Positions 1 to 64,000 of a stretch of DNA of 64,000 nucleotides are shown here, piece after piece. This stretch comes from Methylococcales bacterium (GTDB lineage: Bacteria > Pseudomonadota > Gammaproteobacteria > Methylococcales > Methylomonadaceae), in NCBI GenBank assembly GCA_028713055.1, contig JAQTOX010000001.1:3988-67987 (forward strand), read 5' to 3'. Each line of letters begins with the position of its first letter. The first letter of the stretch is position 1. The translations under genes were made by a program, and so were the position numbers. The notes under the pieces were generated by a model that saw nothing but the letters and a program-made list of their open reading frames with translations, was not told the origin of the DNA and ran no database searches.

Positions 1-315
1 GAATGGGTCATTGGAATGTCAATGCTCGCTGGCTTTGTCAGCTTTATAGAAAAGATGAAGCTTTTCAGAATGAAAGAATTCACATGGTGGGGCTTGTTTT
101 TCATGATTGTTGGGTTGGTTTGCGAAGCAATATCAAGTGTTTTCGTAGGGCTGATGGCGTTTGCAATTTGCGAATCTTACGGCATTGAGCAAATCACGTC
201 GGTTGCAATCGTTGGGCTTTCGGCACACATGGGTACGAGAGCCATCATGCAAATGCGTAAATTTATGTCTAAAAAATTAGGTATGGAAGAAGTAACTGAA
301 AATAGCTGGAGGTAA
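1..315 (+). CDS. Class I holin, lambda S family (5'-partial; the frame is open to the window edge)
   Basis: The C-terminal part ITSVAIVGLSAHMGTRAIMQMRKFMSKKLGMEE parallels lambda S [30 protein letters not shown]. It has hydrophobic helices and lies immediately upstream of the lysozyme. Frame +1 has no stop back to nt 1. Confidence 0.6.
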   Translation, partial: EWVIGMSMLAGFVSFIEKMKLFRMKEFTWWGLFFMIVGLVCEAISSVFVGLMAFAICESYGIEQITSVAIVGLSAHMGTRAIMQMRKFMSKKLGMEEVTENSWR

Positions 316-318
316 AAA

Positions 319-798
319 ATGAGTAAAGGAACAGTGCAATTAGGCAGACATGAAGGAATGAGAACCCGTGTTTACAAATGCTCTGAAGGGCATGACACGA
401 TTGGAAAGGGCTATAACTTGGACGCAAATCCAGTACGAATATCGAACCGAGAAATCGTAAATCTTTACAAAAACGGCATAACGGAAGAAAGAGCGGAAGA
501 GCTTTTGCTGGTGCAATGGGAAGAACTCGAACGAGATGCAATCAAGCGTTATTCATGGTTCGAGAAGCTAAATGAAGCGCGTCGAGCTGTTGTACTCAAT
601 ATGGAATTTAACGTTGGACTTCAAAAATTTCTAAATTTCAAAAAAACAATTCAGTTTATTTCGGTCGGTGATTTCGACGGTGCAGCAAAAGAAATGCTAA
701 ACAGTCGTTGGGCAGATCAAGTAGACCCAATTCGAGGTGACTTCAAAGGTCGTGCAGATGAATTGGCTTTGCAAATGAAAACAGGGGAATTTATATGA
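319..798 (+). CDS. Endolysin, GH24 (T4/lambda R-type phage lysozyme fold)
   Basis: N-terminal catalytic signature HEGMRTRVYKCSEGHDTIGKGYNL (E...D...T-I-G-x-G) and typical length (159 aa). It follows the holin. Confidence 0.85.
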   Translation: MSKGTVQLGRHEGMRTRVYKCSEGHDTIGKGYNLDANPVRISNREIVNLYKNGITEERAEELLLVQWEELERDAIKRYSWFEKLNEARRAVVLNMEFNVGLQKFLNFKKTIQFISVGDFDGAAKEMLNSRWADQVDPIRGDFKGRADELALQMKTGEFI

Positions 799-944
799 GC
801 TGGTTATTTTCAAGATTGCATGAACCATCAACAATAATGGCTTTATTTGCGATTGGTAGCGCGTTTTTTGGGCTTGATTTAACGCCTGACCAACAAGCGG
901 CTATTACGATGCTTGCTGCGGCTATTTTTGTGAGCAAGGGGTAG
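795..944 (+). CDS. Small lysis-cassette membrane protein (49 aa, not in the ORF track)
   Basis: Its ATG overlaps the lysozyme stop (ATGA). Translation is MSWLFSRLHEPSTIMALFAIGSAFFGLDLTPDQQAAITMLAAAIFVSKG. It has two hydrophobic segments, and the RLxEPST motif recurs in small proteins next to phage endolysins. Confidence 0.5.
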   Translation: MSWLFSRLHEPSTIMALFAIGSAFFGLDLTPDQQAAITMLAAAIFVSKG

Positions 945-946
945 AA

Positions 947-1135
947 ATGCAAATTATTAGTGTCATCCCAGACAAAACTGATTCTTTTTCAGTGGATACG
1001 AATCACATTACAATCAGCGGTAAAATTGCGTCAGTGCTGCAAACTGAATCATCCGATGCAATAAATTGCGTTGTTGAATTTGCGTTTAATGACTCACAAT
1101 TTAAGCTACTAAAGGCAACTTTAGCTGCAATTTAA
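947..1135 (+). CDS. Hypothetical phage protein (62 aa)
   Basis: The ORF starts 2 nt after the previous stop. No recognisable motif. Confidence 0.4.
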   Translation: MQIISVIPDKTDSFSVDTNHITISGKIASVLQTESSDAINCVVEFAFNDSQFKLLKATLAAI

Positions 1136-1456
1136 ATCTTCCAATCTAGCCGTTGGAAAATCCTCTGCCCTGTCCTCGGATGGGGGTTTTTTGTATGTGA
1201 TTTGGCGCGGTGCTACACTCGATTTTCTTAAAACATAGCAATTGAGGCTAGTCATGCGCGTTGAATTTAAAGTACAAGGCAGTGGAAAAGAACCCTATCG
1301 AGTATCTTTTTGGATTGAAGATGGGCGGTGTAAGTCGCAATGTAGCTTTTGAAGATTTGCTCAATGGCATGAAACGTAGCAATGAGGTTTTTAAAGGCGT
1401 TTTAAAAGCCTAACCTTTCACGCGCCACAAGGACGTGGCACAACAATTTTAACAAC

Positions 1457-1490
1457 AAGCCTCGATGCCGTGATGGTGTCGAGGCTTTTT
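1457..1490. terminator. Rho-independent terminator (hairpin plus T5), between convergent units
   Basis: aagcctcga (1457-1465) pairs with tcgaggctt (1479-1487), followed by a T-run to 1490. It lies 6 nt from the stop of the minus-strand gene 1496..2263. Confidence 0.65.
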
Positions 1491-1495
1491 AGCGT

Positions 1496-2263
1496 TCACA
1501 TGGCTTCTAAAACCTGCAAACATTCACACAGGATTTTAATTTGCACCGATTTATCAAAGGCAGATAGACGGCTGAAAATATCCTCTTTGGCATAGTCGGT
1601 ATATTTTTCGTCATCTTTTAAAAGTAGATCACCTGTTGAAACTGTCGATGGCAGGGCGGTAGTTGAAAATATCGAGGGCTTTGCCACACTTGAAATCATG
1701 GCGCGTGAATGCAGTGGCGGCGTTTTATCTTCACCCGAATCAATCACATGGTATTTTTTCGCATATTCCCCGCGCAATTGTGCCGCGAGTTCGTCTACTT
1801 CTTTTACGGTACGACTTCGCCCCAATGCGAAGTAATAAAGCTGTTTTGCTATATCTCGATTGCGAACTTCCGAAATAACGAATCCGACTGACGGACTAAT
1901 TCCGTTCATATCCTTAATCGCGACGCTGCCATCTTCTTTTTTTGATGTGAAATAACGCGCTAATGCCATAAAACGGTTGCGGTTTTGCTGACTATCGAGT
2001 TCGTTTAATCCAGTTTCAGTAATCCACGCTCCAAATGCCCTATCATTGCCGCCAAAGCGCAAACGCCCTTCTAGCAATAACATCCCTTTAGCAATTGCAA
2101 GGTTTCCATCTAGTATCTTGTAGTTTTGCGCCAGCTCATCATTTGAAAGGTTTTTAAGTTTTAATGCGCCTTTTAGAATCAGCGACGGCGTGTCATCATC
2201 ATCCTTTAACGCTGGCGGTTTAATTTCTCCGCGTGCTTTTGCTCGTTTGTTTATCGTAGCCAT
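1496..2263 (-). CDS. Hypothetical phage protein (255 aa); the central region is reminiscent of DUF3102-type helical DNA-binding proteins
   Basis: Long ORF, last gene of the minus-strand block. The segment LAIAKGMLLLEGRLRFGGNDRAFGAWITETGLN...NRFMALARYF resembles the DUF3102 pattern. This is a weak, by-eye assignment. Confidence 0.6.
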   Translation of the reverse strand: MATINKRAKARGEIKPPALKDDDDTPSLILKGALKLKNLSNDELAQNYKILDGNLAIAKGMLLLEGRLRFGGNDRAFGAWITETGLNELDSQQNRNRFMALARYFTSKKEDGSVAIKDMNGISPSVGFVISEVRNRDIAKQLYYFALGRSRTVKEVDELAAQLRGEYAKKYHVIDSGEDKTPPLHSRAMISSVAKPSIFSTTALPSTVSTGDLLLKDDEKYTDYAKEDIFSRLSAFDKSVQIKILCECLQVLEAM

Positions 2264-2335
2264 GTGAATCCTTTGTTATTTGAAGTCTTTGCCCTAGTCG
2301 AAAACCGTCTATGGCAGACCGTATTGTTAAAAGTT

Positions 2336-3352
2336 TTAGTGTAGCGCGTGTGTTTCGTTGTGTCGATTTATCGGCGGCATTGGTGGCGCGTAATCGTTTC
2401 GGTATTCAATCGGGGCAGATAGCCTATCGAAATCTGAAAGCTGCTTAGGTTGTGGCATGATTGACGTGTACAGCGCGTAGACTTTCGCCCGTTTTGCGTC
2501 ATCGTCACATACTGCAAAGAAGCGCATAAAATCAGCATCTTGTAAGCTATAGAAACCCCATGCCATTTTCAAGCCTTGCGATAAAAACTCGCGGATTTTG
2601 CCTTGTCCTGCTGCATTGAATAATTCCCTAGCTAGATGCCAACCTAAAATCATAATTCCAGCGCGTGCTATTGCTGATAGTTTTGGTTTTTGTTTTGGTG
2701 CTGGTGTTGGTTGTGCGGCTTGTAGTGTGGTGGTTTTTGGTTGCTCTATCATTCGCCACTCGCCACGCTCCAACATAACGCGCACTGTTTGCGTTGTAAC
2801 ATCATTAGCAAATCCGCCGCATTCAACACGATAACCCAGCGCGTTATCGTGCCGAGTTAATGTTGCCGTTTTGAAGTTTTCGGCGTTGTGAATATCTGCA
2901 AATTCAACGTCAAAGATAACCGGTAAGGGTTTTGATACACTTGAAACAGGCGAGGGATTTACGGGTGTTGAAACGGAAAAACCTTCGACGTGTACAACCT
3001 GTAAAACCTTTACCGCACTTAACAAGTGTAAAACATCGTCACGAACCGAAAGGGCAGTGCCTTGTGTGAAATGGTAGGCTGGTACTGGTTTGGTTGGTTG
3101 TTGTGGTGTTGAATCTAAATCACTAAGTAAAACCTCCTTAATTTTTTCGTCAATGTTGCACCATGCTTTTGATGCCGTCTTTCCTTCAAATCCTTTTGAT
3201 TTAACCAGTTCAACACGTTTTGACATTGGCATTAAATCCCAGTTTGTAGCGTTAATTTCAATAGTTACAACCGATTCAATAATCGGCAGTGGGTTCATTA
3301 ACAACCGTAACGGGTTCAAGTTTTGACGCGATAAAATCGGCAACTGAACCAA
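2336..3352 (-). CDS. Hypothetical phage protein (up to 338 aa; the true start is probably at internal Met 3298 or 3232)
   Basis: Long ORF. Its first 77 nt overlap the upstream gene, so a downstream ATG is more likely. No recognisable motif. Confidence 0.6.
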   Translation of the reverse strand: MVQLPILSRQNLNPLRLLMNPLPIIESVVTIEINATNWDLMPMSKRVELVKSKGFEGKTASKAWCNIDEKIKEVLLSDLDSTPQQPTKPVPAYHFTQGTALSVRDDVLHLLSAVKVLQVVHVEGFSVSTPVNPSPVSSVSKPLPVIFDVEFADIHNAENFKTATLTRHDNALGYRVECGGFANDVTTQTVRVMLERGEWRMIEQPKTTTLQAAQPTPAPKQKPKLSAIARAGIMILGWHLARELFNAAGQGKIREFLSQGLKMAWGFYSLQDADFMRFFAVCDDDAKRAKVYALYTSIMPQPKQLSDFDRLSAPIEYRNDYAPPMPPINRHNETHALH

Positions 3353-3974
3353 CTGGTAAAAATTTACTATTGATTTTTACACGTTTAATCAAGCCGTTTT
3401 CGTTTTCGTAGCGTGGATAATATGCACCGTCTTTGCCTTTAATTCCTAAACCTAATTCATCTTTGCTTGCGCTAATCAAGCATAAAACATTGGGCGCAAT
3501 ATCATTAAGGCTTTGCAATGATTCGAAATCATAAGACATAAAACCACTTTCAAAATTAACGCCATCTAACAAATAACCTTCAGCTAATTCAATAGCGGCA
3601 GCATTAACAGAAGGCAACGGTTTTATTTTGTCTTCGCCTTTTAGTGACACACTTCGCATTGCGGAGCGTTTTGATAATTTTAACCACGCACAATACAAGG
3701 ATTTTGTATCGTCAATCACTGACAATTTAAAACCATCAATCTCAAAGTTTAGGCGTGGTGATTTAACATAGACATCGCCTAACCACCCGCCATTTGTGCC
3801 GCCTGATTTTCCGCCACCAGTTATGGCGTGCATTATTTCAATAATTTGAGTGCAATTATCGGCTTTTGGACAGTGAATATGATTGATTAACGCACTAAAT
3901 ACGCGAATTGCAATAGCGTCGACTGCAGCAAAAACAGTTGATTTTTTAACGGTTGGTTTGGTTGTAGCTTTCAT
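3276..3974 (-). CDS. Hypothetical phage protein (232 aa)
   Basis: Long ORF co-directional with its neighbours. No recognisable motif. Confidence 0.6.
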   Translation of the reverse strand: MKATTKPTVKKSTVFAAVDAIAIRVFSALINHIHCPKADNCTQIIEIMHAITGGGKSGGTNGGWLGDVYVKSPRLNFEIDGFKLSVIDDTKSLYCAWLKLSKRSAMRSVSLKGEDKIKPLPSVNAAAIELAEGYLLDGVNFESGFMSYDFESLQSLNDIAPNVLCLISASKDELGLGIKGKDGAYYPRYENENGLIKRVKINSKFLPVGSVADFIASKLEPVTVVNEPTADY

Positions 3975-4068
3975 GGTTTTATCCTCGTTTGAGTGTCCTA
4001 GTTCGCTAGGTCGTTTTTTAAAGTCAGGTTATTTTAACCTTTTATTATGTATTGTCAATACAAAACAG

Positions 4069-4263
4069 TTATGACAATGATTTTACTTTGTTATCGAGTG
4101 TTTTTGTTATCCACGCGCTTAATGGTTCGCCGTTTGCTGCGTTGCAATATGCCGCCTTTTGCTCTTTTGTAACCCTAATATAAAGCGTTGAATCTTTCGT
4201 TATCTCTTTTGCTGCGTAGTTATTACCAATCATTGCATCGCGTTTTTTTGCTTGTTCTGTCAT
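4069..4263 (-). CDS. Small putative ribbon-helix-helix DNA-binding protein (64 aa from Met at 4263)
   Basis: MTEQAKKRDAMIGNNYAAKE...STLYIRVTKEQKAAYCNAANGEPLSAWITKTLD has a GNxxAxK motif followed by a beta-strand/two-helix RHH-like pattern. The annotated 91-aa ORF has an implausible hydrophobic extension. Confidence 0.5.
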   Translation of the reverse strand: MTEQAKKRDAMIGNNYAAKEITKDSTLYIRVTKEQKAAYCNAANGEPLSAWITKTLDNKVKSLS

Positions 4264-4344
4264 GTTATTTAATCCGTTGGTTTGTTTTGGTGTGTTGATT
4301 ATCGCGCATTGTTTTAGCAGTACAAAACAAATAGCAGGTAACAC

Positions 4345-4582
4345 GCCGTAAACTAAGCAACGGCGCGAAAATGACGGCGCAATCGGTGCGGGTTTCGGCA
4401 GGGCGCGTGCTTCGTGGCTCGTGGCGTGTCGATACCTTTAAAGCCGCGCCGTTTCTGGTTTCTGTGTTTTTTTGTCGTGAGACGCAGGCGGGGACCCTAG
4501 GACATTTGCGCCTAACGCAGGTAGAAATACTTTTGACATTTTGGGTGTTACCAAAATTTTCTACCCCCCCCCCCTCTTGATT
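4345..4582. other. G+C-rich non-coding spacer; candidate cos (cohesive-end) region
   Basis: About 240 nt with no credible ORF, visibly richer in G+C than the flanks. It lies directly downstream of terL. ACGCAGG is repeated at 4482-4488 and 4515-4521. Confidence 0.4.
4564..4574. repeat. C11 (G11 on the coding strand of terL) homopolymer tract
   Basis: ctaCCCCCCCCCCCtcttga, 9 nt downstream of the terL stop codon (4583-4585). Confidence 0.9.
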
Positions 4583-6406
4583 TCACCGTTGCCTAACTCT
4601 TCGCTGATAACTTGAAACTTGATTTAATATACGATATTTGCCAGCAAGCATTTTGAACGCCGCATAAGCATAAACACGACAATCTAATGCTTCATTTCGT
4701 GCGCCGTCTGGTTTAATCCATTTTTGAATGCTAAACCCACGCTGATATGTTGTTTTTAATTGTTCAACAGTAAGCTGCTCGTACCAATCAATATGACGTG
4801 TTTTCGGTATGTGCATATAACCCGCTCCTGATTCAGCTATTCCCATGCGTTGATAGATAATTGTCTTTGCTTGGTCAACACCGACTAAAATTGCGTGTCC
4901 ACCTTTGCGTTTTGACTTTAAAGCGCGACGAGTTCTATCCCGTTCATGTTCAATAACAGGGCGTTTTCCGTCCATACCGCGACTAGCATAAACATAAGTT
5001 AATCCCATTCGGTCAATGCACTCATAAACGCGGTGGGTTAAGAATCCACTATCAATTAGACACATTGAAATAGGCAACATTTCGCCATTTTCACGCTCAT
5101 AATTGCTGGTGATATACTCGCTTAATTCATGCCAAACAGCATCTTCGAGTGGATTTCCCCACAAAACTTCATACAAAATTGACCAGCTTTCTTCACACTC
5201 ATTCCATGCCACCATTTCAAACTCTAAACGGTCAGATTGAACATCAACACCAATCGTTAAAGCGACAGCTTCATTTGGTACGCGATAAAATTCCTCAGCA
5301 CGCGATTGTAATTCTGTTGGATTTGCACCTTCTAAACCGTCTTCGTCTGGTTCGCCTAAAGTAGTATTGATAAAAGTCGTTAAAAGTGCAGGGTCTTTGT
5401 AGCAGGTTAGCCATTCCTTCACTAAAGATTGCCATGATTGCATTGGACTGTAAGCCGCCCAAACATGAATTCCAAGTTTTTCAGGCATAGCGATTTGCTG
5501 GTTTTGTGAATCGTAAAACAAGCCGCCAGTGTAATAAACACCCTCATCAGTTTGCATTCTTCCACGTTCCCAAACGCGCAAATACTCATCCTGTCCATAT
5601 CCAGCACCACAACTAGGGCAATGATGTAAAACAGTTTCTGGCAAGTCTTTAGTCCAAATCATACCGCTCCACGTTAGTGGGTGAAGCACCTCACAATATG
5701 GACAAGGAATAAAAAAACGCAATTTAATCTCGTTTTTTTCGTAGCGGTCAGTCATTAAACACGCGCCGCGTTTTCGTGGCGTACTTCCGCAAATCAATTT
5801 AGGTGTTGAACTACCCGATGTTCTCTTTTTGGCTAACAATGCAGGTTCGCCCTCTGCCGTTACCTCAAATCCGCTGTACTCATCCAGCATTGCTACGTCT
5901 AAACTCAATTCTCTATAACTTCGTGCTGTCGAACCGTTCAAAATCCGTAATGTTGTGCCATTTTCAAATTGTTTTAAGCCGATAGTATTGTTAGCGCATT
6001 TCTTACCGTAACTTTTTGAAAAAATAGAACGAAATATCGGTATATCTGTCAGTGCTGCATCAACCTGTGTTTTTGAGAAATTGTTTGCTGACGTACCGCC
6101 TGCTAAATAAATTGCCTGATTACGTTTTTTTACAACTTGGTTATAAGCAATAAATGCTAACAACATTTTGCTAAAACCTACCCGTGCTGCCTTAAGAAAA
6201 TCTACTTCTTCAATTTCATCATTACCCATAATATCTAAAATTGGCGTTTGAAATGGGTAGGACTTCCACGCACCTTGGACATACGAACTACCTGAACTTA
6301 GGTAAAAACAACTGTCGGCAAATTCACTTAACGTTTGAGGAGGGTCGCGCTTAATTGAAAGTAATCCGCGCTCAATAGCTATGTTAATTAGCTCTGTTAA
6401 ACTCAT
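4583..6406 (-). CDS. Terminase large subunit, lambda gpA family
   Basis: 607 aa. The N-terminal pattern W..YPFQ..ILD.M....I..V...K.ARVGFSK is typical of Terminase_GpA. The internal Cys4 zinc-ribbon CPYC...CPSC is also typical. Its start overlaps the stop of the Nu1-like gene (ATGA). Confidence 0.85.
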   Translation of the reverse strand: MSLTELINIAIERGLLSIKRDPPQTLSEFADSCFYLSSGSSYVQGAWKSYPFQTPILDIMGNDEIEEVDFLKAARVGFSKMLLAFIAYNQVVKKRNQAIYLAGGTSANNFSKTQVDAALTDIPIFRSIFSKSYGKKCANNTIGLKQFENGTTLRILNGSTARSYRELSLDVAMLDEYSGFEVTAEGEPALLAKKRTSGSSTPKLICGSTPRKRGACLMTDRYEKNEIKLRFFIPCPYCEVLHPLTWSGMIWTKDLPETVLHHCPSCGAGYGQDEYLRVWERGRMQTDEGVYYTGGLFYDSQNQQIAMPEKLGIHVWAAYSPMQSWQSLVKEWLTCYKDPALLTTFINTTLGEPDEDGLEGANPTELQSRAEEFYRVPNEAVALTIGVDVQSDRLEFEMVAWNECEESWSILYEVLWGNPLEDAVWHELSEYITSNYERENGEMLPISMCLIDSGFLTHRVYECIDRMGLTYVYASRGMDGKRPVIEHERDRTRRALKSKRKGGHAILVGVDQAKTIIYQRMGIAESGAGYMHIPKTRHIDWYEQLTVEQLKTTYQRGFSIQKWIKPDGARNEALDCRVYAYAAFKMLAGKYRILNQVSSYQRRVRQR

Positions 6407-6969
6407 AAATCCTCTACGATAATTGCTTCGGAAATATCTTCGTCAGTGATTTTTATTTCAGAAATGGCATTTTGAACGGCGATAATCTCACGGCTAATTA
6501 TTTCTAAATCCGATACCGTTAATTTTGCTAAACGGCGTTTTAAATTGAGCGGTATCGAGGCTAATTTACCCGCAGCACTTGAACCTATTTTTGTTACGGC
6601 TAATTGTAAGGCATAAATAGGGGCAAGATTTCCCTTTTTTACTTGTACTTTCAATTCCTCACTTTCAGCACGTGCATTTGATAACCGCGTATTCGCAATG
6701 ATTTGTTTATCAGAAAGGCTAAATCCTTCTTCATCAAGATTTTTATCATCTGGTAGACCACGAATTGATTGCTCCGTTAATCGCTTAAAAATAGCATGAC
6801 GCTTTTCTTCAATCGTAGAATCTTTTAAATTAACACCAGCCGCCTTTAAGTGCCGACTAACAGATTCCGTTGAGAGAACTAATCCACCGCCTTTATCTGT
6901 CCCACATAGATGTAGCGATATTTCACGCAAGGTATGTTTTTTTACCCCCATTTTTTTATTTTCAATCAT
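6403..6969 (-). CDS. Terminase small subunit, Nu1-like (start taken at Met 6969; alternative 6951)
   Basis: RLSNARAESEELKVQVKKGNLAPI...AAGKLASIPLNLKRRLAKL parallels lambda Nu1 RLTRAQADAQELKNARDSAEVV...IAGEIASILDGLPLSVQRRFPEL. It is translationally coupled to terL. The upstream 48 codons of the track ORF are hydrophobic junk. Confidence 0.7.
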   Translation of the reverse strand: MIENKKMGVKKHTLREISLHLCGTDKGGGLVLSTESVSRHLKAAGVNLKDSTIEEKRHAIFKRLTEQSIRGLPDDKNLDEEGFSLSDKQIIANTRLSNARAESEELKVQVKKGNLAPIYALQLAVTKIGSSAAGKLASIPLNLKRRLAKLTVSDLEIISREIIAVQNAISEIKITDEDISEAIIVEDL

Positions 6970-7024
6970 GCTATAATTTTCCCAATTAAACCCACCCGAT
7001 AATGCGTGACATGGATTTATTATA

Positions 7025-7264
7025 ATGGCATTCACCCAAGCACAGATTACCAGTTTAGAAAATGCGATTGCGAGTGGTGTGTTAATCGTTGAGTTTTCAG
7101 ACGGTATCAGCAAAACAAAAACACAGTATCAATCAACTGACGCTATGCGTACTGCGCTTGCTATGATGCGTAAAGAAGTCACCGCGAGCAATGCTATTGC
7201 TAATAATTTACAGCAACCAGTTAAAGTCGTACGGCTTTATCGTACTGCGAATAATGGGCTTTAA
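7025..7264 (+). CDS. Head-tail joining (head completion) protein, gpW-like
   Basis: 79 aa, immediately upstream of the portal as in lambda. The pattern L..A..SG.....F.DG...T.Y.S...L......R.E is similar to lambda gpW. Confidence 0.55.
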   Translation: MAFTQAQITSLENAIASGVLIVEFSDGISKTKTQYQSTDAMRTALAMMRKEVTASNAIANNLQQPVKVVRLYRTANNGL

Positions 7265-7266
7265 GC

Positions 7267-8790
7267 ATGAAACGTCCCCGTTCCTTTAGTTGGAAACCAA
7301 AGAATAATCTAACCAAAATGGATGCCGACCCGCAAAGTTTAGCCTTTGATTCGGGTGGTACTGGTAAGCGTTCGCAAGATTGGGGTTATCAATCCTATTC
7401 TCCTAATTCGGCTATTTCAGAAAGCGGCAGTTTAATCGTTGAACGTTCACGCGAAGCAATCCGTAAGAATGCGTTTGTTTATCGCGCACGCTTGAATGTT
7501 ACATCCGATATGATGGGGAGCGAACTTACGCCGCACCCTATTAGTTCGGACGCAAATTTTAATGATAAAATATCAATTTTATGCGATGACCACCAGCACG
7601 ACATTGTTATAGGTGAGCAGGTTGGTTTGCAAGGTTTGTTTTTTATGGCTCTTATGGCTGAACAAACCAGTGGCGAGTGTTTTATCGTCAAAGTAAATCG
7701 CCCATTAAGTACAGACTTAACCTTACCGTATCAGGTTAAAATTCTTGAAAGCGATTTTTGTCCGCTATGGTATAACGCGGTTACTGCCAGTGGAAACATT
7801 GTTAAAAACGGAATTGAATTTAATAAAAATACAGGTGAACGTGTAGCATATTGGCTTTATATGCAGCACCCAAACGAACTAAATTTAACAGAAAGTGTTG
7901 AGTTAGTGCGTGTCCTAGAAAAAGACGTATGCCATTATTACATTCCCGACTTAGGCCGTATCGGACAAATTAGGGCTACCCCGTCAGGAGTTCAGAGTTT
8001 AGTACCTCTCCGTCAACAAGCGCAATTTGAAGATTTCGAGCTTGAAAAAGCAGCTTCAATGGCTGGTTTTGTAGGATTTATTAGGAGAGCAACCCCGCCA
8101 CCAGAAGTTCTAGATCAAATGATTGAACTTGAAAAGTATAGGGGTAAAAACAGTTCAATTTATGATACAAATTTAAGGGCGGATTCAAGTGGTGTAGCAG
8201 ATATTTCTTTAGCACCGAATACAATAAACCTTCTTGCCGACGATGAACAAGATCCAGTTTTCGCACCTGCTTACAATAGCACTGGCGGTAATGATTTTTC
8301 ACGTCGAAACGGGCATCGAACCGCAGCAGGTATGCGTGTGTCATATCACACGATGACAGGAAATTATGAAGGTTTAAATGATAGAATCTTGCGATTTGCG
8401 GCTAATGCTGACCGCAGATTACTTTCAATGCTGCTTAATCTTTTTTTCATCCCGCAAGTTGCTCGTAAAATGCACGGTTGGGCGTGTGATGCAGCGGTTT
8501 TATCGGGAAAAGTAAAAGTTACGGATTATGCTAAAAACCGTCGTGATTACACGCGCGTTGAGTTCGACCCAGAAGCGCAACCTTATCTTTTACCGCTTCA
8601 AGATTTAGGTGCAAAAAAATTAGAGCTAGAGCTTGGATTAGAGGATAAAGATACGATGAGACGAAAACGTAATCGAAATCCTATTGTAGTTGATAAGGCT
8701 CGTGCTGAAATTATGAGGCGTGAAAAAGAATTAGGTCTTGATGTGATTGGTTTGATGAATGATGTTAATAATGCAAAGGCGGCTATGTGA
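7267..8790 (+). CDS. Portal protein, lambda gpB family
   Basis: 507 aa. N-terminal pattern F.....RS.DW......PNSAI.....L..RSR...RKN.F...A of lambda-family portals. Position is between gpW and the protease. Confidence 0.8.
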   Translation: MKRPRSFSWKPKNNLTKMDADPQSLAFDSGGTGKRSQDWGYQSYSPNSAISESGSLIVERSREAIRKNAFVYRARLNVTSDMMGSELTPHPISSDANFNDKISILCDDHQHDIVIGEQVGLQGLFFMALMAEQTSGECFIVKVNRPLSTDLTLPYQVKILESDFCPLWYNAVTASGNIVKNGIEFNKNTGERVAYWLYMQHPNELNLTESVELVRVLEKDVCHYYIPDLGRIGQIRATPSGVQSLVPLRQQAQFEDFELEKAASMAGFVGFIRRATPPPEVLDQMIELEKYRGKNSSIYDTNLRADSSGVADISLAPNTINLLADDEQDPVFAPAYNSTGGNDFSRRNGHRTAAGMRVSYHTMTGNYEGLNDRILRFAANADRRLLSMLLNLFFIPQVARKMHGWACDAAVLSGKVKVTDYAKNRRDYTRVEFDPEAQPYLLPLQDLGAKKLELELGLEDKDTMRRKRNRNPIVVDKARAEIMRREKELGLDVIGLMNDVNNAKAAM

Positions 8791-8807
8791 ATAATACAGA
8801 CAAAATT

Positions 8808-8963
8808 ATGACGCACATTGCTTATGCGGTTTATTTATTAAGTATTGCTATAATTTTCAACATCGTAAGAAAAGTATTTGGAGGTGATGCGCTAATACTA
8901 ACGGCGGCAATTATGACCTATGCAAATTCACTTATTTTTATCAATAAAAGAGCGGATAAATGA
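8808..8963 (+). CDS. Small membrane protein (51 aa, not in the ORF track)
   Basis: MTHIAYAVYLLSIAIIFNIVRKVFGGDALILTAAIMTYANSLIFINKRADK has two hydrophobic helices. Its stop overlaps the start of the protease gene (ATGA). Confidence 0.4.
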   Translation: MTHIAYAVYLLSIAIIFNIVRKVFGGDALILTAAIMTYANSLIFINKRADK

Positions 8964-10231
8964 AGCCACTAAAACTACTTAATCGCTTATTCAGTCGCGG
9001 AGTGAACAGCAATGTTTTATCCGCGCTTTACAGTGAGATTTACAATCAACCCATTTGCGCTGAACCTGCTTTTGCAAAGTCAATTATTGACGGTTACTTG
9101 CACGGCACAATTGAACCTGCGGCTATGTCATCCGATAATGTGTTAGATGGTGAAACACGTTTAACGTACAAATTAACCGATAACATTGCAGTAATGGATA
9201 TTTCAGGCGCGTTATCTTCACGTCGAATTTCAGGGTATTGTGGTAGTGCGCCAATTAGTTACGAGGAAATTCTAAGTGACTTTAGATCGATTCAAGCCAA
9301 TACAAATATCACTGATTTGTTTATTCAATTCTCAAGCGGTGGTGGCAGTGCAATCAATATGTGCGATTTGTCGGACGTTTTCTATAATGCACGCGGTAAA
9401 GGTTTGAAAATAACGGCTATCGTTTCAACGATGGCAGCCTCAGCGGCTTATGGTATTGCGTCAGCGTGTGACGAAATCATTATCACGCGCAATGCCGCCG
9501 TGGGTTCAATCGGGACGTATATTTGTTTGCAAAATGACGTTAAAGCCAATGAAATGGCAGGTATTGAATTTACCTATGTTGTCAGTGACGCACACAAAAT
9601 CGATGGCTCGCCAGACGTACCATTAACCGATTCGGCAAAACAAGGTTTTCAAGATGATGTGATTGCAATTGATACCCTGTTTAAAGAAACTATCGCACGA
9701 AATCGCGGCTTAGATGTCAGTGCAATTTATGCAATGGAAGCGCGTTGTTATCGTGGTGAATTAGCGATTACAGCAGGTTTAGCGGACAGAATTAGTACCT
9801 TTGAAGAAGTTGTAAATGAAATTTTAACCAAAAGTGAGAAACAAAAAATCATGACTATTACCGCAGAAAATTTTGCCGCGCAAGGCGAACAAATCAGTCA
9901 ATTGGTGAAATCAATGTCTGATTTAACGGGCATCGTTTCACAAATGGCACAAGAACCCGCCGCGAAAGCAAATGAATCGGCAATTGCTGATATGTGCGCG
10001 GCGGCAAGTGTCCCCGATACAATAGCGAAATTACTGATTAAGTCAGGCGCAACCATTGAAGAAGTCCGAGCGAGCTTAATTGATTCGCAAGCGGAAAAAA
10101 GTGAAACCATAAAAATAGACGGGTTTTTATCTGCCAAGCTACAAGGTGAACAACCACCCGCTGCTCTTGATTCATTCTCAAGCATTGAAGCATTGGAAGT
10201 GCAACGCAAACAATATATTGGAGCGAAATAA
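8960..10231 (+). CDS. Prohead protease, S49/SppA (lambda gpC-like), with a C-terminal scaffold-like tail
   Basis: The core ...FSSGGGSAINMCDL...STMAASAAYGIASACDEIIITRNAAVGSIGTY matches the S49/ClpP-fold capsid protease. The C-terminal ~130 aa are helical and acidic, like the Nu3 scaffold. Confidence 0.8.
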   Translation: MKPLKLLNRLFSRGVNSNVLSALYSEIYNQPICAEPAFAKSIIDGYLHGTIEPAAMSSDNVLDGETRLTYKLTDNIAVMDISGALSSRRISGYCGSAPISYEEILSDFRSIQANTNITDLFIQFSSGGGSAINMCDLSDVFYNARGKGLKITAIVSTMAASAAYGIASACDEIIITRNAAVGSIGTYICLQNDVKANEMAGIEFTYVVSDAHKIDGSPDVPLTDSAKQGFQDDVIAIDTLFKETIARNRGLDVSAIYAMEARCYRGELAITAGLADRISTFEEVVNEILTKSEKQKIMTITAENFAAQGEQISQLVKSMSDLTGIVSQMAQEPAAKANESAIADMCAAASVPDTIAKLLIKSGATIEEVRASLIDSQAEKSETIKIDGFLSAKLQGEQPPAALDSFSSIEALEVQRKQYIGAK

Positions 10232-11172
10232 TGGCGGCTATCACGAGTATAGAAGGTAATCACAATTTAGAATTTGTGTTGAATATCGAAGAAAACAGCG
10301 TTGATGAAGGAATTATTGCCAGTGGTCAAAACTTAGTTAGCGGCACGGTTTTAGGTAAAATTGTTGCCAATACAACGGCTACGGCAAGTACGGTAACGGG
10401 AACGGGCGTTTTAACGATTACAGCGGGTGCATTAGGTGCAAATGCGATTGTTGGAACGTATAGAGCTACTTGTATTACAGCTGGTGCAACGGCAGTTTAT
10501 GAATTTGAAACGCCAACAGGAGTACAGTTACGCCAAGATATGACCGTTGGTGCAGGTTCGACAGATATTGATGGGCATTTTACAGTCGGTGCAGTAAATG
10601 GGACAAACTCAGTTGTTGGTGATTTTTTCACCTTTACGATTGCATCAAGCACTGTTTCAACAATTTCTGCCAGTGCAGTTGTTGGTACTGGTAACGGGGT
10701 AATTACGGCGGGTGCAGGCGGTGGTTTAGCGTTAGACGGTGCTTATTGCGTTGTTTGTACAACAGCAGCGTTAAATGCAGGTATTTTTACAGTCTATCAA
10801 CCTTTAACCAATGAAGTTATTGGTACAGTAACGGTTTCCGCAGGTGCTACCTCAGTTGCAGGTCACTTTACATTAACCATTGCAGATGGTGCTGCAGATT
10901 TTGTTGTCGGCGACCGCTTTGTTGTAACAGTATCAATCCCAAAACCAACTTATATCTTGCATAACCCAGCGGCAGTTGATGGCTCACAGAATGCTATTGC
11001 TGTTTTATGTCATGCTGTTGATGCAACATCTGGTGCATTACATTCTGATGTCATAGCGCGAAATGCACTGATTTATGACAGCAAATTAACGTGGAAATCA
11101 GGCATTACTGCGGCTCAAAAATTAGCGGCTCTTGCATCGTTAGAATCAAAGTTGATTACTGTTAGAACCTAA
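10231..11172 (+). CDS. Head decoration protein, gpD-like, interrupted by a tandemly duplicated ~85-aa domain
   Basis: The N-terminus (ASGQNLVSGTVLGKIV) and C-terminus (NPAAVDGSQNAIAVLCHAVDATSG...LTW) match the gpD family pattern. aa ~47-240 form two related G/T/A/V-rich repeats. Confidence 0.65.
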   Translation: MAAITSIEGNHNLEFVLNIEENSVDEGIIASGQNLVSGTVLGKIVANTTATASTVTGTGVLTITAGALGANAIVGTYRATCITAGATAVYEFETPTGVQLRQDMTVGAGSTDIDGHFTVGAVNGTNSVVGDFFTFTIASSTVSTISASAVVGTGNGVITAGAGGGLALDGAYCVVCTTAALNAGIFTVYQPLTNEVIGTVTVSAGATSVAGHFTLTIADGAADFVVGDRFVVTVSIPKPTYILHNPAAVDGSQNAIAVLCHAVDATSGALHSDVIARNALIYDSKLTWKSGITAAQKLAALASLESKLITVRT

Positions 11173-11224
11173 ACAAACCCTAAATCTGTCGTGATGATAG
11201 CAATTCCTTTATGGAGCAACAAAA

Positions 11225-12202
11225 ATGGCAAGCAGTCCCTTTAATCTTGATGCGTTTAGCAACGGATCATTAGTCAAAAGTATCGTTAATTCTGATTATG
11301 TCCCAACACAGATTGGCGATTCAGGTTTATTCAAAGCAGAAAGCGTGAATACGTCTACGGTTTCACTTGAAACAGATGGCACGGTGGTTTCATTGGTAGG
11401 CATCAAGCCACGCGGCGCACCTGCTCAAGTTATCGGTTCGCAAAATAAGCGCAAATTAAAAACCTTTACCGTGCCACATTTACCGCAAATCGCAACGGTA
11501 TTAGCGGGTGAAGTTGCAAATGTGCGAGAGTTCGGCACGGCAACAGGTATGCGTACTGTGCAGTCAATTATTGCTAAGAAATCCGCTTTAGCGCGTGCAA
11601 ACATTGATTACACCACCGAAGCACACCGTTTAGATGCCATTATGGGTAATTACAACGATGTGAACGGAACAAAATCAAGCCTTTACACTGAAATGGGAAC
11701 ATCCCAACAAGTTGAAACGATTGATTTAAGTGCGACAACAACCGATTTGTTGAGTGTTTTATTTGACATTCGCTTAAAACAAAAAGCGGCATTAGGCGGT
11801 ATTCCGTCAATTGGTGGTCGTATTTATTACGGCGATGCGAAATGGGCGGAGTTCTTGAAAAGTAAAAGCGTCGCCGCCGCTTATGCGAATTGGCAAAATA
11901 ACGTTTTACCGCGTGACCCTCGCGCTCCTTTGACGTTTGGCGGCTTTGAACACGTTTGGTATTCGGGTAGTTCATTAGTTGAAATCCCTAAAACAGAAGC
12001 CTACGCCGTGCCATTAGGTGTAATTGGTCAGTTTATTCAAGTTTATGCACCCGCAGAAACAATGACCGATATTGGCGGAATGGGAATGCCTTATTACGCT
12101 ACTACTGAATTGATGGATCATAATGCAGGGATTGAAATTAAGTATGAAACAAATGTTTTAACACTAAATATGTTACCCGCCAGCGTGATAAAATTGGCGT
12201 AA
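11225..12202 (+). CDS. Major capsid protein, lambda gpE family
   Basis: 325 aa. The N-terminal pattern F....L...V......P..I...GLF....V.T..V.LE......L....PRGAP......K....F.VPH.....V.A.EV..VREFG is typical of the Phage_cap_E family. Gene order also fits. Confidence 0.85.
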   Translation: MASSPFNLDAFSNGSLVKSIVNSDYVPTQIGDSGLFKAESVNTSTVSLETDGTVVSLVGIKPRGAPAQVIGSQNKRKLKTFTVPHLPQIATVLAGEVANVREFGTATGMRTVQSIIAKKSALARANIDYTTEAHRLDAIMGNYNDVNGTKSSLYTEMGTSQQVETIDLSATTTDLLSVLFDIRLKQKAALGGIPSIGGRIYYGDAKWAEFLKSKSVAAAYANWQNNVLPRDPRAPLTFGGFEHVWYSGSSLVEIPKTEAYAVPLGVIGQFIQVYAPAETMTDIGGMGMPYYATTELMDHNAGIEIKYETNVLTLNMLPASVIKLA

Positions 12203-12291
12203 GCTACTTTTTTCAAGTTAGTTTTTAGCCCGTAGGAATGTAAAAGGTTCACGGGATTTTTAGGTAAAAGTAGCATTGAAATAACGTTAAA

Positions 12292-12585
12292 ATGAATCCT
12301 TATTTATTCGCCGTCGAAGCAAAATACAAAACACCCTTAGCTAGTGACGCGCTTTATAATACGTTTCCGTTAAAAGTGATTTTAAGTCATGGCGCGAAAG
12401 CAGATGATTTAGGATTAGTAAATGTTGATGATATGCAATTTACTTGTCGGGTTTTAAAATCAGAAATTGACCGTTTAGGTATTTTTCCACGCAATAAAAT
12501 TGTGATTGATGGCTTAACGTTCAAAATTACAAAAATTCCAATGGCATTGCAGGGCGAAGTGATTATGTATTTGCAGGAGGATTAG
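12292..12585 (+). CDS. Head-tail adaptor/joining protein (FII-like position)
   Basis: 97 aa. The C-terminal pattern R.K.VIDG..F.I.KI.....GEVIMYL resembles head-tail joining proteins. Position is after the capsid gene. Confidence 0.45.
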   Translation: MNPYLFAVEAKYKTPLASDALYNTFPLKVILSHGAKADDLGLVNVDDMQFTCRVLKSEIDRLGIFPRNKIVIDGLTFKITKIPMALQGEVIMYLQED

Positions 12586-13185
12586 ATGGCAGGTTTTAGC
12601 GTAACCATGCAGGACGCGCAACTTTGGGAATTCGCGCAAAATTATCCAATAGCGTTAAAAAACGCTGTTCGTAGCAGTGTTCGCACAACCACGACATTTG
12701 CTAAAAAACAAACCGATAAACAGCTAACAGACGTTTATTTTACGCCGCCTAAAACACTCAAAAATTTTCGTGATAAATCGAAGTATTATGAACTTAGAGA
12801 TGGTGCAACATTTCGCGGTCGAATCTGGGTGGGTTCTAATGACATTAAAGCCGTATCAAGTGGTGATAATTCATTTTTAGGAAGGTTAAGTGAATTTGAA
12901 GGCGGCGCACAAGCGGGTAAATATCTATTCGCTGGTGGCTTTATTCCGAAACTTAAATCAGGACATAAGGCGATTTTTAAACGGGTTCAACGCGGTACTA
13001 AAATCGGCAAGCGCGGTAAAACGATTATTGATTACGTTTTGCAAAAACAATCTATCGCAATGGATAAAACAGATGCAAAGATCGGTGAAATATCGGTTGA
13101 TATGAGTTTAGAGCTTGCTAATCGTTTTGATGCTAAAATTAGACACTATTTGCAAACAGGTTATATTCCAAGTGGGGATGATTAG
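12586..13185 (+). CDS. Tail completion protein (gpZ-like position)
   Basis: 199 aa, with its start adjacent to the previous stop. Size and order match lambda Z, and there is loose pattern similarity (GGFIPKLKSGHKAIFKRV). Confidence 0.45.
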   Translation: MAGFSVTMQDAQLWEFAQNYPIALKNAVRSSVRTTTTFAKKQTDKQLTDVYFTPPKTLKNFRDKSKYYELRDGATFRGRIWVGSNDIKAVSSGDNSFLGRLSEFEGGAQAGKYLFAGGFIPKLKSGHKAIFKRVQRGTKIGKRGKTIIDYVLQKQSIAMDKTDAKIGEISVDMSLELANRFDAKIRHYLQTGYIPSGDD

Positions 13186-13626
13186 ATGTATTCATGTCAA
13201 CAGCACTTAATTGACCGCATAAAAGCACAAGTGACAGACTTTGCAATCGTTACCAATGCGTCACTATCACCCGATGATAAGACACTAGCAAAGAAGCTAC
13301 CTGCTTGCACCGTATCGATTATGGATAATAAAAATAATGATTTTCCTAACTCATTATCGGGTGACTTTCAAATCATTGAAACAGCACTGGCAATAACGGT
13401 TATAATTTCGCACGAAGCCGACGCTTTAGCGCATGAACAAACTGAAACTATCGGTGGCGCGTTAATGCTTAAAACCTTGAAAGCAGTGCTGAATTATCGA
13501 CCAACAGGTTTTAATGATTCATTTAGCTTAATTGGTGTATTTTCACCTGCTCCTGTTTATTTTGACGAGCAAGGCATGGCGGCATTTACTCGCGCCGTAA
13601 AAATTTGTGATGTAATTATATTGTAA
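13186..13626 (+). CDS. Tail terminator-like protein (gpU position)
   Basis: 146 aa, with its start adjacent to the previous stop. The assignment rests on order and size only. Confidence 0.4.
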   Translation: MYSCQQHLIDRIKAQVTDFAIVTNASLSPDDKTLAKKLPACTVSIMDNKNNDFPNSLSGDFQIIETALAITVIISHEADALAHEQTETIGGALMLKTLKAVLNYRPTGFNDSFSLIGVFSPAPVYFDEQGMAAFTRAVKICDVIIL

Positions 13627-13702
13627 AAAATGCGTCATGTCGTGAGACACACGCGCCCTACTGTCGAGATGACAGCAATTTTCCATTTTGGAGTTTTAAC
13701 AC

Positions 13703-14617
13703 ATGGCACAATCAAAACCGTTCACCTCCAAAAATGCAACACTTCGCATTTTTGATAATTCTACAGCAGCGCAGCAAACGCTTTTAAATACACTGATGAC
13801 TGCGTTACAAAATGCAGGGTCACAAACACCGCTTACCGATGCTCAAAAACAAGGGTATTTTGCAACTTATATTGCAGGAATGGTTGCATTGCAAGGCATA
13901 AGTTATTTTGATACTGCACTTACCTTAACTGGCTCTACTCTTAATGTTACCCCTGCTGCACAAGTAGAAGGGTTTTACTCTGGTTCATTTTCAAAACTAA
14001 TCGGCGGGGTAACTTATGCCGGTACTTGGGTATCGACGGGTACGCAATCTACAACTGCAATGACTGCTAGAATTAACATCACTTCTGTTACTGGTATTCA
14101 AGGTTCTGCAACATCGATTCCTTCATTTGTAATTGCTGACTTCCCAAATTTTGCAACTATCGTGGCTGGAACATCTGCCGTTGCACTTAGCGGGACGGCA
14201 ACAATTCCATTGCAAACAGTAGTTCATTCATTGATTGACGGTATTACGGCTTATGGCGATACAGGCGAAAAAGACAATGTTGTAACTGCAAAGTTAATCA
14301 ACCGATCTGGTACATTCAAAGGTAAAGGTTCAACGGATGGCGGTGATTGGTCGTTTGATATGTTAGAAATCCCAGCGGATGCAGGGCAGCAATTAGTAGT
14401 TGCAGCTAAAGCAGACCAAACAGCAAACGCTAACCGTGTTTGGGTACAAACATTTAATAACAGTAATGACGGATCATCAATTCAACGTTGGTATGGTATT
14501 GGATTAGTTCCTTCAATTACTGCGCCTGCCGCTGTGGATGCTTATGTCTCGTTAAAAGTAACTGTTCCATTACAGGACGGTCAAGTACGTTCATCTGTAT
14601 TTATCGCTGGAATTTAA
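13703..14617 (+). CDS. Major tail tube protein (positional call)
   Basis: 304 aa, immediately upstream of the frameshifted chaperone pair and the tape measure. It is followed by a strong hairpin terminator, as is common for major tail genes. Confidence 0.55.
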   Translation: MAQSKPFTSKNATLRIFDNSTAAQQTLLNTLMTALQNAGSQTPLTDAQKQGYFATYIAGMVALQGISYFDTALTLTGSTLNVTPAAQVEGFYSGSFSKLIGGVTYAGTWVSTGTQSTTAMTARINITSVTGIQGSATSIPSFVIADFPNFATIVAGTSAVALSGTATIPLQTVVHSLIDGITAYGDTGEKDNVVTAKLINRSGTFKGKGSTDGGDWSFDMLEIPADAGQQLVVAAKADQTANANRVWVQTFNNSNDGSSIQRWYGIGLVPSITAPAAVDAYVSLKVTVPLQDGQVRSSVFIAGI

Positions 14618-14626
14618 TTTTTATCT

Positions 14627-14657
14627 ACCGCGTTGCAATGGTGTAACGCGGTTTTTT
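14627..14657 (+). terminator. Rho-independent terminator/attenuator after the major tail gene
   Basis: accgcgtt (14627-14634) pairs with aacgcggt (14645-14652), followed by a T-run to 14657. Confidence 0.7.
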
Positions 14658-14679
14658 ATTCGTTTTTAGGAAAAATATC

Positions 14680-15099
14680 ATGGCACAAAAAGAAGTTTTC
14701 AGAGTAAGTAGACACGGCGAAAATACTGTTATCATCACTATTTTAGACGATGATTACAAACCATTTACTGACAATAACGGTGCTGTTATGGCTGTTAAAC
14801 TCGGTAATATGAAGTCAAAGAAATGGAGTGATGAAGAAAATCGTCAATTTTTAGCGGGTGCAAAAACACGCGGTAAATTGGATAAGTCACTCGATGCGTA
14901 CAAAAAAGAAAATAACAATCAATTGGCTTCTATTTTTGAAGGATTTGTTGAACCATTTGAATTTGATGGTCGCGTTTTAACCAATTCTGCTGACGATTTT
15001 ATTTTCCTTTTAGAAGAGCTGCCGTTCTTTTTCAAGCAGGTAAATGAAACTGTTGCGAACCTTGATTTGTATGTAAAAAAAATCGACGCAATTGCATAG
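14680..15099 (+). CDS. Tail assembly chaperone (gpG-like)
   Basis: 139 aa, acidic, directly upstream of the tape measure. It contains the slippery A8 run near its 3' end. Confidence 0.7.
   Translation: MAQKEVFRVSRHGENTVIITILDDDYKPFTDNNGAVMAVKLGNMKSKKWSDEENRQFLAGAKTRGKLDKSLDAYKKENNNQLASIFEGFVEPFEFDGRVLTNSADDFIFLLEELPFFFKQVNETVANLDLYVKKIDAIA
15075..15082 (+). promoter_or_regulatory. Candidate -1 programmed ribosomal frameshift site (A8 slippery run)
   Basis: In the G frame it reads GT(A AAA AAA) ATC. The -1 frame is open, with no stop, from 15075 through the 15159 ATG to 15485. Confidence 0.6.
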
Positions 15100-15158
15100 A
15101 TTACGCCAAAAAACTCGCATGGATTAACGCAGCACCAGGCGAGAGCAAAGATAAACCG

Positions 15159-15485
15159 ATGAGCCGTCTTGATAATAGAAAGGCGGCTTTAAAGTTTAAG
15201 TTGATGACACAAGAAGAATTTGACACATTCGCCAAAATGCCCGAAATAGACTTTGATTTCCAATACATAATCAAATGGTTTCATGAGTTGGGAATTTGTG
15301 AAAATAATGGCATGGGTACAACGCCTTTTTCACATAAAGAATTGCACTCATGGCGCGAAAATATGCAACTTGATGTATTACCGTGGGATATTTCATTATT
15401 GCGGGAAATGTCAGTGGCGTTTATTTCGATGCAAGAGAAATCAAAAGACCCAGAGCAAATTGATCCATTATTAGATTTTGAATAA
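15159..15485 (+). CDS. gpT-like C-terminal extension; probably expressed as a G-T fusion (14680..15081 joined in the -1 frame to ..15485)
   Basis: The ORF is in the -1 frame relative to the gpG-like gene. The frame is continuous back to the slippery site. The arrangement is conserved in long-tailed phages. Confidence 0.6.
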   Translation: MSRLDNRKAALKFKLMTQEEFDTFAKMPEIDFDFQYIIKWFHELGICENNGMGTTPFSHKELHSWRENMQLDVLPWDISLLREMSVAFISMQEKSKDPEQIDPLLDFE

Positions 15486-15523
15486 AAATAAATTAACGTT
15501 GTGATAACGTAAAGAAGGCGGCA

Positions 15524-18500
15524 ATGGCGCAGCAAAACGCAACACTTGTTATCAATGCAAATACCCAAGATGCAGAAAACGGATTGCGTCGTGTTGGCGT
15601 TGGAATGCAAGAAAATAGACGCGGTGCATTAGAGCTATCAAGTGCATTTAATTCCATGAATTTAGCCATTGCAGGGTCAAGTGGCGCATTAGGCGCATTA
15701 CGTAATTTACTCGGTACATTAGGATTAGGTGTCGGGATTCACCAATTAGCCGAATACATGGATAGTTGGGCGAATCTCAACGCACGTTTAAAACTCGTTA
15801 CAAACTCCTTTCAAGAATTTCAAGCCTCCCAAAAAGGTGTGTTTGACATTGCACAATCCACACGGCAAGGCTTAAAAGAAACCGCTGATTTGTATTACAA
15901 GGTGGCGGACGCAACAAAAGCAATGGGTAAGTCCCAGCAAGATGTTTTACAACACGTCAAAGCTGTAAATCAGGCAATGATTATTTCAGGTTCTTCTCCA
16001 GAATCGGCTAAAGCTGCGATCACTCAGTACATTCAAAGTATTCAAGGTGTTATGCAAGGTGATGAAGCCCGTAGTTTGCGTGAACAAGCTCCGCGTTTAT
16101 TCCGTGCAATTCGTGAAAATATCGAGGTCGAAACAGGCAAGTTCGGTGCTTCACAAATGAAGTTTAAACAACTTTTATCGGATGGTTTTGTCGATACTAA
16201 TAAATTGTTTGGAGCAATGGAACGCGCCGCCCCACAACTCGAAAAAGAATTTTCAAAATTACCGCTCACGATTGGTCAAGCGTGGCAATTACTTGAAAAT
16301 CAAATGTTAAAATTTGTCGGTTCTCAAAGCGAATCGACAGGGATGTTCACAGCGATTGCGAACGGCGTTAAATTGCTGTCTGAAAATATCGATAATTTGG
16401 TTAATGTGCTGGGTATTGCTGTTGCGAGTTGGGCGGCTTACAAAGCAATGGTTTTTCTAAACATTGAAGGAATGATTGCCGCAGGAAAAGAAAATGAAAT
16501 TAGATTAGCAGGTATTGCAGCCGAAACTGCTGCCATTGAAACGAATACAGCGGCTAATTTAGCAAACGCCCAAAGCAATATGGCAAAATCCTCACTGCAC
16601 GGCGCATCTTACCTGAGTAGCAACAAAGGCGATATTCCATCAATTAACGCGACAGCCGTTAAAACTGCAAATGATTTAGCGACTGCAACTAATGGTGTAG
16701 CGTTTGCAAATGCACGTTTAGTTTCGTCAGAAGATGCTCGAATTTTAGCAAGTCAAAATTTAGCAGTCGCAACATCAGAGCGTGTAATTTTAGAACGCTC
16801 TATGGCTGTTGCTCAATCAATGAATATAATCGCTCAAAATAGATTAAATGAGGTTGTAGCCATTGCATCTGGATTAAACACGCAAGATTCAAGGGCATTA
16901 TTTATTCATACTAACGCCATTGAAAACGCACGCATTGCACAAGTACAATTAACCTCATTAAAAGCTAATTACGCCGTAGCTGTTGAAAGAGAAACTGCGT
17001 TGCATTTAATTGAAACAAATGCCGTACGTGCTGAAATTGCTGCAAAAAATAATTTAACCGCCACAAATGCGATTTTGACAGAATCGAAAGTCACGAATAC
17101 CGCCGCTATATCAGCAAAAAAAGGTGCGATGACCGCGCGAATGGCGTTAATGGACGTACAAAATAAGGCAGCAATAGAACTTGCGGCTGCAACAACGGCA
17201 CATACATTAGCCACACAAGCAAATACTGTCGCGCAAGCAGAGGCGGCTTTTGCTGCAAGTTACACAGGTAAAGCGTTTGGATTTTTAAAATCAATTGTTA
17301 TCGGCGTGAAAGATGAGGTACTGATTTTAACCGCTGCCATGATGCGTAATCCATTTGTAGCCGCTGCCGTTGCAATCACAGCCGCAGCAACAGCCTCCTA
17401 TGCTTATCGTGATTCGCTTATCAAAGTTGGTGAGCAAGATGTAACACTTTGGTCGTCCATTAAAGCAAATTGGAACGCTTTTACTGGAATTTTTGAATGG
17501 GCAACAACACCGATTTCAAATTTCTTCGACGATTTTAAAAAAGCAATTGAAGGCGTGATGGTGGTAGCGAGATTCCTAAAAGAATTATTCGTTGCGTTAA
17601 TCCCTGATTCTGTTGTAAGCAAAATTGACTGGGTAAGCAATAAAGTTAGCGCATTGATGCCTGACTGGAAAAAAATAGGTAACGATGCAAAAGCAATGGA
17701 TAAGGCGGATAAACAAGCCGCAGAATATGCTAAATTTCAAGATAAAAATGAAGCGGGTTTTTATTCAACGCCATTGACCGATAAAGTTTCTGCTGGAGAA
17801 GAAATGATGCGCGGTTTAAATACCGTGAAAGCACACCAAGACAAAATTAAAAAACTGAATGATGACGCAATAATCGACTTAAAAAAACAAACTGATTTCA
17901 TTGCTGATTTAACCAAAAAAAGTAACGCTGAACTTGATGCAATTAAAAAACAAGATTTTGAATCCCAGATTGCTCAAGCTAATAAAGAATCAGCAAAGTA
18001 CCTTGAAATAAAAGAAGTAAATATCAAAAAAGAAAACGAGGCGATTGCTCAATTAAATAAAAAAGATTCTGGTAATACCGTATTAGAAAAAGAAATTGCT
18101 GCAAAACGTGCCAACATGAAAGAGTACCAATCATTGATGATTGAAGAACTGGCAATGAAACATGGTGTACCAGCAAATTTAGTTAAAGCAACGGCGACTA
18201 CCGAATCATCATGGAATCCTAATGCAATTAGTCCTGTTGGTGCGCGTGGATTATTGCAAGTTATGCCTGCTAATTTTAAGCATTTGGGCATTGCGCCAGA
18301 GGATGTTCAAAATGAAAAGGTAATGACTGACAAATCAATCACGTTCCTAAAAGAAATTTGGATTGCCGCAGGAAAAGACATTGATAAATTTTGGGTACTT
18401 TGGAATCAAGGGCATTTAAACAAAGATAAAGAAACTGGCGCATTTTCAATGTCATTACAAGCCGAAGAAACACAAAAAGGATTACCAAAACTTAAAGAGG

Positions 18501-21500
18501 CTTATAAACAAGATGGTGGTGAATTAAGTGCATTAACTGACTTAGAACGCGCTCATACAAAAGCATTAACCGAACATGAACAAGCCGCGAAAAAACTCGC
18601 AGACAACGACCGTCAACTTACCGAAAGCACGGCATTTGGTAAATACAACGCAACGATTGATGAATTAACAGAAGCAAACAAAAGATTTATTGATACGCAG
18701 GGAAAGTCTGGAATTTCACAAGCGACTTATTCACAAGGCATAGAAAACGCTAACGAAACGTTGTTCAAAAACACGGATTACGTTCAGGAAAATATCAAAA
18801 TACTAGACCAGCAAGCAAAAGAATATGCCAAAGTTGTAGGTCACGTCCAAGACTACAACGCCATCATTGAAGAATCACAAGCAAATCTAGCGCGTAAAGC
18901 CATTTCACCACAACAACACAGTGTAAATGTCGCGCAAGCTAACGCCAGTTTGTTGAACCAAGTTACCGATAAACAAATTCCTGTTGCTAAAGTTGGTGAA
19001 GTCATTGACGCGCAAAGTGCATTAAAAGCGACCGAAGAAATGGCGAAATTCAAAGATGAAATGGATAAAGCCACCGTTGCTTTTGATTCGTTTGGCAACA
19101 GTGGCAAGATGGCATTCGATGGTATTTTAGGCGGAATTAGCGCGGTTGCCAGCGCGGCAACGTCATTTGCCGATGAAATGGCAAAACTCAATAATCACCA
19201 AGACGAAGCCGCTAAAAAATATGAAGCGGCGATGAATGTCGTTGGTGCAACAGAGCAACAAAAAGCCGATGCCACGAAACAATTCGCCAAAGAAAAAGAA
19301 GTCTACGATTCAAAAGCATTTGCCACTGAAATCAGCGGCGCACGCTCGTTGGCAGGTGCAGCATCAAAGATGTTCAGTGAAAAATCGGCAGCTCGCAAAG
19401 CCTTTCATAGCATCGAAATTGGTCTTGCGGTGGTTGAAATGGCAATGTCTGCGAAAAAGATGATTGTCGATGTTGCGGCGGGTGCTGCAAATATGTTTGC
19501 ACAGGGTGGGTTTGCGGGTTTTGCTGGTGTTGCAGCAATGGCGACCGTCATGGGTGGATTGGGTTTTGCAATGTCAGGCGGTTCAAAACCCGTTGTCGAT
19601 AACACTGCACCTGCCACAAAAGCTGAGGGGACTATTTTAGGTAGCCCAACTGAAACATCGAACAGCCTTGATAACATCATCAAAACTCTAAACAACATTC
19701 ACGATATTGAATACCCTGAACTGAAGGCTATCGGTGATTCGTTTCGCGGTGTTGACCGTTCAATGTATGAATTGCGTCAAAATATGGCTCGTTCAACCGC
19801 CAATTTTAGCAATATGCAAGGTATGGGAATCCCGACTGCACCGACGGGGCAAGGACAATCTAAAAATCCATTGGGTTCAGGTACTGCAATAGCTGGGAGT
19901 TTGATTGGTAGCGTTGCTTTAGGTGCAACTAATGCGGTAGCCGTAGCGGGTTTAGGTGCTGGTGTTGCCTTGGCAAGTGCGGGTGCGACTGCACTAGGAA
20001 CAGGCATGGTCACGGCAGCGGCCGGTGCAATTGGAACAGCAACCGCAGTTGGTGGTTCAGTTGGAATGGCCGCGGGTTCAGCGGCTGCAACAATGGTCGG
20101 TGGTGCAAGTTTAGGATTGGGTGCAGGTTTGGTGTTTGCAGCATTGCAATACGGTTTAGGAAAATTACTCGGTATTGGCAAAGTTAAATATCAACAAATT
20201 GGCGAAGGGATTGTTATCGGATCTGGTAAATTGATTCAGGACGGTATGACTACTGCGCTCGATGCTCAAACGTGGCGTAAAGATTTACAAACAATCAAAG
20301 GCTGGTTTAGCGATAAAAAAACCGTCATTGAAACTTATGGGCAATTAAGCGACGACATTTATAATTCATTGCAAGGCGTATCAAATAATCTAACGCTCGG
20401 CATGATAGGCATTGCGAAACAATTAAACATTTGGGATGCAATCGGCTACAAGCTGACCGACATTGAAAGCCGTCCAATGTTAAAAATGGATTTTTTCAAA
20501 GATGGTAAGCGCGTTGATGACACGGGTAAAGCGATGTCCGACCAAATCAATGCGTGGATGGATAGAATTGCAACAAATGTTTTCGGTATGTTATTTGAAC
20601 AATACCAAAAACTAGGCGAAGGCATGATGGAAACTGTAGTGCGCTTATCGACACAAGTTGCCGCCGTCAAAGGTGCTTATAAAAAAATGGGGCTTGATGT
20701 TGGCGAAACCAATTTAGGGATGGTGCATTTTGCCGACACGATGGTGCAATTCTATCAATCCAGTGCGAAAGCCGACGACGGACTTAAAAACTTTATGTCA
20801 GCGATGGATGCGGTTTATCAATACTCCACCACGAAAGGTCAAAAATCGCAGCTAAATGTGACGCAAGGAAAAGGGGCGTTAGCTTTTCTAGGACTAGGAA
20901 ATATAGACATATTCGATGTTGACGCAACCAAAAAAGCGATTGCCGATTTAGAAAAAATGTCTATAGATAATCTTAATAAACAAACTGCCGAAACAGAAAA
21001 GTTACGCTTGTTGCAACCAGCTGTTACAGATTTTAACAACCCAATGCCAGCAACAACAATGAATGATTTATTTAAAATAATCGGCGGAAATAGAGGCGAC
21101 TGGGAAGCCGTATGGGGTAAAGACCTAAATAAAGCAACAATGGAATCATCGGCGTGGAGCAGGGAGTATTTAGTTGGACTTGGCGAGAAATGGAAACCTG
21201 TTTTAAATTTTTTTGATGAAAAATCCGCTATAAAATCTACGGCCGCATCAAAAGGCGGTGACACTATAGCTCCCGATGTTTTAGCTGCTCAAATTGCCGC
21301 GAGTAACAAAATATTGGAAGGTCTGGCGACTGAAAGTGTCAATCTCGCCACCGCAACAGGATATTTTTCTAGCGTTGAAAAGGACGTTAATAAAATCATC
21401 GCATTGCAGGATATTTATTACAAAAATACGCTTTCACAAAATAATAATTTAGAGCGCGAAAGGGTTCGAATTTTAAAAGATGAATACGTGGGATTCACGG

Positions 21501-24500
21501 AATCGTTTGAAAAAAATCCGCTATTCAAAGATGTTATTGATGCGATGAAAAAGGCAGGTATTACCTCTGATTTCTCAGCAAAAAGTATTCAAAAATTTAT
21601 CTGGTCAATTGAAGACACCGCTAAATCTACCCTTGCGGCTTCTAAAGCAATGAAAGAAGCGAATGATTATGTAAAAGTATCGTTTTCACAATCGATTACC
21701 GATTGGGTGAACAATTTAAAATCAAAAGTGCTTGGATCAACCAAATCACAATTAGATTCGGCTAAATTGCAATTTGAAACAGCAAATTTACGCATTAACA
21801 ATGTAGCGTTGTCGGCAGAAGAAAAACGTATTGATTTATCGAAAATAACGGGACTCGCTGATACTTACATTGGTGCAATTAAGGCATTTTATGGCGCAAA
21901 TAAAGAAGGGGCTGACCTAACTGCACAGGTTGTAGCATCCGTTGAAAAATTACCCGAATCGCTTGATGTGGCTAATTTGCAGCTAAACGTATTGGATGCT
22001 ATCCGTACCAATACCGCGAATTTAAATGGATTTACACCCGCGATTCAATCCATTTTACAAAGCTATCAAGCGCAATATAAATCTGTTTCTGAAAACACAA
22101 ACTTATCTGTTGGCATTGCACAGGCGTTAAAAGATGCGCTGGATAGAACGGCACTTACCGCCATTGGTTCTGTGAATAAATCCCCTGAAATATCAGCACA
22201 AATTGCATCTACTGCGGGTTCTGCGATTGATGCTATTTCTAAGTTGGCAACCGCTACATTGCCAGACAATGCAAAAATAGCCAGTTTGAATGCACTAAAT
22301 AATGGCTTGATTTCGTGGGGAACGGCATTGGCGAATTATGAAGTTGCGCCTTTGATTGAAAAAGTCTCAGGAATGAAAGTGATTACTGAAAGTTTCACTT
22401 CTTTGATCAGCGCGGCGGTAACAAACATTGGTGATAAAAATTTCGGTTATGTCTTTACCTCGGTTATGGGTGCGTTCAATGATGCAGCAGCCGTTGCGCC
22501 AACTGATTTTAGCGCGCTGACTAATTTCATTACGGGTGCAAAATCGGCAATGGCGTTATGGGATGTCGGTGTTGCTCAAGGCGTTAGCAATAGTGGTGCA
22601 AGTGCAGCGGTTAATTATGCAGTCAACGTTAAGACTATTGCACTCGATTACACGCTTGATGAAACGACTAAAACTGCAATGCTGGTTTCTGTGAATAACA
22701 CGATGACTACCGCACTTTCCATTCTAAGCACATCGATTGATTTCAAGGGTGTAACGATTCCTGACAGTGTTAAAACTGCTGTAACCACGTCAGCTACGGA
22801 CGCATTATTGAAAGGTTTGGCGGCGTTAGTACCTGCTAATTTCGCAATAACAGGTGGTTTAACGCCTGAAACAAAAGCCAGTATTTTAGCTAGTGTCGAT
22901 ACAGCGATATTGGAAACATTAAGTGGATTTACACCAGCGCAATTAGGTACAACAGGTGATTTAGTAAGCACGACAACGGCTAAAATACTAGCTGTTACGG
23001 ATAAAAGTATCTATGCAACGCTTGATAATTTGAAAGCAACCGATTTAGGCACAACGGGTAAATTCACAACGGATACGCTTTCTAAAATAAAAGAAACCGC
23101 TGAATCGAATGTTAAAGCCAGTTTAGATGCACTGGGTACGCACACATTTAAAGCGTCCGATTTCAAACCAAAACAGGGTGATATTAAGCAAACTTCTATT
23201 TTTGATGATATTTTGATTTCTGCCATTGCGTCTCAGCATGCAGTTATCTCTAAAATAGGTGAGTTTGCGCCCACGCTAAAAGACGTAAAGCCTATTATCG
23301 ATGACATGTTGAACACGGGTGCAAAAGGAATGTACTCAAGTGTCGCAACATTATTGGGCAATTCAGCAACTAATGGCATAGATATAAAAGACTTGTCAAA
23401 AACTGTTACAGAATTGAATAAAGGTACGCTCGGATTTTATAAAACTGCTAGTGGCATAGTCGCATCGACTGATTTAACTGGCGGAGTTATGGCTAATTCC
23501 ATTGGTTACGTTAAAAACGGCTTGGATTGGTATTTTTATAATGCAGGCACTGTGTTATCTAGTGAAAAATTAACTGCTGAAACATTAAAAACGGGTATCG
23601 GTTCGCTTACGGCGGGTGCAAATGTATTTTTGCAATCGGTTGATGACGTGATAGGCACATTCGTTAAATTAGAAGAAACGGCGGATTTGAACGCAAAAGC
23701 AAATGCGTTAATTGCTGATGCTAATAACTTAGGTATCGGCACGTTTACACTAACTGACTTCAAAACGTTGGCAACAAACGCCAATGATTTAATCACAAAA
23801 GCTAAAGGCGATGGTATTGCACTCGACAGCTTAATGGTCGTTGAATCTATAGCCGCAAACGCAAACGCGCTGTTTCAAAAAGCTAAAGATAACGGTATTG
23901 CCAGCAACACATTTGTAGTTACAACATCATTGAGTACGGATGTTAATGGATTGATAACAAGCGGAAAAGGAAATATCGGAATCTATGCGTCACCTCTCGC
24001 AGAAGGTGTAACACTTGGAACTTTAGGGGGTGGCGTAGTTGGAACAGTTGGCACAGCATTTACATCGGCAAATGCTGACATTATTGCAAAAGATTACAAG
24101 TCATCGCTTACAACAGCAACGGATACGTTTTTTGCAGCTATCATGGCAGGGACTAAAGTCGATGTGGCAGGTTCTGCACTTAACGCAAGTAATAAAGCGG
24201 CTGGTGATGCAGCTATTGCCGATATGCCAAAAGCAGAATTAAAAGATTACAACGCAAACGCACAATGGCAAAAAATTTCAGATAGTCAATTTTCAATGAA
24301 CGCTGCATTTGCAAAAGGTGGACTTGATTTAAGTAAATTTATTCATACTGCAGAAGGCGTAACTGCATCGGCAAAAATCAATTCTGGTGCAAACCAAGTC
24401 ATGCTAAATTTAACGGGTAATGCAGCTAAATTCAGCGATACAACATCATCTATACCATCCGATGCTTTTAAGCTTCGCTTCTCTCCAGAAAACCAGTCTA

Positions 24501-24865
24501 TTCATTTCGCCACAGGCGGTGCATTCACCAATGGCATTGTTGACCGCCCAACCTCATTTAATATGGGTTTGATGGGTGAAGCAGGTAGTGAGGGTATTTT
24601 ACCGCTTAAAAATATCAATGGCTCACTCGGTGTGAATGCAATCTTACCCAAACAAGCCGCCAACGATTCAAATAAAGAAACCGCTGACGAAATCAAACAG
24701 CTACGCACCGAATTAAAAGCCGCTTTGGCTGAACTCAATAAATTCGTGAAAGCGGGTAATGAAATCGCTCAAGATGGCTTTACCCAGACCGTCAAAGAAA
24801 CGAAAAAAACCACGAAAGCTGTGAATGACGCTACTAATACCGGCTTGAAACAGGGGTTGAACTAA
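15524..24865 (+). CDS. Tail tape measure protein (3113 aa) with an embedded lytic transglycosylase (SLT) domain
   Basis: Uninterrupted 9.3-kb ORF after the chaperone pair, with a helical Ala/Lys/Glu/Gln-rich composition. It has Gly/Ala-rich hydrophobic segments (for example GGFAGFAGVAAMATVMGGLGFAMSGG). The SLT motif TESSWNPNAISPVGARGLLQVMP has its catalytic Glu codon at 18203-18205. Confidence 0.9.
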   Translation: MAQQNATLVINANTQDAENGLRRVGVGMQENRRGALELSSAFNSMNLAIAGSSGALGALRNLLGTLGLGVGIHQLAEYMDSWANLNARLKLVTNSFQEFQASQKGVFDIAQSTRQGLKETADLYYKVADATKAMGKSQQDVLQHVKAVNQAMIISGSSPESAKAAITQYIQSIQGVMQGDEARSLREQAPRLFRAIRENIEVETGKFGASQMKFKQLLSDGFVDTNKLFGAMERAAPQLEKEFSKLPLTIGQAWQLLENQMLKFVGSQSESTGMFTAIANGVKLLSENIDNLVNVLGIAVASWAAYKAMVFLNIEGMIAAGKENEIRLAGIAAETAAIETNTAANLANAQSNMAKSSLHGASYLSSNKGDIPSINATAVKTANDLATATNGVAFANARLVSSEDARILASQNLAVATSERVILERSMAVAQSMNIIAQNRLNEVVAIASGLNTQDSRALFIHTNAIENARIAQVQLTSLKANYAVAVERETALHLIETNAVRAEIAAKNNLTATNAILTESKVTNTAAISAKKGAMTARMALMDVQNKAAIELAAATTAHTLATQANTVAQAEAAFAASYTGKAFGFLKSIVIGVKDEVLILTAAMMRNPFVAAAVAITAAATASYAYRDSLIKVGEQDVTLWSSIKANWNAFTGIFEWATTPISNFFDDFKKAIEGVMVVARFLKELFVALIPDSVVSKIDWVSNKVSALMPDWKKIGNDAKAMDKADKQAAEYAKFQDKNEAGFYSTPLTDKVSAGEEMMRGLNTVKAHQDKIKKLNDDAIIDLKKQTDFIADLTKKSNAELDAIKKQDFESQIAQANKESAKYLEIKEVNIKKENEAIAQLNKKDSGNTVLEKEIAAKRANMKEYQSLMIEELAMKHGVPANLVKATATTESSWNPNAISPVGARGLLQVMPANFKHLGIAPEDVQNEKVMTDKSITFLKEIWIAAGKDIDKFWVLWNQGHLNKDKETGAFSMSLQAEETQKGLPKLKEAYKQDGGELSALTDLERAHTKALTEHEQAAKKLADNDRQLTESTAFGKYNATIDELTEANKRFIDTQGKSGISQATYSQGIENANETLFKNTDYVQENIKILDQQAKEYAKVVGHVQDYNAIIEESQANLARKAISPQQHSVNVAQANASLLNQVTDKQIPVAKVGEVIDAQSALKATEEMAKFKDEMDKATVAFDSFGNSGKMAFDGILGGISAVASAATSFADEMAKLNNHQDEAAKKYEAAMNVVGATEQQKADATKQFAKEKEVYDSKAFATEISGARSLAGAASKMFSEKSAARKAFHSIEIGLAVVEMAMSAKKMIVDVAAGAANMFAQGGFAGFAGVAAMATVMGGLGFAMSGGSKPVVDNTAPATKAEGTILGSPTETSNSLDNIIKTLNNIHDIEYPELKAIGDSFRGVDRSMYELRQNMARSTANFSNMQGMGIPTAPTGQGQSKNPLGSGTAIAGSLIGSVALGATNAVAVAGLGAGVALASAGATALGTGMVTAAAGAIGTATAVGGSVGMAAGSAAATMVGGASLGLGAGLVFAALQYGLGKLLGIGKVKYQQIGEGIVIGSGKLIQDGMTTALDAQTWRKDLQTIKGWFSDKKTVIETYGQLSDDIYNSLQGVSNNLTLGMIGIAKQLNIWDAIGYKLTDIESRPMLKMDFFKDGKRVDDTGKAMSDQINAWMDRIATNVFGMLFEQYQKLGEGMMETVVRLSTQVAAVKGAYKKMGLDVGETNLGMVHFADTMVQFYQSSAKADDGLKNFMSAMDAVYQYSTTKGQKSQLNVTQGKGALAFLGLGNIDIFDVDATKKAIADLEKMSIDNLNKQTAETEKLRLLQPAVTDFNNPMPATTMNDLFKIIGGNRGDWEAVWGKDLNKATMESSAWSREYLVGLGEKWKPVLNFFDEKSAIKSTAASKGGDTIAPDVLAAQIAASNKILEGLATESVNLATATGYFSSVEKDVNKIIALQDIYYKNTLSQNNNLERERVRILKDEYVGFTESFEKNPLFKDVIDAMKKAGITSDFSAKSIQKFIWSIEDTAKSTLAASKAMKEANDYVKVSFSQSITDWVNNLKSKVLGSTKSQLDSAKLQFETANLRINNVALSAEEKRIDLSKITGLADTYIGAIKAFYGANKEGADLTAQVVASVEKLPESLDVANLQLNVLDAIRTNTANLNGFTPAIQSILQSYQAQYKSVSENTNLSVGIAQALKDALDRTALTAIGSVNKSPEISAQIASTAGSAIDAISKLATATLPDNAKIASLNALNNGLISWGTALANYEVAPLIEKVSGMKVITESFTSLISAAVTNIGDKNFGYVFTSVMGAFNDAAAVAPTDFSALTNFITGAKSAMALWDVGVAQGVSNSGASAAVNYAVNVKTIALDYTLDETTKTAMLVSVNNTMTTALSILSTSIDFKGVTIPDSVKTAVTTSATDALLKGLAALVPANFAITGGLTPETKASILASVDTAILETLSGFTPAQLGTTGDLVSTTTAKILAVTDKSIYATLDNLKATDLGTTGKFTTDTLSKIKETAESNVKASLDALGTHTFKASDFKPKQGDIKQTSIFDDILISAIASQHAVISKIGEFAPTLKDVKPIIDDMLNTGAKGMYSSVATLLGNSATNGIDIKDLSKTVTELNKGTLGFYKTASGIVASTDLTGGVMANSIGYVKNGLDWYFYNAGTVLSSEKLTAETLKTGIGSLTAGANVFLQSVDDVIGTFVKLEETADLNAKANALIADANNLGIGTFTLTDFKTLATNANDLITKAKGDGIALDSLMVVESIAANANALFQKAKDNGIASNTFVVTTSLSTDVNGLITSGKGNIGIYASPLAEGVTLGTLGGGVVGTVGTAFTSANADIIAKDYKSSLTTATDTFFAAIMAGTKVDVAGSALNASNKAAGDAAIADMPKAELKDYNANAQWQKISDSQFSMNAAFAKGGLDLSKFIHTAEGVTASAKINSGANQVMLNLTGNAAKFSDTTSSIPSDAFKLRFSPENQSIHFATGGAFTNGIVDRPTSFNMGLMGEAGSEGILPLKNINGSLGVNAILPKQAANDSNKETADEIKQLRTELKAALAELNKFVKAGNEIAQDGFTQTVKETKKTTKAVNDATNTGLKQGLN

Positions 24866-26700
24866 TGGAATCGATTAGACAAATTCAAGGCGATTGGATT
24901 GCAACGATTTCAGCGTTAGATGCGTCAAATAATCCTGTGACGTTATATTTCAGCGACAAAGGTTATCGTGACGACTCAGGACGTTATTTTGAAAGCCGCA
25001 TGAAACAACCCGCTGTGATTAACATATCGGGCAATGATGGCGGATTACTGAAAGTGATGGGTAGTTCATCAACGGGCGAAATTATTTTAAATAACATCGA
25101 TGGACGTTTTAATTATCTCGCAGATTACGCACTTGACGGTCGGGATTGCATCCTGCAACTCATTTCGCCACAAGGTGTAGTGACAACATGGTTTCGCGGC
25201 ATGGTCACACGAAATTATGAGCGCGGTAATGAAGTCAGTTTAACGCTCAAGTCGTTATCCGAATCACTTGATACGCCACTTGCATTGTCGCGCTATTTAG
25301 GCACGGGCGGTGTTGAAGGCACAGCGAGTATTGCGGGAAATGTAAAGCCGCGGGTTTACGGTTCACCATTAAATTGCACGCCTATTTTATGTCTTGATAC
25401 GTCACTTGTTTATCAAGTCAGCGATTCTGCTACGACCACGATTACAGGCGTTTTTGATAAAGGTTCAGCATTGACGCTTGGGGTTGTACGTGCAAGTTTA
25501 GCGTTATTACTTTCAACTACACCAGCCGCTGGAACATTCGATACTTATCAAGGTTACTTTCGCTTAGGTTCAGTAGGCGCACAGCAAATTACCTGTGATG
25601 CAACCGATACGCTGATTTTAGCGGGTGATGTTTTTAATCAAATTTGTACTACGATTCAATTTTCAAGCGGTCAAAGAATCATCGGAGAACAACCCGTTAT
25701 CGTCAATAGCGTAACACATGAATATCAAATCTCAGTCCGCGCGGGTTGTGTGATTGATGACGTTTTTAATAACGGTACGCGGTTTACGTGGGACGGTGTG
25801 AGTTACGGCACGATTACAGATTTACGTAACGCTACAATTACAGCGGGTTTTTACGGCAAATTTCAAGGCAGTTTTATTGTCAAACCGTTGATTGATTCAC
25901 AATATCCATTCGGTGAAATCGCGCTCGGTACGATTACTTGCAATGCAACCGATACGACGATTACTTACGCCGATACGAAAACCATTACTGTTAATCCCAC
26001 CGCGATAACAATCTTAAATTCCGTCGGACAAATTGGGTTATTTATTTCAAGCGATACCACGGTTCGTGACGTGTTAGATAAAATCGTCAAAAGTTGCGGA
26101 GGCTATTATTGGCTTGGTGATCGTGCTGACGTTTCGACTTCTTACAACACCAATTTAGTGAATGCAGCACTGTATCAAGAACCGTCTGCCACGGCAGATT
26201 TAACGCTTTATGCGTATCGAATCGAAGGATCAACGATTACCAGAACTGCGACAGGAGCGGGTGAAAATGGCTTGCCACTTTATTCAATCGTAGCGAATTA
26301 CGGTAAAAATGAAACGGTTCAAACGGACGTATTAGGCACAACCACAGCTGCTAGAAAATCATTAGTTGCTGTTGCGTCAAAGATTCAAGAATCGGCGGAT
26401 TTAGCAGTTAAAAACATTCACCCCCAAGCGTTGCGCTTGTCATTTGAGAGCTTGCTCGTTTCACAAGTCAATACTCAAACCGTCACCGATAGATTACTGA
26501 CACTGTTTAAAAAACGATTCGATGTTGTGACGCTGACTTATTTTTTCGATGAGTTGCCACGGTTGACTATTGGTATGACGGTGAAATTACTTTACCCACG
26601 TTTAGGTTATGCCGCTGGAGTGAATATGGTAGTTGCGGGTTATAAGGTCAACGTGCAACTGAAATCAGTCGAATTTAATTTAATCGGGCATAAATTATGA
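24865..26700 (+). CDS. Distal tail/tail-tip structural protein (611 aa, positional call)
   Basis: Its start overlaps the TMP stop (TAATG). It is the first gene after the tape measure. Confidence 0.5.
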   Translation: MESIRQIQGDWIATISALDASNNPVTLYFSDKGYRDDSGRYFESRMKQPAVINISGNDGGLLKVMGSSSTGEIILNNIDGRFNYLADYALDGRDCILQLISPQGVVTTWFRGMVTRNYERGNEVSLTLKSLSESLDTPLALSRYLGTGGVEGTASIAGNVKPRVYGSPLNCTPILCLDTSLVYQVSDSATTTITGVFDKGSALTLGVVRASLALLLSTTPAAGTFDTYQGYFRLGSVGAQQITCDATDTLILAGDVFNQICTTIQFSSGQRIIGEQPVIVNSVTHEYQISVRAGCVIDDVFNNGTRFTWDGVSYGTITDLRNATITAGFYGKFQGSFIVKPLIDSQYPFGEIALGTITCNATDTTITYADTKTITVNPTAITILNSVGQIGLFISSDTTVRDVLDKIVKSCGGYYWLGDRADVSTSYNTNLVNAALYQEPSATADLTLYAYRIEGSTITRTATGAGENGLPLYSIVANYGKNETVQTDVLGTTTAARKSLVAVASKIQESADLAVKNIHPQALRLSFESLLVSQVNTQTVTDRLLTLFKKRFDVVTLTYFFDELPRLTIGMTVKLLYPRLGYAAGVNMVVAGYKVNVQLKSVEFNLIGHKL

Positions 26701-27974
26701 CGGTTAAAAACAATATAACTTTCGTTTATCCGAATCGAACTCGTGAAATTCGACGTAATAATTCAGGAACTATCACAGGTTTGCACAAGTGTAACTTTAC
26801 TGAAAACGTTAATTTACCACTGTCGAACATTCTCACGGATGTCATACCAGAGAAAGCACGAATGGATTTTGCCAGTCCATCACTCAAAAAATGCTCGTTT
26901 GCAATTTCATTACCGAATATCCCTTATCGTGAAATTGGCTGCGTTGCTGTTGCATCTCACAACCTTTCAATCGTTGGTAAATTGCGGATTAGTATTTTTA
27001 ACGAGCCACCCATTGGTTATGCGGTAACGTCTGCGGTTGCAGCAGGTGGTAATATCGCGACCTTTACGTTTGTCGCGGGTGACAAACCCACCTCGTTAGC
27101 TAACGGCACAAAATTAAAATTATTCGCGTGCAGTTCTGACCAAAACGACCGTCACACTGAAACAATTATTTATGCCACCGTCACAGGCTATAACACAGGA
27201 ACTGGTGTAGCGACTTGTACAACAACAGGCGGTTCTCTCCCCACTAATTTAGACACAGTTTCATACGCCAATTGGTTTGTCGGGTATGCCAGTGGCAACG
27301 TGGGTAAAAATGAATCATTACTGCTTAATATCCCTGCGTGGGTGCAAGCGTGGCAACGGATTCATTTACCTGAATCACCCGATTTAACATGGTTTTCGCG
27401 TGAATTCATGACGGGAACGGTTGAAGAGGCGCAACGTTTGGATTACACCGCGTTATCACTCAATTTCATGACGCGAAAAGAAGGCGATGGTTTAGCACCC
27501 GTTGGTACACACGTTAGGATTGATTTAGATGATTCACAAACCACGCAAACTTACAGCGATGGCACGACTAATCCGTCTTATCAGCCTTTTATTGAAGTTG
27601 GTTACGTGATGTTTGGGCAAACGTTCACGGCTGAAAATAATCCCGAATACGGGGCAATCAAACACGGCATCGAAGACCCGTCAGATTATCAAGAGTCTGA
27701 TGGCGGTCAAGAATACTGGCACGAAAAACAAAAACGCCGCACGGTATCCGTGAGTTTTAACCTGCTTGATAAAACCGAAGCCATAGGCAAGGTTCATGAA
27801 ATGCAACGCTTGCAAGGCAAATCAAGACCCGTTATTTACAGTTTTACCAACCGCGATTTTGATGAATTTCATTACGCGCAAAGTTTTATCGGGCGCAATG
27901 TGACGCTAGACCCTATCGGACAACCGGATTACGGAAAATATGACGCAAATATCAATTTAAAGGAGATGATTTAA
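26697..27974 (+). CDS. Tail-tip/baseplate structural protein (425 aa, positional call)
   Basis: 4-nt overlap with the previous gene. No recognisable motif. Confidence 0.45.
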   Translation: MTVKNNITFVYPNRTREIRRNNSGTITGLHKCNFTENVNLPLSNILTDVIPEKARMDFASPSLKKCSFAISLPNIPYREIGCVAVASHNLSIVGKLRISIFNEPPIGYAVTSAVAAGGNIATFTFVAGDKPTSLANGTKLKLFACSSDQNDRHTETIIYATVTGYNTGTGVATCTTTGGSLPTNLDTVSYANWFVGYASGNVGKNESLLLNIPAWVQAWQRIHLPESPDLTWFSREFMTGTVEEAQRLDYTALSLNFMTRKEGDGLAPVGTHVRIDLDDSQTTQTYSDGTTNPSYQPFIEVGYVMFGQTFTAENNPEYGAIKHGIEDPSDYQESDGGQEYWHEKQKRRTVSVSFNLLDKTEAIGKVHEMQRLQGKSRPVIYSFTNRDFDEFHYAQSFIGRNVTLDPIGQPDYGKYDANINLKEMI

Positions 27975-28732
27975 TGGCAGTTCCAACCGTTACCGTACCG
28001 TCTACGATGTCGTATGACGGCGTACAACATATTTACTCTGGTGACGCTGACCCCGTAACAGGAATGCTCGGCGGGATGCACACTGTTAATTTAATCCCGT
28101 CATTTATGGATATGGTGAGCGTGGCGAGTTATGTTGTCACTTTTGGCAATAACGCAAGCGCAGCAGCGGCGGGGGCTTTAGATGCAAAAAATGCCGCTTT
28201 AGGTTCACAGAATGCAGCAGCAAATAGTGCAGCTGCTGCTAGTGGAAGTGCGTCAAGTGCGGCAACAACAGCAAATAATTTTATTGCGAGTGCTTCAAAT
28301 GTCGTCAATGCAGTGATTTCAGCAGGGACTACATCAGTTAACTCGATTATTTCATCTGGAATTCAAACTGTTAATTCAGCCGTTCAAACAGCAACAAATT
28401 CTATTGCACTGACTGCGAGCAATGCAACAAATTCCATTGCCAATGCAACCGCTGTCGCACTAACTTCAACCAGTACAACATCAAACACCATCGTACTCGG
28501 AAGTCTTACTTTTCAAACGCAATCAGGTAAAAATTTTGTCATCGGTCAAACTGTAAAAATTAGTTACGATGCCAATAATTATGTGGTGGGAACGGTTAAC
28601 GGATATGTAGGTACGGCTTTAAATATCGCTGTGAGTGAAATTAAAGGCAGTGGAACTTACGCAATCTGGTCAATCATCCTGAGCCAGCAAAATTCGGGAA
28701 TGAACTTGGGGCTTATGATTGCATTATCTTGA
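27974..28732 (+). CDS. Tail fibre-like protein with an Ala/Ser/Asn-rich repeat shaft
   Basis: AAAAGALDAKNAALGSQNAAANSAAAASGSASSAATTANNF...NSAVQTATNSIALTASNATNSIANA is a periodic low-complexity shaft typical of phage fibres. Confidence 0.55.
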   Translation: MAVPTVTVPSTMSYDGVQHIYSGDADPVTGMLGGMHTVNLIPSFMDMVSVASYVVTFGNNASAAAAGALDAKNAALGSQNAAANSAAAASGSASSAATTANNFIASASNVVNAVISAGTTSVNSIISSGIQTVNSAVQTATNSIALTASNATNSIANATAVALTSTSTTSNTIVLGSLTFQTQSGKNFVIGQTVKISYDANNYVVGTVNGYVGTALNIAVSEIKGSGTYAIWSIILSQQNSGMNLGLMIALS

Positions 28733-28748
28733 AAAATAGGAGTAAAAA

Positions 28749-29066
28749 ATGGCACAAACATTCAATAGTACAGTGGCTGTAGACATTGGCATTGCAGACA
28801 AAATACTGTTCACGGCAACATCAAAAACGATGTTAATTGGCTGTAATTTTTCTAACAAAACAGTCTATGAGTTGCCGATTACGGTGTGGATTGTACGCAG
28901 TACAACTATCATCAATCTTGTCAATGGCTATCGAATTGGCGGGAATCAAAACGACGACATTATCAAAGGCAAAGTCGTATTATTGAACGGCGATATTTTA
29001 AAAGCAAACTGCCCGCTTGATGCTTCTTTTGATGCCCTGATTTCAACTTTAGAAGGATTAGACTGA
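28749..29066 (+). CDS. Hypothetical tail-region protein (105 aa)
   Basis: ORF with an upstream aggag RBS. No recognisable motif. Confidence 0.5.
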   Translation: MAQTFNSTVAVDIGIADKILFTATSKTMLIGCNFSNKTVYELPITVWIVRSTTIINLVNGYRIGGNQNDDIIKGKVVLLNGDILKANCPLDASFDALISTLEGLD

Positions 29067-29239
29067 TGGACAAAGTTTTTTACGGCATTCGTTACGATGC
29101 AGCAACAGGCAGGCTGACTGCTGACCGCATTGACGATAACTCGCCGCGCGAGAAGGCAAAATACGCGGATAGTTTTACTTCAACAAAATACATGACATTT
29201 CATTTTAACGGCGCACATTTGCAAGCGAGTATTTTATGA
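29066..29239 (+). CDS. Hypothetical small protein (57 aa, not in the ORF track)
   Basis: MDKVFYGIRYDAATGRLTADRIDDNSPREKAKYADSFTSTKYMTFHFNGAHLQASIL, with ATGA overlaps at both ends (29064-29068 and 29236-29239). Confidence 0.45.
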   Translation: MDKVFYGIRYDAATGRLTADRIDDNSPREKAKYADSFTSTKYMTFHFNGAHLQASIL

Positions 29240-30891
29240 CAGAGATAGATTTAGGATTATTGCGATTTGCGTTCAAAGGCATATTCGATGCAGCGGTAAC
29301 TTACGAATACAACAACATCGTGCGGTATGGTGGCGGCACTTACGCCTATATTTCACAAGTCAAAACTGCGGGTTTTGTACCGACTAATACGTTGTACTGG
29401 CAAAAAATCATTGAAGGCTACAACTATCGCGGTGACTGGGCAGCAACAACGGCTTATATGACATCCGATGTAGTCACGGACGGCATTAGCACTTTCGTAG
29501 CATTATCTGACCATATTTCGTCTGCAACACTCGCCGCCGACGGAATCTATCCGGCTTCGGGCGCAAAGTGGAAATATCTCGCAAAGGGTGCAGCAGGTGT
29601 ACCTGCATTTACAATGGCAGATAAAGACAAGTCGCTGTTTAATGACGGTACAGGCTTGTACTGGGGAATTTCAAGTTATACCAGCCAATACAACGACAAA
29701 GCCGCTGTTAACAACGTTATCGTTAATAACGCAATCGTTCCGTGTACCACTTTTTCAAGCCAAAAAGTTTATGCTGGCAACGTAATATATATGCGCGTTA
29801 TGCAATTAGCTGATGCAGGGAAGTTCGTCGTTGGTGCAGTACCTGCTGATGGCATTGGAAATATGGAAGCCTGTTTAACGCCGTTTTCAGTTGACCAAAC
29901 CACAGGCGCAATTACACAGGCTGCACCCGCGCGTCAATTCACGCAGGCGGTTAATACGCCAGCGACAACCTGTGAATGGGCGGCAGTGGGTAATCACGTT
30001 TATTTTAGAGGTTCAATACCGAACCCATCTGCAGGTACGGTACCAGACGAATATGCGTTTGCAGCGTCCGTAACCAATAATACAGTCAGCGGTTTTTCGG
30101 GTGTTTTGACTGGAAACTATAATGTTGTTAGCAATTATGACCCGCTCGTTATTCTGAGTGGTACAACCTCGCATAATCGTTTTGCGTCTTATGGAATAAC
30201 GGTCGGCGTTTATTTACATAAAAAGTTGCAATATACAGGGAGCGTGCTGTCTCTAGCCGATGAAGCAGTCCCTAGTCCCGTGTCAAATACATCAACTAAT
30301 TTCGTGATGCCGTGTATCCCGTCATTTGCGAATAGGGGGATTGGGGCGGGCGGATTGATTGGTTATCTAACGGCGACTAGCCCAAGACTTGTCACGCAAA
30401 ACGCTTCTTTAGACCGCGTTGCAGAATATGATTCGCTGGCACTTTTTGGTTTTGGCATGGATTGGAACGCTACAGATGCTGGTTTTGGTTTTCAATTGTC
30501 GAATGGCGAAAAAGTCTATTTCGGAGCTTATGGCAACTACATCAAAGAATCGACGCTTAACGTGTTGAGCAGCTTAGGGCGACCGAATTTGGATTTATAC
30601 CAGATTTTAGGCAACTCTCGCTATTGTAATCGTGAGTTAATTATTCCGCTGCCGACCGCCAATACATGGGCAGCATTTGCTTCCGACGGCTCGTTAATCT
30701 CATTCAAAATTGACCCAGCGACTTATGTTGTAACGATGCTGAAGTCCGTGGGTGTGAAGGCGTTAATACCAGATACAAATAACGCGATGGTCGCGATAAC
30801 TGGTTCAAGCAATCAATTTATGGTCTTGGCGAATTGGGTTACGAGAGGCTCGTATGCAAAAGTTTCTGTTATCAACAATCCATTTATTTAA
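29236..30891 (+). CDS. Tail fibre / receptor-binding protein (551 aa)
   Basis: The N-terminal tandem Y..G..V.Y.G..Y.......G..P.....W..I repeats are carbohydrate-binding-like and common in fibre proteins. It is the last large gene before the fibre chaperone. Confidence 0.55.
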   Translation: MTEIDLGLLRFAFKGIFDAAVTYEYNNIVRYGGGTYAYISQVKTAGFVPTNTLYWQKIIEGYNYRGDWAATTAYMTSDVVTDGISTFVALSDHISSATLAADGIYPASGAKWKYLAKGAAGVPAFTMADKDKSLFNDGTGLYWGISSYTSQYNDKAAVNNVIVNNAIVPCTTFSSQKVYAGNVIYMRVMQLADAGKFVVGAVPADGIGNMEACLTPFSVDQTTGAITQAAPARQFTQAVNTPATTCEWAAVGNHVYFRGSIPNPSAGTVPDEYAFAASVTNNTVSGFSGVLTGNYNVVSNYDPLVILSGTTSHNRFASYGITVGVYLHKKLQYTGSVLSLADEAVPSPVSNTSTNFVMPCIPSFANRGIGAGGLIGYLTATSPRLVTQNASLDRVAEYDSLALFGFGMDWNATDAGFGFQLSNGEKVYFGAYGNYIKESTLNVLSSLGRPNLDLYQILGNSRYCNRELIIPLPTANTWAAFASDGSLISFKIDPATYVVTMLKSVGVKALIPDTNNAMVAITGSSNQFMVLANWVTRGSYAKVSVINNPFI

Positions 30892-30900
30892 GGGGTTCAA

Positions 30901-31119
30901 ATGTTTACTACTATTCAAGAAGCTAAAGCGGCTCGAAATCAAGCGTTGGTGGATTCTGATAGATACATGATTGCAGATTTTGCGATCAGTGAAGCAGATA
31001 AATTGGCAGTTCAAATTTACCGCCGAAACTTGCGTTTTTGCTTAGATGATTTGACTGACGAATCGGTGGTGACGTTTTCATTGCCCGCTGCGCCAAAAAT
31101 AAGTATCTATAAATTATGA
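30901..31119 (+). CDS. Tail fibre assembly chaperone-like protein (72 aa)
   Basis: The pattern ARNQALVDSDRYMIADF.....DKLAVQIYRRNLR resembles the tail fibre assembly (Caudo_TAP-type) pattern R..LL..SD......W..YR..LR. Position fits. Confidence 0.5.
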   Translation: MFTTIQEAKAARNQALVDSDRYMIADFAISEADKLAVQIYRRNLRFCLDDLTDESVVTFSLPAAPKISIYKL

Positions 31120-31348
31120 TTTTAGATAGAAATGGGCGACCGTTATTCCGAAGACAAGTATTTTCAAAGTATGATTTTTAGGTATGACAGAAGTTTGTCA
31201 TGCCGTGTTTTGCTTGATTGTTTTTTTAAGTGCATCGAATTTGCAGCTATGACAAAAACTAATTAGCATAGGTTAAAGTAGGATTAGCTATGTTTTGGGC
31301 GTTTGATTATGTACATCTTATTGTTTATTAAGTTATTTTTTAATGATT

Positions 31349-31399
31349 TGCAGATTCGTAATCAGTAGGTCGCAGGTTCGACTCCCGTCATTGGCTCCA
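31349..31399 (+). other. 3' fragment of a tRNA-Thr(CGU)-like gene; putative attR core of the prophage
   Basis: tgcagATTCGTAATcagtaGGTCGCAGGTTCGACTCCCGTCATTGGCTCCA shows an anticodon-loop-like TTCGTAA, a T-arm GG-TTCGACT-CC, an acceptor 3' strand and CCA. There is no D-arm or 5' acceptor strand upstream. Confidence 0.6.
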
Positions 31400-32447
31400 T
31401 AAATATAGTTATGTTTTCACCATGTAGTCATTTTTTATTTTGGGTAACAAAATGATAGAAACTTAATGTTATCTGATGAAACAATCCCTTCTTATTTTGT
31501 CTAAAATATTTTTAATTTAATTGGCAATCACTGCATATATCGTCAGTAAAATTCCACATGATTTCATGTATCTGATTGTACTGAAAAATATTCACCACTA
31601 TTCTTTTCACTTAAATTTAGCATTTAATTTAATGCAATCTAAAAAAGAAATATCAAAAACTATCGTTCGCACCTCACGAAGAGATTTGTGATTTAAAAAA
31701 ACGGTAATTTAAAATTCAGGGGAGAAAAATAATCAGCGTTGCAGGGTTGCCTAGTTGCTTTTTTGCCCTTACTACTTTTTTAAAAAAGTAAAATTTGATG
31801 TTTTCACAAAAAGTTTTTTGGCGTAGATCGAAAAAAGTGCTATTTAGCTGTTGGCACGGAAACCATGTTTTTGAATCATTATTTCGAGGTGTTATGACCC
31901 AACAAGTATCGTTGGCAGACACATCTCAGAAAATACAAAACACATTACCAAAATTGCCACTTACCATTATTAAAGATGCGATATTGGCGAAATGTCAGTG
32001 TTATTCAACAGACAAAACCCAAATTCCGCACTATTTATCAAGCGATAGTTATTGAAATTACTATCATTGATTATTTGTTCAATGGTTTGAATCAAAACAA
32101 TGACGTAACGCTAATCTGCAGCTATCCTAAGTACGATAACGTGCCATTTACTGGCAATGTCACATTGTTTGCAACAGATGAATTCCCAAAACATCATCTA
32201 AATGATGAATCGCCATAATAATTGATATTGATTTTCCTGACAATGCCCCAGCATTCATGCAACACAAAACAGCAGAAGACGTTTTAGCTGTGTTGGAATC
32301 TGTAGTACCTGGCTGTTCGGATGTGTTAGTTGTAGATGCCCCGAGTTCATCTAATGGGATTACTGCACCAAACAGTACAATTCCAACAGGTAATTACAAA
32401 CGCAATCTTTATTTCCAAACACAGACCAAAATGGCAAAGTTCAAATA

Positions 32448-32930
32448 TTGATTGATAAAAAAGCTGTTTCAAGAGAACGTTTGCGTTATGAAGTTGCCCC
32501 AATTATGAATGGTGGTATCACAAAACAGCCATCACCAATCAGATTACTAGGAACTAAATTACTCGATACTAAGTTATTAGTTGACCCAACGGCTGATGAA
32601 ATTTTTCAGTATGAAAGTATTATGGGTAAAAAACGGCAAATAACCACTGCAAAAAATGGCTCTGTTACTTTTGGAATACCAAATCGGGTATCAGATTTGA
32701 CATGGGATATGGCTGTCACGCTAGTAATTACGCCGCAACAATTCAAAGCTGAAGGTTTAATGGATGAATCTTGTCACTCTCCTTTCAGAATTGATAATAA
32801 TCCCAGTGCCAAAATGGGTTTAGATAAAAATGGAAATCCATACATTTACGATGCTGGTACGGGTGAGAGCCATTTCTTAGTCTTAGAAAAGCCACAACAC
32901 TGGGAGTTGGTGGATACAGAAGCACAGTAA
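32448..32930 (+). CDS. Hypothetical protein with a degenerate primase zinc-binding-like segment (possibly part of a pseudogene)
   Basis: CHSPFRIDNNPSAKMGLDKNGNPYIYDAGTGESHF resembles the CPFH.D..PS....... half of primase CHC2-type zinc fingers, but lacks the second Cys pair. Confidence 0.4.
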   Translation: MIDKKAVSRERLRYEVAPIMNGGITKQPSPIRLLGTKLLDTKLLVDPTADEIFQYESIMGKKRQITTAKNGSVTFGIPNRVSDLTWDMAVTLVITPQQFKAEGLMDESCHSPFRIDNNPSAKMGLDKNGNPYIYDAGTGESHFLVLEKPQHWELVDTEAQ

Positions 32931-32932
32931 AT

Positions 32933-33161
32933 GTCGATGATATGTTTGAGTACACCACCGCTGAAATGAATTCAAATTACGCAATTGTGATGATGGGAGG
33001 AAAGAGCTTAATCATGGGAAAAACTCTTATGATCCAGCGTTAAAATGCAATTGCATAGAGTTTCACCCAACGTCAACATTCGCCGCGTTTAATGCTCACA
33101 AACGTGTAAAAATTGATGATAAGTATCAATCTATTGTGAAGTATTGGCTAAGTCATGAAAC
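32933..33161 (+). pseudogene. Frameshifted, truncated primase-helicase (P4/DUF5906-type N-terminal region) remnant
   Basis: Frame +2 gives EMNSNYAIVMMGGKSLIMGK, then frame +1 gives SYDPALKCNCIEFHPTSTFAAFNAHKRVKIDDKYQSIVKYWLSHE. This matches the N.YA.V..GGK..I....D.....I.F.....F........W..H pattern. It is cut off at the ccmI 3' end. Confidence 0.4.
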
Positions 33162-34376
33162 TTACTGAACACGTTCGTCAATCACCAACTTCACCACACC
33201 ATTATCTACCGACGTTGAAACCTGTTTTTTACCAATCGGTTCACCGGATTGCGCGATGGCATTGCCAGTATGACTAATTCTTGCGCTGATTTGGACACTC
33301 GCTACCGACGAAATTGTCATATTTGGCATCATCGCCATACTGTCATCAAGCGTTACGTCTAATGGCAAATCTTTCACCTGTTTTTTCACGACGGCTAACG
33401 GCATTTTTCCACCTTGCGCCGGTTGTGCATAAATGAAAACAAAATCTTCTGGATTTGTGGCTGCTTTGAATTTTTCGTCTAACGAAATCGCTAAATGAAT
33501 ACTTTTGTTCGTTATCGAGGCTTTCTTTTCTGCCACAGGTACTGGTTGTCCCAAGGCTTCACGCGCTTGATCAATTAGTTTTTGAACTTCCAAATAATCG
33601 GCATCCTCGGGTTTGTAATGCGTTTGCAATTTTTGCCAAAGCCCAATCGCCTCATTGAATTTTCCATCTTCTGCATTTGCCAATCCGTACAACCACAACG
33701 CCATATCGTTATTTGCATCGAGTTCCAAAGCTTCTGCTACCAGTTCAGTCGGTTCACCGAGTAATGTGCCACCTTTTTCCATTGCAATCACGTCCGCCAA
33801 TTGCAATAAAACTTCAGGTTGCTCTCCTGTTAAAGCGCGAGCTTTTCGCAAGGCTTCGACCGCTTCGGGATAACGTTTTAACACTTTGTACGAACGCGCC
33901 AACATAATCCAGCCTTCTGAATCGTTTGGATTTTGTGCCATTTTTTGCGCGAGTTTTTCAACCATACCGTTAATATCGGCAGCCGTTTTTGTCGGCATTT
34001 CACCTTTAATTGCAACATCGTCAAATGCCCGAAAATCACCTTTTACACTATAAATTGCCAATGCCAACAACGGTACAAAAACACCCAATGGAATCGCAAT
34101 CCAACGTCCACTTGATGAAGTGGAACTGGTGGGAATATAACGTAAATCGTGATGCAAATTTAACATCAACTCATTTTTTAATGGTTCATATTGTGCAACT
34201 GTAATCACGCCATTTTCTAAATCCGTTTCAAGCGATTGCAGTTTTTGTTGCGCGAGCCGGATGTTTATTTCTGAATCGTCACTCGACACAATTTTGGGTT
34301 TTAACCACAACGGAATCAGCAAAAAACATAACGCAATCGCAATAAATAACGCGACAAAAATACCAAATTGAATCAT
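33162..34376 (-). CDS. ccmI: Cytochrome c maturation protein CcmI/CycH (TPR protein)
   Basis: N-terminal TM helix, a second TM helix, TPR repeats, and a typical C-terminal domain (VFIYAQPAQGGKMPLAVVKK...). Its ATGA overlaps ccmH. Confidence 0.85.
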   Translation of the reverse strand: MIQFGIFVALFIAIALCFLLIPLWLKPKIVSSDDSEINIRLAQQKLQSLETDLENGVITVAQYEPLKNELMLNLHHDLRYIPTSSTSSSGRWIAIPLGVFVPLLALAIYSVKGDFRAFDDVAIKGEMPTKTAADINGMVEKLAQKMAQNPNDSEGWIMLARSYKVLKRYPEAVEALRKARALTGEQPEVLLQLADVIAMEKGGTLLGEPTELVAEALELDANNDMALWLYGLANAEDGKFNEAIGLWQKLQTHYKPEDADYLEVQKLIDQAREALGQPVPVAEKKASITNKSIHLAISLDEKFKAATNPEDFVFIYAQPAQGGKMPLAVVKKQVKDLPLDVTLDDSMAMMPNMTISSVASVQISARISHTGNAIAQSGEPIGKKQVSTSVDNGVVKLVIDERVQ

Positions 34377-34831
34377 TTTGAATCACTCGTGGTGTGTAAA
34401 AGTTCAGCAATACGAGCGCGTTCGCTCGCGGATAATTGTTCATCAACATTTGTTTTTCGGCGTTTTAATAATGACCAGAAACCTAAACCACCGAGCAACA
34501 AAGTCAAAACTGGTGCAAGCCATAAAATCAAAGTCCGCGCATTAAACGGTGGGCGATACAACACAAAATCACCGTAACGTTCAGTCATGTAATCAATAAT
34601 TTGCGAATTACTTTCGCCACGATTCAGCATTTCGTAAACTTTTCGTCGTAAATCTTGCGCCAGTTCGGCGTGCGAGTCGGCGATGTTTTGATTTTGACAA
34701 ACTAAGCAGCGCAATTCCTCGGTCAAGGTTTGATAACGCAATTCAAGTTCAGACGTAGTGAATTGATAAACTTCAATTTCAGCGTGAACGCTTTGGCTTA
34801 GAAGAAGTAAGCACAATACTAATTTTTTCAT
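34373..34831 (-). CDS. ccmH: Cytochrome c maturation protein CcmH/CycL
   Basis: Signal peptide, the LRCLVCQNQNIADS (LRCxxC) motif, and a C-terminal TM helix. Confidence 0.9.
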   Translation of the reverse strand: MKKLVLCLLLLSQSVHAEIEVYQFTTSELELRYQTLTEELRCLVCQNQNIADSHAELAQDLRRKVYEMLNRGESNSQIIDYMTERYGDFVLYRPPFNARTLILWLAPVLTLLLGGLGFWSLLKRRKTNVDEQLSASERARIAELLHTTSDSK

Positions 34832-34987
34832 TCGGTCTCTAATTTATACTTAAGGGCAATAAAAAGCGGTGGTTCATCAAAAATCTCCCACATCTTGTGA
34901 TTTCAATTATTACATACGATTCGAATCTGTTGGTTTTTTTGCATGACAACGTTAGCTAAATAATACCCTCAAGTTAGTAAAGATAAA

Positions 34988-36493
34988 TCACAAAACAAAA
35001 TCACTCGCAACCAGACTGTTCACGCCGTTCAATTGAATTGAAAATTCGGGTTTATTATCGGCATCGGTACTGCCGTAAAGAATGTGAGTTGTTGCATCAA
35101 AACGTAGTTGACCTGTAGCATCGGTTTTACTGAAGGCTTTTGCGCCAATAAATGTAAAACTTTGGTCGATTTGAAATCCAAAACTGTCCACGTCAGCACT
35201 ATTTGCATCAATATCATACAAATCAATTTTATCGCCGTCGCTGTGTTTAAAATCAGTGATGATGTCGCGTGTTTTGGCGGTCAAACCTGTTTCTTCAACG
35301 TTATGAAAAGAAAATTGATCAGCACCCATTCCGCCCGTCATTTTGTCTACCCCCATGTCTCCGATAATCCAATCATTTCCCGCTGAACCCGAAAGGGTGT
35401 CATTTTCAGAAGTGCCAGTTAGTCCCCACGTTTGTTTCAAATCATTAACCGTAAATGGTGTTGCAAATTGTGTTGAGTTTGCAAAATCAACACCGATGTT
35501 TAACGGTACAGATTTCAAATCTGGATTGATTGCAGACAAATCGAGATGATCGAAAAACACGCTTGCAGTTGTAAATGGTTCATATGTGGTGGAAATCGGT
35601 TCGTGTGTAATTGCATAGTTTGCGAGTTCTTCTGAGCTTGGAGCTTTTGTTCTAAATCCTTTTACCATGTCAACGTCATCGACATTAACGAGTTGTCCCT
35701 TATCATCAAAAGAAATTTTTAGAGGATTAGCTGTGATTTCACCTTCTCCTAAAACCACCGATGATATAACGCCACCGCTTAATGAAAAATACATAGACCG
35801 TTCTTCAGCCGCAGGGGCGGAGCCTTGAAAAATCAATGCACCCGATGCAGCAGAAAATTCATTTGGAAAATAAAGACCTGTTGCGCCAGACACCGAGGAT
35901 AAATCAAGAGACAACGTCGCCAAATCAAGTGGTGGCAATGAATCATTATTAACAGTTTCTGACACTTGCTCTGTTCCTTGATAAACCAAGGGCGCCATAG
36001 GAAAAAAATTAACAGCATCCGTTGATGATAATGTTATGAGAGTTGGTGGATTTGTATCTACGATAGGTGGTAAATCAATTTTAGATAGTGCAGATAAATC
36101 AAGAGGAGGCAATGAATCATTATTAACGCTTGGAAAATTTGTCACGGTGTCGATATTTCGACCATCAATGAAAACATAAGCATTCCATTCATTCGCCACA
36201 GCGGTTTTCGCAAAATACGTTGAGAAAACGTGGTCATTGCCATTTTGGTCAGCAATGTTCATTGAAACAACGTTGGTATATGTGTCAGGATTTGGCACAT
36301 ACGGCGCGGCATCATCAGTGTGTTTCAAAAACGAAAACGCTTTAGTTACAGGTTTATCGGAGCCATTTAAATTTAAAGTCATTTCGACATTGGTTATTGC
36401 ATCGGGTGCAACGATTTTAGGCGCGTGGTTCACGGGTTGGACTGCTGCAATCATTGCGGCAGCAGGTATAATCGCTTTTTTTGGAAGAGTCAT
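34988..36493 (-). CDS. FlgE (hook) core-like protein fused to an RTX/serralysin-type C-terminal secretion domain
   Basis: FlaE/FlgE-like segments are present: ITNVEMTLNLNG, HVFSTYFAKTAVANEWNAYVFIDG, KISFDDKGQLVNV and FANSTQFATPFTVNDLKQ. These are followed by GSAGNDWIIGDMGVDKMTGGMGADQFSF nonapeptide repeats and ...FTFIGAKAFSKTDATGQLRFD...SIQLNGVNSLVASDFVL. Confidence 0.7.
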   Translation of the reverse strand: MTLPKKAIIPAAAMIAAVQPVNHAPKIVAPDAITNVEMTLNLNGSDKPVTKAFSFLKHTDDAAPYVPNPDTYTNVVSMNIADQNGNDHVFSTYFAKTAVANEWNAYVFIDGRNIDTVTNFPSVNNDSLPPLDLSALSKIDLPPIVDTNPPTLITLSSTDAVNFFPMAPLVYQGTEQVSETVNNDSLPPLDLATLSLDLSSVSGATGLYFPNEFSAASGALIFQGSAPAAEERSMYFSLSGGVISSVVLGEGEITANPLKISFDDKGQLVNVDDVDMVKGFRTKAPSSEELANYAITHEPISTTYEPFTTASVFFDHLDLSAINPDLKSVPLNIGVDFANSTQFATPFTVNDLKQTWGLTGTSENDTLSGSAGNDWIIGDMGVDKMTGGMGADQFSFHNVEETGLTAKTRDIITDFKHSDGDKIDLYDIDANSADVDSFGFQIDQSFTFIGAKAFSKTDATGQLRFDATTHILYGSTDADNKPEFSIQLNGVNSLVASDFVL

Positions 36494-36508
36494 CTTGTTG
36501 TCCTTGAG

Positions 36509-37030
36509 TTAATTAAAATTTTGCTGCATTTTTTGCCACACATTCGGTGTTAATGCGCCTATATATCTAGCACGAATGATACCGTTTCCATCTACCAGAT
36601 ACGTTTGTGGCAAACTTTGAATATCTAACGGCATTGCGCTTGCCATTGCACCATCAAACATAATTGCGTCAAACGGATTCCCTTGTTGTTTTAAATAGGT
36701 TTTGGCATTTTCTAAATCGTCTTGATAATCCACGCCATAAATTGTCACGCCTTCTTCTGAAAGTTGTTTTAACAATTCATGTTCCGCCCGACACGCCGCA
36801 CACCATGAAGCCCAAACATTTATCAACGCAGGCTTTTTAAAATCCGTGCTATTCAAAATGATGTCGGTGTTTTCTAGTGAAGGTAAATTCACCACAGGAA
36901 TTTTTTTACCGATTAAACGCGACGGACTTTTATTCGGGTCATACGTCAAACCGTAACCGTACATCACACCTAAAAGTGAAATTAAGATAATCGGCAACGC
37001 CAACAACAAACGCGGCTCAGGCTTTGTCAC
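36509..37030 (-). CDS. ccmG: Thiol:disulfide oxidoreductase CcmG/DsbE
   Basis: N-terminal TM anchor, the NVWASWCAACRAEH thioredoxin motif, and the LPQTYLVDGNGIIRARYIG motif. Its ATGA overlaps the upstream cytochrome gene. Confidence 0.9.
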   Translation of the reverse strand: MTKPEPRLLLALPIILISLLGVMYGYGLTYDPNKSPSRLIGKKIPVVNLPSLENTDIILNSTDFKKPALINVWASWCAACRAEHELLKQLSEEGVTIYGVDYQDDLENAKTYLKQQGNPFDAIMFDGAMASAMPLDIQSLPQTYLVDGNGIIRARYIGALTPNVWQKMQQNFN

Positions 37031-39939
37031 TGTAAATAATCCACAACTTGACGTACTTTTTCTTTATCGTGAAAGTATTTAAATTTTGGCAACGCATTCA
37101 TACCGTGACAATCGATGCAAAATGTCCCTTTCACGCCTTCAGTTCGTAAAAAACTATTGAGTGGCGAACCTTCCACATTCTCAATTTGCCCAAGTGACAA
37201 AATCGATTTTGGTTTTGATTGCAGCGCGTTTTGACGAATTTTCGCGCTCCAAAAATGTGGCTCGTGGCAGGTTTTACAAGCGATTTGTCCGAAATCGTCG
37301 ATTTTTTCTTTGGCATTTAACAGCGGCATAACTTTTTTATCTGACCGTAAAACCATGTCTTTGTGTGGATGATTAAAAAATCTCACAATTTTCTTTTCTG
37401 CAATGCCATTTTTTTGATGGCAGTTAATGCAAAGTTTATCTTCACGCAATTCGCTATGTTGCAATTCTCGGTCAGCAAAATCTTCTACAACCGATTTCAC
37501 CGAAAATAAATGCGGTGGATTTTTATCGCCTTTGTGCAAACTGTGACACGTGCCACAAACGCCACTTTGCGAAGGTTTTTCGTTAAATTGATTTGGTTTA
37601 TTTTTCGCCGTAATTCGCAAATCGTGGTCACTTCCAACTATCGCTTGTTTGCCTTGATGGCAATGTGAACAGAGTTCGCCATTTTGATTATTTTCAACTA
37701 ATGCGGGTGTATCGGTTTTGCCTTCATGCACCGAGTGACACGTTAAGCAACCAATTTCGCGCGTTTTTTTACCAGCGACAATTTCAACGTCATCGTCCAT
37801 TTTTACATTCACAGGATGGACGCCTTTTTGATCTGCATCGTCTTTGTCTTTTGCATGTTGACGTTGATGGCACGTTTTACAAAGTGATTCCGCGTCTTTA
37901 ATCCCTTTGTCGAGCAATGCCGTTTCTGGATTGCCCGAATGAACATTGTGGCAACTTTGACAGGTGACAAATTTCACTTCTTTGTCGTTTTTTTTCATGG
38001 GTTCATCAGGTTTTACGTTTGTTGGATGAATACCTTTGTGACGGGCATCGTCTTTATTTTTCGAGGCTTGTTTATCGTGGCAGGTTTCACAAAGCGCATC
38101 AGAAGTCAGATATTTTTTCTCAAGCAACGCTGAACCAAGTTTGCCATCATGAACAACGTGACAGGTTTGACAACTGACAAACTCAACAGTTTTGCCATCT
38201 TTTTGCATTGGTTTCTGATGTTTTTTTGGATCGGGTTTGATATTGACCGGATGTACGCCTTTTTTATGTGCGTCTTTTTCATTTTCGGAACTCTGCCGTT
38301 CGTGACATTCCAAACATAACGATGCTTTTTCATTTTCCAAAACAGTCAACGCGCCATTATCAAAACCGCCGTGAATTTGGTGACACGTTTGGCAAAGCAT
38401 TTCGTTTTGATTTCCTAAAACACCGCCATTTTTTAGTAACGAATCAGGTAACCCGTGTTGTTGTAATTTTGCCTCTGTTGCAAAACCAAGCGCGTTTTTT
38501 TCCGGCGGCAAGGCTAATTTAATGGCTAACGGATGATTCACACCGCGATTTTTGGCTTCTTTTTCACGGGTATTTTTACCTTTAGATTCATGACATTTTT
38601 CGCACAAATCGCCGTTTTTATTTGGCACACGCAGCCACGCATTGCCATGTTCTTTGTAAAGCGTTTCGTTCTCCAACATTTCACCCCCCTTTGAAAGGGG
38701 GGCTAGGGGGGATTTAGTGTGTGGCGTGTGGCAACTCGCACAATTCAAGTTGTTATGTTCGCCGTGAGGAAAATCCTTTGGTAATTTATCGGTGCGTTTT
38801 TCAACGAAACGTTCTTTTTTTAATTTTTCATCGTCATAAATTGTTGAATGTTGCGCTTTTGTGCCGATTCGCAAACGTGAATCCACAATTGCGCCGTTAT
38901 GACAGCTATAACACATCAAAAATGAACCATCAGGCAAAACGCCATTTTTGTCGGGTTGCGCCGTTTCTTTAACCCACGATAAATGACACGCTAAACAATT
39001 TTTTTGGGAAAGCTCAATTGAAACAGAATTATTTTTAGCAAGTTGTGAAAATTGTGGATTGATTGAAAATTCGACAATTTGATTGCCTAACGTTTCAGCA
39101 AGAAAAAGTTTATTGTCGCGCCATGCCAAGGAAGTCGGTGATTGTAAAACCATTGTTTTGCCGTTGTTATCAGTTAATTCTCCCAATGCTTCGCCATTTT
39201 TGAAGACTTTAATCGTTCCAAAATAACTGTCACTCACAAACAGCAAATCATTTTTTAGGTCGATTGCAATGCCATTTGGACGAAATAACGCCGTTTTGTT
39301 TGTACCGAATTTGCCAATCGTCGAAAAGAATCGCCCGTTTTTATCAAACTGTTGAATGCGTGAATTCATAATATCGACAACATAAAGATAACCGTCGCGG
39401 TCAAACGCCATTTGATACGGATATTGAAATTCATCCTCCATTTCGCCACGTTTTCCAAAGCACGGTAATGCTGAGTTTTTAACTAAATCAAAACGACAAA
39501 TTCTATGATTGGCGCGATCTGACCAATAAATTACATCTTCATAAACTGCAATCGCGACAGGTTCGGGCAAATTTTTGCTTTCTGCTGTTTGCGAAACATC
39601 GATTTTTTTGGTGAGTTTGCCCAAATTATCAACGCTCGTTAGTTCACGTTTTAACGGATTTGCGAGCCACCACCCATTTTTATAAGCAAAAACACTTAAT
39701 GCCGCGCCGTGGTTATCAATCAGATTTGCCGATTCACCAAGATGCAAACCCGAATTATCCAAAAACACCATTTTTTCTGCTGAAACCGCAACACCAACTG
39801 GTTTTTGCAAATTCGCCTCTAAAACACGTTGTGCTGTAATTTCTACCGCCCACGCATTCAAGGCGATAAAAAATAAATAGAACGCTAAAAATAGGCGATG
39901 GTTAACGTAACATTTCACGAATAGTAATCCGTTGGTCAT
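37027..39939 (-). CDS. NHL-repeat beta-propeller fused to a 16-haem c-type cytochrome (970 aa; an alternative GTG start at 39918 gives MKCYVNHRLFL...)
   Basis: N-terminal ~300 aa carry NHL repeats (YVVDIMNSRIQQFDKNGRF, LFVSDSYFGTIKVF). There are 16 CxxCH motifs counted by eye, and repeated CxxCH...KD(D)A..KGVHP.N(V/I)K units. Confidence 0.9.
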   Translation of the reverse strand: MTNGLLFVKCYVNHRLFLAFYLFFIALNAWAVEITAQRVLEANLQKPVGVAVSAEKMVFLDNSGLHLGESANLIDNHGAALSVFAYKNGWWLANPLKRELTSVDNLGKLTKKIDVSQTAESKNLPEPVAIAVYEDVIYWSDRANHRICRFDLVKNSALPCFGKRGEMEDEFQYPYQMAFDRDGYLYVVDIMNSRIQQFDKNGRFFSTIGKFGTNKTALFRPNGIAIDLKNDLLFVSDSYFGTIKVFKNGEALGELTDNNGKTMVLQSPTSLAWRDNKLFLAETLGNQIVEFSINPQFSQLAKNNSVSIELSQKNCLACHLSWVKETAQPDKNGVLPDGSFLMCYSCHNGAIVDSRLRIGTKAQHSTIYDDEKLKKERFVEKRTDKLPKDFPHGEHNNLNCASCHTPHTKSPLAPLSKGGEMLENETLYKEHGNAWLRVPNKNGDLCEKCHESKGKNTREKEAKNRGVNHPLAIKLALPPEKNALGFATEAKLQQHGLPDSLLKNGGVLGNQNEMLCQTCHQIHGGFDNGALTVLENEKASLCLECHERQSSENEKDAHKKGVHPVNIKPDPKKHQKPMQKDGKTVEFVSCQTCHVVHDGKLGSALLEKKYLTSDALCETCHDKQASKNKDDARHKGIHPTNVKPDEPMKKNDKEVKFVTCQSCHNVHSGNPETALLDKGIKDAESLCKTCHQRQHAKDKDDADQKGVHPVNVKMDDDVEIVAGKKTREIGCLTCHSVHEGKTDTPALVENNQNGELCSHCHQGKQAIVGSDHDLRITAKNKPNQFNEKPSQSGVCGTCHSLHKGDKNPPHLFSVKSVVEDFADRELQHSELREDKLCINCHQKNGIAEKKIVRFFNHPHKDMVLRSDKKVMPLLNAKEKIDDFGQIACKTCHEPHFWSAKIRQNALQSKPKSILSLGQIENVEGSPLNSFLRTEGVKGTFCIDCHGMNALPKFKYFHDKEKVRQVVDYLQ
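38679..38718. repeat. Half-copy (single arm) of the 80-nt palindromic element, in-frame inside the NHL cytochrome gene
   Basis: tcacccccctttgaaaggggggctaggggggattt matches the right arm of the copies at 43918-43997 and 47091-47170. It is translated as KSPLAPLSKGGE. Confidence 0.7.
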
Positions 39940-40687
39940 CGTTTTTATAATGTTCTAAAAAGCGTGGAATGATGTGCGTGGTAATCGCTTGAACTTGTTC
40001 TGAAGTTGCACCCAATTTGGACAAATCGAGTTTCGATTTTTTATCATTGTGGCATTCTTGGCAAGGCGTTCCTTGATGTATTTGATCGGTTTTTTGCCAA
40101 TTCATCGGCGCGTGAATTTTTGCGTGCAACGTCACCTTTTCTGAATCATTCGCGTGTTTCCATTGTTCTTCGATTTGATTTGAAAACTCATCACTTTTCA
40201 ACAAGAAAATCCGTACATTATTTAAAAATGGCCCGATTTTAGGATTTGTCAAACGTTGATTTTCGTTATCGATATTTTTGACAATTCGCAATAAATTCTG
40301 TCCTAAAACGGGCTGCTGTTTTTCCATATCAAACCACTGATAAGTAAATTTTTTATTTTCATAATGACACGTTTCACACGCAATAAATCGAACGTGCATA
40401 TTATTAAACGTGCGTGTTCTCAATGCCTTTTGATGTGGTAACGGAGAATGGCATGTTTGGCAAAAACTTTGTGGCGCGGTTTCGAGTTCACCCGTTTGTT
40501 TATGAAACGGTGGAATTACGAATTTTTCTTTAATCTCAATGTCTTTGTGTTCACGCACAGATTTTGCTGATAACTCAACCGCTTTTTGAGTAACTGACGC
40601 ATTTTCGATTTGTTGTTGGTGCAACGGAACATCTGCGGCAAAAGCCGATTTAACGATGAATAAAAATAATAAAAAATAAATTTTCAT
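39902..40687 (-). CDS. Trihaem c-type cytochrome (261 aa), secreted
   Basis: Signal peptide MKIYFLLFLFIVKSAFA and the motifs CQTCH, CETCH and CQECH. Confidence 0.85.
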   Translation of the reverse strand: MKIYFLLFLFIVKSAFAADVPLHQQQIENASVTQKAVELSAKSVREHKDIEIKEKFVIPPFHKQTGELETAPQSFCQTCHSPLPHQKALRTRTFNNMHVRFIACETCHYENKKFTYQWFDMEKQQPVLGQNLLRIVKNIDNENQRLTNPKIGPFLNNVRIFLLKSDEFSNQIEEQWKHANDSEKVTLHAKIHAPMNWQKTDQIHQGTPCQECHNDKKSKLDLSKLGATSEQVQAITTHIIPRFLEHYKNDDQRITIREMLR

Positions 40688-41970
40688 GATTTATCCTCAT
40701 CGTTTTTGGCTTTGGCGAATCGCTTTTTAATTTTCACCCACAAGCCTTCTTTCTTTTTAGGTTTTGAACCGATGATGATGCGTTGAAATTTCTCCGCGCC
40801 CAAAATTGAATTATTGTTGTTTTTGTTCAATTTGCTAGCATCACCAAAAATGCTCCAGGCGATATTTCCAAGCAAAAACACAATGGCAAATGAACCTAAA
40901 ATTGCTGCCAGTTTGTACCAAATCGATAATGTTTTAAACGTTGCAAAGTCGGGTTTTAAAACTTCATTTACTTTTGTTTCGACACCTAACCCAAGTGTTT
41001 GCACACCGTGCATTTCTGAATTTAAAAAGCCTTTGTTAGCCACGCTTTTTGAATAATCTTTATGGCAGTTCGATTGTCCACAAGTTTGCGCTAAATGTGC
41101 GGGATTTACCGACGAATCTACGTTTTCATCTCGTTTAATGCCATGATGTAAACCAGTTGGCGCGTGACATTCAACGCATGAGGCACCTACTAAATTTTCA
41201 TCAGCTAATAATCGTCCGTGTAAGGTTTTGTTATAACTTTCAGTCGAATGAATAAACGCCAAACTCACGGCTTTTTTTTCTTTTGTTTGGGAATCGTCTT
41301 GTTCAATTTTTGCCATTTTTTCAATATTGCCATGACAATCGATACACAATTTATTTGAAACATTTTTGTTCAAATGATTGCCAATATAACGGCGCAAAAT
41401 GTGACCGCTAAATTGATTTCGCCACACATCACCCTCGTGACAAGTGCCGCATTCTGCATCATTGTGAGAAAACTCTTTTTTGAATGCGTCCATTTGCGAT
41501 GCGGCAATGTACGGCGCGTTATCGTGACAACGCCGACACGAAGGCAAGGCAGAATCGGTGTCTTCTTTGATTCGATTTCCCGCCGCAAAATCTTTGCTTA
41601 AACCTTTTCCGTGTGCGGAACTTTCAAATTCTTTGGCAATATCTTTGTGTGTGAATGCCTTGCCATTGGAAGGTTCTTTGACATGACAGGTTTCGCCACA
41701 ATCGACCAAACCATCTTTTTCTTCGTGCGGATAATCAGTGATTTTTCGATGACAATCTTTGCACGGAACAGAACCATGCAACGAACCGTAATAATCGGAT
41801 TTCAAAATCGAAGCCGAACGAATTTGCCCTTGCTTATCGACATATTTCAAATCAGGCAAACCGTGACACGAAAAACAACCATCTGGATCAGGTTGGCGTT
41901 TATCGGCAAAAGTTAGATTGCAAAAAATCAGCAGCAACGCAAAGAAAAAGAATTTAAAACACTTCATCAA
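40684..41970 (-). CDS. Multihaem c-type cytochrome (6 CxxCH + CX3CH + CX4CH) with a C-terminal transmembrane anchor
   Basis: Signal peptide. Motifs CFSCH, CKDCH, CRRCH, CGTCH, CIDCH and CVECH, plus CGETCH (41683-41700) and CGQSNCH (41062-41082). TM helix LSIWYKLAAILGSFAIVFLLGNIAWSIF, then a Lys-rich tail. Confidence 0.85.
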   Translation of the reverse strand: MMKCFKFFFFALLLIFCNLTFADKRQPDPDGCFSCHGLPDLKYVDKQGQIRSASILKSDYYGSLHGSVPCKDCHRKITDYPHEEKDGLVDCGETCHVKEPSNGKAFTHKDIAKEFESSAHGKGLSKDFAAGNRIKEDTDSALPSCRRCHDNAPYIAASQMDAFKKEFSHNDAECGTCHEGDVWRNQFSGHILRRYIGNHLNKNVSNKLCIDCHGNIEKMAKIEQDDSQTKEKKAVSLAFIHSTESYNKTLHGRLLADENLVGASCVECHAPTGLHHGIKRDENVDSSVNPAHLAQTCGQSNCHKDYSKSVANKGFLNSEMHGVQTLGLGVETKVNEVLKPDFATFKTLSIWYKLAAILGSFAIVFLLGNIAWSIFGDASKLNKNNNNSILGAEKFQRIIIGSKPKKKEGLWVKIKKRFAKAKNDEDKS

Positions 41971-43019
41971 TGCACAGCCGTCGCAATTGTTATCATTGTT
42001 AAAAACCCCAACAGCAACGTCGCGTTAATGACTCTTGTCCATGAAATAGTTTGAACAGGCGTTACTTTTGGTTCAAAACGTGGTTTAAAGGTAATCACTT
42101 GCCAATCGGGATCGGGGAAAATTTCTGTACCTTTTTTAACACGCTTCGGTTCTTTGTGACGCGAAGCTGTGGTCCATTCGATTGCGTTCCAATCACACAC
42201 GTCAACACATTCGTGACAATCCATGCACGATGATTGTTCGACAGTGGCGACTTTATCAATCATTTTGATCGCGCCACACATACAATTTCGCGCACAAACA
42301 TTGCAACCTGTACAACGTTCTTTGGCAACGCGAATGCGGTGTGTGCTGCGAAAACGTGAGCCAAAACTGTTCACAACACCGTCGATTGCGCCAATCGGAC
42401 ACATAAATTGGCAATAAGCACGACCTTTGCTTGAGAAAAATCCAAGCAATAAAAGCAACGATAAATTCACTAAACCTACCGCTGAAAAAATAAACGCTAA
42501 ACCACCCGCGCCGCCTGACATCGCTTCGACTAAACGCGGTACAGTCACAAAATTACATAATGTACACGCACTCACACCAATGGCAGGTAAAACAATTAAA
42601 TATGTTCCCAAATAGCTGTAGCGAATTTGAAATTGCGGCAACCAACGGTATTCGATTTTCCATCGGTCATTTAATAAACGGCTGACCAACTCGCTAAATC
42701 CACCGACAGGACATAAAAAACTACACCAAATCCGTCCAAAAAATAATGTCGTTAGCAAAATCAATCCAAACGCAATCACGCCAATCATTGCCGCTGAAAC
42801 GTGCGTAGCAAAATCATCGAGCGACATATTTGGAAAATATAAATAAAACCGTCGCATACACAAACGCCCACATAAATCGCTATTGCCTGCGAGTTTAGGC
42901 AATATCGCCAACGGCGTTAAAAATACAATGCAAGAAACAAAAATCGTCGTGTAACGAAAACGTTGAACTTTTGGGACTTCGCGCCAACGTTGTAAAGTTG
43001 TTTTAAATGGATTCTTCAT
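41967..43019 (-). CDS. NapH/MauN/NosR-type membrane polyferredoxin (4Fe-4S binding integral membrane protein)
   Basis: Two CX3CP motifs (WCSFLCPVGG, YCQFMCPIGA) in TM-flanking loops. Two ferredoxin clusters, CTGCNVCARNC and CMDCHECVDVC. Several TM helices, including an extra C-terminal one. Confidence 0.8.
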   Translation of the reverse strand: MKNPFKTTLQRWREVPKVQRFRYTTIFVSCIVFLTPLAILPKLAGNSDLCGRLCMRRFYLYFPNMSLDDFATHVSAAMIGVIAFGLILLTTLFFGRIWCSFLCPVGGFSELVSRLLNDRWKIEYRWLPQFQIRYSYLGTYLIVLPAIGVSACTLCNFVTVPRLVEAMSGGAGGLAFIFSAVGLVNLSLLLLLGFFSSKGRAYCQFMCPIGAIDGVVNSFGSRFRSTHRIRVAKERCTGCNVCARNCMCGAIKMIDKVATVEQSSCMDCHECVDVCDWNAIEWTTASRHKEPKRVKKGTEIFPDPDWQVITFKPRFEPKVTPVQTISWTRVINATLLLGFLTMITIATAVH

Positions 43020-43022
43020 CGT

Positions 43023-44009
43023 TTAATTCTCAAACTCATGACAACTCAAACATAACGTGCCGTCTTTTGCTGGCAAGCGTAATAAAACTTCATTTTTCAG
43101 GCGTTGATATGGCGGCAAAGTAGTCGCTAATTTTTCTAAACGGTCGAGCTTATCCGCGTCAATAACTTCGCTCCAACTGTGTTTTTCATATTCCACGCCT
43201 TTTTTAATATCGCCATCGATTTGTTTGCTAGCAGGATTTTTTTCACCTAAAACACCTTTTGCGTGTGGCGAATGGCACGTTAAACAAAGCACTTCATCAT
43301 TTTCCGAAAGCGGCAAATGAACACCTTGCTCGGTTTCTATTTTTTGCAAACGCGCTTTCATATTTCGTGCTGAACTTTTCGATTGTTCTAACGTTTTAAG
43401 GTTCGCATCGGTATGTTCAACCGCGTTGAAATGCGGCGTTTTTAAATGGCAACCCAAACACACTTTTTCAACAGGTAAACGCAATCTGGCTTCAACTAAC
43501 GGACGCAATTTGTCGCGCTGTTCGTTGATTTCACTGTGACAAAATAAACAGTTTTCTTTTTTAATCGTACTGTCATCATTCAGCATCAAATGAATGTTTG
43601 GGCGTTCATGGGCTTTTTCATCGTGACAGTTCGCACAAAATGTTTCTAATTTTTTATAACCGTTTTTGCGTAAAAAATCAGGTGCATTCTTATCAATTTT
43701 GTCGTAAGGCGTTTCAGCGATTTTTTCTAAACCGTGGCACGTCTTACAACCGATTTTTCGCCCTTCTTTTAAAACAAATTCAGCAGGTGGGTGCATTTCG
43801 TCTAACAATTTAATATCTACCGCGTGATGCAAATCGGGCAAATGTTTCGATTGTTTATACGATTGCGTTTGCCAATCGGTCGATTCGGCGGCAAAAGGCG
43901 TTGTGCAAATTAACCATAAAACAAATCCTCCAACCCCCTTCAAAAAGGAGGCTTTTTCTTTTTCCCCTTGAAAAGGGGGGCAGGGGGGATTTGCTTTAAA
44001 AACTCTCAT
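43023..44009 (-). CDS. Hexahaem c-type cytochrome (328 aa); the N-terminus is encoded by the palindromic element
   Basis: CKTCH, CANCH, CLFCH, CLGCH, CLTCH and CLSCH. Signal-like GVGGFVLWLICTTPFAAES. A possible internal TTG start gives MKGVGGF... Confidence 0.85.
   Translation of the reverse strand: MRVFKANPPCPPFQGEKEKASFLKGVGGFVLWLICTTPFAAESTDWQTQSYKQSKHLPDLHHAVDIKLLDEMHPPAEFVLKEGRKIGCKTCHGLEKIAETPYDKIDKNAPDFLRKNGYKKLETFCANCHDEKAHERPNIHLMLNDDSTIKKENCLFCHSEINEQRDKLRPLVEARLRLPVEKVCLGCHLKTPHFNAVEHTDANLKTLEQSKSSARNMKARLQKIETEQGVHLPLSENDEVLCLTCHSPHAKGVLGEKNPASKQIDGDIKKGVEYEKHSWSEVIDADKLDRLEKLATTLPPYQRLKNEVLLRLPAKDGTLCLSCHEFEN
43918..43997. repeat. 80-nt palindromic (MITE/RPE-like) element, full copy
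   Basis: aaaacaaatcctccaacccccttcaaaaaggagg...ccccttgaaaaggggggcaggggggatttgcttt. The arms are inverted repeats of each other, and each arm contains its own C5/G5 mini-hairpin. Confidence 0.8.
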
Positions 44010-44995
44010 AATCCTTTCTGCACGCGCTCGCCGTGATTATGACAAGTCACGCAATCCGAACCATTGTTAAAATGCACGCCGCTTAAACCGTTGCCCGTGT
44101 CGATTTCACCACCATCAGAAACCGTTTTCATGTTGTGGCACAACGCACAAAATTGGCTGTAATTCGTGTTGTTTTCGAGTAATTTCACGCTATACGGTTT
44201 GTTACGCATTTTAGAATCAAGAAAAATCGCGCCATTGCGTGAATCATCAATAAGTAAATTCGCATCTGTTGTACCGTGCATGGTGTGACAATCGACACAA
44301 TTAACAATCGTTTTGTACGCATAACCATCGCGCAGACCACTATATAAACCATTGCCCGTGCCTTCTGAAACGCCGTGTTTATCAATTTTCCAATAATCAT
44401 CTTCGGCGGCAATCGATTGATTTCTTCTGCCTGCATGAATAATTGGATAGTTCGTTTGCTGATGATTTCGATTGTGGCAACGCAAACAGAATTCGTTTTG
44501 GTCTTGGTAAGGCAACGGAGTTTCCGTTGGTTTATTAGGTTTGTCGCTAAACATCGTCAAATCAATATCTAACTCAAATTTACCATTCATATTCGAGGCA
44601 TCATGACAAACAACGCATTGCCGACTGGTCGTTGGCAAATCTTTCGACGCATCAAAATCATGCCGATGCTTGCCTGTTCGCATTGGATTCAAAGGCATAT
44701 CTTGCGGATTATGACAAATCAAACATTGCGGCTCGGTTTTTTTCGCACCGTTATCACCGTGACAAGCTGTGCAAGTAGCGAATTTCTTTTTATCTACAAT
44801 TGTTTTTATTTTCGGTACGGTTTCATGCAAACGTTGTAGCGCGTGACAACTTTGGCAATTTGCTTTGCCCCACGCGCTACCCATTCCATGCGACGGTGTT
44901 AAAAGCAAACTACCATTTTGCGAAATCGTTTTGGCGTGAATCGGCATCACGAAAAACAAGAAAATTAAAAAGGGCAGATGTTTAACGTGTCGCAT
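44006..44995 (-). CDS. Octahaem c-type cytochrome (start taken at Met 44995; the track ORF extends to 45049)
   Basis: Eight CxxCH motifs (CQSCH, CTACH, CLICH, CVVCH, CLRCH, CVDCH, CALCH, CVTCH). Signal peptide MRHVKHLPFLIFLFFVMPIHA. Confidence 0.85.
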   Translation of the reverse strand: MRHVKHLPFLIFLFFVMPIHAKTISQNGSLLLTPSHGMGSAWGKANCQSCHALQRLHETVPKIKTIVDKKKFATCTACHGDNGAKKTEPQCLICHNPQDMPLNPMRTGKHRHDFDASKDLPTTSRQCVVCHDASNMNGKFELDIDLTMFSDKPNKPTETPLPYQDQNEFCLRCHNRNHQQTNYPIIHAGRRNQSIAAEDDYWKIDKHGVSEGTGNGLYSGLRDGYAYKTIVNCVDCHTMHGTTDANLLIDDSRNGAIFLDSKMRNKPYSVKLLENNTNYSQFCALCHNMKTVSDGGEIDTGNGLSGVHFNNGSDCVTCHNHGERVQKGL

Positions 44996-45575
44996 GACAG
45001 TCACTGCAATAATTTTCATTGTGGCAACGTCCGCAACGTGCCGAATCAAAACGTGCTTCTAAACCGTGCAACGTGCGATAACCTAACGGATGATAACCCG
45101 CGCCCGACGTGTCACGGCGCAAATGGCAATCGGTACAAAAGTTCACATCTAAATGACACGTTTGGCAGTATTTTTCATTGCCTCGCGCGGCTTCGTTGTG
45201 ATGGTTTTTGTAATCAAATTTATGGTCAGGCGGTTGAATGCGCTCTTTATCGGTGTGACAAACGTCGCAACGCCACGGCGCACGTTGTTCATCCACATGG
45301 CAATTATGGCAAACCGCTTTGAGTGATTCGTTAGCAATGACGGTTAAATTTTTGAGTTTTTTAATATCAACGACATCGGTTTTTGCGTAAGTATGACAAA
45401 GCAAACAACTATCACCTTCTTCTTTCATCACGTCTAAATGTGCGTTGTGCGGATAATAAACGTCGGATTTTTGATTTCGTTTTTCCCACCACGAATTGTC
45501 AGTTTTGGCATCAATCGCAAACACTGAACTCGTCAAAACGAACAATAAACACATTGTGATAATTCGGTAACTCAT
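44982..45575 (-). CDS. Heptahaem c-type cytochrome, very haem-dense (197 aa), periplasmic
   Basis: Signal peptide MSYRIITMCLLFVLTSSVFA. Motifs CLLCH, CHNCH, CDVCH, CQTCH, CTDCH, CGRCH and CSDCH. Encoded directly downstream of the beta-barrel gene. Confidence 0.9.
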   Translation of the reverse strand: MSYRIITMCLLFVLTSSVFAIDAKTDNSWWEKRNQKSDVYYPHNAHLDVMKEEGDSCLLCHTYAKTDVVDIKKLKNLTVIANESLKAVCHNCHVDEQRAPWRCDVCHTDKERIQPPDHKFDYKNHHNEAARGNEKYCQTCHLDVNFCTDCHLRRDTSGAGYHPLGYRTLHGLEARFDSARCGRCHNENYCSDCHATR

Positions 45576-47176
45576 GGTTTTTTCGCCTGAAAATAATCGA
45601 AATAATAAGTGAGTTGCATCGAGCCTAGATATTCATTGGTGAGTTGTGAATTGTTGATATAACTGGCTTTCAACGCCACAACCCAATTGTTTTTAATCAT
45701 CGTTTGCCATTCTGTTTCAACGCCTGTGGCAAAATTTTCGGGATACAAATTTTTCTTTTCATCGCGAAACGCTAGATTCACGCTGTAACGATTTTTACTA
45801 TCGAGTGCGTGGGTATGCGAAACATAAAAACTCGTCGCGTATTCGCCACTGTTCAATTCCAAATAATCGACTGTACCTTGCCAAGTGACATTCGGTTTAA
45901 ATTGGTAACTCACGCTGGCATTCGCGCCATAACCGTTATAACCCGTTTTGCGATCGGCAACTTGAACGCCTGCCGAATAACGCAAATCACTGGAAAAACG
46001 ATGCTCCACCGAACCGCGCCAAATTTGTTGTTCACCCAGCGCGTAAGCCGAATAAAAACGATCTCGAAAGGTGACATAAGGTTGAACAGGTCGATAGGCT
46101 TCGTAATAATTTCGCAACCGCACATTTTTAAAAACATCCCACCATGAATCGACAAACACATTTTCAAGGCGATTTTTTTCACTGGCGTAAGAACCTTTAA
46201 CGTAAATTTCAAACGGCTTTTTTTCACCGAGTAAATTACCCGTTAAATGCGTTGCGGCGTTATAGCGATATGTCGTCAACGTGCGTTTTCTAAGTGTTTG
46301 CGTTGGCATACCTAATACGTCGAAATTCGCATTTGTGGCAGGTTGATTTTCAACAGTTGTCGCTTCAATCGGTTGCGGCGTTTCAATCGCGTCGAAATTG
46401 TTATTGACCAAACTTTCATTAAATGTTGGCGAAAGTAACGTGTCTTCTGGATTGCTTGTGGTTTTTGGTGCTTCAACAACCGCGTTAGTATCAACATCTT
46501 TCACTTCTGTTTTAGGCGAAATTGGTTGAATTACATTTTGTAAAAATGTTTCGTTACGTTGAACCACTTGCATGCCAAAACGGAAATCAGTTTTTTCTAA
46601 TTTAAACCATGAGGTTGAAAAATTTGGAGAAAGATTTAACGCGCTTTCAATGCCTCCAACCAAATTACCGCGTAACGATTGAACGTGATCAACTTGCAAC
46701 GGTCGACCGCCATAAATCTCAAAACTCAACGGCGTTGAAACTTGATATTGTGCTGTTGCGCCATCAACTAAATACAAGCCTAAATTGTCGCTTTTTTCAA
46801 ACCGTCCACCGCGTAATGTCACGGGTAAAAAGTCAAAACTCTTTTCGGCATACGCCTGATAAAGCCGTTGTTTGTCGCGGTAAATATCGGTACTTAAACG
46901 ACTTACTGCGCTAATTTGTGCATTCAACTTTTGATTCGGATTGTTATAAACGAGTTGCCCCCAAACTTCACCCGTGTAATCACCATTTTGCATATCGTAG
47001 CGATTGTCGGTCTGCATTTTTGTACGTATTGAACCCCGCCAACTGTCGTTTTGGTCGGCGGCGAAAGTGTTTGTTGCCAATGCCGACAGCAAAGCAAATC
47101 CCCCAACCCCCTTCAAAAAGGGGGCTTTCTTATCTCTCCCCTTTGAAGGGGGGCGAGGGGGATGTGCTTTAATCAT
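45572..47176 (-). CDS. Outer-membrane beta-barrel protein (porin component; start taken at Met 47176, track ORF to 47224, possible TTG start inside the element)
   Basis: No Cys. Alternating hydrophobic/aromatic beta-strand pattern throughout (for example RYSAGVQVADRK, ANASVSYQF, WQGTVDYLEL, YATSFYVSHTHAL, RYSVNLAFRD, WVVALKASYIN, GSMQLTYYF). Signal-like GVGGFALLSALATNTFA-ADQ. One long P/T/N/E-rich loop. Confidence 0.75.
   Translation of the reverse strand: MIKAHPPRPPSKGRDKKAPFLKGVGGFALLSALATNTFAADQNDSWRGSIRTKMQTDNRYDMQNGDYTGEVWGQLVYNNPNQKLNAQISAVSRLSTDIYRDKQRLYQAYAEKSFDFLPVTLRGGRFEKSDNLGLYLVDGATAQYQVSTPLSFEIYGGRPLQVDHVQSLRGNLVGGIESALNLSPNFSTSWFKLEKTDFRFGMQVVQRNETFLQNVIQPISPKTEVKDVDTNAVVEAPKTTSNPEDTLLSPTFNESLVNNNFDAIETPQPIEATTVENQPATNANFDVLGMPTQTLRKRTLTTYRYNAATHLTGNLLGEKKPFEIYVKGSYASEKNRLENVFVDSWWDVFKNVRLRNYYEAYRPVQPYVTFRDRFYSAYALGEQQIWRGSVEHRFSSDLRYSAGVQVADRKTGYNGYGANASVSYQFKPNVTWQGTVDYLELNSGEYATSFYVSHTHALDSKNRYSVNLAFRDEKKNLYPENFATGVETEWQTMIKNNWVVALKASYINNSQLTNEYLGSMQLTYYFDYFQAKKP
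47091..47170. repeat. 80-nt palindromic (MITE/RPE-like) element, full copy
   Basis: aaagcaaatcccccaacccccttcaaaaaggggg...cccctttgaaggggggcgagggggatgtgcttt. It has the same length and architecture as the copy at 43918-43997. Confidence 0.8.
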
Positions 47177-47402
47177 CTTTAGTGCGGATTTCAAACGGTT
47201 CAAGCCCTTGCTTGCGTTGTTCACGGCGTTTTTTTAATGCCAAACCCGTGAACGTCGCCACTGCAATAATGCAACTTCCGCAACCTGCACACGTTCCAAT
47301 TTTCGGCACAGTGCAAGCCGTCGCTAATAATCCCTGACTCAATGCAACGCCCGAACCTGTGAGCCACGGCAATGATTGGGCGACTAAATCGGATGTTTTC
47401 AT
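47169..47402 (-). CDS. Small Cys-rich membrane protein (77 aa), unknown function
   Basis: Two hydrophobic segments flank CTVPKIGTCAGCGSC (CX8CX2CX2C), with a basic C-terminal tail. Its ATGA overlaps the upstream gene, and its stop lies in the palindromic element. Confidence 0.55.
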   Translation of the reverse strand: MKTSDLVAQSLPWLTGSGVALSQGLLATACTVPKIGTCAGCGSCIIAVATFTGLALKKRREQRKQGLEPFEIRTKDD

Positions 47403-50050
47403 TTTTTCAAATCCACTAAAACCGCACGTTCTGGCAATTGCGTCAGCGATAAAATAACGTAATTCGATTTAACAGCGATAATTTCAGCGGGAATGCGGGT
47501 TTTAGGTGGGTCAATAATGTTGCCGCTAACTAAATTTACCGCGAATAATCCCACTTCATTTGGCGCAGTCGCATAACCGTCGTAAGGTAATTTAACAAAC
47601 AACTTTTCTTTGCCAAGCGAGCAAATTAGCGCATCGTTTAAACAACGTGATTGAAAATAAAATACGGAACTTGAAACTTCACCTTGCGATAATGTGCTAA
47701 CTTTTTTATTTCCAACGAACGCAAAATCCATCCAATCTGAAGCGATAATTTCAAAACGATAATTCGGTAAAATAGCTTTATTTGCATTGGTGTAGTTTGC
47801 AGCCAGCCAGATATTTTTGACGTTGTCGCCTGTTAAATTATTCTTAAAAACAAAGGCTTTTCGAGTAAGTTGCGCGGCAAGTGTTGTTTTTACATCGGTA
47901 TCCAAATCCTTCAAAATATCATCTCGTGCCATGACTTGAAATTCGCCCGAAACGGCATTTATTTTGTTGCTTTGCAATTGTGAGGTAAATGGATTTAGTT
48001 TTGTTTCATACAAAACATCATCGATATTTTCGACAATTTTGCCGTCATCTGAGAGTTTGAAATATGGCATTGCTAATTTCACAACGCCTTCTTTAATCAG
48101 TTTTGGATACGCTGTTTTATCGTTTAATTCTGCGACCACACGAACATTGTTTTTGCCAAAAATTCCCGAGTCAGAAAGTGCCGAATTGATTGAACCGTTA
48201 CGTTTGCGTTCATGACAATCGGTGCAAGGCATCGTATCCGCGATAGGGCGCGTGTTGTGACTGATTAAATACTCATTCGTTTCAGTCCAAATCATTTGTG
48301 CATTGGGCTTTTGAAAACCTTTTGCTTTGAGCAAATCATCAAAACGTTTTTTCAGCTCTTTCACGTCTTGATAACTTTTTGGTTCGCTATCCACTCCGTT
48401 TGTAACTTCTAAACGTTCGGCTTGCGTTAAAACACGCTGATTTGTACTGTCTACCCAATAATAACGGCTCGCAGGATTGTACGGCATAATGCGCGACTTT
48501 CCATCTTCAGAGGGTCGATAACGAAAACGTGGTTTGAGTGGTTTATCTTGATATGCCAATTTATATGCCAATTTTGTGATATGGCACGTTTGACAGGCAA
48601 CGGAATTGAAATGCACTTGCACCGTTCTATCCAGTGTTCGTTCGGCATAACCCACCATATCGCCTCTATTCCGCCACAATTCACGATGGGCATCTAAAAT
48701 TGTCGCCAAACCCGAATGCGGCCATGCTGGTTTTTCAGGACTTCCGTAAGTTTGAACCCCGTGGCAATGCTCACATGACAATGGTTTAGGCTGATTATTC
48801 AAATCGCGACGCACATCTTCATCGGAAAATCCCGTTAAAAACTGATGATCCGCACTTAAATCCAGAGCTTTTTTGTAATAATTTTTTGCGTGACAGGCTT
48901 CGCAATTTTCAATCGAACGAACGGTGCCTTTTTCTGTCCACGATTTGCCTTTGTGAACATCGTCGCGCGTATCTACAACATTTGCGTCTACTTTTGCCGC
49001 GTCGCCAAAACCGTAAAAACCGCGTCGTTGTTCGCTAGTTGAATGACATAACATACAATTTTCGCTGGCTGGAAAACGCAACATAGGAATTTGTGCATCG
49101 CCGTTTGCGTCAAAAGCGGCTTCATCCCATTTCAAAACCGGTTCAGCATGTTCAGGTGTTTCAAGTGTGGCTAACGTTTGACCGTCTACGCTATCAGGCA
49201 ATAAATCTAAAAACGCAAAAATTGCCGAATTCGCATAACGAAACCAGCCGTTTTTGATAATTTGCACGTTGCGTTGTGTTTTCCATTCAGAAACGGGACG
49301 TTTGAACTTAGAAATATCCGCGTGGCAAGCCATACAGTCGGGTTCAATTACCCCGCTTTTTTGCCAATCCCATTGTTCAATTTTTTTGCCATTCCACTCG
49401 AAATAATCGCCGTCTAAAAAAGAAACTGCATTTTCAGGTTGTGAGTCGTAACGTTTTCCAACACGGTCTTTTTCAGCAAACCCCCCGCCAGTGTGACATT
49501 CTTCACAATTTTTAATCAAACCGACTGCGCCGTAGTCTAAAAAATCGGCTTCTTTCGTCGTCATTTTTTTACTTAACCACGAAGGATTATTGCCGTTTTG
49601 GCAACTGTAACCACCGAAATAAGCAGGTGAAGTCAGTGCTGCTAAACCACGACGAAGTCCAAATTTATCATCACTTTCATCGCGTCCCATTTCAAAGTGA
49701 TAAGCGTGACTAATTTTATCAATATCATGACAACCCGCTCCGCCACCACAACTGGTACGAGTGCTATAAGGTTTTTGGGAATCCAAAACGTGTTGCCCAG
49801 TTTCATCTAACAACGGAATTGCGGGATGGATTGTGGGGAAGTCGACGGTATTTCCAATTGCTGAATTTGTTGTGGCAACGACTGGCGGCATCATTGTCAC
49901 AGGCATCGTTATCGATGGTGTTGATATTGGCGCGATTTCATAGGTGGGCGTATATCCAGACAAATCTTCGCCATCGTCAGCCCACACATTTGAAAATGGA
50001 AATGCGAACAATAAAATTGCGAAAAAAAGTTGCTGAATGACGAAGTGCAT
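47399..50050 (-). CDS. Large multihaem c-type cytochrome (883 aa, 7 CxxCH + one CX5CH) with a non-haem C-terminal domain; first gene of the operon
   Basis: Signal peptide MHFVIQQLFFAILLFAFPFSNVWA and a Pro/Thr-rich linker. Motifs CEECH, CMACH, CMLCH, CEACH, CEHCH, CQTCH and CTDCH, plus CGGGAGCH at 49727-49750. The last ~270 aa lack haem motifs. Confidence 0.85.
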   Translation of the reverse strand: MHFVIQQLFFAILLFAFPFSNVWADDGEDLSGYTPTYEIAPISTPSITMPVTMMPPVVATTNSAIGNTVDFPTIHPAIPLLDETGQHVLDSQKPYSTRTSCGGGAGCHDIDKISHAYHFEMGRDESDDKFGLRRGLAALTSPAYFGGYSCQNGNNPSWLSKKMTTKEADFLDYGAVGLIKNCEECHTGGGFAEKDRVGKRYDSQPENAVSFLDGDYFEWNGKKIEQWDWQKSGVIEPDCMACHADISKFKRPVSEWKTQRNVQIIKNGWFRYANSAIFAFLDLLPDSVDGQTLATLETPEHAEPVLKWDEAAFDANGDAQIPMLRFPASENCMLCHSTSEQRRGFYGFGDAAKVDANVVDTRDDVHKGKSWTEKGTVRSIENCEACHAKNYYKKALDLSADHQFLTGFSDEDVRRDLNNQPKPLSCEHCHGVQTYGSPEKPAWPHSGLATILDAHRELWRNRGDMVGYAERTLDRTVQVHFNSVACQTCHITKLAYKLAYQDKPLKPRFRYRPSEDGKSRIMPYNPASRYYWVDSTNQRVLTQAERLEVTNGVDSEPKSYQDVKELKKRFDDLLKAKGFQKPNAQMIWTETNEYLISHNTRPIADTMPCTDCHERKRNGSINSALSDSGIFGKNNVRVVAELNDKTAYPKLIKEGVVKLAMPYFKLSDDGKIVENIDDVLYETKLNPFTSQLQSNKINAVSGEFQVMARDDILKDLDTDVKTTLAAQLTRKAFVFKNNLTGDNVKNIWLAANYTNANKAILPNYRFEIIASDWMDFAFVGNKKVSTLSQGEVSSSVFYFQSRCLNDALICSLGKEKLFVKLPYDGYATAPNEVGLFAVNLVSGNIIDPPKTRIPAEIIAVKSNYVILSLTQLPERAVLVDLKK

Positions 50051-50194
50051 TAAACCTGTTTGTCCAAAAATAAAAGTAAAAGTGAATTTGAACAGTAAGA
50101 GCAGGATTTAATCCAATAACAAAAAAAACCAACTAAATAAATATGTTATTACTAATTTTAAATTTTAAAAAGGCGACGGTGGTGGTCGAATTGC

Positions 50195-50235
50195 GGCATA
50201 TCGCTTACTTGAAAAATAAAACTAGGCGATATACC
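50195..50235. promoter_or_regulatory. Imperfect inverted repeat (ggcatatcgc N20 ggcgatatacc) in the divergent intergenic region
   Basis: Paralogous to the perfect 12-bp inverted repeat at 53441-53483. It lies about 145 nt from the minus-operon start and about 160 nt from the 50395 start. Confidence 0.5.
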
Positions 50236-50394
50236 AGAATAACAAATTGTAAAGAGCAAAAAATACCAAAAATGCGACGTAATAAATTGAATTTAAAAGG
50301 CTATTTTCAAGGGCATAGTTATTGTTAGAAACCTAAATGTTACTAATTTTTAGTAGCGTTTTTACACAAAACTAATTTTAAAAAAGGAGGGTTT

Positions 50395-53355
50395 ATGCCC
50401 GATAGAAAAATTCAGACACATCGGCACAAGCGCAGATTAGGTTTAATCGCGTTTGCGCCGGTGATAGCCGTAATGGCAATCGCATCGCCGATGGTTCAAG
50501 CGGGTGTTGATGTAAAAGCTCCGACTTGCAAAATTCTTACGCCAAAAACGGGTGTCGTTTTTACTGCGAACAAAGACGTTTCATTTTCAGCGCAAGCTTC
50601 GTTAAAAGACCCAATAGCAAATCCGTTGAAATATGAATGGGATTTTTCTGGCGGGGTGATGGGCGAGTTAATTCCTGATTCTAATCCAGCCGTTTATAAA
50701 CGCCCTGACGGTTTAAAAACCACAGTGCAATTTGTCCGAGATAATGCGCGTTACACCGTACATTTCAGCGCAATGGATGCACAAAAACGCCGTTGCGAAT
50801 CTATTATTGAAGTCGTTGTCGGAACACCGCCAACAGGGTTGCCGGATGTATCGGCAATGGTTAAAGATTCACAGAAAAACGCGCCTAAAACTGGCAGTGA
50901 ACTGGCAGGAACTAAGAATGACATAGTTGTTTTGCCGTTTGAAGAATGGACATATCAAAATTCTAGCGATATGCGTTTGTTGTCTAATGGCTGGAGTTCA
51001 GCGTCACCGTTAGTAAATAATCTAAAATCGTATGCGTTTAAAAAAGACCGTTTACCCGTATTTTTAGATGACACCGCTGTAGAATTACGTTATTCCGCCG
51101 CATCAAATCCGGTTGATCCTGTCGGTAAAGATTCGATTAACACCACTAGTCAAAATTATCCATTAACTGCCAATTTGATTGATGCAAAAATTCAGAAAAC
51201 TGATATGTGGCAAATGCCACCTGCACGCACAGCGGCTGAAAAATCCAAGGATTATTTTGCTTGTTCATGGGCAATGACGGCTTATTGGGTTGCATACGGT
51301 TGCGGTGCATCTCAAGGATTGCCAACGGTTGACGAAGGTTATTTTAAAGCAAAAGTAGATAAAGCCACGGGTAAGGTAAGTCCTGATGATCAAAATAATC
51401 TTGAACACGGATTATTTATGCCAGGTAAAACCAAATCGTATGCAACAAATACGGCACAATCATTTTCACAATTTCAGGCAGATGAACAAGTATTTGCTGC
51501 GAATTTTTTACCCGTCACCGATATTGACGACAAAGGGCGCGTAAATCCTTTCCCTTTATGGCGCGTTGAAGCGGTTGATAAAGGATCACAAAAAGTGGTC
51601 GCAAAAACCGATGCTGTCACCAGCACCAGTAAAGACTTTAAGTGTCGTGAATGTCATGCAAAAGGAAAAATAGCTGCAAATCCAGATGCGCCGTACACAA
51701 AAGAAGCCTTCAATTCCAGTGCATACGGTAAGTTTGCGGAAAAACAAAAACCTACATCTGCTGACAAAATCTTAAGTAAACCCAAGTTTTTTAGCGTGGC
51801 TGATTCCAACGGCAAAGAAAACAGTTTATTCGATCAAGAATACGCTGCTGCCTTGAATTATTCGAGCATTCACCAGTTCTACGACAAAATTACTTTTCTC
51901 GACCAAATGTTAGATAAAGACGTGGATGATAAAGGTAAAGTGAACAGAGATACGCCCAGAGCCTGCTATGGTTGTCATGCCACCGCAATAAGTTTTACGC
52001 CGTTCAAAACGCCGTGGTGGGATGAAGAAGGTTTCGACAATAAAAACCCCGCTTATGCCCCTAGTTATTCAATTGCAATGCACCGTTTTCATGGTGAATT
52101 GCAATACAACGACAAAAAAACCGATATTGTCCGTGATAAAACAGGCAAATTTGTACGTTGGGATTGGAAAACGAAAGGCACGAATAATAGCGACAAAAGT
52201 TTATTTCCTGTTTTCGACAAAGAAGGCAAACAGCTTCCGATGGAAGATAACTGTTTGAAATGTCACAGCGGACATCGTGAACAGTTGTATCGTGACCGGA
52301 TGTACACCGCTGGCGTGAGTTGTTTTGATTGTCACGGCGATATGTTAGCAGTAGGTCAAGCCTTCCCTAAAAATTACCTCGATAACAAAGCAAAACTAGG
52401 TTCAACTGAACGTGATGATTATCGCGTGCCTTGGTACGACGAGCCTGATTGTGGTTCTTGCCATGTTGGTAATGCGAATATCGGTAACGATAAAAAGAAC
52501 GGTTTTTTCAGTGCAGGTGTCATGACAAAAGCATTTGATACGACTGATTTATCAGCAACGCCACGCCTTGCAGATAAAGAAAATCCTGACACGCAACGTT
52601 TTACTGCCGCGCCGATAGAAAATTATAAGACGAAGTTTGAAACGGATTTTTACTCTGGAGTCGATACCAAAACAGGCGATTTCCAAACTAAAAAAGTTGA
52701 TACCAAAGTTGATTCTGCTTTGTTTAGACAAGGTAAAGATAGACACGGTAACGTTGCATGCGCGGCGTGTCATGGTGCAGCTCATGCGGTTTGGCCAAAT
52801 CGGGATCCTAACGCAAATGACAACGTGACGGCGTTGCAATTGCAAGGTCACACAGGAACAATTTTGGAATGTAATGTTTGCCACAGCGCGGATTCGTTCA
52901 AAAATGAAGCTGATTTAGATGGCGGTCAATACAGTGGCGATGCAACTGTAGGAATTCTCGGTGGTCCTCATAATACACATCCAGTAAATGATCCGTATTG
53001 GTGGAAAGACTCACAATCTCCAGATGATGTGAACGTGAGTGATGGAAAAACCTATGGTGGTTGGCATAATAATTATGCCCAAAAAGCAGGTGCAAAAGAT
53101 GAAGATCAATGCGCGGCTTGTCATGGTAATGACCATAAGGGTACACGTTTATCAAAAACACCCGTGGATAGAACCTTTGATTTTAGTAGCTTTGATTTCG
53201 CTCGATTACAAAAAGCGGGTTTCAAAGCCAAAGTAATTAACGTTCCAGCGGGAACACCGATCGGTTGCGATACCTGTCATAGCATTAAAACCAGTTGTGT
53301 CAATTCGCCAGCGGGTAGCTCGTGTGGCGTTACTTCAGAAACAGTGACAAAGTAA
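50395..53355 (+). CDS. Giant multihaem c-type cytochrome with an N-terminal PKD-like domain (986 aa, 9 CxxCH)
   Basis: Signal peptide. PKD-like YEWDFSGG region. Motifs CRECH, CYGCH, CLKCH, CFDCH, CGSCH, CAACH, CNVCH, CAACH and CDTCH. RBS aggaggg. Confidence 0.9.
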   Translation: MPDRKIQTHRHKRRLGLIAFAPVIAVMAIASPMVQAGVDVKAPTCKILTPKTGVVFTANKDVSFSAQASLKDPIANPLKYEWDFSGGVMGELIPDSNPAVYKRPDGLKTTVQFVRDNARYTVHFSAMDAQKRRCESIIEVVVGTPPTGLPDVSAMVKDSQKNAPKTGSELAGTKNDIVVLPFEEWTYQNSSDMRLLSNGWSSASPLVNNLKSYAFKKDRLPVFLDDTAVELRYSAASNPVDPVGKDSINTTSQNYPLTANLIDAKIQKTDMWQMPPARTAAEKSKDYFACSWAMTAYWVAYGCGASQGLPTVDEGYFKAKVDKATGKVSPDDQNNLEHGLFMPGKTKSYATNTAQSFSQFQADEQVFAANFLPVTDIDDKGRVNPFPLWRVEAVDKGSQKVVAKTDAVTSTSKDFKCRECHAKGKIAANPDAPYTKEAFNSSAYGKFAEKQKPTSADKILSKPKFFSVADSNGKENSLFDQEYAAALNYSSIHQFYDKITFLDQMLDKDVDDKGKVNRDTPRACYGCHATAISFTPFKTPWWDEEGFDNKNPAYAPSYSIAMHRFHGELQYNDKKTDIVRDKTGKFVRWDWKTKGTNNSDKSLFPVFDKEGKQLPMEDNCLKCHSGHREQLYRDRMYTAGVSCFDCHGDMLAVGQAFPKNYLDNKAKLGSTERDDYRVPWYDEPDCGSCHVGNANIGNDKKNGFFSAGVMTKAFDTTDLSATPRLADKENPDTQRFTAAPIENYKTKFETDFYSGVDTKTGDFQTKKVDTKVDSALFRQGKDRHGNVACAACHGAAHAVWPNRDPNANDNVTALQLQGHTGTILECNVCHSADSFKNEADLDGGQYSGDATVGILGGPHNTHPVNDPYWWKDSQSPDDVNVSDGKTYGGWHNNYAQKAGAKDEDQCAACHGNDHKGTRLSKTPVDRTFDFSSFDFARLQKAGFKAKVINVPAGTPIGCDTCHSIKTSCVNSPAGSSCGVTSETVTK

Positions 53356-53394
53356 CACGAATACCATCGTCAAATTGGTGATTTAAAAAGAGGT

Positions 53395-53421
53395 GAGTCT
53401 ATTTTTAGACTCCCTTTTTTT
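53395..53421 (+). terminator. Rho-independent terminator
   Basis: gagtcta (53395-53401) pairs with tagactc (53406-53412), then a T7 run at 53415-53421. Confidence 0.7.
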
Positions 53422-53440
53422 ATGACCCTATTTTTTAATA

Positions 53441-53483
53441 TGGCATATCGCCTATTCTTCAAAGATAAGTGGGCGATATGCCA
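53441..53483. promoter_or_regulatory. Perfect 12-bp inverted repeat (tggcatatcgcc N19 ggcgatatgcca) in the leader of the second giant cytochrome gene
   Basis: The arms at 53441-53452 and 53472-53483 are exact reverse complements. It is conserved with 50195-50235. Confidence 0.6.
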
Positions 53484-53631
53484 CAATTTGTTGCATATTT
53501 TTCACAAGGTTACGTCTAATAAATTGAATTTTAAGGTTAACTTTAAAGGCGCGATTTTTGCGAATTAAATGGAGTTGCTGGTTCTAGCAGCGTTTTTACA
53601 CAAAAATTATTTTTAAAATCTAGGAGGGCTT

Positions 53632-56600
53632 ATGCCTAATAAACAAATTTCGCCGTATCGGCGCAAGCGCCGATTAGGTTTAATCGCGCTTGCGCCGATA
53701 GTGACTACATTGGTATTTCCGATTGCTCAAGCAGCGGTTTCACCGATTACGGCAACAGCAAAATACGATGTAAAAATTGGTAAAGTTGTTGTTGCTGGTA
53801 AAACTGCAACGACCATTTTAGCTGGCGCGAAAGTTTCCGTGTTGGATGCGTCGAATAACACGATTCTCTACACTATCAACACCGACAAGAAAAACGCCTT
53901 TACTATGAATTTATTGGGTACAACATCTGTGCCTTGTTTAGTGCGCGTTGAAGTCTCAAATCCAAAAGATAATTCAGTATCGCAAGTTTTATTGCCTGTG
54001 AATGGCGCAGACAAATCTTGTTCGACTGTGCCAGCGTGTGCGATTACCAAACCGATTGGTGATACAGAAATTACCGTTGGAAGTTCGGTGGCGTTTGAAG
54101 CATCGAAAATAAAAGGCGATTATTTATGGTCAATTAACGACGGTTCTACCGACACGACCCAAGCTGTTGTAAATCATCAATTCACTGCTGCGGGTAAATA
54201 TCGTGTGACCTTGAAAGTTACCGATGGCGAAAATCAATGTTTAGACGACGTGTTAGTTTCTGTAATTCCACCAAAAGGTACGAATCCTAATGGAAAAGTG
54301 AAAGAACAATCCGCGCCAGTTTTAGGTGGCGCGATGCCGATAGAAAAAGCAGGGAAAGTGACTAATGACACAGATGCTTTAGCTGTTTTGCCGTATGAAG
54401 ACATGGGAATGCAAGGTGGCAGTCAAATTAGTTTGCCATTTAATCCGATGATTAACTACAACGCTTTAAACGCTCAAGTCGTTCAAAAAGTCGAACATAA
54501 ACCTGTGTTACTCGATGATACCAGCGTAAGTGTGGCTTATTCAGCGGCATCGAATGCGAAAGATCCTGCTGGCAAAGATTCGATTAACTCAACCAGTCAA
54601 AATTTGTTCGATAAAAATCAGGTTGGCACAAATTACGATACGAAAGCCAGTAAAATCGATCCTGCGACCGGTAAACCATTGAAAAACGTTTTTATTGATG
54701 GACAAGATTATCAGCAAGCAAAAATCCGTAAATCAGAACAATGGGACAGGATTCATCAGCCTTTAGCCAAAGAACAAGGTATTGATGAAACAGGAATGGC
54801 ATTCGCCGACCAACAAAACCGTTTCATGCCTGCATTTGCGCCAGCGTTACCTGATCAAGGTGTTCGCGGAAATTCAGATAAAGCACAAGGAATGCGGCAA
54901 ATGCCGGGCGTGGCAAATCCATACGTGAAAAATGATCCTCAAACTTTCGCTTACAGTCCTGAAAAACAAAATTTTGCCGCACAATTTATTCCTGCTAGTG
55001 ACATCGACGACCAAGGACGTACAAACCCTTATCCGTTAATGCGTGTCGAAGCAAAAGTGGGGGGTAAAACAGTGGCAAAAACCGATGCGGTTTATACAAC
55101 AGCTTCTGAAACACGCTGCCGTGAATGTCATTCACAAGGCAAAATTGCGGGTGACGAAGATGTATGGCGGATACCGGTTTCAACCGACGAATTGCTGGCA
55201 CCGAATGGCAAGCCAGGTGCTGCAACAGGTGCAGGCAGTTTTGATCCTGGTGCAGATGCAACCAAACCTTGGCCACCTGCGGTTCATAACAAATTCGATG
55301 ACAAAGTCGACGACAATCCTGCGTTCACAAACTTAGCTAAAGAAATGAACGATCCCGCAAACAAAAACTATATTCCACGTGATCAAAATAATTTACGGAC
55401 TGACCGTGTAAAAGAATCACGTTGGGTAAAAGTGGATGCAACTGGTAAACCAACAACCGAAACGAGTCCAACAAAACCCGCAACAGCTGACGGGAGTTGG
55501 AAATTGCAAGTGCGTTTGAATTTCCGCGCACCTGAAGAAGAAGGCGGCACATCGTGGGTTGAACAAGAAAAAGCAGCGTTATTCAACACGTTAGTTATGC
55601 ACGATTATATGGTGTATTTTGGTCCAACACCTGCGACAGGCAAATTATGGCCAGCGAGTTATTCGAGCCAACTTGCAGATGGTTACGCAGACGATAAAGG
55701 TAAATCACGCACTCAACCGATGTATTTCTGTTCTGGACATCATCAAAGTTCGCTTAAATTCGATGTGGGCGTTGTGCCACGTGCTTTCCAAACAAATCGT
55801 TCTGATTATTCTAAAGCCTTCCATGCTTTCCACGGCAAAATGCAAGTGTATAAAGCGGACGTGAGTGCGGCGGTGAGCGCAGACGGTTTAGCGCATAAAA
55901 AAGGCGATTTGATTCGTGACGAACGTGGACATCCTAAAATGTTAGGCGGACGTGGTTGGGATTCTCAACATGACGATGATAATGGCGTACCTTTAACAGC
56001 GGATGCAAATGGTGATTTGACTGTTAAAACTGTTCAACCTTATGACGCAACCAAAAACAACTGGCGACCAGATTTATTCCCCGCAGATAAAAATGGCGAA
56101 CCAATGGTGAAAGTCGGTGAAAAAGTACCCGTCGAAGAAAACTGTAATAAATGTCACACGGGAGCAACTGAAAAAAGCTACCGCGATATTCATCACACTG
56201 CTGGTTTGAAATGCGACAGTTGTCACGGTGATATGTTGGCAGTCGGTAACGTTTATCCAAACAAAGGTTATGATGCAAACTTAACAGGCGGCGGAGCTTA
56301 CACTGGCGATTCTGTTAATTTCCGTAGACCTTGGTTGGACGAACCAAATTGTGGTTCATGCCACATGGGTGATGGAAACTTTGGCAAAGATGGTAAAGGT
56401 GATGCGTTTAGTGCAGGAGTTATGCGCCAAGCCTGGGATGCAAGCGATAAAACGGGTTTTAGTCGTAATCCAATGAATGCACGTTTTGCGGTCATGCCGA
56501 CCAAAGAAAATCGTCTTGAGCCAATTACTGCGCCCGATAAAACACAACCCCCAACAGTTACGGAAGATAAAACGAAACCTGTTGACCCAGTTACTGGCAA

Positions 56601-57387
56601 ATATCCAACCGTCACGACGTATCCTTCGGCAACAAAATATGTAGGTGTTCCGGTATCGCAAGCGTTATATCGAAAAAGTTCGGATGTTCATGGAACTGGC
56701 GCGAATGGGGCATTGAATTGTTCAACCTGTCACGGGGGTTCGCACGCGATTTGGCCTAACCAAGATCCGAATGCTAACGACAACCAAACGTCGAAACAGT
56801 TGCAAGGTTATGACGGCAACATTGCAGAATGTTCGGTTTGTCACATTAAAGACGATTTCAAATCAGGCTTAGTCGCTACCGATGGTGGCGCGAGTGGTTT
56901 GGGTGTTGGACAAGGCGTACGTGACGGAACACCTGTAGATTCAAGTAGTCCAAAAGCCTTCCTCGCAGGACCTCATGGTATGCACCCAGTTGGCGATGCG
57001 TCATGGTATTACGATGCAAAAGGCGCGGCGAAAAACACCGCGAAAGATGCAAGCAGTAAATTCAACGGCGGCTGGCACAATGATTTCGCTAAAAAAGCGG
57101 GACCAGATGGCGAGGATCAATGTGCGGCATGTCATGGCGCGGATCACAAAGGAACTCGTTTATCAAAAGCGTTTGTGGATCGTACGTTAACCGATGCTAC
57201 AGGCAAATCGATTAAAGTGGCGAAAAGTCAAATTATCGGTTGTGATTTATGCCACACGCTGGATAAAAGTTTTACGGGTTCACCCAAAGGCGTAGCGAAA
57301 GAACACGCGCCACCTAAACCCGAAACATTTGTGATTAAAACTGCACCTGTTGCGGCAGCAGGAGGTATGGGGGGAATGAAAATGTAA
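53632..57387 (+). CDS. Giant multihaem c-type cytochrome, paralogue of 50395..53355, with extra N-terminal Ig-like and PKD-like domains (1251 aa, 8 CxxCH)
   Basis: Shared N-terminus (RRLGLIA.AP). Shared blocks: NPYPLMRVEA/NPFPLWRVEA, AKTDAV, CHGDMLAVG, EPNCGSCH/EPDCGSCH, and DQCAACHG.DHKGTRLSK. One ancestral CxxCH is degenerated to CSGHH (55729-55743). Confidence 0.9.
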   Translation: MPNKQISPYRRKRRLGLIALAPIVTTLVFPIAQAAVSPITATAKYDVKIGKVVVAGKTATTILAGAKVSVLDASNNTILYTINTDKKNAFTMNLLGTTSVPCLVRVEVSNPKDNSVSQVLLPVNGADKSCSTVPACAITKPIGDTEITVGSSVAFEASKIKGDYLWSINDGSTDTTQAVVNHQFTAAGKYRVTLKVTDGENQCLDDVLVSVIPPKGTNPNGKVKEQSAPVLGGAMPIEKAGKVTNDTDALAVLPYEDMGMQGGSQISLPFNPMINYNALNAQVVQKVEHKPVLLDDTSVSVAYSAASNAKDPAGKDSINSTSQNLFDKNQVGTNYDTKASKIDPATGKPLKNVFIDGQDYQQAKIRKSEQWDRIHQPLAKEQGIDETGMAFADQQNRFMPAFAPALPDQGVRGNSDKAQGMRQMPGVANPYVKNDPQTFAYSPEKQNFAAQFIPASDIDDQGRTNPYPLMRVEAKVGGKTVAKTDAVYTTASETRCRECHSQGKIAGDEDVWRIPVSTDELLAPNGKPGAATGAGSFDPGADATKPWPPAVHNKFDDKVDDNPAFTNLAKEMNDPANKNYIPRDQNNLRTDRVKESRWVKVDATGKPTTETSPTKPATADGSWKLQVRLNFRAPEEEGGTSWVEQEKAALFNTLVMHDYMVYFGPTPATGKLWPASYSSQLADGYADDKGKSRTQPMYFCSGHHQSSLKFDVGVVPRAFQTNRSDYSKAFHAFHGKMQVYKADVSAAVSADGLAHKKGDLIRDERGHPKMLGGRGWDSQHDDDNGVPLTADANGDLTVKTVQPYDATKNNWRPDLFPADKNGEPMVKVGEKVPVEENCNKCHTGATEKSYRDIHHTAGLKCDSCHGDMLAVGNVYPNKGYDANLTGGGAYTGDSVNFRRPWLDEPNCGSCHMGDGNFGKDGKGDAFSAGVMRQAWDASDKTGFSRNPMNARFAVMPTKENRLEPITAPDKTQPPTVTEDKTKPVDPVTGKYPTVTTYPSATKYVGVPVSQALYRKSSDVHGTGANGALNCSTCHGGSHAIWPNQDPNANDNQTSKQLQGYDGNIAECSVCHIKDDFKSGLVATDGGASGLGVGQGVRDGTPVDSSSPKAFLAGPHGMHPVGDASWYYDAKGAAKNTAKDASSKFNGGWHNDFAKKAGPDGEDQCAACHGADHKGTRLSKAFVDRTLTDATGKSIKVAKSQIIGCDLCHTLDKSFTGSPKGVAKEHAPPKPETFVIKTAPVAAAGGMGGMKM

Positions 57388-57406
57388 CGTTCAAACGTTA
57401 AGGGAA

Positions 57407-57434
57407 GGGAACGTTGTAAAGCGTTCCCTTTTTT
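57407..57434 (+). terminator. Rho-independent terminator
   Basis: gggaacg (57407-57413) pairs with cgttccc (57422-57428), then a T6 run. Confidence 0.7.
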
Positions 57435-57455
57435 ATTTTCAAAAAAGGAAAAAAG

Positions 57456-58808
57456 ATGATTTTTTTATCAAAATTACAGAAAACGATTTTTATCACAGCA
57501 ATATTTTTAACAACAAATGCACAAGCGACAAATCAAAAACCGATTTCCAATGCTGACGCAGACCAAAACGTAGATTTTTCAGCCAGCGTTACGCTTGCTG
57601 GCGCAGAAAGTTCGGATTTCGATGGCGAAATTAAAACCTATCAGTGGTTACAAATCAAAGGCACGAAAGTGGTTTTACAAAATCCAAAAACCGCCGCCCC
57701 AACTTTTATCAGTCCAAAAAAAACAGACTCGTTAATTTTCAAACTCATAGTCACCGATGACAAAAAAGCGACGGCATTCGACACTGTGACAATTAACGTG
57801 GCAGCACAAATCCAAGGGCAATTGAACGACACAGGCATTACGTTTTGTTCAGATGGAGCGTTTAATGTGGCGAGTTGTGGCATTAGCACTTATCCGCGCC
57901 AAGATGCCGAATTTGGACGCGATTTTTTTGATAATGACGATAAAGATGGTCACGCGGGTTTTAGTTTCAATAAAATCAGTGCAACAGGTGAAAATTTGCC
58001 GCTCGATGCAACGCAATGGGCGTGTATCAAAGACAATATCACTGGATTATTGTGGGAAGTTAAAACAACTAAGAATTCAGCGGAAAGTTATCAATTTTCT
58101 GATACAGAAAAATTTGTCAAAACTATAAACGCACAAAAATTATGCGGCGAAACGAATTGGCGATTGCCACAAATTCAAGAGTTACAAAGCATCGTGAATT
58201 ACAGTATGCCGTTGCCTAATCCCAATATCGACAGCAATTTTTTCCCGAATTCAACCAGTAGGATTTATTGGTCATCAACACCTTATGCGAAAAATAAAAA
58301 TGATATGTGGGGAATTTATTTTGAAGATGGGCGCGTTTTTGAACAGGACAAAAAAACCAATGCGGCAATTCGTTTAGTCAATTCAGCAAAAAAATCGATT
58401 GCGAAAAAATATGTCATTTCAAAAGATGGCGCGGAAGTTTTTGACGCACAAACGGGATTAACGTGGCGGCGTTGTGTCGAAGGTATGAAGTGGAATGGTA
58501 AAACATGTAGCGGCTATCCATTTGGCGGAATGTTGATTGAAAGTTTGCAACGTGCGGCGAATGAAGCGAATTTATCGGGCAAAGCGTGGCGGTTGCCGAA
58601 TATCAAAGAATTAGCGAGTTTAGTCGATACATCACAGCCGGGTTTGGCAATAGATTTAACCACGTTTCCCGAAACACCAAATGATCAAATGTGGTCTTCT
58701 TCGCCTTATGCGTCAGATGCTTTTTTTGGTTGGGCGGTACATTTTTACTATGGTTCAAGTTATTACACGTATTTAGAAGACATTGCGATGATGCGATTAG
58801 TTAGATAA
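57456..58808 (+). CDS. Secreted protein with an N-terminal PKD/Ig-like domain and two DUF1566 (Lcl C-terminal-like) domains
   Basis: Signal peptide. PKD-like segment IKTYQWLQIKG...FKLIVTDDKKATAFDTVTINV. Two copies of the WRLP(Q/N)I(Q/K)EL.S(I/L)V signature. Confidence 0.75.
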   Translation: MIFLSKLQKTIFITAIFLTTNAQATNQKPISNADADQNVDFSASVTLAGAESSDFDGEIKTYQWLQIKGTKVVLQNPKTAAPTFISPKKTDSLIFKLIVTDDKKATAFDTVTINVAAQIQGQLNDTGITFCSDGAFNVASCGISTYPRQDAEFGRDFFDNDDKDGHAGFSFNKISATGENLPLDATQWACIKDNITGLLWEVKTTKNSAESYQFSDTEKFVKTINAQKLCGETNWRLPQIQELQSIVNYSMPLPNPNIDSNFFPNSTSRIYWSSTPYAKNKNDMWGIYFEDGRVFEQDKKTNAAIRLVNSAKKSIAKKYVISKDGAEVFDAQTGLTWRRCVEGMKWNGKTCSGYPFGGMLIESLQRAANEANLSGKAWRLPNIKELASLVDTSQPGLAIDLTTFPETPNDQMWSSSPYASDAFFGWAVHFYYGSSYYTYLEDIAMMRLVR

Positions 58809-58855
58809 GTTTTTCCACTCAATTTATTTAGTTCCGTGATATTCAAAAGGTCAGC

Positions 58856-58890
58856 ACACGGATTGCGCCGATTACGCAATCCGTGTTTTT
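58856..58890. terminator. Strong hairpin terminator between convergent genes
   Basis: acacggattgcg (58856-58867) pairs with cgcaatccgtgt (58875-58886), then a T-run to 58890. It is adjacent to the pip stop codon. Confidence 0.75.
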
Positions 58891-59834
58891 CAAAACGCTT
58901 TCAACGATTCCGTTGCGCTCACCAGCGCATCAATCATTTCGTTACCTTGAGCAATATGCCCTGAATTTGGCAAGATGATGTAATTTGCTTGAGGTAATAC
59001 TTGGTGTAGTTGCCATGCCGCTTCTATTGGACAGACTAAATCATTGCGTCCGTGAATAATCGTGATAGGCAAATGGCGCAGTTTTTCACAATGTGTCAGC
59101 AGTTCATTTTCAACCAAAAAGTAGTGATGTTTTGCATAATGTACTTCCATTTGTACCTGTTTAATATCATGTTCAGTAAGATGTCGGTCGTCCGACTGAT
59201 ACACATGACCCAACGCGACTTGTCCGCCCCACGCTTGCCACGCTTTCACCACACGTCGAATTGCTAATTCATCATCGCCCCATAAAACCGTACTCAAATC
59301 GGTAACTAAATCATCCGTGCGATGTTCGATAGGAATGCTATCGTTCAAATGTTTCCACATTTCGGGATAAATTAACGCCACGCCGTGTTGATCTAAAAAC
59401 CAGTCCATATCTTGTAAGCGTGCTAAAAAACTACCACGAAGAATCATCGCTTGAACACGTTTGACATGCTTTTGCGCGTAAGCCAACGCTAGCGTCACGC
59501 CCCACGATCCGCCGAATAAAATCCAATTTTCTAACGTCAAATGTTGTCGAATATGTTCCATATCGGAAATCAAATCGGATAACGTATTGTGTGCTAATTC
59601 GCCGAAGGGCAACGAACGTCCGCAGCCGCGTTGATCAAACAAAATGATGTGGTAATACTCAGGATCAAAAAAACGTCGGTGATCGGGTTTACAACCAGAA
59701 CACGGTCCGCCGTGTAAAAAAATAACCGGTACACCTTGTGGATTTCCGCATTGTTCGACATATATCGAATGCACGCGGTCAGCTTTTAAAAAGAAGTGAT
59801 TAAACGGTTCGAGTTCTGGAAAAAGTGTTTTCAT
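58890..59834 (-). CDS. pip: Proline iminopeptidase (prolyl aminopeptidase, S33 alpha/beta hydrolase); start taken at Met 59834
   Basis: FLHGGP...HRRFFDPEYYHIILFDQRGCGRS and GGSWGVTLALAYAQKH (nucleophile elbow GxSxG). The longer track ORF would run through the rplU promoter. Confidence 0.85.
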   Translation of the reverse strand: MKTLFPELEPFNHFFLKADRVHSIYVEQCGNPQGVPVIFLHGGPCSGCKPDHRRFFDPEYYHIILFDQRGCGRSLPFGELAHNTLSDLISDMEHIRQHLTLENWILFGGSWGVTLALAYAQKHVKRVQAMILRGSFLARLQDMDWFLDQHGVALIYPEMWKHLNDSIPIEHRTDDLVTDLSTVLWGDDELAIRRVVKAWQAWGGQVALGHVYQSDDRHLTEHDIKQVQMEVHYAKHHYFLVENELLTHCEKLRHLPITIIHGRNDLVCPIEAAWQLHQVLPQANYIILPNSGHIAQGNEMIDALVSATESLKAF

Positions 59835-59908
59835 GATTAGTAATGATTGAGAAAGTAAATGTAAAAGCGAACACTTTAACATCAAAGTAACGTCCGCCAA
59901 TCTAAACA

Positions 59909-59937
59909 TTGACGCCACTGCGTTATAAAAATATAAT
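59909..59937 (+). promoter_or_regulatory. Sigma-70 type promoter of the rplU-rpmA operon
   Basis: TTGACG (59909-59914), an exact 17-nt spacer, then TATAAT (59932-59937), about 50 nt upstream of the rplU ATG. Confidence 0.65.
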
Positions 59938-59987
59938 CGCACGCTTACTATATTTTATAGATTAAATGCTTAATGGAGCTTACGCCG

Positions 59988-60299
59988 ATGTATGCGGTAA
60001 TTGAAACAGGCGGTAAACAGTACCGCGTAGAAAATGGTACTTACTTAAAAGTAGAAAAATTAGAACTTGGTGAAGGCGATAGTATCGAATTCGACAAAGT
60101 TTTAATGATTGAAGAAAACGGTGATGTGAAAGTTGGTCTGCCTTTCATCGCAGGCGGGAAAGTGACTGCTACCGTGTTGTCTCAAGGTAGACATAAAAAA
60201 ATTAAAATCGTTAAATTCAGAAGACGTAAACATCACATGAAAACGATGGGACATCGTCAATACTATACTGAAATCCAGATTACTGGCATTTCCGCTTAA
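59988..60299 (+). CDS. rplU: 50S ribosomal protein L21
   Basis: [14 protein letters not shown]... is the canonical L21 N-terminus. A GGAG RBS lies 8 nt upstream of this ATG. The track ORF start (59973) adds five non-conserved residues. Confidence 0.95.
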
Positions 60300-60315
60300 A
60301 AAATAGGAGTTAAAA

Positions 60316-60573
60316 ATGGCTCATAAGAAAGCTGGCGGTAGTACCCGCAATGGTCGTGATTCCCAGTCAAAACGCTTAGGTGTTAAACGTTTCGGTAGCG
60401 AAACAGTTACATCAGGCAGCATTATTGTTCGTCAACGTGGTACGCATTTCCATGCTGGCACAAATGTTGGTATCGGTAGAGATCACACCTTATTTGCGAC
60501 AGCAGATGGCGTGGTGGTTTTCAAAGTACAAGGTTCTAAAAACCGCAAATTTGTTAGTGTTGTAGCCGCATAA
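60316..60573 (+). CDS. rpmA: 50S ribosomal protein L27
   Basis: [27 protein letters not shown]... is canonical L27. Confidence 0.95.
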
Positions 60574-60613
60574 ACAATTCGCTTGCCTTAGGCAAGCTAG
60601 GATGACTTAAAAA

Positions 60614-60642
60614 GCTCCGCCTGTGTTGGTTGGGGCTTTTTT
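60614..60642 (+). terminator. Probable rho-independent terminator after rpmA
   Basis: gctccg pairs with tggggc (two G-U pairs), followed by T6 (60637-60642). A second short hairpin, gcttgcc/ggcaagc, lies at 60581-60597. Confidence 0.5.
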
Positions 60643-60668
60643 CGTTTATATAAGTTCGATTTGAGTAA

Positions 60669-61709
<1,041 letters not shown>

Positions 61710-61823
61710 TAACAGATTTGAGAAATTACTCATTTCAAATAGTTGAACTTTCAATAGCCGCGCCAAAATCGTCAATGAATGCGATAATGGTCAACGGTAA
61801 TTTTAACTTTCGGAGTTTTTTTC

Positions 61824-62216
61824 ATGATTGAAAATCTCAATCCCCAACAAGCGTGGGATATTTTACAAAGTGACGCGAGTGCCGTATTAATTGACGTTCG
61901 AACTAAAATGGAACATTTATTTGTGGGTCATCCGCCACAAGCGATTCATGTTGCGTGGAAAGAAGCACCGGATTGGCAGCTAAATTCACGTTTTATTGAA
62001 AGTGTTCGTCAAATTGTTCCGAATCCAAATACACCAATTTTGTTGTTATGTCGCAGTGGACAACGTTCGTTAGAAGCGGCGGCGGCACTTGAAAAATCAG
62101 GTTATTCGCATTTAATCAACATTATCGATGGTTTTGAAGGCGCGTTAGATGACAATAAACAACGCGGTCATTTAAACGGTTGGCGTTTTTCGGGCTTGCC
62201 TTGGCAACAAAGTTGA
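61824..62216 (+). CDS. Single-domain rhodanese-like sulfurtransferase
   Basis: 130 aa with the active-site loop LLLCRSGQRS. Confidence 0.8.
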   Translation: MIENLNPQQAWDILQSDASAVLIDVRTKMEHLFVGHPPQAIHVAWKEAPDWQLNSRFIESVRQIVPNPNTPILLLCRSGQRSLEAAAALEKSGYSHLINIIDGFEGALDDNKQRGHLNGWRFSGLPWQQS

Positions 62217-62274
62217 AACTTATCTCCATTAAAATAGCGACACCCCCAATTTTATTTAACTAAGAGTACAAAAA

Positions 62275-64000
62275 GTGATTGAAAAACTAAGAAACATTGC
62301 AATTATTGCCCACGTTGATCATGGTAAAACCACGCTGGTGGACAAATTATTGCAACAGTCGGGAACATTCGCGGCGCATACGAAAGTAACTGAGCGCATG
62401 ATGGATTCAAACGACATCGAAAAAGAACGTGGTATTACCATTTTGGCGAAAAACACTGCGTTAGATTGGAACGGCTACCACATCAACATCGTTGATACGC
62501 CAGGACATGCTGATTTCGGTGGCGAAGTTGAACGTGTTTTGTCGATGGTAGATTCAGTTTTATTGTTGGTGGATGCTGTCGATGGTCCAATGCCACAAAC
62601 CCGTTTCGTCACTCAAAAAGCCTTTGCATTAGGTTTGAAACCAATTGTTGTTATTAACAAAGTTGACCGTCCAGGCGCACGTCCTGATTGGGTTGTCGAT
62701 CAAACATTTGATTTATTCGACCGTTTAGGTGCAACTGATGAACAATTAGATTTTCCAATCGTTTATGCGTCAGCAATTAACGGTTACGCCGGTTTAGAAT
62801 CAACAGTTTCAGGCGGCGACATGACTCCGCTATTCCAAACAATTATCGACAAAGTAAGTCCACCGCCAGTAAATATCGATGGTCCTTTCCAAATGCAAGT
62901 CAGTAGTTTGGATTACAACACTTACACCGGCGTTATTGGGATTGGTCGTATTCAACGCGGCGTAATTAAAGCAAATCAGCAACTGGTTATCGTCAACCGC
63001 GAAGGCGTTGAGCGTAAAGGTCGAATGTTGCAAGTTTATGGTTTCCACGGCTTGGATCGTGTTGAAGTTACTGAAGCGCGTGCAGGCGATATTATTGCGT
63101 TCGCTGGTATCGAAAAGTTAGAAATTTCAGATACGATTTGTAGCCCAGAATTAGTCGAAATGATGACTCCGTTGTCAGTCGATGAACCGACTGTTTCGAT
63201 GACGTTCCAAGTTAATAATTCACCGTTTGCAGGACGTGAAGGTAAATACGTTACTACCCGTCAAATTCGGGATCGTTTAGAAAAAGAATTGCAACATAAC
63301 GTTGCATTGAAAGTTGAAGACACCGCTGACCCGGATAAATTCCAAGTTTCAGGTCGTGGCGAATTGCATTTGTCGGTGTTAATCGAAAATATGCGTCGTG
63401 AAGGTTTTGAAATGGGCGTTTCACGTCCTGAAGTAATTTTGAAAGAAATCGACGGCAAAAAATGTGAACCTTTCGAATTAGTCACCATCGAAGTCGAAGA
63501 AGAGCATCAAGGTTCGATTATGGAAAAATTGGGCGATCGCAAAGGTGATTTAACCAATATGGTTCCAGATGGTAAAGGTAGAATTCGTTTGGAATACATG
63601 ATGCCATCACGCGGTTTGATCGGTTTCCAAACAGAATTTATGACAGCAACATCAGGTTCTGGTTTGCTTTATCACGTGTTTGATCATTACGGTCCAATGA
63701 AATCAGGCGATGTCGGTAGTCGAATGCGTGGCGTGTTGATTTCAATGGTCGCAGGTAAAGCGGTAACGTATTCGCTGCATCCGTTGCAAGAACGCGGTGA
63801 TTTGTTATTGGTTAACGGCGACGAAGTTTATGAAGGTATGTTAGTTGGCTTGCATTCACGTACCAATGATTTATGCGTAAATCCTTGTAAACCAAAACAA
63901 TTAACTAATGTTCGCGCGTCAGGAACAGACGAAAGTTTAGTTTTAGCACGGATTCAAAAATTGACGTTGGAACAAGCGTTAGAATTTATCGCTGAAGATG
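62275..64000 (+). CDS. typA: Translational GTPase TypA/BipA (GTG start; 3'-partial, runs off the window)
   Basis: Translation from GTG 62275 gives (M)[29 protein letters not shown]...[14 protein letters not shown]...NKVDR. The frame is open to nt 64000. It is absent from the supplied ORF track. Confidence 0.9.

Follow-up and report, generated by a model that had tools for sequence, protein, structure and literature searches.

Paralogous cytochrome c553O-family proteins in a Methylobacter-like methanotroph and a conserved Cys-x-x-His-His variant of their second haem site

Genes and features of the locus

The window, a 64,000-nucleotide stretch of the genome of a Methylobacter-like lake methanotroph, carries two consecutive genes, P1 and P2, for large multihaem cytochromes, with a divergent porin-cytochrome operon on one side and a gene for a further secreted protein on the other (Table 1). 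The first-pass annotation had described P1 and P2 as secreted paralogues, and this was borne out: by BLASTP their identity is 35% in the C-terminal part of the alignment (635 columns, E = 1e-92) and 32% in the N-terminal half (E = 2e-40), and all of the blocks that had been quoted (KRRLGLIA.AP, CRECH, CHGDMLAVG, DEP(D/N)CGSCH, WPN(R/Q)DPNANDN and DQCAACHG.DHKGTRLSK) are common to both. A recount from the translations again gave nine CXXCH motifs in P1 and eight in P2, and the CYGCH of P1 does lie opposite the CSGHH of P2 in the BLASTP alignment.

Models made with AF2 reached a pTM of 0.87 and a pLDDT of 84.2 for P1, where pLDDT falls below 50 at residues 1-36, and a pTM of 0.89 and a pLDDT of 86.7 for P2 (aa 132-1251). 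No lipobox was found in the signal peptide of P1, as read from the translation. The PKD domain proposed for both proteins was recovered in each. That of P2 matches Pfam PF18911 (E = 5.7e-11), is matched by ColH and ColG in a PDB sequence search and resembles the ColG PKD domains in Foldseek (TM 0.67-0.72), while in P1, whose modelled beta strands span residues 44-142, the evidence comes from Foldseek (ColG PKD, 4jrw/4tn9, TM 0.77-0.78) and from a family profile searched against the PDB (E = 3.7e-5). The beta-rich middle domain of P1 gave no matches to known families in Pfam or NCBIfam. An N-terminal Ig-like domain is present in P2 and missing from P1, as had been noted, but it is not an addition to P2: both of its Cys columns are found in 84% of P1-clade proteins, so the domain was rather lost from P1. 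Insertions in the haem core of P2, at about aa 505-650 and 741-830, are specific to its clade, as are the invariant residues H552, H755, H767 and H854.

The leaders of P1 and P2 are homologous across about 190 nt. They hold the only two copies of an inverted repeat in the 2.67-Mb genome, and the repeat of the P2 leader recurs upstream of the P2 orthologue in one of the compared loci. The hairpin of the P1 leader has a counterpart in the P2 leader and in relatives, with compensatory changes. Each gene has its own leader and, as observed directly, its own strong terminator, from which the separate transcription suggested earlier appears probable; each of P1 and P2 is probably transcribed singly, starting from a conserved leader cassette that has been duplicated and stopping at its own terminator.

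Table 1. Features of the P1/P2 locus, with positions in the window and the evidence for each
Feature	Position	Strand	Evidence
883-aa multihaem cytochrome, first gene of divergent porin-cytochrome operon	47399..50050	-	ORF call, profile searches
P1 leader, inverted repeat GGCATATCGC-N21-GCGATATACC	50195..50235	+	dG -13.4 kcal/mol, z -4.1
P1 leader hairpin, then GTTTTTACAC, ~35 nt before start codon	50335..50361	+	dG -9.6 kcal/mol, z -3.5
P1, 986-aa cytochrome c553O-family protein, nine-CXXCH clade (MCA0421/ORF1 type)	50395..53355	+	ORF call
P1 Sec-type signal peptide, aa 1-36, ...MVQA/GV	50395..50502	+	Translation; homologues SPI (PMC4257694)
P1 PKD-like beta-sandwich domain, aa 43-142	50521..50820	+	AF2 model, Foldseek, profile against PDB
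P1 beta-rich middle domain, aa 177-415, kept in both clades	50923..51639	+	DSSP on AF2 model
P1 nine-haem core, aa 417-963, nine CXXCH and nine more family-wide His	51643..53283	+	
P1 haem site 2, CYGCH, aa 524-528	51964..51978	+	Motif scan, BLASTP alignment
P1 intrinsic terminator, hairpin between A-run and U-run	53385..53421	+	dG -18.7 kcal/mol, z -6.3
P2 leader, inverted repeat GGCATATCGC-N21-GCGATATGCC	53442..53482	+	dG -26.9 kcal/mol, z -8.3
P2 leader hairpin, then GTTTTTACAC	53574..53592	+	Folding, leader comparison
P2, 1251-aa cytochrome c553O-type protein (occ/MCA0423 clade), eight CXXCH and CSGHH	53632..57387	+	ORF call
P2 Sec-type signal peptide, aa 1-34, ...IAQA/AV	53632..53733	+	Translation; N-terminus aligns with P1
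P2 N-terminal Ig-like domain, aa 35-130, conserved C102 and C130	53734..54021	+	Missing from P1
P2 PKD domain, aa 134-212	54031..54267	+	Pfam PF18911, PDB sequence matches, Foldseek
P2 haem core, aa 496-1209	55117..57258	+	
P2 site 2, CSGHH, aa 700-704, conserved C-x-x-H-H variant of haem site 2	55729..55743	+	
P2 intrinsic terminator, then U-run	57401..57434	+	dG -19.9 kcal/mol, z -4.95
Secreted protein, PKD domain and two Lcl_C (DUF1566) domains, downstream of P2	57456..58808	+	Pfam

Family membership and genomic context

The proteins had at first been assigned to no named family. They are almost certainly new members of the described cytochrome c553O family of methane oxidisers, which in Methylococcus capsulatus comprises MCA0338, 0421, 0423, 0424, 2259 and 2160 (Ward et al. 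2004, PMC517821). Full-length matches with E = 0 are nearly all from Methylococcales and include Methylococcus proteins named "cytochrome C" and "Ig domain-containing". By its sequence, P1 belongs to the nine-CXXCH clade (M. capsulatus ORF1/MCA0421 type) and P2 to the occ/MCA0423 clade. In M. capsulatus Texas, a nine-CXXCH gene whose product is 65% identical to P1 is followed by a gene with eight CXXCH and CSSHH, 52% identical to P2, then by two 7-haem cytochromes and a barrel. The nine/eight split is one between two deep clades, found in M. capsulatus as well, and the first-pass view that P2 had lost a haem site does not hold if it is taken to mean a recent decay in a single lineage.

Synteny, likewise directly observed, links these genes to the porin-cytochrome operon, whose genes adjoin P2-type or P1-type genes in eight of the compared loci and also in the M. 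capsulatus Texas locus; the 883-aa cytochrome corresponds to the 7-haem genes of MCA0424 type in M. capsulatus. At this locus the short paralogue is missing from several close relatives. The secreted protein downstream of P2 (PF07603, E = 1e-57; PF22352, E = 4e-18) has counterparts that come after the P2 orthologue in nine compared loci, and it may be a partner of P2.

In M. capsulatus, the homologues are found in the surface fraction and are 10- to 14-fold up without copper, which represses the family (Larsen & Karlsen 2016, PMC4831470). They come off by surface extraction (PMC4831470, PMC4257694), have SPI signal peptides and PKD domains and are predicted to be substrates of type II secretion (PMC4257694), and deletion of MCA0421 lowers anodic current (Tanaka et al. 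2018, PMC6281684). Through this homology, the cell-surface redox role put forward in the first reading is supported and stands as the best one (PMC4831470, PMC4257694, PMC6281684).

It seems quite improbable that P1 and P2 are instead periplasmic carriers or enzymes, for example of nitrogen-oxide or hydroxylamine metabolism, with the atypical site 2 as a catalytic haem like those of NrfA, MccA and SirA. The 1999 description of cytochrome c553O reportedly called its products putative periplasmic cytochromes, and in known multihaem enzymes the active-site haem is marked by a non-canonical motif, which a single atypical site would suit. The recovery of homologues from the cell surface (PMC4831470, PMC4257694) speaks against this, the PKD and Ig domains and the linkage to a barrel-cytochrome operon point outward, and the profile and PDB searches with P1 and P2 gave no match to NrfA, HAO or tetrathionate-reductase models.

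Conservation and variation at site 2

The CSGHH of P2 is not a product of decay but a Cys-x-x-His-His variant that is ancient and strictly conserved. Of the roughly 103 proteins of the occ clade, 96-97 have the motif, and the Cys and the second His are 100% conserved in the clade; across 97 sequences whose overall identity has fallen to 33-39%, the Cys and both His are invariant. The CxxHH proteins retain each of the 18 family-wide His, including every candidate axial one (the nine proximal ones and, in P1 numbering, 493, 563, 566, 784, 797, 859, 862, 891 and 914). C700 is the sole non-motif Cys in the P2 core and has no disulphide partner. The canonical motif is indeed missing here, and AF2 confidence around site 2 is somewhat lower in P2 (block means 70-79) than in P1 (86), as might suit a neutral relic whose haem has gone and whose residues persist by structural inertia. 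Such a relic is barely credible given an invariance that marks a selected variant, an unpaired invariant Cys that would be unexpected for a relic in a secreted protein, and repeated switching of site 2 to and from haem-binding motifs.

This switching is seen in the phylogeny. The non-Methylococcales outgroup has nine CXXCH, and a subclade with CX3CH sits inside the CxxHH lineages; a tree joining all occ-clade CxxHH proteins without that subclade was rejected (AU test, p = 0.0004, with groups named after the tree was seen). Two P1-like proteins carry CxxHH, as CAWHH and CYAHH, without the occ-clade insertions and without H552, H755 and H767. Among about 70 distant cluster representatives the nine sites are collinear and spacing varies at site 2 only (CX3-6CH), and in the superfamily of collinear nine-site proteins it is again site 2 alone that varies (CXXCH, CX3-6CH, CXXHH). 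The string "CXXHH" was not found in the literature searched, and the pattern appears to be new to it.

We think it rather likely that a cofactor is kept at CxxHH; that it is haem is quite possible, if short of an even chance, and that it is a metal is unlikely. We infer that the pocket would most likely hold a haem that is bound through a single thioether and takes the second His as its axial ligand, a metal ion being the less likely occupant. A conserved axial His would likewise persist if the pocket became a metal site.

A serious possibility, though short of even odds, is that P2 is a true octahaem protein, in which haem 2 disappeared when the occ clade arose and the Cys, the His-His pair and the former distal ligand bind a metal or stabilise the fold; electrons would then bypass site 2, or a metal substrate would be reduced there. 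There are eight CXXCH motifs, and the occ clade has gained the four invariant His named above. Cytochrome c553O was reportedly purified in 1999 by Bergmann and co-workers with 8.2 +/- 0.4 haem c in each subunit of 124,350 Da; for a protein of 124 kDa, such a value does not firmly rule out nine. The mature M. capsulatus Texas protein has a calculated mass of 124,631 Da with eight haems and 125,248 Da with nine, so the reported haem count and subunit mass both fit eight haems better. Single-Cys motifs are poorly handled by Ccm (PMC3268396), and since the genome has only one CcmF and one CcmH, no dedicated haem lyase is apparent; copper at the site would also suit a copper-repressed family (PMC4831470). 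The octahaem reading is, however, hard to reconcile with the reappearance of CX3CH within the CxxHH clade, if the pocket had long been haem-free, and with CxxHH in P1-like proteins that lack three of the four His, while CX3-6CH elsewhere suggests that site 2 behaves as a plastic haem site.

Proposed role and comparison with known systems

A role for P1 and P2 in surface electron transfer is likely by homology, and we regard as probable the whole explanation, in which they are c553O-family surface electron exporters that retain site 2 as a CxxHH variant. Each begins with a Sec signal peptide, which is followed by Ig/PKD domains (one or two), a beta-rich domain and a haem core of nine sites. After export and haem attachment by Ccm, type II secretion would probably bring them to the cell surface, where they would be retained non-covalently. 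We infer an electron path in which the neighbouring porin-cytochrome operon would feed them electrons, to be passed on outside the cell, for instance to Fe(III), Cu(II), humics or electrodes.

The closest known system is the M. capsulatus pair of cytochrome c553O (occ, MCA0423) and ORF1/MCA0421, the same orthologous pair in tandem, with the same split into nine motifs and eight plus CxxHH, a Sec signal peptide, a PKD domain and linked genes for 7-haem cytochromes and an outer-membrane barrel. Unlike that pair, which is co-directional with its operon, P1 and P2 are divergent from theirs, and the short paralogue here lacks the N-terminal Ig-like domain. No solved cytochrome against which the haem arrangement could be calibrated was matched in Foldseek and PDB profile searches, including the structures of MtrC, OmcA, MtrF and UndA, which gave no sequence or Foldseek match; TIGR03507 was likewise unmatched, and the weak resemblance to the MtrC domain II/IV model scored 28.0 and 27.5 bits, below the cut-off of 30. 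The decahaem MtrC/OmcA of Shewanella is probably a working analogy, as an outer-surface multihaem protein fed by a porin-cytochrome conduit and delivered by type II secretion, whereas P1 and P2 have nine sites instead of ten, no lipoprotein signal and an architecture of PKD and beta-rich domains. OcwA of Thermincola potens, a nonahaem surface terminal reductase (PMC6703420), shares with them the nine haems or sites and a proposed function as terminal reductase on the cell surface, but sequence and fold similarity was undetected and the host envelope differs. If haem is kept at CxxHH, its attachment through one Cys with His ligation would resemble that in the (A/F)XXCH cytochromes c and c1 of euglenozoans (PMC8262978) and in SfmD with its HxnHxxxC motif (PMC8179489), with the differences that in CxxHH the first Cys stays and His replaces the second, and that the putative site lies within a multihaem protein otherwise matured by Ccm.

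Two paralogues of the cytochrome c553O family

The neighbouring genes P1, encoding a 986-aa protein with nine CXXCH motifs, and P2, encoding a 1251-aa protein with eight, are related along their length: identity in the BLASTP alignment of the products is 35% across 635 C-terminal columns (E = 1e-92) and 32% in the N-terminal half (E = 2e-40), and CYGCH of P1 (residues 524-528) pairs with CSGHH of P2 (residues 700-704). The signal peptide KRRLGLIA(F/L)AP was found in both, as was every shared block quoted in the first-pass annotation. Each gene is followed by a strong hairpin and U-run (dG -18.7 kcal/mol, z -6.3 after P1; dG -19.9 kcal/mol, z -4.95 after P2), and the regions upstream of the two are homologous across ~190 nt. 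Translation, BLASTP and folding bear out the earlier description of two paralogous ORFs with nine and eight CXXCH motifs, common blocks and terminators of their own, and the two genes are probably transcribed separately. An N-terminal Ig-like domain is kept by 84% of the P1 clade; P1 itself has lost it and is among the shortest proteins of that clade. Its C-terminal tail carries two extra cysteines, C968 and C977. Proteins of the P2 clade end in a Pro-rich tail and then GG.GGH, the last residue being His in 88%; P2 of the window ends GGMGGMKM.

The first-pass annotation had been unable to place either protein in a named family. The "cytochrome c553o family" comprises MCA0338, MCA0421, MCA0423, MCA0424, MCA2259 and MCA2160 (Ward et al. 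2004, PMC517821). A search of a 5.8-billion-protein collection returned hundreds of full-length relatives of P1 and P2, nearly all from Methylococcales (Methylococcus, Methylomonas, Methylomagnum and many lake MAGs), and the genomes nearest to the window are Methylobacter-like MAGs. Full-length homology extends to the occ/ORF1-type proteins of M. capsulatus with E = 0. The locus of M. capsulatus str. Texas (L014) contains, in order, a nine-CXXCH gene (65% identity to P1), a gene with eight CXXCH motifs and CSSHH (52% identity to P2), a pair of seven-haem cytochromes that are relatives of the window's 883-aa protein, and a barrel protein. The nine haem sites of P1 and P2 are collinear with those of the Texas genes, site by site, the occ type being without a canonical second motif. 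With the Bath locus tags matched by order and size, the Texas genes would be MCA0421, MCA0423 (occ) and MCA0424 onward. As in the c553O family, a Sec (SPI) signal peptide and a PKD/Ig domain precede the haem core in both P1 and P2, and genes of their type are linked to an MCA0424-type multihaem/barrel operon. Judged by homology, haem-site pattern, domains and linkage, P1 and P2 belong to a family named and described in 1999, cytochrome c553O.

Bergmann et al. 1999 are said to have first described this family, reportedly with an ORF1 of nine motifs and a cytochrome c553O of about eight haems. Both the family itself (1999) and a nine-versus-eight pair as in M. capsulatus were thus already known, and since the same pair occurs there it is not peculiar to the window. 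A P2-type gene also lies on a contig binned as Desulfuromonas (L021, VEPG01000103.1, Desulfuromonas sp. MAG). This match is the same as that in Methylococcaceae MnB_9 (L022), with 47% identity and identical residues, and the MAG series is apparently common to both; the contig is probably mis-binned.

When 1.84 billion representatives were searched with a profile, 3717 relatives passed E <= 1e-3, of which 289 also passed E <= 1e-30. Many are 600-1100 aa long with the identical nine collinear CXXCH sites (P0249-P0360), and many are annotated merely as "PKD domain-containing protein". These relatives reach beyond methanotrophs to Nitrospira/Nitrospirales MAGs (P0262, P0363 Nitrospira) and a Desulfobacterales MAG (P0378); within this broader, uncharacterised PKD-nonahaem superfamily, the methanotroph branch is the c553O family.

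Features of the cytochrome locus and its surroundings, in window coordinates
Feature	Position (nt)	Strand
Phage-type stretches	4583-8790; 15524-24865	
CycH-like gene	33162-34376	
CcmH gene	34373-34831	
Thioredoxin-like CcmG gene	36509-37030	
Region holding the CycH-like, CcmH and CcmG genes	33162-37030	
Porin-cytochrome operon	37027-50050	divergent from P1/P2
Region of P1 presence or absence	50051-53631	
Leader cassette of P1	50195-50394	
P1 ORF	50395-53355	+
P1 site 2 (CYGCH)	51964-51978	
P1 Met636	52300-52302	
P1 C-terminal tail	53290-53352	
Hairpin and U-run after P1	53385-53421	
Leader cassette of P2	53442-53631	
P2 ORF	53632-57387	+
P2 site 2 (CSGHH)	55729-55743	
P2 H854	56191-56193	
P2 C-terminal tail	57300-57384	
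Hairpin and U-run after P2	57401-57434	
PKD/Lcl_C gene	57456-58808	

The second haem site

The eight sites other than site 2, the second of the nine, read CXXCH wherever aligned among 223 sequences, the exceptions being two truncated rows and a motif cut at its C-terminal end. In the same alignment the two clades separate cleanly at site 2: P1-clade proteins have CXXCH or CXnCH there, and C-x-x-H-H stands in 96 of the 102 P2-clade proteins (CSGHH, CASHH, CAGHH, CGGHH, CVGHH and others), or in 97 of 103 once ten sequences were added. Across the superfamily, spacing varies at this site alone (CX3CH, CX4CH, CX5CH, CX6CH). Conservation of the Cys and the second His at this site is 100%, in proteins only 33-39% identical to P2. 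The Cys, C700 of P2, is the sole core Cys outside CXXCH and a disulphide partner is impossible; in a secreted protein, a free Cys that never varies suggests a bound cofactor. Eighteen His residues are conserved family-wide, the nine proximal ones and those at P1 positions 493, 563, 566, 784, 797, 859, 862, 891 and 914, and all 18 are kept in the CxxHH proteins. Met636 of P1 is conserved in its clade and in all distant relatives, and its position is occupied by an invariant His (H854) across the whole P2 clade and also in P0241, a P1-like protein from a Methylococcus MAG. The exchange is for another possible ligand and could be an axial-ligand switch tied to the change at site 2; M636/H854 is a candidate for the residue facing that site.

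Non-Methylococcales relatives have nine CXXCH motifs, which indicates that nine is the ancestral count. In an IQ-TREE phylogeny rooted on these relatives, the six P2-clade proteins whose motif is C(Y/A)S(S/T)CH (CX3CH) make up a single clade lying among CxxHH lineages, and a tree joining all P2-clade CxxHH proteins without the CX3CH subclade was rejected (AU test, p = 0.0004). Either the second Cys was regained in this subclade or CxxHH arose multiple times. Gene conversion from a P1-type paralogue was rejected as the source of the subclade, its site-2 flanks being P2-type (occ-type). CxxHH also occurs in two P1-like proteins, P0238 (CAWHH) and P0241 (CYAHH), which are without the P2-specific insertions and the His residues of those insertions; a single CxxHH origin including both was not rejected (AU p = 0.084). 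The first-pass annotation had described P2 as having lost a haem site, but simple loss is opposed by the invariant CxxHH, the unpaired Cys, the kept ligands, the nested CX3CH proteins, the P1-like CxxHH proteins and the confinement of spacing changes to site 2. Site 2 is a plastic yet maintained site.

The simplest reading of these sequence patterns is that the site-2 pocket would still be occupied in CxxHH proteins. We regard haem as a tentative candidate for the occupant, and its attachment at CxxHH through one thioether as possible though far from assured: the haem motif reappears within the CxxHH clade and the ligands are retained. However, a search of the genome for a second, dedicated haem lyase turned up no more than a single CcmF and a single CcmH. 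Purified cytochrome c553O is also said by Bergmann et al. 1999 to hold 8.2 +/- 0.4 haem per 124,350-Da subunit, a count that speaks against a ninth haem on a single thioether, as does that reported mass when set beside the masses we computed for the mature M. capsulatus Texas P2-type protein, 124,631 Da if it carries eight haems and 125,248 Da if it carries nine. That the site is instead empty or structural is a possibility of real weight, within which a purely neutral relic is highly improbable. A metal site formed by the Cys, the His-His pair and the former distal ligand would preserve all the same residues and would fit the copper-repressed expression of the c553O family; we consider such a site, and a metal at CxxHH in general, unlikely.

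Returning to the haem on one thioether, we suggest with considerable reserve that CxxHH is a functional, cofactor-binding form of the c-type haem motif not described before, and that site 2 is a switching hot spot beside eight unchanging sites. If so, the substituted His would tune the haem, or bond its free vinyl, or make the haem substrate-facing, and site 2 would switch among CXXCH, CX3-6CH and CXXHH. A full-text literature search for 'CXXHH' found no paper, and strict conservation together with repeated interconversion of CxxHH at a lone hypervariable haem site was not found in the literature; we treat it as a testable lead, not as established novelty.

Leader cassettes and history of the locus

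Both genes are preceded by a leader cassette of three parts, namely an inverted repeat, GGCATATCGC-N21-GCGATATGCC, a conserved TAATAAATTGAATTT block, and a hairpin and, after it, GTTTTTACAC, ~35 nt upstream of the start codon and just before the ribosome-binding site. With the second arm as it reads across copies, GGCATATCGC-N21-GCGATAT(A/G)CC, the repeat occurs in just two copies in the 2.67-Mb genome. The hairpin shows compensatory base changes between the P1 and P2 copies, and the cassette is kept before P1- or P2-type genes in relatives (loci L001, L003, L006 and L083). Rfam searches of the leaders and both genes gave nothing credible, and a promoter consensus scan showed no enrichment over shuffles. 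A sigma-54 site over the inverted repeat, picked by eye, was rejected for one GG mismatch and wrong spacing.

Close relatives differ in whether a P1 gene separates the porin-cytochrome operon from the P2-type gene. One form of the locus has the divergent operon, the P2-type gene and then the PKD/Lcl gene, with P1 absent (L001, L002, L006, L020, L035); the other has the operon divergent from P1, behind which comes a P2-like start (L082-L084), and in L083 a 29-aa ORF after P1 reads MPNKNIPPPHRQKLRLGLIALAP.... P1-bearing contigs tend to stop just past P1, a tendency that assembly breaks caused by the duplicated leader might explain. The gene downstream of P2, with a PKD and two Lcl_C/DUF1566 domains, trails the P2 orthologue in most relatives (L001-L007, L010, L026) despite the intervening terminator, and its product may be a surface partner. 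Elsewhere in the window, two stretches carry genes for a phage-type large terminase (gpA) and a lambda-family portal, and also a 3113-aa ORF with several Pfam-unmatched ORFs after it.

Electron route and relation to other multihaem cytochromes

Reports are accumulating of aerobic methanotrophs that oxidise methane in hypoxic conditions, with electrons passing to iron minerals or electrodes. To our knowledge the c553O family provides the sole methanotroph surface cytochrome with a knock-out phenotype, deletion of MCA0421 having significantly lowered the anodic current of copper-starved cells (PMC6281684), yet no structure of the family has been solved and no mechanism established. In copper-starved (sMMO) cells of M. 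capsulatus Bath, MCA0421 was up 13.9-fold and MCA0423 10.1-fold, and both were in the surface-extracted fraction, where the family is "noncovalently attached" (PMC4831470). MCA0423 and its paralogues MCA0338 and MCA2160 have SPI signal peptides and PKD domains and are predicted type II secretion substrates (PMC4257694). The P1/P2 pair adjoins the divergently oriented porin-cytochrome operon, a linkage also found in L001, L002, L006, L020, L035 and L082-L084. The genome's sole CcmH gene lies in the window, adjoining this operon, beside a CycH-like gene and a gene for a thioredoxin-like CcmG; the single CcmF gene is on a different contig (C158).

From homology we infer a localisation and an electron path in which P1 and P2 would be exported by Sec, receive haem through Ccm and then be secreted to the outer face, where they would act as extracellular electron-transfer proteins supplied by a trans-outer-membrane conduit. 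Given the surface data and knock-out of homologues, the type II secretion prediction and the operon linkage, extracellular electron transfer is the best-supported mechanism, and the surface-redox reading of the first-pass annotation gains support through homology to experimentally studied M. capsulatus proteins. The locus presents the pair as conserved in lake Methylobacter-like populations, beside the porin-cytochrome operon and with a conserved leader cassette. What is new is that one hypervariable haem site offers a residue-level target (C700, H703, H704) for two questions, namely where electrons exit and whether CxxHH carries a c-type haem or a metal. If site 2 is substrate-facing, the paralogues would differ precisely where the acceptor is met.

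Pfam and NCBIfam searches of P1 and P2 gave generic cytochrome c7/c3 models, with MtrC and DmsE matches below threshold; PF22113 (MtrC domain II/IV), whose cut-off is 30 bits, scored 28.0 and 27.5 for the two proteins, and TIGR03507 had zero matches to either. PDB sequence searches with the single proteins and with a 64-sequence profile recovered PKD domains only and zero cytochromes. Confident AF2 models were obtained for P1 (pLDDT 84.2, pTM 0.87) and for residues 132-1251 of P2 (pLDDT 86.7, pTM 0.89). Foldseek matched both to Ig, PKD and FN3 domains only in the PDB (ColG PKD, TM 0.67-0.78) and gave no match to solved MtrC, OmcA, MtrF or UndA, the models being haem-free and Foldseek weak on loop-rich cytochromes. 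Since only the Ig/PKD parts are reached, the haem core appears to be without a solved relative. Octahaem tetrathionate reductase, NrfA and HAO were rejected, as TIGR04315 and the NrfA/HAO models were unmatched and the PDB gave no sequence match to a solved member. P1 and P2 are therefore outside the MtrC/OmcA, OcwA, tetrathionate-reductase, NrfA and HAO families. A 2026 study of a Methylobacter bioanode concerns an MtrAB-type cluster distinct from the c553O family (PMC13322032). Unlike MtrC/OmcA, with their lipoprotein signal peptide and ten CXXCH motifs, P1 and P2 have nine and eight motifs and their signal-peptide cleavage site has neither a Cys nor a lipobox, yet their mode of working probably resembles that of MtrC/OmcA.
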